Shown: positions 1 to 64,000 of the stretch, one piece after another
How the letters are laid out: every line of letters starts with the position of its first letter
Position numbering within the stretch: position 1 is the stretch's first letter
NCBI RefSeq assembly: GCF_964355755.1
Contig: NC_092673.1
Span: forward strand, 16,278,948 to 16,342,947
DNA length: 64,000 nucleotides
Direction of reading: 5' to 3'
From: Antedon mediterranea
Lineage: Eukaryota > Animalia > Echinodermata
The notes under the pieces: model-generated
Told to the model about the DNA's origin: nothing
Database searches by the model: none
The model's input: only the letters and a program-made list of their open reading frames with translations
Made by a program: the position numbers and the translations under genes

Positions 1-2430
1 ACTTTCGGTACTGATTTTAACCACCTGATTTAACCCTATTTACTAATTAAATTAAGTTAGATAATTAGTTATTGACGATTAAAACGAATTTAGGTTCAAC
101 GATTTGCCCCAAAGAGGGGTGTTTTCCGATCGTGGTATACACTGTCTAATGGATGTCTATCTTGAAAAATACCCGCCACAAAAATGCGAGGAGGCTTCGC
201 ATTTTCCTATCTCCTCCTACGATAATTGTTTTTAATAGCTGAAAACCCGTTGAACAGCTAGAGTACAGCATCATAATGTTGAAGACAGGCCGATTTTCTT
301 TAAAAAATACTATTTTGATAGATTTAATATACGATTCTACAAATGTATTGATTTGCGATGAATGGAACATCCCAATCTCTCAGTCTGCCGGAGTTTAACA
401 CAAGTAGGTAAATTTATGAGCCCTTGGTTTAACATATACGGTAGGTAAATATATGGGCCCTTTGAGAATAAACTTGCAATACTTCGACAATACTGTAAAT
501 ACCTATTATTAACTATTGTTGGTCAACATTTGAATCAAACATTTCTAACTGTGAATGTTCGTACTGTTAAATGTAATATAAAAATATATACAAATAAACT
601 TTATTACTGAGATTGTGGATAGGCTCTACTGTTAGATATATAAACACATTATTATATACAAATAAACTTTATACTATAGACAGTTCCTTCTCAACGTTTG
701 TATTAATTAATAATTACCAAAAATATAAACGTCGTAGTGGTGTATATCGTGTACTTTAATATTTCAATCGATTATGACAGTGACAGTTTTAACAAAGTAT
801 TAAATCGCAAATGTTTTACTGTATTTAGATGTAGGCCTATATTATTTATAGGTCTATAAAACATGAAAGAAATATTTCGTTACTGAGTGGATAAAGAGTA
901 TATCTAAAAATTGTTCTTCTTTGTACCTATCCGCTTTCCCATCCCTCAACCCTAATGTTACATACAAAACACAAATTGGGTTTCTTTAAATGAGTCCAAA
1001 TCAAACATTTGGACTCATTTTGTGATAAGTTTCTCCTTCGGAAGTAATTCCCAGGGTGCTAATTTTAGTTGACTACACAAATCATCGTGTCTATTTATTC
1101 GTTTCTGTAAACGACAATGTATTATAGTCCTGCGGTACGTACATTTGAAATCGCCAGTTTTGTTACGCTGAAATTACTGTGTATTCGAGAACCATCTGTG
1201 AGTACGACCTAGATGGTACGCGAGCGAAGCGAGCGTACCATCTATATTTAATATTTTATGTGTTGTACTGTATGTATGTTTTATCGAGGGCCCTGAATGA
1301 TCAGTTCTATTAGGAACTGGATAGGCTACCCTCAGTAAATATGGTAATAAATAAATAAATAAAGACAAATTCTACATTCTAGGCTGATATTTACATTTTT
1401 AATTTTTTTACAATTAATATTTACAAAAGTGTAGCGTACACACATAATGGGGAACTAACGACTGGGGACAGTGGGCACGTTTTCTGGGCGTGCTTTAGTA
1501 GGACCAGAAAAGCGCCCTTATTGTAAGCCTTTAAAGGTGCAATTCCAGGTCTATATTGACAAAATTGTTTGACATCAGCCTAAACCATGGTGGGGCTTGA
1601 GTGATCTTTATTGTGTTTTGACAAACAGGTATAAAAACTAAATTGGTTACTGGTCATAAAACAGAATATAAATAAAAACATTCAAAAAGTTCAAAGCATA
1701 TTGAAAACTTACGATAGATGTTTTTAATCGCATTTCCTACTGCCTAATTCTGAATCATACCAGTTATTCATTTCAGGATTACTTTATTTTCACTTTACCC
1801 ATTGAAACCATGCTAATCAACTGTATGTTGCTAGAATTTCAACGATTTAGATTCAGGGTCGCTGTCAAAAAATGTCTATATGTTTGGATGAGTTTGAGTT
1901 CCACAATTTTTTTTAGGACATAATTTAAATTAATAACTGTAGTTGTTAACTGTATACATTATTATTATTATAGTATATTCAGAATGAATGATTTCTTGTA
2001 CACAGTCACCCACAAGTGTTTGTAAGGCTTTGTATCACACAGAGCCTTTATATAACCTTATATCATTGGAAAAAAAAAGCTATGACTTTAAATATAGTGT
2101 TTTTTATGAAAATATATAATATGTAATATTTTTGTTTTTTGCATTTTTTTAGATTTACCAAGAAATGTTGATGAGCAATTTCAAACACAATTTCAGAAAC
2201 AGACAAGTGACAAACAGAAAACAAAACTTCTTAAGCCAGAGAGTGGTAAGTTTAAGAATAAGAGCTGCTGTATGTTTTATGATTGTATCTATATATAATT
2301 AAACAGAATTGTGATTAAAATGGGATTTCAGTAAAGAGAGAATTAGACGCTAATGTTATTTAAAAAAACATTTCTGAGCGGTACTGCAAAAAGGCGAAAA
2401 GTGTGCAACTGATAACAAATAACAAATGGA
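1..2430 (+). repeat. Copy 1 of a near-identical segmental duplication (offset 10570)
   Basis: Matches 10571-13000. Differences seen by eye: the hairpin-loop inversion at about 1222-1232 and single-base changes at 1401 and 2301. Confidence 0.95.
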
Positions 2431-5400
2431 TAACAACATTATTAACTGACGATCTACAAACGATTCTGTAGTGTTTTTTTTCCAGGATAATATCATATAT
2501 AGATCTGGTTTCTTTTTTTATTGAAATAATGATTATATATTGTATTTGTTATAGGTAATGTTGAGACATCAAGACCAAATCTAGGTATGTTATATTAATT
2601 ATGGTAATGATGTAGATTAAGTCTGTTTTCACCGTGGCCAAAAGAACAGCATGAGCCAATACGTCTGAGGCAGATAATAGATGCAGGGGCTGCCAGCAGT
2701 TGATGGGACCCCAGCTCCCAGATGGTCTACCATCCAAGCTCCAACCGGTTCCAAAGTTGCTTAACTTTGGTGATCAGACAAGAAAACATGATAAGGCCGT
2801 ATCATATCATGTAGTGCATGAACTAAAAACAAAAAAACTGACTTCAATTTTTAGAATTTAATTTACCATCATTTCTATGGAAAATTCTACAATAAAGGGC
2901 AGCCTTAAGTACCATTTTGTCTGGCACTATTAGCTGGATTTACTTAACTTTGGTTATATTCCTAGCTGAACTCTTTCACTGCGTGTACCGGGTATAAACA
3001 AAATGTCGTTGAACTGCGTATACTCGGTATTACCGGGTATGAGAAATATTATTATTTATTTGTATTTTCCTATAATATATAGCACCCTCTATATTTTTTT
3101 TGATATTTGCAATTCATTAAAACTAATTTTTAGCACAACATGCGCCCTCTATAGTTGTTAATATCGTCTTGAAATTTCTATTTCAACTTGCGCCCTCTAT
3201 CACATGTTATTATTATTATAAACTTGTAATTAAAATTATTTTGACCTTGGAAAGTTATATTATTAGCTATAATAACACAAAAACACCCTCCAGTAATACC
3301 AATTTATGTTTTCACCCCTGTATGTTTGTGTTTGTGTGTGTGTGTGTGTGTGTTTGTGTGTGTGTCTGTGAACAGCCTTGAGGCCACAGTTTTTATCCAA
3401 TTCTCACCAAATTTGGCCACAATGATCTATGCCTCAAAAGCTTGGACGAGTTTGAATTTGAGGGTCAAGGTCATAGGTCAAGGTCACAACTAACAAAAAA
3501 CTATTTTACTGCCTATAGACCACAGTTTTTATCCGATTCTCACCAAACTTAGCTTTTTTGTATTATTTCACAAGATTCCAAATAAAACTACTTTTTCACA
3601 GATGTGCAAGATGGTTCAGTGACCTCTGCTTTACCACAGTCTGACATCCAAGGCAGTCAACAAGGTAGGATCCATTGGTTACATTTTAAAATAAAACTTA
3701 ATAGACATATTATAATAATAACTGAAACTGAAAATGTATAGTTATGTGACTCTCCAAAATGAACAACATGTATAACTCAAAAAATCAAAAGCTTTGTCAT
3801 TTAAATGTGCAATCTATAAATAACTGTCTTTTCTGTATTTTTGTTGAACAGAAGTAACAAAACAATTAGATTCATATTATAGTTCTACATACAATACAAC
3901 ACATACTGACATGACATTTTTTTACTAATATTCCAAAAAAATATTCCATCTTTGCAGATGAGCAAGATGATACAGAGATCACTACACAAGAAAATGAGCA
4001 AGGTACAGTATGATTCATTTTTGGCCATGATTACATGTATCTATTACAATTACTAACAACATTGAATTGAGCCAGAATTAATTACGTTAACCTGTTGAAA
4101 ATGGAAACATAACCACCACTAACCTATCAGTATCTTTTAATGTCAACAAAAACAAATAACTTTTCTGTATTTTTGTTGAAAAGAATTAACAAAGCAATTA
4201 ACATCAAATTCACTGAGTACTGTTAATGAAGAATTACAAACACAAATGAAGAAAGGGATGATTGAGGAACAGGAAAGAAAACTTGAAGCAGAGAGTGGTG
4301 AGTTAAGGATCATAAATTAATTTACTTTTTATTTTATTTCATCACCACACAAGTCAAGTCAGTTACAACGTTGAACAATAGAAAATGATGAATAGACATT
4401 TATTTAAACATATATAACTCAATCCAAATATCTTATGTCTTAAGCTGGCCTTTAATATACTGTTCAACATATACTAACAATAACTGTCTTTTCTGGATGT
4501 TTTTATTGACCAGAAGTGACAAAGCAATTTGCATCGGATTCATCAGATACTCTTAGTGATGAATTTCAAACACAAGTAGTGGAACAGGAAACTAAACCTG
4601 AACCAGAGAGTGGTGAGTCTCATAAAATATTAGTTGTGTTATTATATGGTTAAAATAACTTAAAATGTGATGTTATAGAATGGATTTTAGCTACATTTTT
4701 TTTTTATTTCAACATTTATAAAAAAAAGAATGTCTTTAAACAGAATTAGAAAAAAATACTAAATTCATACATTTAAACGATTGATAAGGTAAATGACTTA
4801 TTTAACTAATCTTTAAAACAACATGTCTTTTATTATTAGTCAAGAATAAAAGCTGATACACTGAACAATATCTCCATAAATACTGTCATGATATTTATAT
4901 ATAAGTTGCTGTGACACTTACAGGCCACCGTACTTTGATCACACAAACAAAACATATTCATTATGGTCGGCAATGTATTATCAGGGAAGAGTTAAATTAC
5001 AATTTAACTCTATTGTAATTTAAGGCCCTGTTCAGACCCATGGCGTTAGACCGTTTTAGCGTACGACGCTAAAAGAATGTGTGTCTGAACAGTTGGGGAT
5101 TAGCGTACAACGCGTCGTACAACGGTTGTAGCGTTGTAGTGGAAAACGGTTGATAGTACCGTTTTAGCGTACGACGCTACTGTAAGTCAACGTTGTATCC
5201 AATCAGAACGTTTCCTGTTATGACGCGAAACAATGTTTGACCTAGGCTGACATCTTGTATCGTCAATGTGTGAGATGGATTTCAATAACAAAAAGGCCAG
5301 AATAAATAAGGCCTAACTACACTACAAATACAACTGTTACAAAGGCTACAAACTACTATCAACTGATTACCATTATATTTTCTAACATATGACGTAAATA

Positions 5401-8400
5401 CATGCACCTTGTATTTAAACATAGGGACTACGATCCCATCCGCTTTTAGGCCTAGCTAGGCCTAGAGCCATTCACGCATTTCATTCAAGCTAAAAACTAG
5501 CGTGGGACATCAAGTCAGTCATTCATACAAGGCAGACTAGACTGGACAAGTTTAATGCTGAAAACCTCCTAACTCCTAAAAAAATCAGTAAACAAACAAG
5601 GGGAGATGTGTCCCTTTTATTAGCAAGTTAAGGGTTATTTTCAACCGACTGGACCAAAGAATATATATCTTTGACTGGACTGGATAGACTAATCACAATC
5701 ATTTTTTCTTCATCATTACGAGGTCTGCTTTATTTTCGTAACACAAGAGCCTGGGGAAAATGTTTTTTACTACAAACAAAATAAAAACAATAGAAACAGA
5801 AATTTGGCTTTACTATATTTTTCTTAAATAAATGCTGAGGTATGTTTTATTTACGGCAAATTTTGTCATAATTGTAGGGCTGAGATCTAGGCCTATATAC
5901 AGTGGAAATAATGATGAAAACACGCGAGTAAGAGCACATGAATATGCAACTAGAAACAACCTGGATGACGTACTTCCGTTGTAACAATAATCGTACGCTA
6001 TGGGCCGGGCCTGAACACCTCGTTTTTTTCTCTGCGGTTTGTAACGTGACCTTGATAGTAACGTTGTACGCTAAAACGGTCTAACGCCATGGGTCTGAAC
6101 AGGGCCTAACTCTTCCCTGGTATTATCAACAAACTTAAAAATAAGAGATAGTTCTCTATCCATTGTAAATAGAACAGTTTATATTTCATCAAAGAACGTA
6201 TTGTTAATCAATCTTATTTTGATATGCTTGCTCTATAAATTCAACAACAGAAATGATTGGTCAAAGCTCTCTGTGAAGCTGTCAACATCTTGAAATTAGC
6301 ATGCAACATACAAATACATTGCAAAATAATAACAAATTGATATTAACAATCAAATTAGGGTGTGATACATTGTGTAGGTCTATGGTACAGGGCTCAGGTG
6401 GCAGGCCTTTTAGGGTGTGGTACATTGTATAGGTCCATGGTACAGGGCTCAGGTGGCAGGCCTTTACTTTACTTGCCAACTAATGTTTATTTTTTTCTTG
6501 TATCAATTTTCTAGTTTTTTTATTGTAATATGGTCCTCTAATGCTATTTTTTGTAATATATTTATAGACCATAAATCAATTTTTAAAAATGAGGTTCTGC
6601 ACAGTGAAGTTATGGTTTTGTGGTTGATTGTGTTGAGTAATGAATAATCAAATGCTTGTGATATTTAATTCTTAATACTGATACTCATTTCAGATCTGCA
6701 GTTGCCAGAAAATGACAGGTAAGTAGTACTGTATAATGAGTGTATCACAGTATCTATACTGTTTATTTATACTCTCCAATACCATAGAGATAGACCAACA
6801 CCCTGCTAGTTAATTGTATGCCCTGAGATGATAGTCTGGAAGGGATATTATTACTATCACTTGTGTGTCTATCAGTTCATTTGTATATATTAATAACATA
6901 ACCTATTAATACAACCAAAGTTCAACCATAAAAATAGTGTTGAAACAATTATACACAAAATCAAGAATTATAACAAACATCAAAAGAACTTTTAAACCCA
7001 AATAATAATAATGAAACAATCCTGGTTTTATATAGAATTACATTCTGCATAAGCTTAACGGAGGATGGCAGACTTTTTGTCCTACCAATATTTTCAATTT
7101 CAGTAAGATATATGCCACACTTCCGTTTTGGCCGACAGACTCCTATATTTATACTTGTCTCCTTATGCTCCTGGTTTTATATTCTCCCGTATTACAAAGA
7201 TAACTGAACTTAATGTGTTGCTTTCTGCAATAAAATATAAAAAAAAGAAGCTCAAAACACATACAAATTTATGATATTTAAGTCATAATTTATTGATCCC
7301 CTTATTGAAGGGGATTCTTTTCGCATAGCCATCATGGTACCAATTGCTCCTTGCATTTCCTAATTTTGATAATAATACTGTAAAAAAGGGAGTGGGGAGG
7401 GGTTGCTAGAACCATAAAACCCTCCTGCTTACGAGTCTGTTATCCTTATTTTAGGGAGTGGGGAGGGGTTGCTAGAACCATAAAACCCTCCTGCTTACGA
7501 GTCTGAATCCTTATTATAGGGAGTGGGGAGGGTTTGCTAGACCATAAAACCCTCCTTCTTATGAGTCTGTTATCCTTATTATAGGGAGTGGGGAGGGTTT
7601 GCTAGACCATAAACCCTCCTTCTTACGAGTCTGTTATCCTTATTATAGGGAGTGGGGAGGGTTTGCTAGACCATAAAACCCTCCTGCTTACGAGTCTGTT
7701 ATCCTTATTATAGGAAGTGGGGAGGGTTTGCTAGAACCATACTTACTTACGAGTCTGTTATCCTTATTATAGGGAGTGGGGAGGGTTTGCTAGAACCATA
7801 CTTACTTACGAGTCTGTTATCCTTATTATAGGGAGTGGGGAGGGTTTGCTAGAACCATACTTACTTACGAGTCTGTTATCCTTATTATAGGGAGTGGGGA
7901 GGGTTTGCTAAAACCATAAAACCCTCCTGCTTACGAGTCTGTTATCTTTATTATAGTTTTACTAATGTGTACATATACATTTTTATTTTTAGCCTGAAAG
8001 AAAGCATACAGACATTTGTCAAAGGTAATTTCCTTAGTCTTATGTTGGTGAGTTAAGGATCATAAATGAATTTACTTTTTATTTTATTTCACCACCACAC
8101 AAGTCAAGTCAGTGTAATATAACGATATACTTTTATAATTAAGAAATTGACCTTTGTATCGGAATTCAAATAAGTTCACAAACTTGACCCAGAAAGTCCA
8201 GAGGAGAGTTTGTCCAGATGTTTTAATGACCATTTAGTTTACAATCGAATCCCTAAAGAATAACTTTGTGACTGTTCCCATCATAAAACAATTAGATATT
8301 GACAGTTTTTAGCAGAGATTGGACAGGGCCAATTCATCATTGTAACCTCCCCAGATAAGATCAATCACTCCCACTTAAACACCTCTGGATCAACTTAGGA

Positions 8401-11400
8401 CCAATCGTTACCCTCACAGATTACGTAGTGACATATGCAAATGAACCGAAGCCAATATACCCCCAAGTTTCAGAAGAGCCCAGACACACCTTACAGCCAC
8501 CTCACGGAGCACACACCTTACAGCCACCTCACGGAGCACACACCTTACAGCCACTTCTTCAGAAGCAGACCTACACACTTCACACCTCACTGACAGCATC
8601 ACTGATCCTCCGTTCCTTATCTATACTTATAGTTGTATATTGTACTGAAGTATTATACTGAATAAACAATATGTGTTACGACAGTTAAGCGAGTAAGAGT
8701 CTTCATTAGTACCTCAACACAACATTATATTACATCAGTTACAACGTTGAACAATAGAAAATGATCAATAGACATTTATTTAAACATATATAACTCAATC
8801 AAAATATCTTATGTCTTAAGCTGCTATATTAGCTATTATCTGATATCAATCTCCGGACTGAATTCTGCGAAATCTGCTGGACACGACGGTATTGATGGTA
8901 AGCTCGTTCGGGCGGCAGCCCCCATCATCGCACCTTTCCTCACACAGATTATTAAATACTTCCATCTCCAGTCAAAGCTTCCCTCTCTCGTGGAAAATTG
9001 GTAAGATTACTCCCATCTTTAAATCCGGTAACAAACATCTACCGGATAACTACAGACCTATATCTGTGTTACCTATCATGTCTAAAGTGATTGAGAAGGC
9101 CGTCGGTATGCAAGTACTGGAATATCTTTCTTCAAATAATCTTCTCTGCCCTAACCAATCTGGATTTCGTCCCACTTATTCTACACTCACTGCTATTACC
9201 AAAACTCATGACAGCTGGATCCACAGTATAAATGAAGGTAAAATCATTGGTTCAGTTTTTATTGATCTAAGGAAAGCTTTCGATCTAGTAAACTACGAAA
9301 TTCTGTTACGTAAACTTCTCTTTTATGGTTTTTCCGAATTGGCTGTGAAATGGTTTACATCCTATCTTTCTGGACGTCAGCAACATGTTTGTTATAAATC
9401 AACTATATCTTCATCTATTAATGTCAACGCTGGTATACCTCAAGGATCCAACCTTGGGCCACTGTTATTCTCCATATACATAAATGATCTCCCCAATTGT
9501 TTATCGTACTCTTCAATGGATATGTTTGCTGATGATACCATAATTTACAATTCTAGCGATAAGGTAGACGATATTGTAACCAATCTTAATTTTGACTTAG
9601 ATAAAATCGCCAATTGGCTAATTCTAGCTAATAGTCTAGCGCTCAATACTAAAAAAACTGAAGTGATGGTAATTGGAACGCCACAAAGGCTTTCTTTACT
9701 CGGGCCTATAAATGTTTCTATTAGCAACTTACCTATCAAACAGGTCACCCAACATAAGCATCTTGGCATCATTCTTGACCACCATCTTACTTTTATTCCG
9801 CACGTTGATAAGTTGTGCAACAAATTAAGTTCCTCTATCTCCATCCTCGCCCGAACTCGAAAATTTGTCCACCAAGCTACATCTCTTATGTTATACAATG
9901 CTCTTGTCTTACCTCATATTGACTATTGTTGTTCTCTCTGGGGCTCACGAGCACCACTCGTTGCTAAAGTCCAGAAACTTCAAAATAGAGCTAAAAGAGT
10001 TATCTTGAAAGTTCACCCTCATACCCCATCCCACCTTGTTGATAACACCATTTCTATCTCATCCGTTTCTCAACGTTATCAGTTTCAACTTGGTTGTCTC
10101 GCCTATCGGGCTTCCACCAACACCGTTCCGGATTACATCAGTCGCATGTTAACCAGGGCTCAGCCTGGAGGTCGACCTACTACCAGATCCATCTCTAATT
10201 GTAATTATATTATTCCTCGACCTTCTTTAGAGATTTTTAAACAATGTTTCAGTTATAAAGCGCCTATGTATTTTAATATGATTCCTAAAATCATTCGACA
10301 ATCTGAAAATGTTATTTCCTTTAAACGTGAACTTAAACAATTTATTTCCAGTTAATATTGTTCGTACTATGTATATATATATATATTTTTTTTTTTATCT
10401 GTCAACAATTTTAACTTTTATATGAATTTTATATAATCATTGTAAATTTTTAAGCCTTTAATATATTTTATGTCATTTGAATCTATATATAAATTTACGT
10501 AAGGGCAAAATTCGGTAAATCGCGCCTTACTTTTAGAATTTTTACTCGATGGTATATAAAGTTGGTTCGTACTTTCGGTACTGATTTTAACCACCTGATT
10601 TAACCCTATTTACTAATTAAATTAAGTTAGATAATTAGTTATTGACGATTAAAACGAATTTAGGTTCAACGATTTGCCCCAAAGAGGGGTGTTTTCCGAT
10701 CGTGGTATACACTGTCTAATGGATGTCTATCTTGAAAAATACCCGCCACAAAAATGCGAGGAGGCTTCGCATTTTCCTATCTCCTCCTACGATAATTGTT
10801 TTTAATAGCTGAAAACCCGTTGAACAGCTAGAGTACAGCATCATAATGTTGAAGACAGGCCGATTTTCTTTAAAAAATACTATTTTGATAGATTTAATAT
10901 ACGATTCTACAAATGTATTGATTTGCGATGAATGGAACATCCCAATCTCTCAGTCTGCCGGAGTTTAACACAAGTAGGTAAATTTATGAGCCCTTGGTTT
11001 AACATATACGGTAGGTAAATATATGGGCCCTTTGAGAATAAACTTGCAATACTTCGACAATACTGTAAATACCTATTATTAACTATTGTTGGTCAACATT
11101 TGAATCAAACATTTCTAACTGTGAATGTTCGTACTGTTAAATGTAATATAAAAATATATACAAATAAACTTTATTACTGAGATTGTGGATAGGCTCTACT
11201 GTTAGATATATAAACACATTATTATATACAAATAAACTTTATACTATAGACAGTTCCTTCTCAACGTTTGTATTAATTAATAATTACCAAAAATATAAAC
11301 GTCGTAGTGGTGTATATCGTGTACTTTAATATTTCAATCGATTATGACAGTGACAGTTTTAACAAAGTATTAAATCGCAAATGTTTTACTGTATTTAGAT

Positions 11401-14400
11401 GTAGGCCTATATTATTTATAGGTCTATAAAACATGAAAGAAATATTTCGTTACTGAGTGGATAAAGAGTATATCTAAAAATTGTTCTTCTTTGTACCTAT
11501 CCGCTTTCCCATCCCTCAACCCTAATGTTACATACAAAACACAAATTGGGTTTCTTTAAATGAGTCCAAATCAAACATTTGGACTCATTTTGTGATAAGT
11601 TTCTCCTTCGGAAGTAATTCCCAGGGTGCTAATTTTAGTTGACTACACAAATCATCGTGTCTATTTATTCGTTTCTGTAAACGACAATGTATTATAGTCC
11701 TGCGGTACGTACATTTGAAATCGCCAGTTTTGTTACGCTGAAATTACTGTGTATTCGAGAACCATCTGTGAGTACGACCTAGATGGTACGCTCGCTTCGC
11801 TCGCGTACCATCTATATTTAATATTTTATGTGTTGTACTGTATGTATGTTTTATCGAGGGCCCTGAATGATCAGTTCTATTAGGAACTGGATAGGCTACC
11901 CTCAGTAAATATGGTAATAAATAAATAAATAAAGACAAATTCTACATTCTAGGCTGATATTTACATTTTTTATTTTTTTACAATTAATATTTACAAAAGT
12001 GTAGCGTACACACATAATGGGGAACTAACGACTGGGGACAGTGGGCACGTTTTCTGGGCGTGCTTTAGTAGGACCAGAAAAGCGCCCTTATTGTAAGCCT
12101 TTAAAGGTGCAATTCCAGGTCTATATTGACAAAATTGTTTGACATCAGCCTAAACCATGGTGGGGCTTGAGTGATCTTTATTGTGTTTTGACAAACAGGT
12201 ATAAAAACTAAATTGGTTACTGGTCATAAAACAGAATATAAATAAAAACATTCAAAAAGTTCAAAGCATATTGAAAACTTACGATAGATGTTTTTAATCG
12301 CATTTCCTACTGCCTAATTCTGAATCATACCAGTTATTCATTTCAGGATTACTTTATTTTCACTTTACCCATTGAAACCATGCTAATCAACTGTATGTTG
12401 CTAGAATTTCAACGATTTAGATTCAGGGTCGCTGTCAAAAAATGTCTATATGTTTGGATGAGTTTGAGTTCCACAATTTTTTTTAGGACATAATTTAAAT
12501 TAATAACTGTAGTTGTTAACTGTATACATTATTATTATTATAGTATATTCAGAATGAATGATTTCTTGTACACAGTCACCCACAAGTGTTTGTAAGGCTT
12601 TGTATCACACAGAGCCTTTATATAACCTTATATCATTGGAAAAAAAAAGCTATGACTTTAAATATAGTGTTTTTTATGAAAATATATAATATGTAATATT
12701 TTTGTTTTTTGCATTTTTTTAGATTTACCAAGAAATGTTGATGAGCAATTTCAAACACAATTTCAGAAACAGACAAGTGACAAACAGAAAACAAAACTTC
12801 TTAAGCCAGAGAGTGGTAAGTTTAAGAATAAGAGCTGCTGTATGTTTTATGATTGTATCTATATATAATTTAACAGAATTGTGATTAAAATGGGATTTCA
12901 GTAAAGAGAGAATTAGACGCTAATGTTATTTAAAAAAACATTTCTGAGCGGTACTGCAAAAAGGCGAAAAGTGTGCAACTGATAACAAATAACAAATGGA
13001 GAGATTTTATTTATTATAAATAAAACAGTTGATTGTTTCCATTTAAAATACTGTAATAATGGAATGAAGCTAGTTTGCAGATTTATGGGGCATGCTTGCT
13101 TGATTTTTGCTTGATTGTTGATTTTTAGGTTATATGCATTATCATGCGATCACACGATTTCGCACGATTTAACGAAATCACGTTTGTAATCATATCTTCA
13201 CAAGCATGAATCACTTTTAAACAAAATTTGGTACTCATAAATTTCAGGTCATTATTTCATCATATGACAATACAATTACGTGCGTAGCGCACATAACGCA
13301 TGTGTACACGCGCTTAAAATTTCCAAAATTGTCAAAATTTATTTTCGATGAAATTACAGTACGTTTCAGGCAATTTTAAGCATTTAAATAATTGCGATGA
13401 GTGCACAGATTTTTGCACGCGCACTGCGCGTTAAACGTTAATGCGCACTCTTTTTGTCCGATTTCTGTTGTACAACCTTTCTTTAATAATATCATCATAT
13501 TTTATTCACTTTTCAACTCGAATTTGCGTTATATGAGCACGTCAAAAGTGACAGGCTACGCACGTGTAAGTTAACAAAATGGTGAAAATATGCTAAATTT
13601 TAAAAATAATATAGATCGTCAGAATGCTCGGGAACACATATTTTTTATTTCATTTTCTTGAAATGTATGTATCATATGTATGATTGATTTATGAAATTAA
13701 GAGTACAAAAGTTGATAAAGTCATCATTAATTGCATTTTAAATTTTTAAAAATGTATTTCGACAATCAAAAAATTATGACATTTTCTTAGGCCGATAACA
13801 AACTTTAACTTTCTTTCTTCAAAATAAAAGTTCATATATTAAAGTTAAAAGTATATAGTTTGACAGTGCATCATTTTTTAACATTTTTAAAGATGTCATC
13901 ATAGTAAAAAATACACGGAGGAATCTTTCTACAACTTTTAGTCAGTTGTGTATGGCTCGGTGGTCTGTGCTCGTGTCTATGGTATTCAAGGTACCGAGAT
14001 CGAGTCTCACATTGGGAAACGAAATAATATTTTTTTTATTATCCATATTGTTTGTTCAATTTTATTTTTTAGTGTATAGATTATACACATAATTTATAAT
14101 GAAATCTAGATAAAAAGTAAGTAATGTCTTTATTATTATGTAACAATGTGGTTAATGACATTATACGCAGAGGGATCTTTGATCGGATTGTGATACCGGC
14201 TATTGTATTCACGTTAGCAAGATCCTATATCTATATATAAGTTTATGTAAGGGCAAAATTCGATAAATCGCGGTTTATTTCTAGAATTTATACTCGATGG
14301 TATATAAAGTTGGTTCGTACTTTCGGTACTCATTTTAACCATCTGATGTAACCCTGTTTACTAATTAAATTGAGTTAAATAATTAGTTATTGACAATTAA

Positions 14401-15883
14401 AACAAATTCAGGTTCAACGATTTGCCCCAAATAGGGGTGTTTCGTGGTTGTGGTATTCACTGTATAATGGATGTCAATCTTAATAAATACCCACACACAA
14501 TAATACGAGGATGCTTCTCATTTTCCTATCTCCTCCTCAATAATTGTTTTTAATAGCTGAAAACTGGTTGAACAGCTCGAGTACAGCATCATAATGTTGA
14601 AGATTTTCTTTAAAAAATACTATTTTGATATGATAGATTTAATATACGTTTATACAAATGTTTTGATCTGGGATAAATGGAACATTCCAATCTCTGTTCC
14701 ACAAGTTTCTATTCCCTCAGGCGTCGTAAAGACAAGTACAGTCATAACAGAAATTCGATCCATTTTTTTTTTCAATCTGTGCGGATTACCAATAAAAAAA
14801 AAAAAAAAAATCATATCTTTAACAACGTATTAACAGGAATACTATCAAGTTTCCAACTCTTAACCAACGGAGGAACTACTTTTATTGTATTTGTCTCTAT
14901 AAATGTATCAATGTGTCATTTGGGTTCTTTCTCCTTTCTTTATTTGAATATTCTTAAAAACGGATTTACCATTATGGGCCCTCAACAAGACAAAACAACA
15001 AACAACAACAAAGAATTATAAAAATTAAAATAAAGATATGAACAAGATGATAATGACAAAGAAGTTTGTGTTAATAAGAATGACATTACTCTAACATTAT
15101 AATTAGTATCATATTTTAACACAAGAATATAATGCTGATTATTAAGACAAACATAAAGTGGGTAGTTTTGTTGTACTGTAGTTGAATTTCTAAAGCTGAT
15201 TATAGATATAGAAAGTTATTATAATGTTTCACAAATCTATCTGAAAACAATGATTTCAACAATAAATATAGCATAGCATAGTTAAATGTAGACAGTGAAC
15301 AATTTTATTCCCTGGTGGTAGTGTTTTCTCTGCTTTGGCCCTCCTCAGCACTCCACATTTTGCTGAAACAAATAAAAATATAAATTTACATCATTGTGTG
15401 AACAGGTGCCATGTTAAAATATATTAAATATAAATTAGACAAATTTCACAAATTTCATATATATCTTGTTTTTAAAATAGACTTATATATATATTATATA
15501 AAAATCATAGATAAAATCTCATTGATAAGATGATAAGTGAGGGTACCAATGCCTATTATTGTAGATAAAGGTTATATATAATAATATGATTGTTATCATG
15601 ATGATGATCAAGATATGATAATGACACTCGGGCTATATTCAGACATAGCCTCACCAGTCTTTGTAACCTACACCAGTATAAAAATATAGAAATTATTATT
15701 ATATGGTAGCATTATGAACATTAACAATTTTTGCCAAGTTGTGTCTATTAATATTTCTTTTTATGAAAAATATGTGTTAAATATTTTGTATGTTACATTT
15801 TTTAGATTTACCAAGTCTTGTTAGTGAACAGTTTGAGAAACTAATGGTTGAAGAACAGAAAACAAAGCTTAAACCAGTGATTG
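2153..15883 (+). CDS. Short exons encoding a low-complexity E/Q/T/K/S-rich region
   Basis: DLPRNVDEQFQTQFQKQTSDKQKTKLLKPES (two copies), DVQDGSVTSALPQSDIQGSQQ, DEQDDTEITTQENEQ, ELTKQLTSNSLSTVNEELQTQMKKGMIEEQERKLEAES, EVTKQFASDSSDTLSDEFQTQVVEQETKPEPES, DLPSLVSEQFEKLMVEEQKTKLKPVI. All are phase 1-1; the 25 nt and 32 nt exons together sum to 57 nt. Confidence 0.72.
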
Positions 15884-18800
15884 GTGAGTTTAAGAATAGT
15901 ATAAGGAGTTGTATGGTTCAATGTAACATATTGTGATTAAAATGGTATTTCAGTAGTGGACTTGTAGTAAGAATTTCATTCATTTTGTTTATCATATATT
16001 ATATAATATACAAATTCTTATAATTGCGTGCAACTTCAATAGCTTAAATTGTCCTTGGCTGTACTGCTATGATTATAAGTTTCTCAATCATGGTTCAAAA
16101 TTTGGCACAAAACATTTTCAATGAGTTGAAAGATTAAGAGAATAATTTAATTGGTCAGATGTTTTGTCTTATTCTGACGTAATTGCACTGTATACTCAGT
16201 TCAATGAGAACACTTTGCGAACAAATTTAAAAGTATTTCACAGATTGGACTCAAACCCATGACCTCCAGATTACTAGCATTGCGTATATACCTCCAGACC
16301 ACCGAGCTCAGTAGTCTAAAGAGGTTTGAGTCCCATCCACACACTCATTATAGTGTAAATATCTTTTTAAATGGTTACATATTATTTTAGTTACTGTTCA
16401 TGTATTAATTACAACAGATGGCATGGTAATGATACCACAACCAAAGTTGGCTGCAATAATATTAAAAAAATGAAAAACTATTTTTGTTATAAAATTAAAT
16501 AGAACTAACACTGTGCAAGTCAAGTTGAAATTAATGAATTGAGGAAAATAGATAATCTTACATTGCTGTATATAAATTGTTCTGCTAGTTAACTTAATGA
16601 CATGTTCAAATATAAGCTGTATTATCTACTTACTGTACAGTGTTAATATAATCTTGACAATAAACATGATTTGGTACTATTTTTGTTAAGAAGTTATACT
16701 CTAAAGAGAGCTAACATTGTAAGTTTGTGACGGAAGAAAGTATAATTGTATAATGAAGGAGATTGTAACAATTACTATATAACAAACACAATTAAAATAA
16801 TATTTCATTCTGCAGATCAAATGGAGTTAATTGTGGGATCCACAGGTGGAACTCTTCACCTTAAGGATGAAGACATAAAGTTGCAGATACAACCTGGAGC
16901 AATTGAAGGGGAGAAAGTTAAAGTATCTCTAGAACATTGTTTTGAGGAAACAGGCATGCCTGTACTTTATCCTCATGGATCAATAATATCACCTATTGTT
17001 AAATGTGGACCAGAAGGCACCAGCTTTAACAAGCCCATTTCATTGTCATTTCCACACGATGCTGTAAATGAAGAGAATTGGGAATTCACTCTACTTGTTA
17101 AAGATCGCATTCAAGATGAATGGAAACGTGATGAAAAGGACATACAGTTTACTTTAAAAAACGGTCGATGTTATATAACATTAATTCATTTCAGTTTTTA
17201 TGCACTAATTGGTCATGTAAGAAATTTCTTTGGTAAGAAAAGAATGTTGTTAGGAGTTTTTGGAAAGATGCTTGCAAATGATGAATATCAACTTCAAACA
17301 AGACTTTTTAAGCCGTCAGATAAACAGGTAATTACTATTTGTTGTTAAACTGTATTTAAATAAGGTAGTTCTTAATTTACTTACATTAACAAATATTTTC
17401 AAAATATAGATATAATAAATAGTTGTTTTGTCATATTTGGTCAATAACATTAACCTAGGGTAGTTAATTTGGCATAATATTTATTCTCTTATTTTTATAT
17501 ACCTTAAAATTATACAGTGTACAATCATGTATTGAATTGATTCCTGATCATTATAAAATATGCTGTAAAGAAGTAAACATGATGATTGCATTGTACACTT
17601 CCCTCATATAATTAATAAACTAATATACACAGTCACAAATAACATTAAGTATATGTATTTCAGACGATAAAAGAAGAGCACAGTGAAATTGGTGAGAAGC
17701 CTTTAATAACACCAGTAGATATACTATCTATGTATAAGGACATGAACATTACTGTAGCAGTATCACAACAGGAATGGAAAGTTCATGAGAAAAAAAAAGT
17801 AGGAATATCAATATTTTTAGTAGATTGGCATGGTAAAGAATTATGCATTAAACATGTTTTTGCAGGAATACCACATAACTTGAGAATTCATAATGATAAT
17901 TGATCAATAAATAAAATCTCTATTGCTATCCATATATTTAGCATACTGGATCACGATACTGAGTTAAGATCTTTAACTCTGTCTACACTGTCAAACTAGT
18001 TTGACAAAAAAAGTGTGATATATACAAATATGGTAGTGATATGCCCAAAAATGGTAGTGATATGACATCATCTTGTCCATATATAGGCACATTTTGTTTG
18101 ATAGTGTAGACAGAGCTTTAGAATAAAAATGCTGTCTTTTGATTAGTCTCGTTGGAGGATGCACACTTTTAATTGCAGTTAGCCATTTTTATATTTCTCA
18201 TTGAGAGAAAAACTCTTTGAATGAAAGCATTATCATAACATATAACACATAACATTATAAACAAAATTATTTAAAAAAAAATGTATTCACCAAAGCAAAT
18301 CAATTTAACTACAGTGCCTTTGAGCTGTAACTTTTTATCTCCTGGCTCCTTTTTTCCCTTAGACTGTCACTGCTGAATACCTATGGCGTGGAACACCATT
18401 GAAGAATTTTCTTTTAAAAAGAGGTAATTCATCAGCAAAAGTCCTAAAGGCAACAGTATCACTGTCACAAGAGTCAAATGATATTGATCCAGTGGAAGTG
18501 AATTGTAAGTATTTAAAATGCAACAACAATTAAAGTCTAAATTTAGAATGATTGTAATAAATAAAATGTACTATTCAAATACGGTAATCAGACATTACCA
18601 TCCATGACAATAACCACCCATTATTAACTGTACCATTGTTAGAATATGGGGTGGAATCAATATAGGTGTTGGCTTGTTTTTTATCTAGCACTACAATACA
18701 CTTTGGTTACATTGCTAGTTCCTAAAACACCTTAATTCTTCCGCATATCAAGCAGAGGATTTTTATTTCGAATATCGGTTGGGTGTTTTTTTTTCTAATT

Positions 18801-21800
18801 CTTACAGATTTTCTCATCTTAATTTGTTTATATTATTTAATTTCCAGTATAATATTACTAGTCAAGTGTTTCTATATATATATAAATCTGGTTTCTTTTT
18901 TTATTGAAAAAATGATTAAATATTTTATTTGTTATAGGTGATGTTGTGACATCAAGACTAAATCCAGGTATGTTATATTAATTGTGGTAATGATTAAGTC
19001 TGTTTTCATCTTGACCAGAGAAAAGGCATGAGCCAATACGTCTGAGGCAGATACTAGATGCAAGGGCTGCCAGCAGTTCTGATTTTGAATGCTTGATGGG
19101 ACCCCAACTCCCAGACGGTCTCCTATCCAAGCTCCAACCGGGTCCAAAGTTGCTTAACTTTGGTGATCAGACAGAAAACATGAAAACATGATATCATGTA
19201 GTGCATGAACACAAAACAAAAAACTGACTTCAATTTTTAGAATTTAATTTACCACCATTTCTATGGAAAATTGTACAATAAAGGGCAGCCTTCAGTACCA
19301 TTTTGTCTGGCACTATTAGACTGGTTCAGGGACGATTCGGCCCTGAGACGATTCGGCCCGGGACTATTCGGCCCACTTTTGGTGGGACGATTCGGCCCAC
19401 TTTTGGGCCGAAACATCCCACTTTGTGGGCCGAAACGTCTCAATTTAGACCAAATTCATATTCATTTTTTTGGGTATTTATCAAGTTTTTAAAGGTGTTT
19501 AACAATCCGTATTTTATTGATATTGACAATGTTGATATAATATATATAATAAATTACTAAAAAAAACGTAATTTTATATTCAATTTATTACTTCGAAAAC
19601 CTTGTTTATTTTGTGCATTCGCCAAGCGGCCAACAGAGGGCGTAACTTGTTTACATCGTTCGCGTGACTAAAAATTTATCATTTTCGACAATGTTTTCAA
19701 AATGTTCGCTTTATTGCATCTTTATCCCTAGTAGTACTACCCCATAGTCTCTCTGAAAATAAAGTTTGGGGAAAAAGCTTATTTTATGCTTATAAAATGC
19801 ATATCAAAGCCAATAAATTTAAGTGTGCCGAATCGTCTCAGGGCCGAAACGTCCCGGGCCGAATAGTCCCGGGCCGAATCGTCCCAGGGCCGAATCGTCC
19901 CAGGGCCGAATCGTCCCGGGCCGAATCGTCTCAGGGCCGAATCGTCCCGTTACCCTATTAGACGGATTTACTTGACCTTGGTTATAATCCTGCCCAATGT
20001 GAATAGTTATATGGTAAGTGCCAGCAACGTTGCAGGCATCTATACCGGCATTTTGCCAGCACTATGTGTGTCTTTTGGTGCAGGTGTATCAAACCAAGGC
20101 ATTAGGCAAGGTAATAACACTCTTTAGTTACAGTACTACTTACATTTATAAAAACATATGTAATAAATTTATGCTTATTTTTTATGCTTATTGTATGTGT
20201 TTTTAAGCATCAAGGAAAACCAATTTCATGTTCGCCTTGTTGTGTTCATGACAATAAAGATTATCTTTATTGTCTATTCTGAAATATCTTATCTTTATTC
20301 TGAAATATGTTCAAGATGAATAACATTTTATATTATTACATTTAAATTTATCTAATTTTACAATCAACATTAATTATGCATTTTACATTTTACGTAAGGC
20401 CAACATTTGAGTAGCAAAATCCAATTTATCTTGATCTCATTTGTCATCATATTTATTAATTGATTGATTGATTTTATTCGATATTCATACATAAAAGTTA
20501 AAATATACAATGTATAAAAAGAATACCTGGATAACCCATTAAGTCGACAAAAAAGTAAACTTATTTCCAATGGGGTCCAATCCGTAATAACTGAAAAGTG
20601 AGTGGTTGGACCTAGCACAATATATCATTAAGTATGACGCAGTAAAAATGAAAAAACAAGAAAATACATATAAGACAAGATAATATTAAAAAAAATAATA
20701 TTAAAAAATAACTGATATTCCAAGCTGTTCATTATTAAAATATTCTTTATGTTTTATTTTGAATGTTGCATTATTTTGTATTGATTTGAGTGAATTGGGG
20801 AGCCTGTTCCAGTCATGGATACCTAAGAAATAAAAATTTGTATCGTTAACGCCAGTAGCCTTAGGAGTGACAAAATTAAATGTTGTACCCCTGGTGAAAT
20901 GGTTATAATGATCAGAAATTAACAAAAAGTTATCCTTAAGGAAAGATGGCGTATTAAAGTTATAGCGAATTTTGTGAAAATAATTTAATCTTAAAAACTT
21001 ATTTCTGAGGCTGACATTAAGAAACCCAAGATCGGAAAGCTCTTTGGCACCTATGTGAGACCTGATCGGACCAACATTTAAAATGAAACGTGCCATCCTT
21101 TTTTGGGCAGTTTGTAATTTATGTTTAAGATTCTTATTGACACCGCCGTACCATGCCGAGGCAGAATAGTCAAATGTACATTGTATTAAAGCAGTGCTTA
21201 ATAGTTTACGACATTTTTTATTCAAGCACGAACTTTGCCTATGTAAAAACTTCAACCTTGACTTAACTTTACTGATAACACTAGTTGCAATAATATCACA
21301 TGATACATATTGGTCTAAATCAATACCCAAATATTTAACTTGCTTAGTACTTTTGATTGTACGGCCCATTAATTCCACAGAAAACTCTTTAACTTTGTTA
21401 AGCTTCGCTCTGCTACCAAAGAAAATACTTTCGGTTTTGCCCACATGTAATGATAATTTGTTTTCAGTTAACCAGTCCTGGCACTTAGCTAGGACAGTAC
21501 TTAATTTATGAGCGATTTTGGTGGCATCGTGATGGGAATACAGAATCGTAGAATCATCAGCATATAGAAATAATTGAACATCAGAATCAATACAAGAAGC
21601 AATATCATTTAAATAACATAGAAAAAGAATAGGGCCCAAGATGCTACCTTGCGGGAGTAACTATAAGAGGTTCAGAGCAGGTACCATTCACACTGACAAC
21701 TTGTGTACGGTTAGCGAGATAAGATTGAAACCAGTCAGTACACTTAAAACCCATGCATTTTAGCTTGTTAATTAAAATCACATGATCGACGATATCGAAA

Positions 21801-24800
21801 GCTTTTTGTAAGTCAATTAGAACCATTCCAGTAAGAAGGCCTTTGGACTTATTGTTTTTTAAACCGTCGATGAGATTTATGAGGTTGCTTTCAGTTGAAT
21901 GGGCCTGCCGAAAACCGGATTGATAGGCATAAAGTATATTATTTTTGGAAAGATACCTTTCAACTTGTATAGCTACATATTTTTCAAGAATCTTAGATAC
22001 CGTAGGCAGAATACTAATCGGCCGATAATTCTCAACACTTGTTTCTAGTATTTTTCTTAAATAGTGGGGTAACTTTAGCAGTTTTTAGATCATGAGGAAA
22101 ACAATTAGTTTTAAACAAAAGGTTAATGATATGAGCTATCGGTTCAGCCAAGATTATCGCACCGTCACGTAAAAATCTTGAGGGAATATTATCTAGACCG
22201 CTTTTACATTTAGGCTTTCGAGTTGAGTTTTAACAAATTCTATGGTAACAGGCTCTAGCTTAAACATTTTTCCTTTTAATTTAACATATGAAGATCGTTA
22301 GTGGACATGGTGGAAAAACCTATGCATTTTGGGAGTTTTTTGACGAGTGTTGACGCAACATTCGTGAAAAATTCATAAAACGAGAGGCAACGCCTTTTGG
22401 ACAGAAAGTTTTTTTACCATTGTCTGGCATCGAGAACGATTTTAGTGTTTGTTTTACATTTCTTCTCGTATCCGAGCTGTTTGAGGGTTTTCCATAATTT
22501 TTTAGGGTTGTCTTTATTTTCATCAATCTTATTGAGAAAATAATTAGATTTAGTTTTTTTGATCAGCCTAGAGGCACAATATGATTTGTATATATCTAGA
22601 TTAGATTTATCTTTCTTGAATTTTTTTAAAAGTGTGTCTCTTACTTTGATTTCATTGGCAATTTCGGAGGTAAACCAGGGTGCTATGTTTTGTTTAAGTC
22701 TAACTTTTTTTATTGGCGCTATTGAGTCGATCACCTTAATGATGATATCTTTAAGAGTTAACCACGCGATATTTACATCGTCTTATTAGTGACAACAGAC
22801 CAATCGATATCGTTAAGTGTTTCAAGATAGTTATTTACATTATAGTTTTTTAAAGATCGTAATTTAGCGGAGTTGTGTTCATTTTTGTGAACATGAGACT
22901 TAGGTATTTTTCTAGTGCAATAAATACGAAAATGGTCACTAAGGCCAATGTTAATTACTCCAGATTGCTTCACATTATTTTGTACATTAGTAACAATGTG
23001 GTCCAAACATGAACTTTTTTCTTTTTCCTATTCTAGTTATATCCTTATTAATAACATTACTAAAACCGTTTCTTATAAGACAATCATTATATCTTTGCGA
23101 TACTGGATTAATATTTAGATTACATATGTTAAAGTCACCAAGAACTTGAATTTCACTACTCTCTTTGATTTTTGATACAGTTTCTTCAAAGTTGTTCAGA
23201 AATAAAGATACATTCTGTTTTGGTGGGCGGTAGCATGTACCAATCACAATTTCCTTTGAACGAGGCAGATATATATTTATCCAAATTGCTTCAAAACCGT
23301 TGATATCCAGTTCATTTCTACGTGTGAAGGCGCGTTCATTTTTAACGTAGATAGAAACTCCACCACCAGACCGGTTTCTGTGCTTCCTGAGCGCTGTATA
23401 TCCATCAATTTTGATCTCGTTATCGGTGATGGATTCGTCCAGCCACGACTCGCTGATGGATATAACAGTAGCTTTGGTCTTTGATGCGATGTGCCTTAGT
23501 TCAGACATTTTATTAACTAATGACCGCGCATTAAGGTGAATAAAATGTAGGCCTTTGTTAAACACGTTGAATTCCTCGCTTAAATGCTCGTAAATGTATG
23601 TCCATCTTGTCGGGTTTCTGTCACATTATTTGCGTCGGCAATAAGTTCGTCATGAATATTAATGTCACTGATGCATTCATCATTCGGAAGCTGATTGAAG
23701 AGGCATTCTTGACATAACCAATTTTCTTTCGAGTTCCGTTGCTTATCATATACAATTTTAGTTATTCTTCCGCACTTGATATGGTAGATACATTTGCATT
23801 CAGTGCATTTTGCCCTGTGCGTTTTCGCAATCGGTTTTTTACAAGTTGAACATGGGTTTCTGATTGGTCCTGGGTTTGGAGAAACGTCTCCAGCGATAAT
23901 AATAAGTACCATCAGGAAACTTGGGTTTTTTAAGATTAAGCGGCAAACTGGATACGGTTTAGAAGATCCGTACATTGTCCAAAAGGGAGACATTATATTC
24001 AGGTTATCCGTATGAAAGTTTCTATGTAATAGTCAGCAGTTATCATATAGCATACTTAAAATAACATTTTGTAGTTTTTTAATTGTAGTAATAATAATTG
24101 TAAGGTATGATTTCACAACATTCCAAAAACTTAACTTTTCTACAGATGGGGAAGATGAAGATGAATCGCTCATCAAGCAACCAGGTATGTTCTATCTGTA
24201 CCCCTTTTTTAGTGAAGAACATAAACATGTGTATAGATACCTGTTTTTTTTTTTTTTCAGACTAAATATCTTTAATAATATCTGTTTTCTTAAAGATCTT
24301 TTTAGAAATTGTTACTTCTTTCATTCTACTTGTAATAATATGAAGCTACTGACATTTTTGTGCATGTTTTTAAAACCTGAATATTAATGATTGTATGTCT
24401 TTGCATTATAGACATCTCAGATGAGGATTTCTGGCAACTGTTGATTGATACAGCAGAGTGGTATGATCGACTTGGATATCTCAAGAAATTGAAACTTTTA
24501 TACAAAGACCATCTGAAGAAATCTAGAGTGGAGGTGGAGAGAGCTAATAGTGTTTGGGATCTGCTACAGGATTTAAGAGCCTTAGGAAGTTTGAGTCCAT
24601 CAAACCTTACTATTCTATATGACACAATAACAGTAACCAAGCAATTTGGCTTCAAGTCAAACGTTGAGAATCAACCACCAGAAGATATTAAGAAACATGT
24701 AGTATCAATGTTGACACCTTTCAGACAGAAGGTTTATCAACTTGGAGTAGAACTTACGAAGGATGAAGTATCAACACTTGCCAGGTTATTTAACAATGTA

Positions 24801-27580
24801 TTGGTAAAGACATATCAAGATAGCTGGAGTATGATTATGGACTTTGAACATAGAGGGATCATTGATGAGGATTTCACAAAGATGGTTGAGTTTCTTAGAG
24901 TTTTAGAACAAAATGGAATGACAAAAGCTAGGAAGATTTTCATTGATGGTTGGTTGATTTATTTGTTTGTATTTGTTGTTTAAATCATGGTTCATTGTTA
25001 AAACATATTCAGTACATACTGTAGTACACTTCAATCAAGTAAGAGTATTGTAACAAATTAAACATTTTAGGGAGATTCAAATTATTATGATGTCCCTGTC
25101 TGTCTGCTATTATAGCTGATTAAGGATATCAACCAACATTCGGTTAAATGGCAATTCAGCTGAATTAAATGACAAGTTAGTAAAATAACAATAATATGCT
25201 CAATGAGTCCAATGGAAAATGAACTGAACTGAAACGTATGTGTGTATTCCATGCTTTTATCCCTATCAATCAGATTGACCCAAACCTTTGGAACATAATA
25301 ATAATCTGCATTTTAAATTTGTGAATGCCTCTCAATTCCTACAAAGCCCAGCATACCATTTGAGGGTCAAAAGACCGACTCTGGGGCTGATTCAGATCTT
25401 TACTATTGCAAGAGGATCATTAAGTTGTATAAGAAAGCCACAGGTTGACAGCGTACCCATCACCACCTCCATGCCAATTAATGCACCCGGACACTTCATA
25501 AACTTGAGTTTAGATTATGTGACTTCTGCCTATCCCATTAATAACTTACTGAAACTAGAGAATGCAAAACTCCACCTACAATATAATTTTCCTACACATT
25601 AAAATCTCTCCCTGAGAAAAGTGGTTTGTTTTTTCAGTAAGGTAATTTGGCCTAATTGCACTGCATAACAAATTAATGTGAATTTTCCATGGTTGAAATC
25701 CTGCCTCAAATTGGGCTGAAGAAGGGAGTCTTTTTTAATCATTTCTTTTTTTTTAAATAATTTTTTTGTAAATTTTGACATTTGACCCTGCCTGTTCAAA
25801 ATTGAATTACATTATGATGGATAATTTTGGCCAAATTTCAGTTTAAAAGTGTGGCCTGGCAGGATATATAAAGAAAACATTTATAGTAGGTTGTGACCTT
25901 GACCTTTCATGGAAGCATCCACCTACGCAGAATGAAAAAAAAAAAACAAGAAGTCAACAAGTAGTCTACATAATTAGATTTATTCTAAATAAGTCTTAAG
26001 TATATATGTCTTCTGGTATAGGTATGTCTTCTGGTGCAGGCGCATCTTCTGGTGCAGGCGCATCTTCTGGTGCAGGCGCGTCTTCTGGTGCAGGTGTGTC
26101 TTCTGGTGCAGGTGTGTCTTCTGGTGCAGGTGTGTCTTCAGGTGCAGGTCTTTCGTCTGACACAGGTGAATGTCAAGGTAACTATCAAGGCACTAGAGCA
26201 ACACTGTACAGCAAAAAAATATATTATTGTTGATATTTAGCCAGGAGTTTTTGTATACAATATTAAAATAGACTAGAAATCTTTAATACCTTTCTATACT
26301 AAGTGATTGTAGTTGTTTATGTAGGGTGTAATCTAAATTGATTAAAATCTATATTTATCAGGCAACCTTAAAATAACTTGGAAGTTTTTCTTTGACTTTC
26401 TCCAAATCTATTCTGTTCATTTCCTTTTCAGGTAGACATTATACATTAATCCTGTTTGTTGCTTATTGTTCACACAATATCAGCTTAGATAATTAAACTT
26501 TCCAAAATGTTATCACAAATGTTCGTTTAAAGTTTATATGAATGTTTCTATGTAATAGTCAGCAGTTATCGTATAGCATATACTTAAAGACGTATTGTCC
26601 CCCAAAAACATGAAAAATGAAGATTAATTAAATCAGACTTTGAATAGGTTGTTATGTAGTTTTAAAAAAGTAAATCACTTCCGAAGAAAAAAAACGGAAA
26701 AAAATAATGTTTTCACTTATAAAATAACATGATAAATGGTTAAATTCAACCAAAAATCCATTGGCTGGCAGCCAATTTTACCATTTTTTGCTTTAACTTC
26801 CAGTTTTTTCAGGTAAATAATTTTTTTTTTCGATCCAATTTTTGCTCAAAGTCAATAACTATTAGTGACATTAAAATGGCATATTCAACAACAAAAATTT
26901 AAAAAAAATATTTTTCAGGGGGACAAATCAACAAACATCCAACCTATTTATTTTTTATTTAATCAAATTTATTTAATTTTAACATACTATTAAATGTTTT
27001 AGGTTTAACTGTGTTCATACTTTGTTAAGGGTTAGGGTGTTTAATTGTTTAATTATTTCTCACCATATCTATTACTTAATGAGCTTGCTTTGTTGTTATT
27101 TCAGGTATGCATCATGGCGGGTAAGTATTTTCCACATATGTACTGTTATTTGATCAAATTAAAATATAAGTTTGTTAATAAATTGGCAATTTCTGTGTGT
27201 GATTTACAGAATACATTAAACTTTTATTTTCATTTCATTTATTTTGCCATATAAAATGTATAAAAAAACAATTAAAAGAAAACAAAACCAATAAAAAAGA
27301 AAAAGATTACTCTCTGCCTCCCCACAAAGGCAGACAGGATTACCAAAAGCATAAGTAAACACTGTCTAGTGGCTCTCGTCAAGGTCAATACAGGGCTGGT
27401 GATAATCAACTAAAGCCTGTTTTCTAGTCTACGTTATTCAATTTCAACACGATTGTTTGAAAACAATCAAGTTGAAAGAAACAACAATTTTAATGTTAAT
27501 ACTTTATTAGAATTTTAATTATTTAATTGTACCTTGTTATTTCTAGTCAAAAAGAAAAGAGACGTTGCAAGTTGTTATAA
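2153..27580 (+). CDS. Spliced gene, 5'-incomplete: acidic repeat region - ZU5(HFS) - UPA-like - tandem DED-like - GS linker - polybasic CaaX
   Basis: AG/GT-bounded, phase-compatible exons: 2153-2245, 3602-3664, 3958-4002, 4184-4297, 4514-4612, 6694-6718, 7993-8024, 12723-12815, 15806-15883, 16816-17327, 17664-17798, 18363-18504, (20060 or 20084)-20110 uncertain, 24146-24184, 24412-24948, 26022-26177, 27105-27120, 27547-27581 (TAA at 27578-27580). The frame stays open across all joins. Confidence 0.8.
2713..2800 (-). mobile_element. 5S rRNA-derived SINE head (SINE3-like) or 5S pseudogene
   Basis: Minus strand acggcc...cttgtctgatcaccaaagttaagca...cttggatggtagaccatctggga aligns with the 5S A-box and C-box region. 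Confidence 0.75.
3286..3550 (+). mobile_element. DINE-1/pearl/Tsp-like (Helentron-associated) non-autonomous repeat fragment
   Basis: (TG)n microsatellite followed by a repeated core ccacagtttttatccrattctcaccaaa and ggtcaaggtca motifs. Confidence 0.5.
4982..6119. mobile_element. Tiny palindromic element (about 52 bp) with 7-bp TSD, split by a MITE
   Basis: gtattat-CAGGGAAGAGTTAAATTACAAT...ATTGTAATTTAA[insert]CTCTTCCCTG-gtattat. Confidence 0.7.
5024..6106. mobile_element. PIF/Harbinger-type MITE
   Basis: TIR of about 45 bp starting GGCCCTGTTCAGACCCATGGCGTTAGACCG; TAA TSD on both sides. Confidence 0.88.
7388..7956. repeat. Minisatellite, 59-66 bp unit, about 9 copies
   Basis: gggagtggggagggtttgctagaaccat...acgagtctgttatccttattata repeated. 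Confidence 0.95.
8113..8734 (+). mobile_element. Solo LTR (4-bp TSD, Gypsy-like)
   Basis: TGTAATATAA...TTATATTACA ends; TSD tcag; AATAAA at 8661. The empty site is visible in the paralogous intron at about 4351-4370. Confidence 0.85.
8830..10400 (+). mobile_element. 5'-truncated CR1/L2-group LINE (RT domain, ORF 8892-10355)
   Basis: NYRPISVL, QSGFRP, FIDLRKAFD, GIPQGSNLGP, FADD, HKHLG motifs. Upstream KSAGHDGI...IIAPFLTQII is in another frame (frameshift near 8955). No endonuclease domain. Confidence 0.93.
10482..11815 (+). mobile_element. Non-autonomous Helitron-like element (other copies: 1-1245, 5'-clipped by the window; 14230-~14700, diverged)
   Basis: 5' end a^TCTATATATAA is shared with 14230. 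A GC-rich hairpin tagatggtacgc-N11-gcgtaccatcta lies near the presumed 3' end. The terminus reads CTAT rather than CTRR, so the 3' boundary is uncertain. Confidence 0.55.
10571..13000 (+). repeat. Copy 2 of the segmental duplication, carrying a duplicate exon at 12723-12815
   Basis: Identity to 1-2430 ends after aacaaatgga. Confidence 0.95.
13952..14010 (+). other. tRNA-like A/B-box segment inside an unclassified repeat (about 13125-14229)
   Basis: tggctcggtgg ... gagatcgagtctc; no full cloverleaf. Confidence 0.35.
14230..14700 (+). mobile_element. Diverged third copy of the Helitron-like 5' region
   Basis: Colinear with 10482-~10950 with many substitutions. Confidence 0.65.
16244..16308 (-). 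mobile_element. tRNA-derived SINE head
   Basis: Minus strand agctcggtggtc...ggaggtcatgggtttgagtcc (A and B boxes). Confidence 0.5.
16816..17327 (+). CDS. ZU5 domain exon (UNC5/ankyrin/PIDD type) and start of UPA
   Basis: VGSTGGTL...KLQIQPGAI...ISPIVKCGPEGTSFNKPISLSFPHDA...W...YITLIHFSFYALIG matches the ZU5 pattern; bounded by tgcag and gtaatt. Confidence 0.9.
17664..18504 (+). CDS. Two exons of a UPA-like beta domain (17664-17798, 18363-18504)
   Basis: In frame after ZU5: TIKEEHSEIGEKPLITPVDIL...ITVAVSQQEWKV and TVTAEYLWRG...KVLKATVSLSQ. UPA is inferred from position and beta-strand pattern. Confidence 0.65.
17975..18117. mobile_element. Short MITE (a half-copy lies at about 48315-48350)
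   Basis: ctctgtctacactrtcaaa ... tttgatagtgtagacagag inverted termini in tta context. Confidence 0.7.
19105..19180 (-). mobile_element. Second 5S-derived SINE head, within an intron block paralogous to 2490-2960
   Basis: Same 5S-like boxes; flanks 18880-19320 align with 2500-2935. Confidence 0.72.
19322..19954. mobile_element. Mutator/foldback-like MITE with subterminal repeats
   Basis: Arrays of gggacgattcggccc and gggccgaatcgtccc at the two ends; 9-bp TSD ctattagac; empty paralogous site at about 2927-2940. Confidence 0.85.
20460..24005 (-). mobile_element. Degenerate CR1-group (Crack/L2-like) LINE: 2A-like - PHD - APE - RT
   Basis: Frameshifted ORFs: GDVSPNPGP plus a Cys/His finger (23580-23993); HLNARSL, SESWL, GDFN (22987-23565); DHI, SDH; IDLQKAFD; YADD (20701-21639). 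3' AATAAA(ATCA)n tail at about 20460. Confidence 0.93.
24412..24948 (+). CDS. Tandem death effector domain (DED)-like exon
   Basis: Two helical units of about 80 aa: FWQLLID...LKKLKLLY...ERANSVWDLLQDL...LSPSNLTIL and LTPFRQKVYQLGVELTKDEV...SMIMDFEHRGII. These follow the caspase-8/cFLIP DED1-DED2 pattern; the RxDL motif is not conserved. Confidence 0.72.
26022..26177 (+). CDS. Exon made of 18-bp repeats encoding a (SSGAGA/V)n linker
   Basis: About 8 copies of TCTTCTGGTGCAGGY...; phase 1-1; donor caag/gtaact. Confidence 0.7.
26588..26929. mobile_element. TTAA-flanked (Kolobok-like) MITE; related inverted copy at 43715-43945
   Basis: ttaa-AGACGTATTGTCCCCC...GGGGGACAA; right end degraded. Confidence 0.55.
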
Positions 27581-27581
27581 G
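27105..27581 (+). CDS. Terminal micro-exons (16 nt and 35 nt) encoding GMHHGGQKEKRRCKLL*
   Basis: tttcag/GTATGCATCATGGCGG/gtaagt joined to ttctag/TCAAAAAGAAAAGAGACGTTGCAAGTTGTTATAAG/gtatag. Confidence 0.72.
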
Positions 27582-27584
27582 GTA

Positions 27585-27830
27585 TAGTATTTAACTTAAA
27601 ATTTAAATTTGTTTCTAAAGTCATGCATTGTTTTAGTATTTAACTTTAAATTTGAATTTGTTTCTAAAGTCATGCATTGTTTTAGTATTTAACTTTAAAT
27701 TTGAATTTGTTTCTAAAGTCATGCATTGTTTTAGTATTTAACTTTAAATTTGAATTTGTTTCTAAAGTCATGCATTGTTTTAGTATTTAACTTTAAATTT
27801 GAATTTGTTTCTAAATTCATTGCATTGTTT
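27585..27830. repeat. Minisatellite, 49 bp, about 5 copies
   Basis: tagtatttaactttaaatttgaatttgtttctaaagtcatgcattgttt. Confidence 0.95.
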
Positions 27831-28677
27831 TTCTATTCAAAGACTAATGTAGTTTCAAAATGTAAGAAATCATTTGTCTTTTTTCCTACAAAACCTATAA
27901 AATGCTTTTTGTTGTAGTCATTTGCAGTATTTTAAAACAACTTTAAATGAAAGCACTCAAGAATATTTCTAAAAAGATGAGGATTTATGAAACATTTTTC
28001 TCTTTTAGATTACTGGTTGGTAGTTACTGTATATATGATGGATTAACTGCTGTTGGTGGCTGCAGTATCTGGTGTGTACATAGTGACCAGGTCTCTTACT
28101 CAGTCAAAAAATGCAACAGATGAAAAACAGTACACTCTTCACCAATCTAACAGTAGATTTCATACATTTTAAAGGCATTGTATGGATAATATTGAAGATA
28201 GATGTGAAATTATAAAGATATGAAAGCATATGGAAGTTTTGACACAATGACAAATGAATAAAGATCTAGAGAGTTATTGCCATCAGAGTCAAAGTTACAA
28301 TCCGCTACCACCACCCCTCTTTTTATAAAAAACCAAATAAACAAAAAAATTATTTTCCCCTCAAGAAATTCAGCCATGCTTGTCAGATGAAACGACAACA
28401 TTGATTTAAGAATTTTTGTAAAATACAGCTTTCTTAAAAAAGAACTTTACAAATTTCAGTTTATTACCATTCCAAATTCTATTATTGATTTTATAAAAAG
28501 AATAAAAAAATAAAATTAGACTTTTTAGTTTGCCTCAAGGAAATTGTGTAATTGACCAAAAAAGGACCAAAGAAAAAAGAAATCATTAAATGAAATAAAG
28601 TAGGTAATGCAATGCCTGTATTATGTATTTAAATAATAACTCATGTTTGATATTTAGTTTTATTAAGCTTAACATCC

Positions 28678-29160
28678 TGTAGTAAACAGTTGTCAACATA
28701 TAGAAGCTGTAACTCAGTTGTCAATTGTGCACTCAATGCTGTAGTAGACAGTTGTCAACATATTGAAGCTGTAACTCAGTTGTCAATTGTGTACACAATG
28801 CTGTAGTAGACAGTTGTCAACATATTGAAGCTGTAACTCAGTTGTCAATTGTGTACTCAATGCTGTAGTAGACAGTTGTCAACATATTGAAGCTGTAACT
28901 CAGTTGTCAATTGTGTACTCAATGCTGTAGTAGACAGTTGTCAACATATTGAAGCTGTAACTCAGTTGTCAATTGTCTACTCAATGCTGTAGTAGACAGT
29001 TGTCAACATATTGAAGCTGTAACTCAGTTGTCAATTGTGTACTCAATGCTGTAGTAGACAGTTGTCAACATATTGAAGCTGTAACTCAGTTGTCAATTGT
29101 GTACTCAATGCTGTAGTAGACAGTTGTCAACATATTGAAGCTGTAACTCAGTTGTCAATT
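28678..29160. repeat. Minisatellite, 62 bp, about 8 copies (two related halves of about 31 bp)
   Basis: ctgtagtagacagttgtcaacatattgaag + ctgtaactcagttgtcaattgtgtactcaatg. Confidence 0.95.
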
Positions 29161-29645
29161 CTACTCATTTATTTTGTCATTTCATATTGAAAACCAATTA
29201 ATCTTATAAAAATAGTAAGCATGTCTGTCTGTCCATTTTCAAATAGTATTGTATGATTACAGTTTAGATATCTGTTACATAATTAGCATACACATTTTGA
29301 TTGGTAGGATATGGGAACAAAAAGTGGGTTTTTTTTAATATTGATACAATATTTAGTTGGATGGAAAATTAGAGATGCCACTGCAGCTATAAACATGTTA
29401 AAGTAAAATAAAAATTTGATAAATGAAGAAAATTCAAATTAATAAGAGGACGCGATGGGGTATGAGGGAAGCAAATGGGTGTTTGATATAATGATACTGA
29501 TGATAATAATGTTGCTATTTTTTTGTATTAATAATGCGGTAGTTATGATTAATGATGCTAAATTGTATTTTAAATCAAGAAATCCTGTAATAATTTAGAC
29601 CCATGACAATCTAAGTGTATTGTAACCAAGACAACAACATTTTCC

Positions 29646-31090
29646 ACACAATTTGTTGTGGATAAATCCAAAAGCTGTAGGAATCACTGTATTTATAGTA
29701 CAGGGATTTTAACAACACAATTTGTTGTGGATAAATCCAAAAGCTGTAGGAATCACTGTATTTATAGTACAGGAATTTTAACAACACAATTTGTTGTGGA
29801 TAAATCTAAAAGCTGTAGGAATCACTGTATTTATAGTACAGGGATTTTAACAACACAATTTGTTGTGGATAAATCTAAAAGCTGTAGGAATCCCTGTATT
29901 TATAGTACATGGATTTTAACAACACAATTTGTTGTGGATAAATCCAAAAGCTGTAGGAATCACTGTATTTATAGTACAGGGATTTTAACAACACAATTTG
30001 TTGTGGATAAATCTAAAAGCTGTAGGAATCCCTGTATTTATAGTACAGGGATTTTAACAACACAATTTGTTGTGAATAAATCCAAAAGCTGTAGGAATCA
30101 CTGTATTTATAGTACAGGGATTTTAACAACACAATTTGTTGTGGATAAATCCAAAAGCTGTAGGAATCACTGTATTTATAGTACAGGGATTTTAACAACA
30201 CAATTTGTTGTGGATAAATCTAAAAGCTGTAGGAATCATTGTATTTATAGAACAGGGATTTTAACAACACAATTTGTTGTGGATAAATCTAAAAGCTGTA
30301 GGAATCACTGTATTTATAGTACAGGGATTTTAACAACACAATTGTTGTGGATAAATCTAAAAGCTGTAGAAATCACTGTATTATAGTACAGGGATTTTAA
30401 CAACACAATTTGTTGTGGATAAATCTAAAAGCTGTAGGAATCCCTGTATTTATAGTACAGGGATTTTAACAACACAATTTGTTGTGGATAAATCCAAAAG
30501 CTGTAGAAATCACTGTATTTATAGTACAGGGATTTTAACAACACAATTTGTTGTGGATAAATCCAAAAGCTGTAGGAATCACTGTATTTATAGTACAGGG
30601 ATTTTAACAACACAATTTGTTGTGGATAAATCCAAAAGCTGTAGGAATCACTGTATTTATAGTACAGGGATTTTAACAACACAATTTGTTGTGGATAAAT
30701 CTAAAAGCTGTAGGAATCCCTGTATTTATAGTACAGGGATTTTAACAACACAATTTGTTGTGGATAAATCTAAAAGCTGTAGGAATCCCTGTATTTATAG
30801 TACAGGGATTTTAACAACACAATTTGTTGTGAATAAATCCAAAAGCTGTAGGAATCACTGTATTTATAGTACAGGGATTTTAACAACACAATTTGTTGTG
30901 GATAAATCTAAAAGCTGTAGGAATCACTGTATTTATAGTACAGGGATTTTAACAACACAATTTGTTGTGGATAAATCTAAAAGCTGTAGGAATCACTGTA
31001 TTTATAGTACAGGGATTTTAACAACACAATTTGTTGTGGATAAATCTAAAAGCTGTAGGAATCACTGTATTTATAGTACAGGAATTTTTA
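29646..31090. repeat. Minisatellite, 69 bp, about 21 copies
   Basis: cacaatttgttgtggataaatcyaaaagctgtaggaatcactgtatttatagtacagggattttaacaa. Confidence 0.97.
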
Positions 31091-31220
31091 CAAAAAATGA
31101 CCAAATTGATAATGATGTTATTATATTAGTGATGTGCAATTGTCAGTCTGTGTTAACTGTCACCCTTTTTAATTCATATTTTGCAATATCAATGTTGTCA
31201 TCCTTCATGCTGCTTTTTGG

Positions 31221-33000
31221 TTTGGCCTACTGATTAATAGACCTACTGTAAATATATAATAAGTCAATTAACATTACTATTTTGTTCTCTCTTGGTTAAA
31301 GTTTGGCCTACTGTACTTAATAGGCCTATAATAAATATAATAAGTCAATTAACATTACTATTTTGTTCTCTCTTGGTTAAAGTTTGGCCTACTGTACTTA
31401 ATAGGCCTATAATAAATATAATAAGTCAATTAACATTACTATTTTGTTCTCTCTTAGTTAAAGTGTGACCTACTGTACTTAATAGGCCTAACAATAAATA
31501 TAATAAGTCAATTCACATTAATATTTTGTTCTCTCTTGTTTAAAGTTTGGCCTACTGTACTAAATAGGCCTAACAATAAATATAATAAGTCAATTAACAT
31601 TACTATTTTGTTCTCTCTTGGTTAAAGTTTGGCCTACTGTACTTAATAGGCCTATAATAAATATAATAAGTCAATTAACATTAATATTTTGTTCTCTCTT
31701 AGTTAAAGTTTGGCCTACTGTACTAAATAGGCCTAACAATAAATATAATAAGTCAATTAACATTACTATTTTGTTCTCTCTTGGTTAAAGTTTGGCCTAC
31801 TGTACTTAATAGGCCTATAATAAATATAATAAGTCAATTAACATTACTATTTTGTTCTCTTTTAGTTAAAGTGTGACCTACTGTACTTAATAGGCCTAAC
31901 AATAAATATAATAAGTCAATTCACATTAATATTTTGTTCTCTCTTAGTTAAAGTGTGACCTACTGTACTTAATAGGCCTAACAATAAATATAATAAGTCA
32001 ATTCACATTAATATTTTGTTCTCTCTTGTTTAAAGTTTGGCCTACTGTACTAAATAGGCCTAACAATAAATATAATAAGTCAATTAACATTACTATTTTG
32101 TTCTCTCTTGGTTAAAGTTTGGCCTACTGTACTTAATAGGCCTATAATAAATATAATAAGTCAATTAACATTAATATTTTGTTCTCTCTTAGTTAAAGTT
32201 TGGCCTACTGTACTAAATAGGCCTAACAATAAATATAATAAGTCAATTAACATTACTATTTTGTTCTCTCTTAGTTAAAGTTTGGCCTACTGTACTAAAT
32301 AGGCCTATAATAAATATAATAAGTCAATTCACATTAATATTTTGTTCTCTCTTGGTTAAAGTTTGGCCTACTGTACTAAATAGGCCTATAATAAATATAA
32401 TAAGTCAATTCATATTAATATTTTGTTCTCTCTTAGTTAAAGTTTGGCCTACTGTACTTAATAGGCCTAACAATAAATATAATAAGTCAATTCACATTAA
32501 TATTTTGTTCTCTCTTATTTAAAGTTTGACCTACTGTACTAAATAGGCCTATAATAAATATAATAAGTCAATTCATATTAATATTTTGTTCTCTCTTAGT
32601 TAAAGTTTGGCCTACTGTACTTAATAGGCCTAACAATAAATATAATAAGTCAATTAACATTACTATTTTGTTCTCTCTTAGTTAAAGTTTGACCTACTGT
32701 ACTTAATAGGCCTACAATAAATATAATAAGTCAATTAACATTACTATTTTGTTCTCTCTTAGTTAAAGTTTGGCCTACTGTACTTAATAGGCCTAACAAT
32801 AAATATAATAAGTCAATTAACATTACTATTTTGTTCTCTCTTAGTTAAAGTTTGGCCTACTGTACTTAATAGGCCTACAATAAATATAATAAGTCAATTC
32901 ACATTAATATTTTGTTCTCTCTTAGTTAAAGTGTGGCCTACTGTACTAGGCCTAACAATAAATAGAATAAGTCAATTAACATTAATATTTTGTTCTTTCT
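31221..33000. repeat. Minisatellite, 81-82 bp, about 22 copies
   Basis: aagtcaattaacattactattttgttctctcttrgttaaagtttggcctactgtacttaataggccta... Confidence 0.97.
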
Positions 33001-33847
33001 TTTCTAAGTTTGTAAAATTACAAAAACAAAACATGACAAACACATATGTGTTTGTTCTGTTTTTTTGTTGTAATTTTGAACATATTTACATTAATTATAA
33101 ATAACTAACATGTGCATATTATGCAAATGAGACCAGGTAAACGGAAGTACAGAACGGTGTTTAAATATAATGAATTGAATAAATTGTACATTTTTTTGTA
33201 CAGAACTGAATTATATTTTTTATATGAATGAATTTTCTAATACCTATTTGTTGAAAACGAAATGTTTTATATTTTGATATTTTTCACTTTTAATTCAATT
33301 TTGTAAATTAAAACTCAATTAAGTATTTATGCTGCTGTGTTTTAATGTTTATATTCATATTTTTATAATAAATACTAATGAATGAAAAGCTTTTTTTTGT
33401 TTGTAAGGATTGTGTGTTTGTTTGGAAGGGGGAGATTTTAACATCGAGGTGATCATTATACTGTATCAAAATGTACGTGCTTTGCTATTCATCGTATATT
33501 ATACAAAATATTCCACCAATCCAGAGAGTAATAAAGTTCTTCGATAATTACACATATAATGTTACGTAGAAAAATAGTGGTTGCGCCCTCTATAAAAAAT
33601 AAAAGTTTATTCACCCACCAACAAACCACTCACAACATGTCGAAGAATGTCAAACACAAGAAGTAAGTTTTTGTTTCATAATATTATCATATACCATATC
33701 ATATACGGTATACGGTATATACTGTATCCTAGGCCTGCCTACTTAGTACTATATTATATCAGCCTAGATAGGCCTAGCTAGGCTAGTTCTAAGTAGCTGG
33801 GGCAGGCCCTACCTCTAGCTATCAAAAAAGGCTTTTTAGTGGGCCTA

Positions 33848-34731
33848 GGGTAGATGTACCAGACCTCGGCAGGTTACAGGGAAATTCGTTATTTACGTGT
33901 ATTTTTTAAAAGCATCACAAAATATTTTTTGGTAAAGTTTTTAGTATTTATATAAGTAGTAAATACAGTGTGAATTATCAAATAAATATTTATAATTAAC
34001 AAACAATAATAAAAAATGTGTTTTTTATTTATTTACCAAACCTCGGCATGTGTCTGCCAATCCTCGGCATACGCTGCCCAAGCAAGCCCTGGAATTACGC
34101 GCGAGCGATTGCGCAATCGATCGTCGATGAAATAGCAGGCCTAGCTAGGCTAGGCCTAGCAATGGCCAGATGTGAAATAAATGAGTCAAAAAACAGCAAT
34201 ATTAAATTTATTTTACCAACAATTATATTTTGAATAAAATTTAATAAACCACATTGCAAATAATTTAATTTAATTAGTTATTTCCGTTAGGTGCCGAAGT
34301 CTGGCACATATCATTAATTATCAACCAAACATCTTAACACCCCTCATAAACCCTATATTTTTTCATTGGTTTGAAAATGGAATATTCTGGAATGTTGCTA
34401 CACTACAGTAGGAGCCTATTTCAATCCCAGACGTGTCCCTCGTGTGTAATTTTTCATGCCCTGGAACTTTAAATGGAACAGTCAGGTGTTAGCTCATTGG
34501 TCTATTTTGCTGAAATGTCACTTCCGGTTTTCAGGTTTCAGTTTTTATGGCTACTGGCAGACATGTTTCGCTGGTGTCTATAAACGATCGGTGGTTTATA
34601 TTTACCCCCTATAAATAAAGTATATTATACGTTAAGATAAACAAAAAATATCAATTATTTAATTAATTATAACTAATATAAATACAACCTGCCGAGGTTT
34701 GGCACATTGCCGAGGTCTGGTACATCTACCC
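33848..34731. mobile_element. MITE with 24-bp perfect TIR and TA flanks
   Basis: GGGTAGATGTACCAGACCTCGGCA ... TGCCGAGGTCTGGTACATCTACCC; internal cctcggca repeats. Confidence 0.85.
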
Positions 34732-34922
34732 TAGGCTAGAGTAGAAAGCTGAGGGAGTCTCCACAACATGTCGTTAGAGAACATATCAACTGCATTGTGA
34801 TTGGTCCTAAGACGAACATAACACATGGATGGATGAAGCTGTTTTAAAGTGGGATTCTGGGTTTAAAATTGCTTTTAAATATCGTTTTTTATTAAATAAA
34901 AAGTATTATAACTAGGCCTAGG

Positions 34923-35546
34923 CCCCGGGGGGGTCACTCTTAAATATTTCCATACGGAGGGAGGTGCCGCATTTACGGGTATATTTTCGAGGGCCTGGTA
35001 GCACAAATATTGGGAGTTGGTAGCACAAGTGTGGGAAATGACAGGGTGAAATTAGTAGTTTAAGTCCCTGGTCGCCCACCCGTGTCAAAATTTCACGATT
35101 TATCGCCAAATTTTGCAGGAATTTTAGCTTACTGGATGCTATAAGCCCGGCTATATAAGCCCATCGCGGGGCCCATCGCTAAATACCTTTTAATAGAGTT
35201 TTCCCCGAGAGTTTTCGCATCATCAGTATAACACGAAACATAGCTGGCCTAGGACAAAATCATTCAACTGTGACCACTCTTGATCATCGGTGGTGTGCAC
35301 CACCGCAAACGCGTCAAAATTTGCCATGAACGGTGGAGGTCTCTTTGGCCATGCGCAGATCATGCTGGGAACCAGTACAAATATTGCGCCATCTTTGGCG
35401 TGGCCTTGATTTTGGTAAATGGTAGTTTAAGTCCGTAGCATTTTTCAGTAAAACAGGTAGCGCAAGTGCCTCATGTCTTGAAGTGGCTGCGGCACCCCCT
35501 TGTTTGGTTTATATACAAGTAACCCCCCTCCCCCCCCCCCCCGGGG
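34923..35546. mobile_element. Non-autonomous DNA element with CCCGGG(G)n ... (C)nCCGGG ends
   Basis: ccccgggggggtcact ... agtaacccccc..ccgggg in ctaggcc flanks. Confidence 0.6.
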
Positions 35547-38500
35547 CCTAGGCCTATACTTACTTACTACAGTATATACAAACTAAACTAAACACTACAG
35601 TATATACATACATACAACCAGAATTAAAACATGTTAAACTACAATACAACTAAACTAAATACTACAGTACAATCAAAATCAAAACATATTAAAAACTACA
35701 GTACAATCGGAATTAAAACATCTTAAATACTACAAACAATACAATTAATTAAATTTAAAATATGTTAAACTACAAAACAACTAAACTAAATATCACAATC
35801 GGACGAGCATAATTGAAGATTTATTGACATAATTATATGTTTTTTGTTTGTTTTACTGATCACCTGATACATTTACATTAAATGTTAAGTGTAAATAAAT
35901 GAAACGAATGTAGATACAGAAACAAAATCATAATGGTAACAGATTCATTGACGTAATTATATGTTTATTTGTTTTACTATAATATCTCTATGGTTTTACT
36001 GATTACCTGATACATTTACATTTAATGTTAAATGTAAATAAATGAAACGAATATAGATACCGTAGTTAAACAAAATGGTAACAGATTCATTGACGTAATT
36101 ATGTGTTTAATTGTTTTTTACTGATTACCGGATACAGTTAATGTTAAATGTAAATCTTTTTATAATGGTATAGTCCATACAAGTCGAGGTGGCCGAAAAC
36201 GGCACCTGATCCTATTGTTTTAATGGCAGGGCTTTCTTAAGAAGGGCCTAGACCTAGACTTTTTTATTTAGCCAAGCTAGGCCTAGCCTACACAGACAGC
36301 CAATACGGCGCTAGGCCAACGCCCATAATACTAGTAACTAGGCCTAGCCTACTAGTTAGGAATAGTAATAAGACGATCAGAGAAACTTAAACCAATAGAC
36401 GATTTTCGTGCTACGGAAGCCATCTTGCAGAATTAAGATAATAAATGTTTGCTGATGTCTTTAATATGACTGTCTATAGCCCCTGGACCAGTCCAGATCA
36501 AATGTGAGATAACAAATTAGGCCTATTATAAGAGATCTGTGGAGCCCAAAAGTCTTTAGTATGACTTTGAAGCCCCCAAAACGTTTTTTTCTTGGCTTTC
36601 ACTCAATCACCATACTACTGTTATTGAGATTAAATAGTAAAGTTCATTAATAATGGATACAAAAGAAACATATTGTGGTTTTGGTTTACAAGTTGAAATA
36701 ATTAATTAGGCCAGACAAAATATATTGTTAAGTTACCACTCTTCCCTGATCTTTTTAGCCTCTTCTCTTTTTCTTTTCTGAGTGACAACAAAATAACTAA
36801 CAATTACGATAAATCATTACATTTTATTTTACCAACAGGAACAATTTTATTGCATTAAATAGTTTCTTAAAGTTGAAAATATATAGTGATTCATTTGTTC
36901 GTGTTTGAAGGAATTAGTATCACTTTATTTCAAGATGGTAGCATAAAACAATGTTGATGACCTATTAAAGCATAGTACTTTAGTAAAAGAAAAAAAAACG
37001 TCCTTGATGCTTAACAAGTATTATATTTTTTGACCTTATAAACAGGTATTCTAAAATGTGAAACCTCAATAATATATAGAGTATGATTTAAACACTAGCA
37101 TTCGTTTCCTTTCTTTTTGAATAATTGAAGTTGTAAATGTTTTAACTTCCTGTTTTTGCAGTTAAATATTTTGCAAGATTGTTTGAGGAAGTCAGTATTG
37201 TATTTGGTGAATATTCATTTATTTATGGTCAAACACAGTAAAATATTGTACATGGTTTGAAATTAATTTTGTTAAAAAAAAAATAAAAAAATCAGTTAAA
37301 AAGGTTAAAATTTGGTAAATACAGATAAAGCACTCATAAATTCAGATAAAATACAGTACATCATTTAAAATACAAAATACAAGTAAGATTGGTGTGTGTA
37401 AGGGAATAGCATAAAATGACTACTGTTTCCATGTTTCATTGAATTGCCTCATTGCAGTAGGGAGAAACGAGTTTCTCATCCTGTTGGTTTTCCATCTTGG
37501 GTACACTAAACGCCTTGACAATTGCTAAAAAATCACTCACCTGAACTGCATGAGCGCGCAGTAAGCTCTCTATTTGTTAGAGAAAGAAGACAGGGTTTTT
37601 AGTCAAAATAACGATTTAGATTTATCTGCCAATTGTGATATCGATGTTTCACAAATAAGTAGTATATTATGCTATTGAAATTAGTAAATTTTAGGTCATA
37701 ATTTATTATTTCAAGCCCAGCTAGGCCTTCCTCTAGTAAGCCAGCCTTCAATTGGGCGAAAACATGCAGCCTGTCCACCAGGCTACGAACGAGATAGGCT
37801 AGTTTGTCTAGCCTAGGCCTAATATCGTCAAATGGTCATGATTAGAATGTCAAATGTCCACAAAATGATACTATTTATTTAGTATTCTTTCAAATAAATA
37901 CAACTTGTAATGCAAACTTATGAACCAGAAAAAAAATGTTGTATTTTGTTTGTAATTAGTTTCTGATTTCCTACATATTTAAATAACTGTACAGGAAGTA
38001 ATATATAGAACATTACATTATTGCTTCAGGTGCTGAAGGGTTAAGGGGGTGATTTATTATTTTATTATTTTATTAGCTGCCTTCACTATCAATGTATATG
38101 TCATCTACTATAGTGTAATTAATTGTATAAACAGCCCCTTTAATTTAATGATATATTCAGCTTTCATCATATATGCCATTTTCATCTATTCATTTTCATC
38201 TATTCATCATTGATAGAAATTTCTTTGATGCAATTTTCATCATAACCAATAAATTGCGTAAGCCAAAATATGTTCTGCTTGATGTTAATGAATAGTTTTC
38301 AGTTATGACATCGAAGAGAGCTTAGTTGTACAATCTTCTTGGTAAATTCAAGCTAATTTACTACTGATGTTTATACTATGCTGGTTTTGCATAAAATTGC
38401 ATATAAGAAGCTGCATCATTTTAATCGTCCCTAGATAATTTTACTAATTTATCTAAATAAATGATATTAAAGCTTGTTAATATTTTATTTATTATACCAT

Positions 38501-38970
38501 AGTAAAAATTATTTTCACAGCATAGGTTTATAGTATTACTGTATGTTGACCAGGTTTATATAAGATGTTCTATCCACAAATTTTAGAGAATGGCAGGCAC
38601 TAAATCAACAGAAAAAAAAATAACATTGATAAAAAAAAAGGATTCTTGACAATCACAACAGGTTCAATGCAGATCACTTAACCTTAAAGAAGGCAAGACT
38701 GATTGAGGAAGTAATGTAATTCACAAAATAAAGAAATAGGGTGTTGGCCCTTGGTATAACAATAAGCATCTTATAATAGGCAGCTTCTATGATTGGACTG
38801 TGCAATTTTGAATGTAATGTTATTTTATCATGTATGTTTCTTTAGATTCAGTGTGTAAATGTGAGTTGTAATAGTATAGTTATTTATTTCATTTTATAAT
38901 ACTGTATTTTTACTTGTTGTAATTGTACAATGATCGTTTAGTATCAAACAGTATTTATACAAATAATTAA

Positions 38971-39592
38971 AGACACCGATCCCTACGTTTTTTAGATCTA
39001 TTTTAAGATCACAAACTATATTTAATGTAAAAATAATACTATATGGTCCTATTGCGATAACTTTTTTCGTCTTTAAATGGTTAAAAATGTGAAAAATTAG
39101 TCGATTCTAATAATTATAGCGGCCCGCTATAAATGCCAAAATGCATTGCGCGTGGATTGATATTTCTGTTTTTCTTCTGTAATTCACCCACTTTTCGATC
39201 GATCGTGCCAAAACAAATGGAAGACTCCTAACTTTTCAGCGAAAATACCGGGTTTTCCCCAATTTGTATCAACGGAGTCTGGCAAAAATAGAAAGACAAT
39301 TAATGCAGCAACTATACAACGTCAGGCTAGGTATATAGCTAGCGTACGATGTTTGTACTTTACCGATGTTTACCAGCTAGGCCTACAAAACTAAGCCTAG
39401 CTAGGCTAGGCCTAAAGACCGTCCACGAGAGGTCAGTCGCCGCGAGCTACTTAGGTAGTGCATTGTTTCTCACTTTTTATCATAATTTACCATAAAACGT
39501 ACATTTAAGACAAGGAATGACCTGGTTTAATGTTTTTAAAGTAATATATGTATTATTTTTACAAAACCTCACAAATTGTAGGGAAGGTGTCT
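38971..39592. mobile_element. Kolobok-like MITE
   Basis: ttaa-AGACACCgaTCCCTAC ... GTAGGGAaGGTGTCT-ttaa. Confidence 0.78.
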
Positions 39593-40112
39593 TTAATGTT
39601 TTATATTCTAATGGTACAAACAATGGCATCTAGTGTTAATAAGTCAACAAATGACCAAACAATCCTATAGGCCTAGCTAGTAATAGCAATTAGCCTAGCA
39701 AGGTAGAAAGGCAGCAATTCTATTACAAAATTTTGACAAGCAACTGAAACTTATCTACTAATTCTAAAAACTAACTAAAGGATTGACTAATTCTGGTTTT
39801 TTTTTCCAAGATTTCATGTCTTGTAGAGATTAAAGATTAAGAGATTAATTAATCAAAATCATAAAAACAATCTCTAAAGCTATAAATTGAATTGCTTTTT
39901 TTGTCTAATTTAATACATGTATCTCAAACCTGCCAACTTTTTCAGTGGCCAATGCGTGAGACATTAAATTAAATTGTATATAGCGCCCTCTATGTTATAA
40001 TAACTTGAAAAACGCCCTGAGCTGTATGTTAAATTTTTCGCCGAATTGAGTTTGCCTTTCCTGTACTACTGTACCTCAACCATAAAATACAAATAAACAT
40101 AGGCTTTAATAG

Positions 40113-41075
40113 GCCGGTCATTCTAATTACCAAAAACAACCGAAAACAACCAAAACAACTGAAAACAGCCATAAACAACCGAAAACAAAATAAAATAATC
40201 TAAATACCGAAAACAAATTTGTATATACATTTTTAATGTCGCCCTCTACTGATGGTTGTTTCTAGAGTTAAGACCATGACAGAGAGAAGGTTAAGACCGC
40301 GTGCGCAAAAGCCAAGGAAGACCCTACGAAATGGTAGTGTGCACAAAATACAACTAAAAATCGTACAATCAATCAATGATAACATCGCATTTACTTACAT
40401 ACAGAATCTATGAACATATTTTAATTTTAGTCATTTCGATTTTTAATCCAGAAACCAACGCATTTACTCCTCACAATAATTGTGAATCACGTTAATCCAT
40501 AGTATAGAAAGTAAATTGACTATGGTTAATCATGATCAATTTAATTATAGATTTTCAAAGATAATAATACAAAAATGATATTTTAAGAATATTGATAACA
40601 TTAGGGACTATAAAGTATACTTAAAACCAGCTCACGATTAAGGATTCAATAAAATCTATTCAGTAAAATTACCGTAGTCGAGTAAATAACGTTTTTATCC
40701 TTAATCACTTCAGTATAGTGACGAAAATGCAAAGTTAGGTAAAATCATGCTTTGTTTTTGAAAATCTAAAGACTAAAAACGAAATGTGTTAGATTTTGGA
40801 AGTAAATGTAGTCTACGGTGTATATCATTGAATTTGTACGATTTTTTGGAGTTGTATTTTGTGCACACTACCATTTCGTAGGATCTTCCTTGGCTTTTGC
40901 GCGTGTGGTTTTCTCTCTGTACGGTCTTAGCTTTAGAAACACTCATCAATAGAGAGCGACATTAAAAAAAATATTAATTTTTTATTTTGTTTATTGGTTT
41001 GTTTTCGATTGTTTACGGTTGTTTGTGGTTGTTTTCGGTTATTTTCGGTTGTTTTCGGTAATTAGACTGACCCGC
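40113..41075. mobile_element. Foldback element with imperfect TIRs of about 260 bp
   Basis: 40113-40375 is the reverse complement of about 40825-41075 (aaacaaccg repeats; gccaaggaag...cctacgaaatggtagtgtgcacaaaatacaact). Confidence 0.8.
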
Positions 41076-41145
41076 TTAGGCTATTTTATGCTCAAATTAA
41101 ATGAAGTGTAGTCCTGGACTATTTTCCCTTCAAAATAGGCAACAT

Positions 41146-41550
41146 TTTTCAGCATCAATACAATTTTCAGCATCAATACAATTTTCAGCATCAATACAAT
41201 TTTCACCATCAATACAATTTTCACCATCAATACAATTTTCACCATCAATACAATTTTCACCATCAATACAATTTTCACCATCAATACAATTTTCACCATC
41301 AGTACAATTTTCACCATCAGTACAATTTTCACCATCAATACAATTTTCACCATCAATACAATTTTCACCATCAATACAATTTTCACCATCAATACAATTT
41401 TCACCATCAATACAATTTTCATTATCAATACAATTTTCACCATCAATACAATTTTCACCATCAATACGATTTTCACCATCAGTACAATTTTCACCATTAA
41501 TACAATTTTCACCATCAATACGATTTTCACCATCAGTACAATTTTCATTA
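41146..41550. repeat. Minisatellite, 18 bp, about 22 copies
   Basis: ttttcaccatcaatacaa. Confidence 0.97.
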
Positions 41551-41883
41551 TCTGTGCCATTTTATTGATGCAATTTTCATCATGATGATGATTAGGTTTA
41601 AAAAAGGTGGTAAAAAATCCTTTTTTTGAACCAGAGGCTTCCATTGGTACACCATAGAGACAAAGAATCTAATATTAAATAACCAGGCCATTTTCTTGGG
41701 TGTTTATCTTGTTAAGTTTTAATAAATTGCAGTTGATAAAGAGGTTGTTAACAATAACTAGATATGAATATCAATCAATATGTTACTACAAAATAGAAAA
41801 AAAAATCATTAGAAGAATGATTTAAAAATAAATCACAATTGACAATTTAATAATTATCATTGTCAAATTGACCTTATAATATA

Positions 41884-43135
41884 CTAGCAATTTTACCCGC
41901 CCCAGGGCGGGTTTCAAACTTAGTTTAAAGCCTTCTCAGTACATAACACCCGACTCCAGTATCTCCCTATACTCACCAACCCCCAACCCTCTTCAATAAC
42001 TCTTTTTTTTTTTAAATAAATTCTTCCCCCAACAAATTCAATTCAACTTTAGCTTCATAGCTATGATATGCCTATGGTTTAAGTACGTTGTAAACTGTGT
42101 AAATGAATAGGTGTCATATTGGCTGATAATTAAAATATCTAATTTTGGTATTGTGTCCCCCCAGCCTTCTTTCTCCTTTAGCCATCCCAGCCACAATTAA
42201 CTAACTTTAACTCTACCCCAGGACAGTTCAAATGTAGTAACTTTTCCTAGTACAATTCCAATCATTATACTTCATTACGCCAGTATTTCGGCTCCCCCTC
42301 CTCCCTCCTCCCCTCCTCCTTCCCAACACACCCCAGATACTGGGTGATGTGTTTAGACGGTTCCAGTACTAATAATGTTAGCCATCACTCCAACCCATAA
42401 TCCCTCAGTGGCAGTTTTCAAATGTAGTTTAAAATGTTCCCAGTACAGTTTCAGTCATGGTGATAGGCCTACATCCCCACCCCAAACTCTCAGCCCCTTT
42501 CCAGTGATAATTAAAATACTTTAACAATTTCCTACCACAATTCTGGTCAATTTTATAGCCTACCACCCCTACCCTAAGCAAAATCCTCACTATCCCCTGA
42601 ACCCCAACTCTCACATCCTATCTCCCCACCCCCTCTCCCACTAAATCCCCAGACCTTTTGAAATGTAGTTTAAAACCTTCCCGGTACAATTGCGATCATT
42701 TTGATACCCCTGCATATGTATGGTTACATGCAGAAACAGAAATTTGTATAATGAACAAACATCGAAAGTATTTTCACATTTAATTTTTCCTTTTCTCTTC
42801 ATGTCAAGCAATTTCTGTTATTTTCTTCATCACGTCTGTCTAATGAGTGAGTTCTCTCCTTTCAATTAGTTTAGTATGTCAACTTCAGATATTTGGGTAG
42901 TCTACAGGTAGGTTCTAGAATGTGTTTTGACATAATTTTAGTAAAAAGATAAATATATTGCCACATATGGTGTTTCATACATATGCTAATTTATCGATTA
43001 TCGAAAAAAAACACAGTGGTCTCCAAAAAAAATTGAAACGCTATCCGGTGGACTAACATAAAAAAGAGAATATTAACTACAGACTTGGGGCAAGTCGTCT
43101 AATATTTGGGCAACTAATCTTTGTTATATGGATGA
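41884..43135 (-). mobile_element. Non-autonomous Helitron
   Basis: Minus strand: a^TCATCCATATAAC ... hairpin ACCCGCC-ctgg-GGCGGGT, short spacer, CTAG^t. The right flank resumes similarity to about 36826-37020. Confidence 0.7.
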
Positions 43136-44248
43136 TTTTACCAATGTACAGAAACAATTTTATTGCATTAAATATTTTTTCTTTAGTTTAAAATGTATGT
43201 CAGTATAGTGATTCATTTGTTCATGTTTGAAAGAGTTGGTGTCAGTTTATTTCAAAATGTTAGCATAACTCAATGTCGATGACCTATTACAATATAGTAC
43301 ACCCTTCCTCCCCTGAAATTGACACTTAACAAGTATATATAACTTTACTTATTTAATTTAACTTTACAATCAATTGTGTTAATAATTAATGCATTTTAAG
43401 TTAAAGGCTAAAACTTGAATAGAGAAAGCTGATTTGTTTTGGTCTTTTTTGTCATAATTGTTAAAGTTATATTATTATATTATGAGAGTGACAAATAAAG
43501 TATTTACACAAATATATATATTTTGGCATTATGTGTACAATATAAATATAAAAAAAGATATTTTAAGTTTAAACACTCAAGTCGCTAGCATTACAAAGAA
43601 TATATAATTTCTTTTTAAAGAATTGTAGGCAATTTAAAAAAATGTCCTAAATAGGATAGTTTTTGCAGTTTAATAAGCATGACAGATTTGCTCCTGTATA
43701 CTGAAATCCATTAAAGATATATTGTCACCTGGAAAATATATATATATTTTTCTTGAATATGCAATTTTAATTTCATAATAGTTATTCACTTTGACCAAAA
43801 ATTGGAGCGAAAATAAAATTTTTTACCTGAAAATAATGCAAAAAATAGTCAAATTATCAGACAATGGGTTGAAACTGCAGAATTCCCTATTCAAAGTTTG
43901 ATTTTATTAATCTTCATTTTTCATGTTTTTGGGGGACAATATATCCAGTACCCTGTGGACCCCTGTTGAATAAATTTGAACCTGGTGAACTTAAGAACAA
44001 CAATAATTAATGTTTAAATTTAAGCAACAACAAAATAAAGCTTAATGACTGATGATTGACAGTTTGGATTTATTTGTCATTGTCATGATAATAAAACAAT
44101 TTAAAATAAAAAAGTAAACAAAATGTTTTTATTGTACATGTGGATTGTTATTTTTTGTTTAATTTTGCATAAAGCATGCACACTACTCCCAGATAGTGTA
44201 TCTTAGTTTCATTATGCAAATTACGATTTTGTAGGTTTAGATATTCAT

Positions 44249-46012
44249 AATTAGGTGATACATTTTATATAAGGGCACACTCCATACTAATGGGGAATTT
44301 AGGTGTAAGTTTTTATTATTCATATGGATTGTTAATTAGGTGATACATTTGATATAAGTGCACTCTCCATACTAATGGGGAATTTAGGTGTAAGTTTTTA
44401 TTTGTTCATATGGATTGTTAATTAGGTGATACATTTTATATAAGGGCACTCTCCATACTAATGAGGAATTTAGGTGTAAGTTTTTATTGTTCATATGGAT
44501 TGTTAATTAGGTGATACATTTTATATAAGGGCACTCTCCATACTAATGGGGAATTTAGGTGTAAGTTTTTATTGTTCATAAGGAGTGTTAATTAGGTGAT
44601 ACATTTGATATAAGTGCACTCTCCATACTAATGGGGAATTTAGGTGTAAGTTTTAATTGTTCATATGGATTGTTAATTAGGTGATACATTTTATATAAGG
44701 GCACTCTCCATACTAATGAGGAATTTAGGTGTAAGTTTTTATTGTTCATATGGATTGTTAATTAGGTGATACATTTTATATAAGGGCACACTCCATACTA
44801 ATGAGGAATTTAGGTGTAAGTTTTTATTGTTCATAAGGAGTGTTAATTAGGTGATACATTTTATATAAGGGCACTCTCCATACTAATGGGGAATTTAGGT
44901 GTAAGTTTTAATTGTTCATATGGATTGTTAATTAGGTGATACATTTTATATAAGGGCACTCTCCATACTAATGAGGAATTTAGGTGTAAGTTTTTATTGT
45001 TCATATGGATTGTTAATTAGGTGATACATTTTATATAAGGGCACACTCCATACTAATGAGGAATTTAGGTGTAAGTTTTTATTGTTCATAAGGAGTGTTA
45101 ATTAGGTGATACATTTTATATAAGGGCACTCTCCATACTAATGGGGAATTTAGGTGTAAGTTTTAATTGTTCATAAGGAGTGTTAATTAGGTGATACATT
45201 TTATATAAGGGCACTCTCCATACTAATGGGGAATTTAGGTGTAAGTTTTTATTGTTCATATGGATTGTTAATTAGGTGATACATTTTATATAAAGGCACA
45301 CTCCATACTAATGGGGAATTTAGGTGCAAGTTTTTATTGTTCATATGGATTGTTAATTAGGTGATACATTTTATATAAGGGCACACTCCATACTAATGGG
45401 GAATTTAGGTGTAAGTTTTTATTGTTCATATGGATTGTTAATTAGGTGATACATTTTATATAAGGGCACTCTCCATACTAATGGGGAATTTAGGTGTAAG
45501 TTTTTATTGTTCATATGGATTGTTAATTAGGTGATACATTTTATATAAGGGCACACTCCATACTAATGGGGAATTTAGGTGTAAGTTTTTATTGTTCATA
45601 AGGAGTGTTAATTAGGTGATACATTTTATATAAGGGCACACTCCATACTAATGGGGAATTTAGGTGTAAGTTTTTATTGTTCATATGGATTGTTAATTAG
45701 GTGATACATTTTATATAAGGACACACTCCATACTAATGGGGAATTTAGGTGTAAGTTTTTATTGTTCATATGGATTGTTAATTAGGTGATACATTTTATA
45801 TAAGGGCACACTCCATACTAATGGGGAATTTAGGTGTAAGTTTTTATTGTTCATAAGGAGTGTTAATTAGGTGATACATTTTATATAAGGGCACACTCCA
45901 TACTAATGGGGAATTTAGGTGTAAGTTTTTATTGTTCATATGGATTGTTAATTAGGTGATACATTTTATATAAGGGCACTCTCCATACTAATGGGGAATT
46001 TAGGTGCAAGTT
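44249..46012. repeat. Minisatellite, 85 bp, about 21 copies
   Basis: attaggtgatacattttatataagggcacwctccatactaatggggaatttaggtgtaagtttttattgttcatatggattgtta. Confidence 0.97.
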
Positions 46013-46312
46013 TCATTTTGATTGGTTCAGAAATGGTAATGGTAACATGCATAGTGAACAGGCTTGTTGTGGTTTTTGTTTATTATATATATAATTTAAA
46101 TTTATATAAATTATTTAATAATTAAGTTAATATAAATATCAGGATAAGGATAAAACTGGTCAACAATTGTGGACAAATATTTCACTGTCACCTATCACCA
46201 TCCTCAGACAGTGTGTCTTGCTTTTGTGTGTACACTCTTTTATTGACTTAACCAACTTGACTGTTAACATGTTCTTTACAAAAGGTTCTTTGTTAATATA
46301 AGTATGCAAGAC

Positions 46313-47948
46313 CATGGATTAAAGAATAGAAGGATATGCATCGATGTGAGATCAAGGGTTCCTTGACTCTCGCCGACAGACCGCGGACCGCCCACAATGT
46401 TACAGTTTAATTAACCGCATGGTAACAACGAAACGGTCGCGTGCCTAATACTGTATATTGTTTACTGCACATGTGCAACGACATTTAACCTTGTTGGCTA
46501 CGCTTCTTTCGCACGTTCTTTGTTGCACTGTATGTATTCATACATATTTGAACAGTATAATCAGTGGCGTAACGGCTATGTGCGCTCACTGGCTAAACCG
46601 AAGCTTGGGGCCCATGAGCAGTGCCCAGAGGAACAGGCATAAAATATGTCGAAAATGCTAAAAACGTCCGAGGCCTCGATCTTTGAAACTTGGAGGGCCA
46701 CTTAGGTTTCCTAAACAAGTGGCTTCAGGCTTCTGCCTCACGCCACTGAGTATAATGTTTATTGAAAACAGTTATTAAATTACATTGTATGTTATTGTGA
46801 AGACCCTAGTGTACAGCCTGTAGGCCTACTTCATCAATATACCAGATAAAAACAATACTATATTGTTATTGGCTTAGAATTGTAGATGCTATAATTGTAA
46901 TTAGTATAGGCTTCTGCCGCGATTGATCTACGCTAATGTTTTTATGACATTAAAGTAGCATTTTATGACCTGTAGTAGCCCTACATCTGAGACAATAACT
47001 ATTTATTTGTTGTCTCAGCCTACATACATGTAAAATTACAAAATCAGCAAGGATACTAGGCTTAGGCCTTCTAGGCTTACTAGTAAACCATATGATTTGC
47101 AGACATTGATACGGCCTAGTGTAGTAGATACGTGTAATCATGATCTATATACTCACCGTTGTCTTACTTCTTGTGTGAATAATAATAGGTACTTCGTTTG
47201 TTCGTGATTAAGTTTGCCCTGCGTGTACTTTTCAAAACGACCACTAGGTAACGAATCGCAACTATACATAGCCAGCCAATCCCGGATCAGGGATCGCTGT
47301 TTTCATTCAATTAGACCCTGTGATTGGATGTGATGTGGATGACATAACCACTAGCCAATCACCAGGCACTACAATTTAAATATAATCACATCGATAATTA
47401 AGGAGATTTATGAAGAAACAACTGCTTAGCCATATATTAAAAACACGATTGTTGTATGGGTGAACACCGGCCACGCTAACAACATACATGGTCAAGTGCA
47501 TAATTTAATATTCTATAGATTAACGCAATTTTTAATGACAGAAGATGGCAGGCAAATAATGATAATTCAAATATAAAAATTGCATATTTTATTAATATTA
47601 CCAACTACTTAAAATTACCAGTCGTAAGAAAGTGAACTTTTCGTAGTCCGATTGTGATGAAACTAAAACAGAATTATTCAGCAACATATTTTTGTTGTCA
47701 ATTAATCATCGACGCAGACATGTCAATAGAACATTCAGACTGCGCATACGATTTCTACATGGTTACGTTTTGGTCTAAAAAAATGTAACAGTTGATTCGC
47801 AGCGTTTTAGAGAGGGCCGCGGTTAGAGACACGGAGTTCAATTTGAGCGTGTTTGTTTGATTGGCAGCAGTGCTTTAGTATAGGCAAGCGCGTTGTAAAA
47901 TCGTTTGATGTCACCGTCGATGCATATCCTTCTATTCTTTAATCCATG
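46313..47948. mobile_element. P-element-like non-autonomous transposon
   Basis: Perfect TIR CATGGATTAAAGAATAGAAGGATATGCATCGA; 7-bp TSD gcaagac. Confidence 0.85.
46562..46748. mobile_element. hAT-type MITE nested in the P-like element
   Basis: CAGTGGCGT...ACGCCACTG; 8-bp TSD agtataat. Confidence 0.85.
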
Positions 47949-49320
47949 GCAAGACTGACACACAGAAAGCTGTAAACAGGGTGTTGGCACTTAGCATAAC
48001 AATAAACACCTTTGACGATGGACCAGGGAATGGAGGAATATTCAGACATGTACCCACAAGGGTAATTTATTGTTACCAATACCTGCAACTCTTTATGAAT
48101 TTATTGTTAGTGACTGTGAGTTATATTATTCTTGTTTTCATTTCATTACAGTAATTTGACGTTTTAAGCTCTTTGTCATCTGAAAGTTACAAATAAACAG
48201 TACAGTAATAAACAAACGCAAGACACTTGAATTTTGCTTTACTTTATCTAATCCAGCAGAAGTATTTAGTTTGAGAACATAGATTACAATTTTTTTGTGA
48301 TAAACTTATAGTAACCTCTGTCTACACTATAAAACTATTTTGACAAAAAGGTCAGGTCAATTCATACAGGTCATCTTCAGGCAGTAACACCAGCATACAG
48401 GTCATCTTCATTCAGTAACGCCAGCAAACAGGTCATCTTCATTCAGTAACACCAGCATACAGGTCATCTCCATAATATGTCTTTGGCAACTTTTAAATCT
48501 TCACTATAGAAAACATATTTGTATTAACCTTTTTGCCTTCACAATTGTAAATAGTTTTATATCTCTTTTCTTTCTTTTTGATTTTGTTTTTAATTTTAAT
48601 ACAATGTTTACTGAACCACTTTACAAATCAGTACATTTGTATTGAAAGTGTATTTCAGTTTAAAGAAAGAACAAATAAATAAATAAATAATCTTCATGCA
48701 GAAACACCAGCATTATGGAACGCCATCACTGCCTCCGGCAGCAAACGTTAATTCTATTCGGCTCTTTTAGCATTACGTTCGGCTCTTTTAGCATTCGGCG
48801 CATTTCTATTCGGCCCATTTACCATTACGTTCGGCTCTTTTAGCATTCGGCGCATTTCTATTCGGCCCATTTACCATTACGTTCGGCTCTTTTAGCATTC
48901 GGCGCATTTCTATTCGGCCCATTTACCATTACGTTCGGCTCTTTTAGCATTCGGCGCATTTCTATTCGGCTCATTTAACATTATGTTCGGCTCTTTCAGC
49001 ATTCGGCGCATTTCTATTCGGCCCATTTACCATTACGTTCGGCTCTTTTTTATTCGGCCCTTTTTTATTCGGCGCAATTAAATTCTAACCTTTGACATGG
49101 GGTCAAATGGAAGAAAATCAACGGCTGGAAATGAGTCTATGAAAAGTTTACAATTCATCATCATGGCGCCAACCATGGCCATGGTAGCCAATCGATTAAA
49201 GATGTGTTGAATAACCTAAATTTAAGTCATCTTTTAACAAATTTTGAGAGAGAAAGGGTAAATGATTATTATTATTAATAAATGTTAGTCTGACACTAGG
49301 TCTAAGCTAGGCCTAGGCTA

Positions 49321-51353
49321 GGGTAGTAACAAAGTGCTAGGCAGCGAGGCACGCGAGGCAGGGAAGGCATGCGAGGCAAGTCAGAAATTTATGCGAGGCA
49401 TCGTTTTACCATCATCAAAAAATGCAAGGCATCATTTTATCATTTCTCAAAATTGCAAGGCAGGAAATCACCGAAATTAAAGTAGCCTAGGCCTAGGCCC
49501 GCTAGGCTAGTTTCCTTTTGCACCTGCCTTGTATTTTAACCAACTTTATCCTGAATACCACAGCTTAGAATTAGTAGGCCTACTTTAATGAAGAAAAATC
49601 ACATAAATATAACAATAAATCCATTAAATTGGTGATTTTACAGACGTTGTTTTTCTCGCATTTCGCACACTCAATGTTCAATATTTTGGTTTCTATGGAA
49701 CGCCAAAAGAGCAAAATTAATTAGAGGGCTAAAAACTCCATTTATATTTAACGCATTATTTGGTGAAAATCAAGTACAATAATTTCAATAGATTTTGTCA
49801 CTGTCAGTAAGGAAAAATGTTACTGTTGATAATGTACACGGTTTCGTTAACTTTTTAAAGAATAAAATAGAAAAATTCATCATAATATCCTTAGTAGGAT
49901 GTCCTAGGTCTAGACTAGGTAGTGATGTTGATTTAGGATCGATTATTATTCTTTGAAAACAGAACAGTATCAGCAGTAACATATTATAGCATTTTTATTG
50001 ACAAATTAACAAATATACTGAAATAAAACGTGTTTTTCACCAATAAATGCATGAGAAATTGACGCATTCCACTGAGTTTTAGTCCTCTATTATCGTTGCT
50101 CTTTTGGTGCTCCATAGAAACAAAAATATTGAACATTGAATAAGTGAAATTCGCGAACAGTGTGCGAGAAACACGCCTGTAAAATCATTAATTTAAGGAT
50201 TTATTTGTTACTTTTTATGTGATTCTTTCATTAAAGTACTCATGAGGTATACTTCTAAGGTGTGGTATTCACACGATAAAGTTAGTTATCAAATTTGGAG
50301 TAAAAATACAAGCGAAGGAAACTAGCGCCAGGTTTATTAGTACGTACATGGACAACAATAAATAAAAATCGTTCGTAATATACCTAGCTTACTAAAACAG
50401 GAATAGTGTATCATTATTAAATATTACACCAATTATTATTATATCAAAATTGATTAAATTATTTTCTACATAGGCCTCTTATCTAGGTTAGGGCTAAGCA
50501 TATTAGCTAAAGTTTAATTTTAGGCCTAGTATTACAATTGTCGGACGTAAGTCTTTTTTCACACGCGCTCCAGAATTCTGTCGCAATTTTTTTCTTTGCG
50601 GCATGTTATTGGATCGCCATATCAGTTACCTTTTATTCACCGCCAGTTATTGAACTTGTCCTGGCAATCGCTGTTCACCTTATTTGCGAGAGAGGTACAC
50701 GTGTTGTTCCTAGAGAATGGAAGGTCAAAAATGTCTTTGGCACGCCGCTCAGAGAGAAGTCTGTGCGTTGCTGCTGAAACCACGTGCTATAGGAGGGGAA
50801 TGCATCACAATAATCCTCTGAGCTGAGGGCTGAATCATTCCGCTACCTGCTAAATAGTAAAGAGGGATTTTCCATCTCTCGGGTCTACCGGATCTAGGCG
50901 CAGGGGTGTGACAAAATATTATTTTCACTCTGCTATGTTCGAGAGACATGTGAGTGAACACGCTCGAAATGCCAACAAACATTGCAGTCAGTTGATGAGT
51001 GTGTCGCTATAACAATTATTGTTAAAGTTGAAGACTGTCGTTCAGATTTTTGAACCGTAGTTTGGGCACTTTTGTAAAAGTAAAATTTGACACGATATGA
51101 CTTGAATGAAAAAACAATCGTTACATAAAAATAAACAACATGATGAGTGTATACACGAATCTATTTAGATACGCTTGTATCGATTGATTATTAGGCCTAT
51201 AATATAGCATAATAGCACGTTAAGATATGCCTCGCACCTTTTTGAAATTGTAAACTATATGCCTCGCATGCCTCGCACTTTTGGAAATGATAAAATGATG
51301 CCTCGCACAAATATTTGGCATGCCTCGCTGCCTCGCACTTTGTCAACACTCCC
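49321..51353. mobile_element. Nested TIR element containing an internal foldback (about 49500-50330)
   Basis: GGG..acaaagtgc.aggcagcgaggca ... tgcctcgctgcctcgcactttgt..CCC with ta flanks; 49540-49740 is inverted at 50070-50280. Confidence 0.7.
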
Positions 51354-52136
51354 TAGGCTAGATCTGTAATAATTGTATGGGTAGGTAGAAGGCCTAAACT
51401 TAAAGTGAAATATCCTGATAACCCACGTCACACAGTAGTAACACACACAAAACAGTAGATACACGTGATACAGAAAAACTATGAGGATATGCAATCTAAA
51501 CAGTCATGGCCATTTTATGGATATTGACCCTAGCTAGACTTGTTAGTTTGAAAGTAAGCCTAATAATAATTACTATAATAATAACTATAGTTAATACTTA
51601 GTAGGCAGCCCTAGTTTCTATAGGTCCAGGCTAGGCCTAAGGCTAGGCCTAGGGCCTAGTACTAACCAGGGCCATAAGTACTAACAGTCATAGAAAAGAG
51701 GCCTACCTAGGCTAGGCATATATTTTTTACTAGGCCTAGCCTATGCCCTATACTAGGCCTAGCCTATTAATTAATAATTATTAATTACTGTATATTGATT
51801 TGGCTTATTTATTTTATTTATAAAAAAAAACTTTCTAAATTTTAATGTATTGTTCACCCTGAAAAAAAATAATTCTTAATAATCTTACTTTTTGTTTAAT
51901 AAATATGCAATTTTTTGTAATGTCACATAATTGATAGGCCTAGTTATCCACTATATAATAAAACTATATAAAATTAAGTTTAAAAAAAAGAGATATAATT
52001 AAGAAATAAGTGAATAATAATCTTTATATTTTTAATCTTTAATAAGTAGGAACAAAATAGGCCAATTCAAAGCCAAGTATTTTTGCATCAAGGTTGTTAT
52101 AGTGTGTACAATTTCAGACTCTTATTATCATTTCAG

Positions 52137-53192
52137 ATTGCAAGTGATGAAGTTGGTGCTTTGACGGACGCACAGCTAACAAGTCTGGGGGTTGCAACCC
52201 TCGGAGACCGTCAGCGTCTACGAGCCAACTGTAGACAGACAGGTATAAGTCCTATAATTGCAATCTCTATGTATTTAACCCCCTTTTTACCCCTTTTTCT
52301 TGACACCATGGCTATCCACACAATAAGTCGTAAATGGAATTCCCTAAAAGCGTCCCTCCCTCCAAATGGTGAATGGTCAAGAAAGAAGATGGAGCGTTAT
52401 AAACAAAAAAAGAAAAAATTTAGGCATCGTTGGGTTTCGAACCTGGGACCATGAACACTAAAGGAGCATAATCTACCGTTCAGCCATCCAATTGGCTTAC
52501 GATGGAGCTATGTCATAACCGATTATTCTTTATCAAACTTCTATTGATGTATTCTGCCTTATTTACTTGTGAACATATTCTTTTGATCTTGTTCATTTTA
52601 AAACTTATTTTGATGACCATCGACACATGTTATCCTTCATGACCTTTGTTTTCATGTGTTTTTTTGTATTAATTTAGCAATTTACAGTATGAATTTTGTG
52701 TGTGTGTGTAAAGATCAATTTTGTATTATTGGCTTCAAATACTGTTATCTATTTATCTATTTATGTTTTTTAATAGGATCCATTTTGTCCAGATTTTTGC
52801 CAGTAGGCAAAACTAAGCCATATGCAAAAAAACAACAAAAACAAAAAATATCATCATGGACAAGGAAGGTGGTTTGCCTGGCTGAGCCAGATACAGATGC
52901 AACACCTAAAGCATGTAGAAAGCAGATGCTGGCAGAGGCCGGACTTGGGGGAAAAAATGTTACCGTGCCTGATATAAATGCAACCCCGGAAGAATTCGAA
53001 ACAGTTTTATTCGCCAGCTTCCCCAAGCTGAAAAATGCAGGGGGATTTGAAATCATGCTCTGCTTTGGGAATGAGAGAAAACTTTTACCTCTGAAGGGAA
53101 GTTATACCCCTTTAAACATCAGAGATAAGTTAGGGCAAGGCCGAATTTACTTACGGCCAATTTAAAATGCCTTAAGTATGGAAGCAGAGTCT
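52137..53192 (+). pseudogene. Transposon accessory gene relic: SAM-like exon (52137-52242) and exon 52777-53192 resembling the N-terminal region of transposon-borne G2E3-like HECT proteins
   Basis: LTDAQLTSLGVATLGDRQRL; WTRKVVCL...LAEAGLG...FPKLKNAGGFE...RIYLRPI*. The TAA at 53163 lies inside the exon. Family recognised from memory only. Confidence 0.6.
52423..52489 (-). mobile_element. tRNA-derived SINE head in the relic's intron
   Basis: Minus strand tggctgaacggt ... ccaggttcgaaaccc. Confidence 0.5.
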
Positions 53193-53366
53193 GTAAGTAA
53201 AATAGCTTAATAGTTTTTATTCATACTGAGATATTATGGATAGTATATCATTCAATTGTTTTATTGTTTTAGCTTCAATTGCTACATTTACAGATTGTGA
53301 TAAATTATTTTTATTCATTTTAAATTTGTATTGTTTTTAGAACATTGAAGAAAACTCAGGATTGGT

Positions 53367-53579
53367 TCAAAAATACATCTGTAGTCGTCTGAATACTGTA
53401 CGAACACTAACACACAGTATAGCAGCAATTTCAGAACACTTGAAGCCTTCACAAATAAGGCTTTCCAATACTTCTTTTTTGATGACATATGTATTAGCTT
53501 TCCCTTTATTTAACAAACTTGAATTTGTACATTCATCTTTTATTGCTGTTACTGTAGCCACATCATACACACCAACAAG
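53367..53579 (-). pseudogene. Transposase N-terminal HTH fragment
   Basis: YVIKKEVLESLICEGFKCSEIAAILCVSVRTVFRRL is an HTH; the DDE core is absent. Possible start context aagATGGCGGCT at 54400. Confidence 0.65.
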
Positions 53580-55715
53580 CTGAAAATCTGTGACACTCAG
53601 AAGTTCTACTACATCAGTAGTGATCTATATTAAATAAGAAATAATAAATATTTATTCAATACATTCTTTATGATTTTTTTCATCATACTGTTATTTGTTA
53701 AACATATACTTTAATTATAGTTAAATATGGTCAGTTTTGGCTTTCAAAACCTGTCCGGCCAGACCTTTTTTAACCGCCAAAACTAGTCCGGCCTGGATAA
53801 AATCGGTCTGGGCAGTAGGACTGTTTTTGACCGCCAAATATGGTCCGGTATTACAAAATTAGTCATAATATATACTGTATATCATTCATTCAAAAAAGGT
53901 ATTATATTGAAAACTACAGGGTTTCATTTGTGATTTTAATATTATAAATTAAGCCTGTTTTTTAATTATCATTATTAATAATGAGTACTATTGTTAGGCT
54001 TTTTGTGTACAATAATCCACTTTGTTCTTTTGTTTTAACATCCTCATTTTCATGATGTTAAAAACAATTTAATTCATTACTGATTTATGGTTAATCAATC
54101 AATAAATCAGTTCAATCATTATAAAACACTTATACCAATATTGATTTGGCCTAGGAAGAAGGGACTCAATCATAAAATAAAATCTAGCTGGCAATTATAT
54201 CAGCGTCTCATACGTTGACATGAGTGTGTGGCAGGCTGAAATCTGACTGAACATGTACCTAAGTCATGTTTTTAGAATAAAATTATACACTTAACACGCT
54301 GCGTTGCGTATCGTTCTCACGAATAGGCTCAACACAGGCGTATAACTATAGCAGTGCATACTGCGTAGGGCATATCTGATTGGTCAATTGCAGCCGCCAT
54401 CTTGGCACTTCTTGAACTGCGATAACATTGCAGTTTGCCATCTAGCCTTCGGCTATATAATTATTAATATCATTGGTACTACTACGTACTACTATATATA
54501 ATATAGGCCTAGGCCTACTAGACATTTTGTAATGTTGTATGGCTAGGCTAAAACTAAAGTGCTCAAACAGAATTAGTCTAGGCCTACCTAGCAGAGTAGG
54601 CCTAGGCTAGACCTAGAGTAGTAATAATAGTCCTCTAGGAAAGCGTAATAATAAATAGGCTAGGTCTAGCCCTATTGTGTTAGGATTGTTTGGGCTAGCC
54701 TACCTAGCCTAAACTACTACTAAACCAATACTACCACTCTAGTCTAGCCTAGGCCTATCGAAATTATAGTAATATTTTGATTGATACTCTACTACTAGCC
54801 TAAGTAGGAGGCCTAGGCTAGTAGGCCTAGCCTAGTATAAACTACCCTATTATAGGCTAGGCCTAGTAGGCTAGTAGGCCTACTAGCTAGCCTCTTGGGT
54901 TGGCAATAAATCAAACCTTTTCTCTCTCAAAATGGTCAATAAGGTGGTACAATTGCAAGTTCTCTAACACATTAATTAATTAGTGAACCAAACACTCTGC
55001 AGCGCAGCAGGCTGTATGTTTTGTAAACTTTTCATAGACTTATTTCCAGCCGTTGATTTTCTTTCATTTGACCCCATGTCAAAGGTTAGAATTTAATTGC
55101 GCCGAATAAAAAAGGGCCGAATAAAAAAGAGCCGAACGTAATGGTAAATGGGCTGAATAAAAAAGAGCCGAATGCTGAAAGAGCCGAACGTAATGGTAAA
55201 TGGGCCGAATAAAAAAGAGCCGAATGCTGAAAGAGCCGAACGTAATGGTAAATGGGCCGAATAGAAATGCGCCGAATGCTAAAAGAGCCGAACGTAATGG
55301 TAAATGGGCCGAATAGAAATGCGCCGAATGCTAAAAGAGCCGAACGTAATGCTAAAAGAGCCGAATAGAATTAACGTTTGCTGCCGGAGGCAGTGATGGC
55401 GTTCCATACAGCATACATGTCATCTCCATCCAGTAACGCCAGCATACAGGTCATCTTCATTCATTAACACCAGCATACAGGTCATCTTCATTCAGTAAGA
55501 CCAGCATACAGGTCATCTTCATTCAGTAACACCAGCATACAGGTCATCTTCATTCAGTAACACCAGCATACAGGTCATCTTCATTCAGTAACACCAGCAT
55601 ACAGGTTATCGTCATGCAATACCGCCAGCATACAGGTCATCTTCATTCAGTAACACCAGCATACAGGTTATCTTCATGCAATAACGCCAACATACAGGTC
55701 ATCTTCATTCAGTAA

Positions 55716-57304
55716 AGATTCAAGATTCAAGAAATTTTATTTGTCCATAAAAATGGAAATTCACTTTGCTTGGTAGATTAAAACAACAATATTGCAACAA
55801 TTTAAAAACGTGCAGTATTATAACAGATTAAAAATACAAGATAAAAAGTTAAAAATACTGTTAAAAATGTAAAACTATTAAAAATTGCATTAACGTCTTA
55901 CATTAGAATTAAAAATATGAATGCTATTTACAACGAAGGATTTTCTAGTTCTACAAAGATTTGCTCTTGGAGGTCGTAGCCTAATGCCTGATCTATTTAA
56001 GTTATAACAGTAATGTAACGGATGAGTGGGGTCTTTCATAATATTGTTTACTTTTTTTAGAATACTCTTTTCATAGATAAATGAACAAGGCGTAAGATCA
56101 GCTTTAATAATACGTTGTGCAATTTTACGTGGTCTCTCAATATTTTTCTTATCATTTTCAGTAAAGTTACCATAAAAACATCCAATGCTAAAAGATAAAA
56201 TACTTTGAAAAATACTTTGATAAAATAGAATTAAAATAGTGTTATCAACTCTAATTTGCTTGAGTTTTCTGAGAAAGTAGAGCCTTTGAGATGCCTTCTT
56301 GGAAATCATGAGAGAGTTTGACTCCCATTTTAATTTGTTGTCAATTATAGTATTTGTATTGGGTTACTCTTTCAACCTCGGTTCCTTTAATAGTTATTAC
56401 ATTATGTTCAACTGCAGTTTTACGAAAATCTATTATTATCTCTTTGGTTTTAGTAATATTAAGTATTAAGTTCATATCTTCACACCAATTAACAAATCTT
56501 CCAACTTCATTAACAAATTCATTTACATTATGCTTACTATCGCAAAGAAAACCACTAATTACAGTATCGTCAGCGTATTTTACAATATTGCAATCTTTGC
56601 TTAAAATATTAAAACTACTAGAATAAAAAGAGAACAAAATTGGAGAGATAACACATCCTTGAGGAGCTCCAACACTGGTAGATTCTTTGTTGGATAGGAT
56701 ACCATTGCACTTAACCATCTGCGGTCTATTAATCAAAAAACTATATATAACTTTGGCGAGCTGAGGTGAGACATTAAAACTTAATAATCTATCAATTAAA
56801 ACATGTGGTAAAATAGTATTAAAAGCACTGGAGAAATCGAAAAATATAGACTGTACATAATTTCTTTTTGAATCAAGGTGATGATATGTATCATGGAGAT
56901 AAGAATTAACAGCATCGTCAATCCCTCTATTTTTCTTGTATGCAAATTGATTCTTATCTGCATTACCAATATTTTCCTTAAGTCTAGAAACAATCAACCT
57001 TTCTAAGCATTTCATTAAATTTGAAGTAATTGCAATTGGTCTAAAATCTTTTGGTACACTAGGTTTATTAACTTTAGGCAATGGATTTATGATAGAAGTT
57101 TTCCATATGCGTGGAACAGTACCATTTCTAAAAATAATATTAAAAATATGAGTAAAAATTGGACATAGTTGGATATTGCACACTTTTAAAATTCTGTTTG
57201 AAATCCCATCTGGTCCAGTTGCCTTATTGACTTTTACACGTGCAAATTCTCTTAAGACCTCGTCTTCATTAACAAGAACATTATTATTATCATCATTACC
57301 AATA

Positions 57305-57335
<31 letters not shown>

Positions 57336-58980
57336 ATTCATTATCTTTAAGATTGTTAAGTTTCTCACTGGTAGCCAACATGTCTGTTTCATATTGACCA
57401 TCATCAAATCTGCAGAAAAATTTGTTTAAGGAGTCCACAAACTTCTTGTCACATTCACCTACGTATTTTTTCGGTTTCTCTTTGTAGTCAGTGAGCATAT
57501 ACATTGCTTTCCAGGCCGAACGCGTGTCTTTATCCTTGAAATGTTTTTCCATTTTAGCTTTATATTTTTGTTTTGCTTTTAATATACTAGCATCAATCTC
57601 CTTCTGAATTCGCTTCGCTTCATCTTTCTTGCCGGCTGCATATTCTTTTTTCTTTTTAACTATGAGACATTTCGTTTCATGTAAAAACCATGGCTTGCAA
57701 TTTGGGTACATTTTTGTCTTCCTTTTAGGTATAATGGTATCAGCACAATAGTTTATGTAAGAACAAACAGCATTCACTTCAACATCGATAGAATTTTCGG
57801 ATTCTGAGAAAACACCCCAGTCCGTAGATTCAAAACAACCCTTTAGCATATCAATTGCCTCAGTGCTCCAGATCTGCCTTTCTTTGACTACAGGCTTCTG
57901 TCTTTTTAAGATTGGCTTGTAGAGTGGTCTTAGAATCACGATGTCGTGGTCAGAGTTTCCCAATGGGGCACATGTTTTAGCATTATAAGCCTTGGGGATG
58001 TTTGAATAACACAGATCCAGAATTGCATTTCCTCGTGTTGGTTGCTGTACAAATTGTTTAAACGTAGGAAGAACAGTGTTCAGGTTACATTGGTTAAAAT
58101 CTCCCAGAATGATTTTTACAGCGTCTGGGGAATGCGATTCAATATTATTGACCTGCTCAGCAATGTGTTCACACGCGATAGTATAATTTGCACCTAGGTG
58201 AATATATACTATACAAATAAAAATTTGTGGAAATTCGCGCGGTAAGTAGAAAGGTCTGATCCCAACAGTAAGTACTTCATAGTCGGGTGTACAGGCTTTT
58301 GACCAAACCTTCCAGTTGTTACAAAATTGTTGGTTAATATAAAGACAGACTCCACCACCTGTAGTTTTACCTGAATTTATGGTTCTATCACTTCTCAGGA
58401 GTGTGAAATTTTCAAGCTCAATGGCTGAGTCAGCTATTTCATCTTTGAGCCATGTCTCCGTAAAACATAGTAATGAAGCTTCTCTATATTCATGGAGAAA
58501 TCGTATATTAGCTCGCATTTCGTCCATTTTGTTCTGCAGTGATCTAACGTTACCAAAAGTAATGACAGGTAGAGGGTGTTTAATTCCTCTTCTCCTTAGA
58601 CGTTGACGGATACCACCTTTTTTGCCCCTTTTACGTTTACGTTTTGTTAGGCAAGTATTTAAATCCAAGCCCACAAGGTCAAGTGGCTTAGAGTAGTTCG
58701 GTTTACGGTACCATTTTAGTTCGTCTGCCGTGTAGGTGATTCGCATTGAGCGCACCATCATCATAGACACGTACGTAGGCCTAGCAGGAAAATTGTTGAT
58801 AACAGTGACAAATAAAACAATTAACGTCCACAAGTGCAACATTTCAAGTAACAACTATACATAGAATGTAAAAGAACACAAATTCTACAAAAAAAGTAGA
58901 ATACAACAGCAAATATAAATTCAAAATTTAACGACACGAATTTACCAAGCGGGTCGCCGCAGTGCAGCGCCACCATCCAA
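55716..58980 (-). mobile_element. Near full-length Rex1/Babar-like LINE (single APE-RT ORF, one frameshift)
   Basis: ORF 56341-58854: RKRGKKGG, NVRSL, FTETWL, GDFN, SDH, DFSSAFNT, GAPQG, YADD. Continues in 55890-56309. 3' AATAAA plus (TCTTGAA)n tail. Confidence 0.93.
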
Positions 58981-59303
58981 CAGCAGCATACAGGTCATCT
59001 TCCTTCAGTAACACCAGCATACAGGTCATCTTCATTCAGTAACGCCAGCATACAGGTCATCTTCATTCAGTAACGCCAGCATACAGGTCACCTTCATTCA
59101 GTAAGACCAGTATACAGGTCATCTTCATTCAGTAAGACCAGCATACAGATCATCTTCATTCAGTAATACCAGCATACAGATCATCTTCATTCAGTAACAC
59201 CAGCATACAGGTCATCTTCCTTCAGTAACACCAGCATACAGGTCATCTTCATTCAGTAACGCCAGCATACAGGTCATCTTCATTCAGTAACGCCAGCATA
59301 CAG

Positions 59304-59867
59304 TACCCCTTTCACACCAAAACTCCGGAGTGTCTCCGGAGACACCCCGGGGTTTATGACCATTCAAAACGTCGAGAAACTCCGGAGATACCCCTTTCAC
59401 ACCAACCTAGCAACACCGGGGTTTATAAAATAAAATTGTAAATGTCGCTCTCTATTTTGTTTGTTTACATAGCGACGATCATTAGAATCATTTTAATTAA
59501 TAATATTTTAAATTTAATAATTACTTTCAAAAGTCTCAGAAGTAATATAATGTTTTATTTATACTACTTATTATTTTCTAGACCCGCTATATATTTTTTA
59601 CAAATATTTATAGTGTTTTAAAATAAAACTAAATAAATAATTGATTGCGAGGATAACCTTTTGACCCGAAACACTCCGGAGTTTGATGTTGGTACCTTTC
59701 ACACCAAAACACTGGGGTGTCCCCGCAGTTCGCTCTCCGGAGAATGTTCAGCTGTTCAACCCCGCAGTTTTAAACTCCGGAGTTGCTTGATTTTACCTTT
59801 CACACCAAACAGCGGGGCGTCAACTCCGGGGTGTCTCCGGAGTTTTGCTTTTGGTGTGAAAGGGGTA
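59304..59867. mobile_element. MITE, probably Harbinger-type (3-bp cag/gag flanks)
   Basis: TACCCCTTTCACACCAAAA ... TTTTGGTGTGAAAGGGGTA; internal actccggag palindromes. Confidence 0.75.
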
Positions 59868-60610
59868 GAGGTCACCTTCATTCAGTAAGACCAGTATACA
59901 GGTCATCTTCATTCAGTAATGCCAGCATACAGGTCATCTTCATTCAGTAAGACCAGCATACAGGTCATCTTCATTCAGTAAGACCAGCATACAGGTCATC
60001 TTCATTCAGTAAGACCAGCATACAGATCATCTTCATTCAGTAACACCAGCATACACGTTATCTTTATTCTGTAACACCAGCATACAGGTCATCTTCATGC
60101 AGTAACACCAGTATACATGTCATCTTAATGCAGTAACACCAGCGTAGGTCATCTTCATACAGTAACACCGGCATACATGTCATCTTCATTCAGTAACACC
60201 AGCATACAGGTCATCTTCATTCAGTAACACCAGCTTACAGGTCATCTTCATACAGTAACACCGGCATACAGGTCATCTTCATGCAGTACCACCGGCATAC
60301 AGGTCATCTTTATTCAGTAAAACCAGCATACAGATCATCTTCATTCAGTAACGCCAGCATACAGGTCATCTTCATTCAGTAACGCCAGCATACAGGTCAT
60401 CTTCATTCAGTAACACCAGCATACAGGAGTCATCTTCATGCAGTAACACCAGCATACAGGTCATCTTTCATTCATTTAATGCAAAGGTTTGTCTGTCTGA
60501 TGGAATTATGTTTTACATTTCATATTTTCAGAAGAGAATGTGTAGGCTTACTTTTACACTAGAAGCTATCGGCATTAATAATTGTTAAATGAAGACACTG
60601 TATTTTTGCA

Positions 60611-63600
60611 ATGGAAAGGTAGGTTTTTAACAATTATTTCAAACAAAAATAACCAGCTCCAATATGTGTTGATATTATTGAAATATGTAACTATTAAAAA
60701 CAAATTAAAATGTTTAAATAGTTATATTGACATACATATACAGTATATACATAACATTCTTTATAATCATAATTTATAGTTCAAACAAAAAGAAAACACT
60801 TTGATTTTAAGATATTCTTTTGAGAAAAATACTTCAAACTTTCAAACAAAGATTATAAAATCCAAAATTATTTCTTTCTTTCTTTAAAAATTATGAAATC
60901 ATAAATATTACAATTAAAGGGCTTATTCTCATTAAATATAATAATAATAATATTTCCATCAATCATCATTCTCATTAAATACGCGGGTAAAAATGGATTT
61001 TTTCTTACATTTTGACAGGAAAGATTTGGTAGAAGCTTTGTCATGGCATGATTTGAAAACAATTAAACAAATCTGTAAGACGCAACCAGGTCTTCTGAAA
61101 TCTATCGATGAGGTATAAAAACAGATATATTTTTATAAGATTATCAAAGAAGAAATTCTTTTCATTAAAGTTTAAAATTATAGAGGATGTAATTTTCTTT
61201 AATAGTTTAAAGCTTATAATGAATTACAATTCTTTTGCATTATCACACTGATGATGGAGGTATAACCTGCATGTACTGATTAACCACATTAGGCTAAAAA
61301 TAATAATATAAATACACACTGATGATGGAGGTATAACCTGCATGCACTGATTAACAACATTAGGCTAAAAATAATAATATAAATACACACTGATGATGGA
61401 GGTATAACCTGCATGTACTGATTAACCACATTAGGCTAAAAATAATAATATAAATACACACTGATGATGGGGGTATACCTGCATGTACTGATTAACAACA
61501 TTAGGCTAAAAATAATAATATAAATACACACTGATGATGGAGGTATAACCTGCATGCACTGATTAACCACATTAGGCTAAAAATAATAATATAAATACAC
61601 AGATGATGGAGGTATAACCTGCATGTACTGATTAACAACATTAGGCTAAAAATAATAATATAAATACACACTGATGATGGAGGTATAACCTGCATGCACT
61701 GATTAACCACATTAGGCTAAAAATAATAATATAAATACACACTGATGATGGAGGTATAACCTGCATGCACTGATTAACCACATTAGGCTAAAAATAATAA
61801 TATAAATACACACTGATGATGGAGGTATAACCTGCATGTACTGATTAACAACATTAGGCTGAAAATAATAATATAAATACACACTGATGATGGAGGTATA
61901 ACCTGCATGCACTGATTAACCACATTAGGCTATAAATAATAATTACACTGATGATGGAGGTATAACCTGCATGTACTGATTAACAACATTAGGCTAAAAA
62001 TAATAATATAAATACACACTGATGATGGAGGTATAACCTGCATGCACTGATTAACAACATTAGGCTATAAATAATAATATAAATACACACTGATGATGGA
62101 GGTATAACCTGCATGTACTGATTAACCACATTAGGCTATAAATAATAATATAAATACACACTGATGATGGGGGTATAACCTGCATGTACTGATTAACAAC
62201 ATTAGGCTAAAAATAATAATATAAATACACAGATGATGGAGGTATAACCTGCATGTACTGATTAACAACATTAGGCTAAAAATAATAATATAAATACAAA
62301 CTGATGATGGAGGTATAACCTGCATGCACTGATTAACCACATTAGGCTAAAAATAATAATATAAATACACACTGATGATGGAGGTATAACCTGCATGTAC
62401 TGATTAACCACATTAGGCTAAAAATAATAATATAAATACACACTGATGATGGGGGTATAACCTGCATGCACTGATTAACAACATTAGGCTAAAAATAATA
62501 ATATAAATACACACTGATGATGGGGGTATAACCTGCATGTACTGACTAACCACATTAGGCTAAAAATAATAATATAAATACACACTGATGATGGAGGTAT
62601 AACCTGCATGCACTGATTAACAACATTAGGCTAAAAATAATAATATAATAAATCAAAGTTTAGCAGGATCTAAATGAAACATAACAAGACATGATTTTTT
62701 TTGGAAAAATGTTACAATGAGAGAAAAAAGTAAGCACTTTATTAAAACAAACCAAATAAAAATAACTAAATAGTTTATATGATTTATAACTGATTTAAAG
62801 TGTACGGTACCTAGCTGTCAAATACCATAAATCTTTAATCTACTTGTAATTATTTTGTATCAAGTGACAATGGTCTAATTAATTGTAAATATGAAATAAA
62901 ATGGGACAACTAGATTGACCAATATAAAAGAACAAATAAAAAAATGGTTGTTAAAAAATGAATAGATTCTGATTTTAATAAAAAATAATTATTAATTAAT
63001 AACCTGCTCCCTCCCTTACCTTACAAAAAATTCTTCTGTCAGTCTATCCAGCTAATTATAAACATGGCCTTAAAGATATTTTTTTCCAACCTATTCTAGA
63101 AGTTGCATTTAATGTACTGACATTTCCCATTAACTAAATTTAAATATAAATTCATTTAACTGCTTATTGGCCTCATATTTTTAATATCTCAACATTTGTT
63201 TGTACAATTTTATAAAATATGTATTTTATTAATGTTCAAATTTTGTGATTGATTTTGTACAGCAAGTAGATTTTAATGATTACTTACATTAAGTAATAGC
63301 CTAACAATCACTACATCTGATCCATGGTAATATATTATATTTTGTTTTCATTTATCAATAATGATAATTAGGATTTTATCACATTATTTAGCAGTAATTG
63401 TTGTTGTTTGTATTGACAAAAAAAACAAATTTCACATAATGTCTGTTGTCAGTTTATAAACTTCATGATTATCATTCCTTTCCAGGATGGTGACACTCCA
63501 TTACATTCATATCTGTGGAGTGAATATCCATGTTAAGATATTCTAGTTTGTTCTCATTTATCAATAGTTAACAATTAGGATTATTTACCACATTATTTAG

Positions 63601-63773
63601 CAGCAAAAAACAATTTCACATGTTTGTTGTCATTATTTATAAACTCCATTATGATTCCTTTCCAGGATTGTGACACTCCATTACATTCATATCTGAGGAA
63701 AGGATATACACCTACCTTAGCAATAGTGACGTGTCTCATTCAGCATGGGGCACCAGTAGCATTGCAAAATGAG
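60611..63773 (+). CDS. 5' part of an ankyrin-repeat protein gene (3'-incomplete)
   Basis: Exons 60532-60618 (ATG at 60611), 61019-61112 and 63666-63773 splice to MERKDLVEALSWHDLKTIKQICKTQPGLLKSIDE-DCDTPLHSYLRKGYTPTLAIVTCLIQHGAPVALQNE, with the ankyrin TPLH...IV..LI..GA pattern. Confidence 0.78.
61245..62648. repeat. Intronic minisatellite, about 71 bp, about 20 copies
   Basis: cacactgatgatggaggtataacctgcatgyactgattaacmacattaggctaaaaataataatataaata. Confidence 0.97.
63486..63536 (+). pseudogene. Truncated duplicate ankyrin exon
   Basis: Same acceptor as 63666 (attcctttccag); reads DGDTPLHSYLWSEYPC*. Confidence 0.7.
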
Positions 63774-64000
63774 GTAAATGTACAAGGATTTGCTAGTCTA
63801 ATAGGCTAACATTATATAGATCTGCTGAAGTAAACCATTTAATGAGAGAAAAAAGTAAGCACATTAACAAAAATCAAATTTGATTAAAACAAACCAAATA
63901 AAAATAGTTATATATGATTTATGATCTGATTTAAAGTGTACAGTTACCTATCATATAACATAAATCTTTAATTTTCTTAATGAACAAAAAAAATTTTTTT

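Follow-up and report, generated by a model that had tools for sequence, protein, structure and literature searches.

In a 64,000-nucleotide stretch of Antedon mediterranea DNA (hereafter the window), we found forward-strand exons for a ZU5-UPA module, a tandem death effector domain (tDED), a linker and a basic CaaL tail which, judging from their sequence, likely form one crinoid gene. We put at about even the chance that this gene encodes a self-cleaved, geranylgeranylated, CARD8-like immune switch at the membrane. The predicted layout runs from a charged, likely disordered N-terminus through ZU5-UPA, the tDED and a Gly/Ser linker to the basic CaaL ending.

Predicted exon chain

The earlier note had proposed a splice chain from 16816 to 27580, and as a set of junctions predicted from splice signals and homology the chain held up: all introns are GT-AG and the frame stays open through to the terminal KEKRRCKLL-stop. 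Its exon list was incomplete, missing two upstream exons and the micro-exon at 18938-18967, and both of its limits had to be moved. Position 16816 is an internal phase-1 acceptor and was rejected as the gene start, since two phase 1-1 exons lie in frame upstream. These are a charged low-complexity linker exon at 12723-12815 (87% to amino acids 13-42 of the relative P0009; acceptor at the 97.6th and donor at the 99.7th percentile of splice scores), of which a near-identical copy lies at 2153-2245, and an exon directly before ZU5 at 15806-15883 (83% to P0009 amino acids 43-72; 92% to P0010 amino acids 1-13). Because an upstream paralogous unit at 2153-8024, consisting of P0153-like linker and tail exons on the forward strand (77-100% to P0153), is frame-compatible with 12723, the 5' limit of the gene is not fixed by that exon. 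At the other end, 27580 is not the end of the feature, as a donor lies 1 nt past the stop and a decayed transmembrane-type exon begins at 28009.

ZU5 and the first UPA strands are encoded by a phase 1-0 exon at 16816-17327. The UPA continues in a middle exon at 17664-17798 (phase 0-0; weak acceptor, 61st percentile), at whose boundaries the tblastn matches of 10 relatives stop, and in a last exon at 18363-18504 (phase 0-1; 87% to P0006, 79% to P0007). Then come two phase 1-1 micro-exons: one at 18938-18967 (acceptor 97th, donor 99.7th percentile), with a paralogous copy at 2555-2584 and an equivalent right after the UPA in the relative P0164, and an acidic one at 24146-24184 (acceptor 98.8th, donor 99.7th percentile), for which tblastn of the fetched relatives gave no match. 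The tDED occupies a single symmetric phase 1-1 exon at 24412-24948 and is followed by a Gly/Ser/Ala linker exon with an 18-bp repeat at 26022-26165, whose boundaries are ambiguous and keep phase 1 in every listed option. A 16-nt micro-exon at 27105-27120 (phase 1-2), with the best splice scores of the chain (acceptor 99.6th, donor 100th percentile), sets the frame for the tail exon at 27547-27581, which codes for QKEKRRCKLL-stop. Diverged copies of this micro-exon occur in contigs of X2 and X4, two of five sequencing runs (X1-X5) that cover introns and exons alike and behave as DNA; X1 lacks 27500-28180.

ZU5-UPA module and candidate self-cleavage motif

The ZU5 assignment was confirmed by a Pfam match to PF00791 in 16816-17327 (E 2.9e-18) and by UNC5B (3g5b) as the best PDB match of the exon (E 3.4e-7); the exon is also 49-75% to eight A. 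mediterranea proteins. The UPA-like region proved to be UPA by homology, being 60% to P0010, whose own Pfam UPA match (E 6.5e-5) falls below the curated cut-off, and the Atlas model of P0009 aligns with the ZU5-UPA of UNC5 and UNC5CL (TM 0.53-0.55). Pfam matched no FIIND domain here, only PF00791.

The His-Phe-Ser codons that the earlier note had pointed out lie at 17187-17195, the position of PIDD/CARD8 cleavage: in the alignment the Phe falls on the UNC5B Leu that precedes the last ZU5 strand. Cleavage before this strand has been described (PMC3210808, section 6), with Ser, Thr or Cys as the nucleophiles of the autoproteolysis (PMC3210808). The third motif position is Ser, Thr or Cys in all nine complete ZU5 copies of relatives (4 HFS, 3 HFC, 1 HFT and 1 SFT), suggesting selection for the cleavage chemistry; one partial copy, in P0006, reads IFN. 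From these alignments we predict that the protein self-cleaves at HF/S.

Tandem death effector domain

The two DED-like units turned out to be a confident tandem DED of the caspase-8/cFLIP type, so that the product of 24412-24948 is indeed a death fold. Pfam matched DED in two stretches (E 1.2e-10), a profile search matched caspase-8/cFLIP tDED structures in the PDB, and AlphaFold, given a 53-row alignment, returned a model with pLDDT 92.4 and pTM 0.87 (a single-sequence fold, pLDDT 46.5, was unusable). All top 10 Foldseek rows for this model were caspase-8/cFLIP tDED structures (TM 0.64-0.78), with 4zbw reaching 0.79, and the fold matches include cFLIP and vFLIP. The PDB profile built from a trimmed 11-row alignment gave 26 matches and that from the 53-row alignment none at E 0.01, probably due to full-length rows diluting the profile. 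A complex prediction for ZU5 and tDED, run without alignments, scored 0.00 and gave no verdict.

Identity to the caspase-8, cFLIP and vFLIP prodomains is about 20%. P0023 matches the exon at 87%, and modules carried by NACHT and Roc-COR proteins match it at 69-74%. The positions matching the DED2 Phe-Leu patch (caspase-8 F122/L123) are Arg-Leu here and mostly Gly/Ala/Gln-Leu in 206 modules; with Arg at the F122 equivalent and mostly small or polar residues in the family, canonical chain elongation is not assured. Neither the spliced chain nor the open reading frames of the window contain a caspase or pseudo-caspase domain, and caspase-8/10 or cFLIP-long proper was rejected as an identity for lack of such a domain at the C-terminus.

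A tDED with no catalytic domain could also act as an inhibitor or decoy like cFLIP-short or the viral FLIPs, capping assemblies or sequestering tDED-NLRs or caspases at the membrane. The fold matches to cFLIP and vFLIP and the Arg at the F122 equivalent agree with this, as does a quick tree (44 rows chosen from the 206 modules, used for nearest neighbours only) in which the closest neighbours of this tDED are modules of Roc-COR and NACHT proteins rather than of caspases. We consider such a role improbable, however. The kept cleavage motif and UPA make up the activating layout of CARD8, NLRP1 and PIDD1 (PMC11874512, PMC9162469), and the crinoid caspase-8-like P0026, compared by eye, also lacks Phe-Leu at these positions, so the family may use other surfaces.

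Predicted joining of the modules

The join of UPA to tDED is predicted across an intron that holds a broken LINE retrotransposon on the reverse strand (20701-24032; PHD-like finger, endonuclease and reverse transcriptase in several frames). Relatives support it. P0005 is colinear with the spliced product over amino acids 57-504 (48.5% over 480 columns, E 5.5e-141), and P0012 and P0008 are likewise colinear with it across ZU5-UPA and tDED; the tDED-to-GS join is present in P0023, which carries the Gly/Ser/Ala repeat of the linker exon right after its tDED. The closest match of the last UPA exon (P0006, XP_071948780) and of the tDED (P0023, XP_071948779) have consecutive accessions and equally long contigs, which suggests conserved adjacency.

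In the A. mediterranea annotation, these two closest matches are separate models, as would be expected if ZU5-UPA and tDED-GS were neighbouring modules of a churning tandem cluster, lying on separate transcripts or as decaying fragments; the long protein would then be a construct made easy by symmetric phase-1 exons, every linker exon being phase 1-1 and hence joining in frame in nearly any order. P0004, P0006 and P0007 are among several predicted RefSeq models that end by intron read-through, in P0007 at the donor that closes the UPA here. Turnover of the locus is evident from the LINE insertion, a 2.4-kb duplication at 99.6% in the window, and the upstream unit, which lacks ZU5-UPA and whose TM exon was not found within the window; its segment 2490-2937 is 86% like 18874-19324. 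We nevertheless regard separate modules as unlikely: the tDED opens at a phase-1 acceptor and a start exon for it was not identified, the donor at the end of the UPA exon is good, and in five relatives a single model carries ZU5-UPA followed by tDED, three being colinear across both. The coding exons and splice sites, moreover, are all intact and the 585-codon chain has no internal stop, whereas the LINE and the exon at 28009 are both disrupted. One gene remains the preferred reading. A point against it is P0164, the nearest ZU5-UPA relative, where a GS-type repeat directly follows the micro-exon and the tDED sits at the N-terminus, so that the tDED may be skipped here.

Predicted CaaL tail

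On the predicted splice form, the KEKRRCKLL-stop tail fits the CaaL form recognized by GGTase-I, with Cys-a1-aliphatic-Leu and upstream basic residues. The CaaL rule, and prenylation of the related CKVL by GGTase-I, have been described (PMC11152559), and from this motif the protein is predicted to be geranylgeranylated. The prenyl tether put forward in the earlier note is weakened: the predicted basic CaaL is private and derived (0 of 155 relatives end this way) and depends on a moderate acceptor with stronger rivals. The choice of the 27547 acceptor (score 0.0, 91st percentile) is itself a prediction; acceptors at 27210, 27330 and 28009 score higher, the one at 27330 lying inside an interspersed repeat.

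The tail appears to derive from a transmembrane one by a Lys-to-stop change in its penultimate exon, with the last exon surviving in decayed form at 28009. The 27547 exon is similar to that at 7993-8024 (18 of 5000 shuffles), the equivalent of which precedes a TM in P0153, and its stop codon aligns gap-free to the Lys found ahead of the TM exon in P0010; eight of 155 relatives have a TM segment at the C-terminal end. The exon at 28009-28262, likely the 3'-UTR terminal exon, contains a stop and a frameshift, with AATAAA at 28257 as the first after the stop. Read through, it is similar to two tails, that of P0010 (4 of 2000 shuffles) and that of P0002 (9 of 2000), and not to six others; this homology is modest, two of eight tails passing the shuffle test. 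The KD of the read-through, 1.96, is reached by 81 of 1809 null windows.

The same observations would fit one ZU5-UPA-tDED gene with an incidental CaaX, in which a nonsense change cut the TM tail, or another acceptor is used, leaving a paralog that is soluble or fading and carries no prenyl anchor. The stop falls just where the relative has Lys, the ending is private, and stronger acceptors compete; the tail exon is unchanged in the X5 contig while 10 intron letters differ, an invariance that is not significant, since by our estimate the intron rate would give about one change in 50 nt. Compared with 7993-8024, however, the tail has more basic residues together with the Cys and the terminal Leu-Leu, and among 1800 acceptor/frame trials in the window it is the only basic-plus-strict-CaaX ending, none of the other 1799 matching criteria that were set after seeing it. 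Lying 1 nt ahead of the last junction, the stop would also escape nonsense-mediated decay, and the repeat location of 27330 counts against that rival acceptor. We therefore think an incidental CaaX has a low probability and retain the prenyl anchor as the preferred reading.

Relatives and the crinoid tDED expansion

All 38 relatives with a source shown are crinoid. The earlier note knew of no characterised protein with this architecture; none of the relatives with it is characterised, and yet the domain order is not unique to this locus, as five A. mediterranea RefSeq models (P0005, P0008, P0009, P0010 and P0012) have ZU5-UPA and then tDED, and some members of the expansion carry C-terminal TM anchors. 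RefSeq labels relatives UNC5C-like or UNC5B-like. No single model among the relatives found pairs this ZU5-UPA subtype with this tDED subtype. The crinoid models XP_071947400, XP_071948765, XP_071948739, XP_071952298, XP_071965522 and the Anneissia caspase-8-like XP_033126911 share the ZU5-UPA cassette and tDED exon family. This tDED family also occurs on NACHT, Roc-COR, RIG-I, Rel, TIR and caspase-8-like proteins, the last including Anneissia P0026. At E up to 1e-3 the network counts 293 representatives; Pfam architecture scans took in all 81 proteins of P0075-P0155 and 34 of 62, the longer ones, of P0013-P0074. By its sequence, we read the gene as one product of an exon-shuffling expansion in crinoids.

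Our literature search found no paper on a ZU5-UPA-tandem-DED protein or a crinoid DED expansion; FIIND 'ded' proteins (PMC3210808 supplement) may bear on novelty. Earlier work on marine-invertebrate death-fold shuffling reports amphioxus DED-NACHT proteins (PMC2575513) and DED/TRADD-N fused to FIIND and UPA-ZU5 (PMC8195603), resembling the present case in lineage-specific expansion and a constant death fold with variable partners; unlike here, the passages on these cases describe no ZU5-UPA-tDED protein or prenyl anchor.

Discussion

Like CARD8, the predicted protein has an unstructured-looking N-terminus, a ZU5-UPA whose cleavage motif precedes the last ZU5 strand and then a death fold, and we found no NTPase or LRR in it. 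It differs in having an UNC5-type ZU5 (PF00791), HFS and a tDED where CARD8 has a FIIND (that is, ZU5-UPA) with SFS and a CARD, and in its predicted C-terminal membrane anchor; CARD8/NLRP1 proper was rejected, there being no FIIND match and the death fold being DED rather than CARD. PIDD1 shares the HF/S autoproteolysis motif and a C-terminal release of UPA and death fold, which is predicted here, but we found no LRRs, one ZU5 instead of two, and a tDED instead of a DD; with one ZU5 exon in the window and charged linkers as upstream exons, PIDD1 proper was also rejected. UNC5CL, described as an autoproteolytic, membrane-anchored single ZU5-UPA-death-fold module (PMC10084454), is alike in its one module and its membrane anchor (predicted here). 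Its TM helix lies before the module and it has one DD, whereas a C-terminal anchor would remain on the active fragment; UNC5/UNC5CL proper was rejected because of the tDED and because no TM was found in the upstream exons. Against the caspase-8/cFLIP/vFLIP prodomains, which share the rigid tandem-DED fold, the caspase domain is absent, the tDED is C-terminal and the Phe-Leu patch is not kept.

Under the preferred reading, F/S cleavage would give a 403-aa UPA-tDED-linker-CaaX fragment, which the N-terminal ZU5 piece would hold bound and silent. If that piece were lost, for example by degradation or after a pathogen protease cuts the unstructured N-terminus, the lipid-anchored fragment would, by analogy with CARD8, be freed, and UPA oligomers would nucleate tDED assemblies on the membrane. 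Partners would be other crinoid tDED carriers, most plausibly the caspase-8-like one, leading to cell death or NF-kB signalling. Of the platform suggested in the earlier note, the PIDD/CARD8-like mode is still the best reading, while caspase-8/FADD-type output becomes one option, weakened by the promiscuity of the module and the Arg at the F122 equivalent. In the history we infer, the TM exon would have decayed into 3' UTR after the Lys-to-stop change made the CaaX. A bolder version, which we hold to be possible and rather doubtful, is that crinoid innate immunity is largely rewired around one mobile tDED exon, this gene being the CARD8 equivalent whose freed UPA-tDED nucleates a receptor-free, caspase-8-activating membrane filament and whose TM tail was just swapped for a prenyl anchor by a single nonsense change.

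The ZU5-UPA switches characterised so far signal through DD and CARD. With a tandem DED as output, such a switch would tie a CARD8/PIDD-type tripwire directly to assemblies of the caspase-8 type, with no need of a death receptor or FADD, in crinoids, the little-studied sister group of other echinoderms. No principle is overturned, as marine invertebrates are known to shuffle death folds and uncharacterised RefSeq models already show this domain order. The locus would allow a change of anchor, from transmembrane to prenyl, to be traced, and it points to an undescribed crinoid tDED network.

An in-frame exon chain for ZU5, UPA and tandem death effector domains

The splice chain proposed in the earlier note (16816-17327, 17664-17798, 18363-18504, 24146-24184, 24412-24948, 26022-26165, 27105-27120 and 27547-27580) is in frame, with AG/GT ends throughout and a stop-free translation to CKLL-stop. 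Scored with generic splice-site base frequencies, its donors lie in the 89th-100th percentile of every GT in the window and its acceptors in the 91st-99.9th percentile, except that at 17664 (61st), whose exon boundaries are set by ten relatives despite this score. The listed exons were retained and the set was extended by three that had been overlooked: 12723-12815 and 15806-15883, corresponding to the N-terminus of the relative protein P0009, and micro-exon 18938-18967, whose equivalent in P0164 likewise follows UPA. The extended chain comprises 585 codons with zero internal stops. The gene may start farther upstream, since the 3' half of P0153 is matched by exons at 2153-8024 that could join the chain in frame; the transmembrane (TM) exon of P0153 has no counterpart in the window. 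This paralogous unit, which lies upstream, runs from the linker exon straight into the post-UPA micro-exon region and on to the P0153-like exons, so its ZU5-UPA cassette seems to have been deleted. The Gly/Ser exon is an 18-bp repeat (26007-26168) with an acceptor and a donor in every unit, all in phase 1, so that alternative splicing could yield linkers of different length. We consider it likely that a single transcript joins ZU5-UPA, the tandem death effector domain (tDED) and the tail.

The two DED-like units (24412-24948) proved to be a tDED of the caspase-8/cFLIP type. With an 11-row profile the top hits were prodomains of caspase-8 and cFLIP (E 1.7e-6 to 1.8e-5), a model from a 53-row alignment reached pLDDT 92.4, and all 27 listed Foldseek rows for this model were caspase-8, cFLIP or vFLIP tDEDs (TM-score up to 0.79). 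The position aligned to F122 of caspase-8 is Arg in the window and mostly small or polar in 206 modules.

ZU5 was also borne out (Pfam E 2.9e-18; UNC5B best solved relative), and the region after it is assigned to UPA by homology. The Phe of HFS aligns to the UNC5B Leu immediately before the last ZU5 strand, placing the motif where CARD8 and PIDD are cleaved (excerpt of PMC3210808). Nine complete ZU5 copies of eight relatives read HFS (4), HFC (3), HFT (1) or SFT (1), and a partial copy in P0006 (XP_071948780) reads IFN; variation limited to Ser/Thr/Cys suggests selection for cleavage chemistry. Self-cleavage at HFS is probable.

Module order in crinoid relatives

At a threshold of E 1e-3, the tDED profile search returned 293 representatives. 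Among the best 150 carriers (115 of 143 new proteins scanned), the tDED is fused to NACHT, Roc-COR, TIR, kinase, ubiquitin, ankyrin, RIG-I helicase, Rel homology or caspase domains. Anneissia 'caspase-8-like' P0026 (XP_033126911) and a 'CASP8 and FADD-like' protein, P0134, both carry the module, P0026 twice (four DEDs) ahead of its caspase domain. The tDED is N-terminal in RIG-I-like helicase P0074 (XP_033103796), where CARD-CARD would be expected, and in the NF-kB-like Rel-homology protein P0072 (XP_071955940); both fusions merit separate study. Models P0008 (XP_071965522; Roc-COR-tDED-ZU5-UPA-tDED) and P0002 (XP_071948801; tDED-Roc-COR-tDED-TM) are Roco GTPases wired to death folds.

The tDED is a single symmetric phase 1-1 exon and ZU5-UPA a three-exon phase 1-1 cassette, which would explain the shuffling of these modules. 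ZU5-UPA precedes tDED in P0005, P0008, P0009, P0010 and P0012, the first of which can be aligned to the spliced product over both parts. UPA fragments precede tDED in P0032 and P0151, and in P0011 and P0164 the tDED comes first. P0023 (XP_071948779) has the nearest tDED (87%), followed by the same Gly/Ser repeat as in the window, and P0006 the nearest last UPA exon (87%); their accessions are consecutive, yet the models are separate, which supports conserved adjacency but does not establish the UPA-tDED join.

The domains are real, and the architecture, of which the earlier note knew no characterised example, is common to five uncharacterised crinoid models. Our literature search found no description of a ZU5-UPA-tDED protein or of a crinoid DED expansion. 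Near precedents are marine invertebrate expansions in which DED/TRADD-N is joined to FIIND and UPA-ZU5 (PMC8195603), DED-NACHT shuffling (PMC2575513) and FIIND proteins labelled 'ded' in an alignment legend (PMC3210808); excerpts of PMC11359984 and PMC12909245 add nothing on this architecture.

A locus in turnover

All 12 proteins that match the ZU5 and tDED exons belong to Antedon mediterranea (49-76% identity), all 30 relatives looked up by name are from this species or Anneissia japonica, and one 36.2-Mb contig carries the majority of the closest relatives. By these matches the DNA most probably comes from a comatulid crinoid related closely to Antedon. The window is AT-rich (GC 27-40%) and itself in turnover, with duplications and LINE remnants. 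Positions 1-2430 and 10571-13000, including exon 12723-12815, are direct copies (99.6% identical; period 10,570), explained either by a tandem duplication of recent date or by a haplotype artefact of the assembly, and 2490-2937 is 86% similar to 18874-19324. LINE-type retrotransposon copies with reverse transcriptase lie at 20701-24032 (minus strand; PHD-like finger and endonuclease, broken into several frames), 8862-10355 (plus) and 55890-58854 (minus). A very high-copy, MITE-like short element (17977-18125) shows joints that skip it, and an insertion flanked by inverted repeats (19329-19949) lies inside the UPA-tDED intron. Long minisatellite arrays (28677-33001, 41142-41547, 44248-46013 and 59869-62648; periods 62, 69, 82, 18, 85, 31 and 71) give rise to spurious ORFs. 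Two plus-strand ORFs of 134 and 182 aa (52050-53165) resemble fragments of a SAM-domain or transposon-associated gene. Plus-strand ankyrin-repeat-like fragments with stops (63429-63782) resemble the N-terminus of the Ank-Roc-COR-tDED protein P0057 and are possibly the next cluster member.

Proposed origin of the CaaL tail

Exon 27105-27120 has the strongest splice signals of the chain and shifts phase 1 to 2; exon 27547, entered in phase 2, reads QKEKRRCKLL-stop. In 1800 acceptor/frame trials on both strands, 22 permissive and 7 strict CaaX ends arose and only KEKRRCKLL also had at least three Lys/Arg, by criteria picked after seeing the tail. Acceptors 27210, 27330 and 28009 outscore 27547. 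Among 155 relatives none has a basic CaaL end, three have Cys at -4 without neighbouring basic residues and eight end in a TM segment; the CaaX tail noted earlier is present on the predicted splice form and is private to the window sequence.

The P0153 tail has three exons, namely a phase 1-2 micro-exon, one of phase 2-1 with terminal Lys, and a TM exon; the micro-exon and the phase 2-1 exon are found at 6694-6718 and 7993-8024. Exon 27547 shares this layout, with a donor 1 nt past the stop, and is similar to 7993-8024 (18 of 5000 shuffles). Read through into 28009 with X at stops, the tail gives a gap-free alignment to P0010, in which X falls on the Lys that precedes the TM exon (4 of 2000 shuffles), and also aligns to P0002 (9 of 2000). 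Since six other relative tails fail to match, the evidence for homology of the tail and 28009 to TM tails is moderate. Exon 28009, hydrophobic but disrupted by a stop and what looks like a frameshift, contains the earliest AATAAA past the CKLL stop (28257). We infer that a Lys-to-stop change gave a former TM tail its CaaL end, and that the TM exon turned into 3' UTR. Assembly error is argued against by a contig from sequencing run X5, which differs at 10 intron letters and leaves both tail exons unchanged, although the sample may be the assembly's own source; ten differences are too few to show selection on the tail. GGTase-I accepts CaaL motifs, CKVL among them (excerpt of PMC11152559), and prenylation of this end is somewhat favoured.

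A candidate membrane-tethered switch

To the domains, fold, frame and motif positions observed directly, a mechanism may be added by analogy. CARD8 is activated by degradation of its disordered N-terminus (PMC7594595), UPA promotes death-fold filaments (PMC11874512), and the death domains of UNC5B and ankyrin fold back onto ZU5 (PMC9162469). Here, a UPA-tDED fragment tethered to the membrane would be kept silent by the N-terminal piece until that piece is removed; the chance that the output is activating, via a tDED caspase, we put at about even. Unlike in UNC5CL (excerpt of PMC10084454), the anchor would remain on the active fragment. The new element in this crinoid family is a predicted, private lipid anchor of traceable origin.

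Follow-up and report, generated by a model that had tools for sequence, protein, structure and literature searches.

Organization of the locus

The 64-kb window analysed here, from the crinoid Antedon mediterranea, contains the ZU5 exon and the downstream exons of a gene whose 5′ end falls outside it; no start exon was found within the window. Exons were predicted from AG/GT sites, phase, open reading frame and homology to paralogs. On the forward strand, splicing of the nine predicted AG/GT exons between 16816 and 27580 gives 532 uninterrupted codons, in the order ZU5, UPA, two short linkers, tandem DED (tDED), Gly/Ser/Ala repeat, 16-nt micro-exon and KEKRRCKLL-stop. The first exon (16816..17327, AG/GT-flanked and open in frame) carries the ZU5 domain (Pfam ZU5, E 2.9e-18), the cleavage loop and the start of UPA. 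It is followed by UPA exon 2 (17664..17798, open in frame and matched to paralogs by tblastn, e.g. P0002 with E 5e-13) and UPA exon 3 (18363..18504, 87% identical to residues 97-142 of P0002). The UPA exons are 50-87% identical to paralog regions, and a profile of crinoid paralogs aligns to the ZU5-UPA of UNC5B with E 8e-18; Pfam UPA gave a below-cut-off match only, in paralog P0006. A predicted UPA after ZU5 is supported by these sequence comparisons.

Two short, predicted phase 1-1 linker exons come next, both open and AG/GT-flanked, at 18938..18967 (resembling the post-UPA linker of P0012) and at 24146..24184 (acidic). The tDED occupies a single phase 1-1 exon (24412..24948) with Pfam DED matches in two stretches (E 1.1e-10). 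The structure model of this exon (pLDDT 89) has the fold of the caspase-8 tDED (TM 0.79). In sequence it shares 70-75% identity with tDEDs found in NACHT and Roc-COR proteins of crinoids, suggesting exon shuffling. Beyond it lie a Gly/Ser/Ala repeat linker exon with an 18-nt unit (26022..26177; P0012 has a similar linker), a predicted micro-exon with AG/GTAAGT ends (27105..27120) that sets the frame of the CaaX exon, and the last exon (27547..27581), which ends in a polybasic stretch and CaaX box. Its TAA (27578-27580) sits 1 nt ahead of a GT donor. By tblastn, neither a second ZU5 nor a second tDED exon was found in the 64-kb window.

It is very improbable that the transcript ends or splices otherwise, so that UPA, tDED and CaaX would not form one chain. 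Phase 1-1 module exons can be skipped, and a transcript that retained an intron would meet a stop directly behind the 16-nt exon. However, the splice sites are canonical and the frames fit, the tDED lies in frame after UPA in the predicted gene, as in the ZU5-UPA-tDED RefSeq models P0001, P0004, P0005 and P0006, and the tail homology described below crosses the last junction. The original prediction of a UPA-tDED-CaaX fragment downstream of the cleavage site agrees with the predicted exon model, where it would measure 407 residues (~45 kDa). The dependence of the CaaX box on a predicted 16-nt micro-exon counts against the reading proposed below.

Upstream of ZU5, two phase 1-1 linker exons were recognized on the forward strand, one at 12723..12815 (AG/GT-flanked, 87% identical to residues 13-42 of P0005, with a second copy at 2153-2245) and one just before ZU5 at 15806..15883 (89% identity with P0005 residues 43-70, which lead directly into ZU5 in that protein). 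A candidate exon of 8 nt (16418-16425) was discarded because it disrupts the phase and because in P0005 the exons on either side are joined without it. Further short AG/GT candidate linker exons, polar and mostly of phase 1-1, lie at 2555-2584, 3602-3664, 3958-4002, 4184-4297, 4514-4612 and 6694-6718, and the region around the post-UPA linker exon (18874-19324) recurs with 87% identity at 2490-2937. These candidates and this repeat suggest a modular gene that continues to the left of the window. In addition, two 2.4-kb segments (1-2430 and 10571-13000), each with a copy of the linker exon, are 99.6% identical; either part of the gene was duplicated in tandem very recently, or the assembly is in error here. 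The higher summed depth over the ZU5 exon in four intron-covering contig runs does not amount to a copy number, and these runs, in which the rows listed contain no splice joints, carry no information on expression.

The window as a whole is AT-rich, of animal type, and carries LINEs and satellites. LINE remnants with reverse transcriptase and endonuclease matches lie at 8862-10355 (forward strand), 20701-24032 and 55890-58854 (both reverse strand); the one in the intron (20.7-24.0 kb) contains, in addition, an ORF1-like frame with a PHD finger. Minisatellite arrays with units of 49, 62, 69, 82, 18, 85, 31 and 71 nt occupy 27585-33001, 41142-41547, 44248-46013 and 58979-62648, and the 69-nt array yields spurious ORFs with false Pfam matches. 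A possible unannotated gene or mobile element spans 52050-53624, with forward frames at 52050-52454 and 52617-53165 that lack Pfam matches and a short reverse frame at 53367-53624 that is helix-turn-helix-like by eye.

The C-terminal tail

A terminal C-a-a-L preceded by a basic patch is the rule for prenylation by GGTase-I, and the KEKRRCKLL-stop end of the predicted model (27547-27580) has both elements. We take CKLL with its basic patch and terminal Leu to be a Rac-like signal. The stop is so close to the last junction that nonsense-mediated decay would not be expected. If the protein is expressed, the balance leans slightly towards prenylation of the CKLL end.

Behind the stop, on the forward strand, lies an AG-flanked, hydrophobic exon of matching phase with an in-frame stop (28009..28171), which appears to be a decayed membrane tail. 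When the tail was read through with X at stops, the best of 160 protein tails was that of P0016 (score 67.5, next 39; 0 of 2000 shuffles), a two-helix membrane tail, and exon 28009-28171 alone also matches P0016 (0 of 1000 shuffles). The same read-through tail matches P0009 and P0006 more weakly (26 and 20 of 2000 shuffles); P0007 gave no match (887 of 2000). In the alignment with the WKLLQ of P0016, the Cys of the window faces Trp and the stop faces Gln. The decayed exon is ~22 codons shorter than P0016, and a second frame in it resembles the tail end of paralogs (3 and 38 of 1000 shuffles), a resemblance that suggests a frameshift; the exon probably carries one. A weak search found no match to its second half among 15 candidates. 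The exon is now likely 3′ UTR.

A pattern search found no CaaX ending among the 160 fetched proteins. Together with the decayed, homologous membrane exon behind the stop, this indicates that the CaaX box is probably a derived state. Hydrophobic tails end three of ten close crinoid ZU5 paralogs, hence C-terminal anchoring recurs in the family. P0012, a cluster member of the closest ZU5 paralog, ends in a basic patch and SLSM, which is CaaX-like without Cys.

Two origins can be considered: either prenylation replaced a transmembrane anchor, or a truncating change exposed a CaaX box by chance. That the takeover of the lost anchor was selected is somewhat less likely than not. The corresponding alternative, in which the protein still cleaves itself and the CaaX box is an accident of a nonsense change after loss of the transmembrane tail, in a young, decaying or soluble paralog without a selected lipid anchor, is unlikely but deserves attention. 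Since the stop faces the Gln of WKLLQ, KLL would have been inherited and one base change could have sufficed; moreover, the following exon is broken, none of the 160 relatives has a CaaX box, and several paralog models (P0002, P0012) look truncated or rearranged. The LINE in the intron 18968-24145, the nearly exact duplication of 2.4 kb and the breakage of the tail exon are equally compatible with a locus in decay. Nevertheless, the upstream frame is open over all 532 codons, and truncation by chance would seldom leave a Cys at the site of the paralog Trp along with a basic patch and a terminal Leu.

The HF|S motif and the upstream histidine

The codons CAT TTC AGT encode H-F-S in frame at 17187..17195 of the forward strand, at the end of the ZU5 domain, in the context YITLIHFSFYAL, which matches the earlier reading of the letters. 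The predicted scissile bond falls between the codon ending at 17192 and the codon starting at 17193. Letters, frame, Pfam ZU5 and a conserved alignment column all confirm the intact HFS at the ZU5 end on which the original prediction was built. The tripeptide occurs 25 times across the six frames of the window, and its chance at one pre-specified column, from residue frequencies, is ~9e-5. The cleavage motif of UNC5CL is also HFS.

The SFPH sequence (17046..17057, forward strand) is present upstream of HFS as had been stated. However, its histidine does not lend the additional support for cleavage that had been attributed to it, since it is commoner in motif-deviant (24/25) and ZO-1-type (14/14) domains than in intact ones (87/105). 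The same PH His is found in the non-cleaving UNC5B, ZO-1 and ankyrins and corresponds to UNC5B H624 and CARD8 H252; the sections of D'Osualdo et al. that deal with it judge it structural, although CARD8 H252 is required for processing (PMC3210808). On this distribution, and on that account, a catalytic role for the SFPH His was rejected, and it is best regarded as a structural ZU5 residue.

The catalytic His of FIIND domains is instead H270 (the CARD8 residue) or H942, as given in the parts of PMC3210808 and PMC8081665 on this residue; H1186 is a further such position in the NLRP1/CARD8 FIINDs. The H270 position lies 18 residues past the PH His. No counterpart was found in residues 88-103 of the exon, the 166-domain alignment has no conserved His column there, and Pfam FIIND is absent from the families of the 61 aligned members. 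A FIIND-type site would combine SF|S with an upstream catalytic His, and the motif here reads HFS. As no H270 counterpart exists, the site is of the HFS rather than the FIIND type. In Nup98, H862A/Q reduces cleavage only slightly according to the portion of PMC3210808 concerned, so an H-to-A control would be a weak test of cleavage.

Structural context of the site

The ZU5 exon was modelled from a 61-row alignment with a pLDDT of 93. In the model, strands 116-123 and 126-133 flank the turn that holds the F|S bond. Foldseek matched the model to UNC5B (TM 0.74, E 1.4e-8), ankyrins, GAIN domains and the rat NLRP1 FIIND (TM 0.60), and VIA gave Z scores of 14.1 for UNC5B and 9.8 for the rNLRP1 FIIND. 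An atlas search returned ZU5/FIIND clusters only. NLRP1 and CARD8 were found by fold only, as three queries gave no sequence match to them in the PDB. Nup98 was missing from the matches of both fold searches, which excludes nothing.

The VIA alignments of six GAIN chains (6v55, 8hc0, 4dlq, 8vti, 7qu8 and 5kvm) end at model residue 124, which is the motif Phe; the ends of these chains are presumably the GPS cleavage sites. The alignment with ZO-1 (2kxr) likewise ends at residue 124. In the UNC5B alignment, the motif Phe faces a Leu located 53 residues past the PH His. UNC5B L677 was equated with CARD8 F296 in the alignment discussed by D'Osualdo et al. (PMC3210808), and the spacing of the Leu matches that of L677 and H624, so the motif Phe aligns with the CARD8 F296 position. 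The earlier comparison with known HFS sites therefore stands: by turn position in the model and by GAIN-chain register, HF|S is a PIDD/Nup98-type site in the right structural place.

Conservation of HF[S/T/C] among homologous ZU5 domains

In a first homolog search, all seven matches were A. mediterranea proteins, with 59-75% identity; further close matches came from A. mediterranea and Anneissia japonica. Paralogs carry a tDED or Roc-COR-tDED in their N-terminal halves. A search over 1.84 billion representatives gave 325 matches at E <= 0.001, and the best 150 of the 325, with the earlier matches, provided 166 ZU5 domains in 151 proteins; the window sequence and two cluster duplicates (P0012, P0013) were left out of this alignment. 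All three motif positions are covered in 130 domains, 14 end in HF and 22 are uncovered there. HF[S/T/C] was found in 105 of the 130 and 25 deviate, counts that are inflated as the homologs were chosen by similarity to an HFS-bearing query. By column, H is present in 107, F in 120 and S/T/C in 119 of the 130. The third residue of the 105 HF[S/T/C] domains is T in 69, S in 23 and C in 13. Three crinoid domains deviate at the motif His (SFT once, YFS twice). The 14 ZO-1-type domains stop exactly at HF, at the C-terminal end of the protein, a 'pre-cut' state without the next strand.

The HFS motif is, at the sequence level, the family default, and its intactness is no surprise. Motif conservation, for which a check in paralogs was originally proposed, is borne out in that the column is kept in most homologs; for the same reason, being intact is not in itself distinctive. 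The residue that follows HF was S, T or C in 105 of 105 HF-x domains against a background of 17%. A quick tree was built from the 105 intact domains and the window after masking of the nucleophile column; on it, the nucleophile state changed at least 26 times, a soft count because 39 of the 103 inner branches of these 106 rows are weak. An 11-row crinoid clade (support 100/100) contains four S, five C and two T. Exchange among S, T and C only is what selection for an acyl-shift reaction should produce, and the restriction argues for selected self-cleavage, as far as sequence can tell. Packing at the strand start could also retain these residues.

The motif might be kept without cleavage, or with slow cleavage, in an uncut ZU5-UPA-death-fold supramodule like those of UNC5 and ankyrins, regulated by opening and closing. 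The best sequence and fold matches are indeed the non-cleaving UNC5B and ankyrins, the FIIND-type catalytic His is absent, and an intact motif does not guarantee cutting in the related GAIN domains, one structure of which (8oek) is titled uncleaved. On the other hand, UNC5B reads QLG rather than HFS at the motif place, PIDD and Nup98 cut at HFS in the examples treated in PMC3210808, and the strict S/T/C interchange after HF is what selection on the nucleophile predicts. We consider an uncut supramodule improbable.

Proposed mechanism

We propose, with a probability of roughly 0.6, that this crinoid ZU5-UPA-tDED protein likely cuts itself at HF|S and would serve as a death-fold adaptor of PIDD/CARD8-like type, tethered to the membrane. 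After folding, the Phe would be buried and the peptide strained; the Ser hydroxyl would attack in an N-to-O acyl shift aided by the His two residues before it, and water would then hydrolyse the ester, as in the known ZU5, Nup98 and GAIN chemistry. By analogy with these systems, constitutive cleavage after folding is probable. PIDD1 cleavage can be constitutive and is described as necessary but not sufficient in the relevant part of PMC7883297, which suggests that cleavage here would likewise be a priming step rather than the trigger.

The strand starting at the new N-terminal Ser would stay in the ZU5 sandwich, so that the halves would remain associated until the N-terminal one is removed or degraded. 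NLRP1 fragments stay together through the first post-cleavage strand, as described for the structure in PMC8081665. The freed UPA-tDED would then cluster and recruit partners with DEDs, for instance FADD or proteins like caspase-8. Inhibition by the N-terminal half, the other element of the original prediction, may occur; the gene's 5′ end falls outside the window. For the sequence of retention, release upon loss of the N-terminal half and partner recruitment, which is argued by analogy, the odds appear even. The CKLL end with its basic patch would be geranylgeranylated, assuming the anchor role of the lost transmembrane tail.

A bolder version, which we regard as unlikely, is a receptor-free death-complex nucleator anchored by geranylgeranyl, in which an NLRP1/PIDD-like ZU5-UPA switch that cleaves itself is fused to a caspase-8-like tDED. 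Here a stop codon would have exchanged a two-helix transmembrane tail for CaaX, and destruction of the N-terminal half by pathogens or stress would give DED filaments on the inner membrane surface.

The HFS motif alone adds little, since it is the ancestral ZU5 state and autoproteolysis was predicted before for the expanded DED/TRADD-N sets of invertebrates that are joined to UPA-ZU5 and FIIND, at least in the passages of PMC8195603 on these proteins. The alignment legend in PMC3210808 already lists DED-containing FIIND proteins. What is new is a ZU5-UPA adaptor of the self-cleaving type with an undescribed tDED effector and, possibly, a swapped anchor. The papers searched, mostly other than subscription ones, describe neither a ZU5-UPA-tDED-CaaX protein nor the present crinoid family. 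If the model is true, the cleave-and-release switch of PIDD1, NLRP1 and CARD8 would operate in echinoderm DED/caspase-8-type signalling too, in a family of crinoid proteins whose ZU5-UPA, tDED, NACHT and Roc-COR modules are reshuffled in the form of phase-1 exons. The natural S, T and C variants of close paralogs form a ready series for ZU5 cleavage chemistry. The tail, if the anchor swap is true, would show in compact form how a point change can let prenylation take the place of a transmembrane anchor.

Comparison with known systems

The A. mediterranea ZU5/tDED paralogs XP_071948765, XP_071948739, XP_071948789, XP_071949184 and XP_071965522 are 59-75% identical in the ZU5 exon and read HFS, HFC or HFT. 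These five uncharacterised RefSeq models have soluble or transmembrane tails, none with CaaX, and their modules are shuffled with Roc-COR and NACHT. The tDED module is also found in A. mediterranea NACHT proteins, Roc-COR proteins and one Roc-COR-tDED-ZU5(HFC)-UPA-tDED protein (among P0004, P0008, P0009, P0010 and P0011). From such sequences we infer that the crinoid tDED/ZU5 modules may have spread by exon shuffling in an immune gene expansion.

The tDED shares its fold with the tandem DEDs of caspase-8 and cFLIP, at 17-21% identity and here without a caspase domain. Among solved structures, the cytoplasmic ZU5-UPA-DD of UNC5B is the best match by both sequence and fold, but it is non-cleaving and belongs to a protein with an ectodomain and a death domain (DD). 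A UNC5 receptor, with an Ig/TSP1 ectodomain, a transmembrane helix before ZU5 and a C-terminal DD, does not fit the locus, where the pre-ZU5 exons encode polar linkers and a tDED stands at the C-terminus. UNC5CL, an autoproteolytic and membrane-associated ZU5-UPA-death-fold protein in the description available in PMC10084454, has its own transmembrane helix N-terminal to ZU5 and a DD, whereas here the anchor would be C-terminal, on the effector fragment. The FIINDs of NLRP1 and CARD8 resemble the crinoid protein in their ZU5-UPA fold and F|S bond but differ in their SFS, upstream catalytic His and CARD effector.

In PIDD1, HF|S stands behind ZU5 and ahead of UPA and a death fold, and its cleavage gives the UPA-death-fold fragment PIDD-CC in the accounts of PMC3210808 and PMC7883297. 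The crinoid protein has the same succession of HF|S, UPA and death-fold effector, and the cut would give a PIDD-CC-like piece. As far as the window shows, it does not fit a PIDD1 ortholog: PIDD1 has the order LRR-ZU5-ZU5-UPA-death domain, whereas the window holds one ZU5, a tDED in place of the death domain, a predicted CaaX box and no LRR. The likeness between the two is one of architecture.

Follow-up and report, generated by a model that had tools for sequence, protein, structure and literature searches.

The window, a 64,000-nucleotide stretch of Antedon mediterranea DNA, contains on its forward strand an open reading frame that under predicted splicing spans 12 exons from position 12723, with AG/GT ends, and terminates as QKEKRRCKLL-stop. 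Judged from sequence, this is likely the gene of a ZU5-UPA-DED-DED adaptor of the cell-death or immune kind, with two micro-exons as its regular end. Its features are as follows.

12723..12815, + strand: predicted linker exon, phase 1-1 (AG/GT, open frame; 87% identity to paralog P0011 residues 13-42)
15806..15883, + strand: predicted linker exon, phase 1-1 (83% identity to paralog P0011 residues 43-72)
16816..17327, + strand: ZU5 exon and start of the UPA-like region (Pfam ZU5 E 1.9e-18; UNC5B E 3.4e-7)
17187..17195, + strand: HFS motif after ZU5, a self-cleavage site predicted from sequence
17664..17798, + strand: UPA-like exon (tblastn to paralogs; single exon without Pfam match)
18363..18504, + strand: UPA-like exon (tblastn to paralogs; single exon without Pfam match)
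18938..18967, + strand: 30-nt linker exon, phase 1-1 (AG/GT, open frame)
20084..20110, + strand: 27-nt linker exon, phase 1-1, acceptor uncertain (AG/GT, open frame)
24146..24184, + strand: 39-nt linker exon, phase 1-1 (AG/GT, open frame)
24412..24948, + strand: tandem DED exon (Pfam DED E 7.5e-11, two stretches)
26022..26177, + strand: Ser/Gly/Ala repeat linker exon, 18-nt unit (open frame; same repeat in paralog P0162)
27105..27120, + strand: 16-nt micro-exon, phase 1-2 (TTTCAG before, GTAAGT after)
27547..27581, + strand: 35-nt micro-exon, phase 2-1 (TTCTAG before, GTATAG after)
27548-27565, 27566-27577 and 27578-27580, + strand: basic run, CKLL and TAA within the 35-nt exon
28009..28120, + strand: decayed transmembrane-tail exon, now predicted 3' UTR (strongest acceptor; matches paralog tails)
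28257..28341, + strand: candidate polyadenylation signals, AATAAA at 28257 and 28336 (weak)

Exon 12723..12815 does not fix the 5' end of the gene, and the window also contains a near-identical duplicate of the gene's 5' part together with an upstream copy that lacks ZU5. The DED match reaches 42.6 bits against a Pfam cut-off of 35.9; the tandem DED exon is 70-75% identical to four Antedon mediterranea proteins, while its matches to c-FLIP in the PDB are weak (E 0.23). In paralog P0012 the UPA match falls below the Pfam cut-off (E 6.5e-5), and the predicted Atlas model of that protein superimposes on UNC5 ZU5-UPA with a TM score of about 0.5. An HF[S/C/T] motif is present in 8/8 ZU5-bearing paralogs (P0007-P0014), and self-cleavage has been reported at HF/S in PIDD (PMC3210808) and documented for UNC5CL (PMC7883297). 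PIDD1, UNC5CL and CARD8/NLRP1 share with the window gene a ZU5 domain, a UPA-like region, a death-fold domain and, after ZU5, the HFS motif (PMC3210808, PMC7883297), whereas the window gene carries a tandem DED in place of a DD or CARD and has a predicted C-terminal anchor. Its assignment as an ortholog of PIDD1, UNC5CL or CARD8 was rejected, all named close relatives (E below 1e-30) being crinoid. A literature search on the ZU5/DED family in crinoids listed nothing on the family.

At the DNA level the micro-exons lie exactly where the sequence-only reading had placed them, at 16 nt and 35 nt with AG/GT ends, and the longer one reads QKEKRRCKLL-stop as proposed, with the TAA one base before the donor. 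That reading also ascribed to them a shift of phase; they do change phase, but as an ordinary 1-2-1 pair that is frame-neutral towards the former transmembrane exon, 16 and 35 nt adding to 51 nt so that exon 28009 stays in frame. The other CAG/GT sites inside the repeat exon 26022-26177 are all of the same phase (6/6), and the frame is therefore independent of which repeat-exon donor is used. By a matrix derived from no more than 10-11 of the gene's own sites, the donor of the 16-nt exon is the best in 26178-28008, scoring among the top 0.6% of all GT sites in the window; the sites of the 35-nt exon are mediocre (top 22% and 28%), and the acceptor of exon 28009 is the strongest of the region. 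Divergent copies of the 16-nt exon in DNA runs keep both AG and GT. When the acceptor-like sites of the two strands (555 + 470) were scanned in all three phases, a basic run followed by C-x-[VILM]-[LFIMV]-stop was found at 1 of 1025, the micro-exon site itself. Shuffled introns yielded the same basic-run CaaX-type tail in 1 of 2000 cases, a figure obtained for a pattern chosen after the tail was seen and one that overstates the case for selection, since KLL appears to be inherited and only the Cys and the stop to be new.

Ends of the Rac/Rho/Rap type combine CaaL with a polybasic run, which acts as a second membrane signal. Given the predicted splicing, the window protein resembles them in its basic run (Lys or Arg at 4/6 positions before the Cys), in a Cys fourth from the C-terminus and in a terminal Leu; it differs in being no GTPase and in having Lys first after the Cys, so that CKLL fails the canonical Rac/Rho-type CaaL at a1. 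With Leu at a2 and Leu last, CKLL nevertheless fits the GGTase-I consensus reported as Cxa[L/F/I/M/V] (PMC11304957). The polybasic CaaL end that had been claimed is thus borne out in its consensus and its basic run, and not in its first position, where Lys replaces an aliphatic residue. The behavior of CKLL in a published yeast screen is intermediate. Its E-scores at 37/42 °C are 1.07/0.77, compared with 0.01/0.02 for CVLL, 0.99/0.06 for the unmodified CASQ and 1.38/6.38 for CKVL, canonical CaaX motifs scoring under 0.2 at 37 °C. The value at 42 °C (0.77 vs 0.056 for CASQ) counts towards modification, while at 37 °C CKLL, unlike the fully processed CVLL, is not depleted (1.07 vs 0.01). Among the matches listed by a literature search, no paper names the CKLL motif. 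We predict from these sequence features that the basic run and CKLL are geranylgeranylated and hold the DED pair at the membrane.

By the 50-55 nt rule, stops near the last junction are not subject to NMD. Escape had been claimed for this transcript, and its stop, 1 nt upstream of the junction, agrees with that claim, provided that exon 28009 is the last exon. The two AATAAA signals downstream are weak evidence for this because such signals are common in AT-rich DNA.

The sequence-only reading took exon 28009 as 3' UTR and missed its transmembrane origin. With the stop read through as X, the tail gives scores of 57, 39 and 35 against P0018, P0002 and P0012 (XP_071948789.1, XP_071948801.1 and XP_071948739.1), which are ranks 1-3 of 160 proteins and all carry hydrophobic tails. 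The score with P0018 was reached by 0/5000 shuffles; those with P0002 and P0012 were reached by 50 and 55 of 5000, making these matches modest. In the reverse direction, a search of 4260 six-frame windows of the 64 kb with the P0018 tail puts exon 28009 first (46; next 42), while with the P0002 tail it comes only 8th-9th among as many windows. The tail of paralog P0013 fails to align (4424/5000 shuffles as good), BLASTP did not align the read-through exon with P0002, and a profile of four tails searched against 6883 candidates returned only its three input proteins. Elsewhere the three paralogs are close to the window gene, the ZU5 exon being 57-69% identical in P0018 and P0012 and the DED exon 75% identical in P0002. 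The 35-nt exon is homologous to the segment preceding their transmembrane tails. In the protein-level alignment the stop faces a sense codon of these transmembrane-anchored proteins, with the homologous tail downstream; in P0018, the closest paralog, Gln lies opposite the stop and Trp opposite the Cys. At the stop position all three have Gln or Lys and continue into a hydrophobic tail that is intact; of the six residues before the Cys-equivalent, 1, 2 and 0 are Lys/Arg, vs 4 in the window gene. Exon 28009 itself carries a second in-frame stop at 28044-28046, and its homology breaks after the first ~20 codons; this break is compatible with a 22-residue deletion and with a frameshift, either to the third frame or to the one containing IWCVH.

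Because the read-through exon matches paralog transmembrane tails, the prenylation signal likely derives from a pre-transmembrane segment. We propose, with a probability of roughly one in two, that a stop codon cut off the transmembrane tail and that the leftover prenylation signal replaced the transmembrane anchor. The ancestor would have been a tail-anchored protein in which Gln-to-stop and Trp-to-Cys, one base change each, would create the CaaX box; basic residues would have been gained afterwards, and the old transmembrane exon would have decayed into UTR. The transmembrane state is probably ancestral, because the exon is decayed and because the close Antedon mediterranea proteins (P0001-P0016, P0018) have hydrophobic tails in 4/17 cases and a Cys at -4 in 0/17. 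Three paralogs, compared at the protein level, provide the basis for this direction of change. Across the wider set a Cys at -4 occurs in 4/160 proteins, none of them a close paralog and none with a basic run, and searches for orthologs or annotated paralogs ending in a CaaX box gave none. HFS self-cleavage would then free a UPA-DED-DED piece carrying the lipid, which could bind DED partners, e.g. of the caspase-8 or FADD type, at the membrane. We hold more tentatively a fuller version, in which a functional prenylation signal arose de novo, the helix exon decayed, selection is still adding charge and skipping possibly adds an unanchored form.

A similar trace would be left if the transmembrane anchor had broken in one member of a fast-turnover family, the CaaX look being incidental and the protein soluble or the gene dying. 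The family is lineage-specific, has a modular make-up and includes many truncated models, the window itself holds the duplicated 5' part and the ZU5-less copy, no other CaaX-ending member was found, and KLL comes free from the ancestor; basic residues are in any case expected where a membrane helix meets the cytosol. Such an accident, however, requires Trp-to-Cys exactly at -4 together with a gain of basic residues by drift, and the upstream frame stays open through its 12 exons, in contrast to the old tail exon with its internal stop. It is also opposed by variant copies of the 35-nt exon, which retain the Cys and the stop and add charge. DNA runs of one sample contain other versions of this exon, one with a silent change only and another that adds Gln>Arg and Glu>Lys to give 6/6 basic residues; the Cys, KLL, the stop and the splice sites are unchanged across variant contigs. 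Changes affect 3/35 nt of the exon vs 7/462 (Fisher p 0.027, post hoc and from one contig). We consider an incidental CaaX end unlikely, at around one chance in four.

The sequence-only reading had instead proposed that skipping of the micro-exons toggles lipid-anchored and soluble forms. Regulated skipping of this kind would have a precedent in OAS1 p46/p42, for which both isoforms, with a C-terminal CaaX set by splice choice, are documented (PMC7612834). The pair is frame-neutral, the 35-nt exon has weak sites, and no acceptor nearby is stronger than that of exon 28009; skipping both exons would add 11 codons of exon 28009, too few to span a membrane, and end at the 28044 stop, which, with this exon presumably the last, would likely leave the message safe from NMD. 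The frame neutrality is, however, explained by ancestry, the sites of the 16-nt exon are strong, and short exons (27-39 nt) are usual in the linkers of this gene. No junction 26177-28009 and no joint across the micro-exons was seen among the joints listed for one possible RNA run, available as contigs only and uninformative either way, its joint table being dominated by a high-copy repeat at 26528-26999; reads were compared with the window up to 27584. We regard a skipping switch as improbable. Least probable is that the micro-exons are unused and the mRNA ends otherwise, reading past 26177 (16 further codons, then a stop) or splicing to 28009, with no CaaX protein: three other splice paths do end without Cys at -4, but both exons have proper ends kept in divergent copies and join in the frame that matches the paralog tails.

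The replacement of a transmembrane anchor by a prenylation signal would have its nearest parallel in CEACAM5-8, whose GPI-anchor signals are reported to have been created by stop codons in the transmembrane exon (PMC2832619). There, as would be the case here, a fast-evolving immune family exchanged a transmembrane anchor for a lipid-anchor signal through a stop codon and a few other changes. The GPI anchor, in contrast, is extracellular and uses the hydrophobic exon itself, whereas the window gene would take a cytosolic CaaX box from the pre-helix segment and drop the hydrophobic exon. OAS1 and bat GBP5 are likewise immune proteins in which a C-terminal CaaX, gained or lost, sets membrane location. 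In bat GBP5 a stop codon is reported to remove the CaaX (PMC13128109), whereas here it appears to create one; and unlike OAS1 with its two documented isoforms, the window gene has one predicted form only. No published case of such a CaaX origin was found in a literature search without most subscription journals.

If true, the anchor swap would be a cytosolic-side parallel to the CEACAM GPI case, in which an immune or cell-death adaptor changes its anchor cheaply, by one stop and one Cys. A protein once inserted into the membrane would now be held there by a lipid, which would alter its trafficking and might allow its release. The ZU5/DED family itself is lineage-specific and mainly of specialist interest; within it, the paralogs that keep the old tail and the more charged variant copies would form a natural series for the birth of a prenylation signal.

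The micro-exon tail is a real feature of the predicted ZU5, UPA-like, two-DED adaptor gene, and the sequence-only reading, which had taken it for a polybasic CaaL prenylation signal subject to a splicing switch between anchored and soluble forms, was partly right. Twelve coding exons with canonical ends and no internal stops were modelled from 12723 to 27581 (the 5' end left floating) in AT-rich animal DNA (window GC 27-40% in 2-kb bins), and the final exon translates to QKEKRRCKLL-stop. The proposed positions, sizes, splice ends and terminal peptide are exactly as found at the DNA level in the window:

27105-27120: micro-exon of 16 nt, AG/GT ends
27547-27581: micro-exon of 35 nt, AG/GT ends, TAA at 27578-27580

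Use of another donor would not alter the frame, because the six other CAG/GT sites in the Ser/Gly/Ala repeat exon (26022-26177) share the phase of the chosen one. On a matrix derived from the gene, and trained on only 10-11 of its sites, the 16-nt exon donor is the best of 26178-28008, the 35-nt exon ranks only in the top 22% (donor) and top 28% (acceptor), and the acceptor of exon 28009 (28009..28120, now predicted 3' UTR) is the strongest nearby. A basic run followed by C-x-[VILM]-[LFIMV]-stop, a pattern defined after the tail had been seen, occurs only at 27547 among 1025 acceptor-like sites (both strands, three phases) and arose in 1 of 2000 shuffled introns. A very high-copy dispersed repeat (26528-26999; inverted copy near 43728-43941) occupies part of the intron that precedes the 16-nt exon. 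Four tandem arrays (units of 49, 62, 69 and 82 nt) lie directly behind the tail at 27585-33001, the first beginning 4 nt past the 35-nt exon's donor.

What the sequence-only reading missed is the tail's likely origin from the kind of transmembrane tail seen in paralogs. The two micro-exons sum to 51 nt, so that exon 28009 keeps the frame beyond the stop: it opens with YWLVVTVY, runs into another stop at 28044-28046 and stays hydrophobic afterwards. Scored with X for stops against the last 100 residues of 160 proteins, this read-through tail ranked P0018 (XP_071948789.1), P0002 (XP_071948801.1) and P0012 (XP_071948739.1) highest at 57, 39 and 35 (next score 34), values matched by 0, 50 and 55 of 5000 shuffles, respectively. 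Four of 17 closely related proteins of the feather star Antedon mediterranea (counting two isoform pairs) have a hydrophobic end, and Cys stands at -4 in none of the 17. P0013, which carries the fourth of these hydrophobic ends, gave no alignment to the read-through tail. In the reverse test over 4260 six-frame windows of the whole 64 kb, the P0018 tail matched exon 28009 best (46 vs 42 for the next) and the P0002 tail placed it 8th-9th. The P0018 segment reads WKLLQ, one residue, then HWWIVTVF, and in protein alignment its Trp and Gln lie opposite the gene's Cys and stop, the stop facing Lys in P0012. With the paralogs compared as proteins, TGC is one base from a Trp codon and TAA one base from a Gln codon. 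Several readings fit the later breakage of exon 28009, and none restores the full tail. The prenyl-type tail is likely a replacement of the transmembrane anchor, recalling the GPI-anchored CEACAMs, in which, per extracts of PMC2832619, stops within a transmembrane exon created a lipid-anchor signal. No paper on a CaaX box created by a stop before a transmembrane tail was found in a literature search outside which most subscription journals lie.

We give a probability of about 0.5 to a mechanism in which the micro-exons would be routinely included in the transcript, the C-terminal Cys would be geranylgeranylated, and lipid plus basic charge would take over from the lost helix in holding the DED pair at a membrane, possibly once the protein had cleaved itself at HFS. 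The predicted CaaX end would then serve location, as extracts describe for OAS1 p46 (PMC7612834) and GBP5 (PMC13128109); for OAS1 both isoforms are documented, and for this gene one predicted CaaX form is described. The proposed polybasic CaaL signal stands in that it fits the yeast GGTase-I preference Cxa[L/F/I/M/V], common to the mammalian enzyme in the extract of PMC11304957, and has a basic run of 4/6, but CKLL departs from a strict CaaL by its Lys directly after Cys. The yeast screen in that paper, with constructs lacking the gene's upstream basic run, gave at 37 C and 42 C 1.07 and 0.77 for CKLL, 0.99 and 0.06 for unmodified CASQ, 0.01 and 0.02 for fully processed CVLL, and 1.38 and 6.38 for CKVL. 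On our reading CKLL would be modified at least partly, yet not as a canonical fully processed CaaL.

That the tail is simply broken and its CaaX end incidental is possible, at clearly lower odds. Because KLL was inherited, the CaaX end took less luck than the shuffle test suggests, and this inheritance would count against selection on the new end. Also bearing on selection, the six residues before Cys include 4 Lys/Arg in the gene vs 1, 2 and 0 in three paralogs. Further versions of the 35-nt exon, which may be alleles or paralogs, occur in DNA contigs of one sample, S2 (runs X2, X4 and X5). An X2 contig across both micro-exons carries 10 substitutions, three of them in the 35-nt exon (Gln>Arg, silent, Glu>Lys), so that 6/6 residues before Cys become basic; the excess (3/35 nt vs 7/462 elsewhere, p 0.027) is post hoc, and two of the changes are adjacent. 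X4 has two versions, one X2-like and one that differs by just the silent change, and X5 has one like the window's. Cys, KLL, stop and splice sites are unaltered in all these versions. In other contigs the 16-nt exon is diverged, its ends are intact and the intron differs.

A regulated switch by micro-exon skipping is doubtful. Its logic is sound: skipping both micro-exons leads through 11 codons of exon 28009 to a stop and skipping either alone gives an end without Cys at -4, so any skip would abolish the prenylation signal. However, one presumed RNA run contained no joint at these exons, the gene has other short exons (27, 30 and 39 nt), and the pair's frame neutrality is accounted for by ancestry from an in-frame transmembrane exon. 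A stop close to the last junction escapes NMD, and the escape proposed here holds if 28009 is the last exon (AATAAA at 28257 and 28336). That the micro-exons go unused is more improbable still.

A 2430-nt direct duplicate (1-2430 and 10571-13000, 99.6% identity) containing 5' exons of the gene either arose by recent duplication or is an artefact of the assembly. A run of further short candidate exons at 2153-8025 (near 2153, 2556, 3601, 3958, 4200-4297, 4512-4612, 6694 and 7992) may belong to the upstream part of this gene or to a paralog; this copy passes from the homolog of 12903 straight to that of 18874 and therefore lacks ZU5-UPA. Three ORFs look, from their motifs, like putative LINE reverse transcriptase and endonuclease:

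8862-10355, plus strand: ORF
20701-24032, minus strand: ORF inside an intron of the gene
55890-58854, minus strand: ORF

Long inverted repeats at 48714-49153 and 55021-55408 (179 nt at 100%, 350 nt at 95%) enclose ~6 kb with ORFs 52050-52454 and 52617-53165; the whole may be an exon-carrying DNA transposon.

Pfam identifies ZU5 (E 1.9e-18) and two stretches of DED (E 7.5e-11) in the gene. Four A. mediterranea proteins match the DED exon at 70-75% identity and join it with NACHT/NB-ARC or Roc-COR domains, and the ZU5 exon matches nine further proteins, eight across almost the full length (49-75% identity). HMMER returned 330 clusters at E <= 0.001 and 8 at 1e-30, the close relatives, among those named, being Antedon or Anneissia; none of these matches is an ortholog, which points to a likely crinoid source near Antedon. 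Across the A. mediterranea proteins P0001-P0018 the DED-pair, ZU5 and tail modules are reshuffled with NACHT/NB-ARC, Roc-COR and transmembrane tails, and most are encoded on contigs of 36,192,472 nt, which suggests that the genes are mostly clustered on one chromosome. The literature search, again with most subscription journals outside it, found nothing on a crinoid ZU5/DED family, including in the extract of PMC8195603. One motif follows the ZU5 domain:

17187-17195: HFS motif, by sequence

According to extracts, PIDD undergoes self-cleavage at an HF/S site behind its ZU5 (PMC3210808) and UNC5CL does so by the same mechanism (PMC7883297); the motif is absent from UNC5B on sequence comparison. 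We predict that the gene's product would likewise be self-cleaving at HFS. HF[S/C/T] is present in 8/8 ZU5-bearing paralogs, and its retention suggests that there may be an entire crinoid family of self-cleaving DED adaptors.
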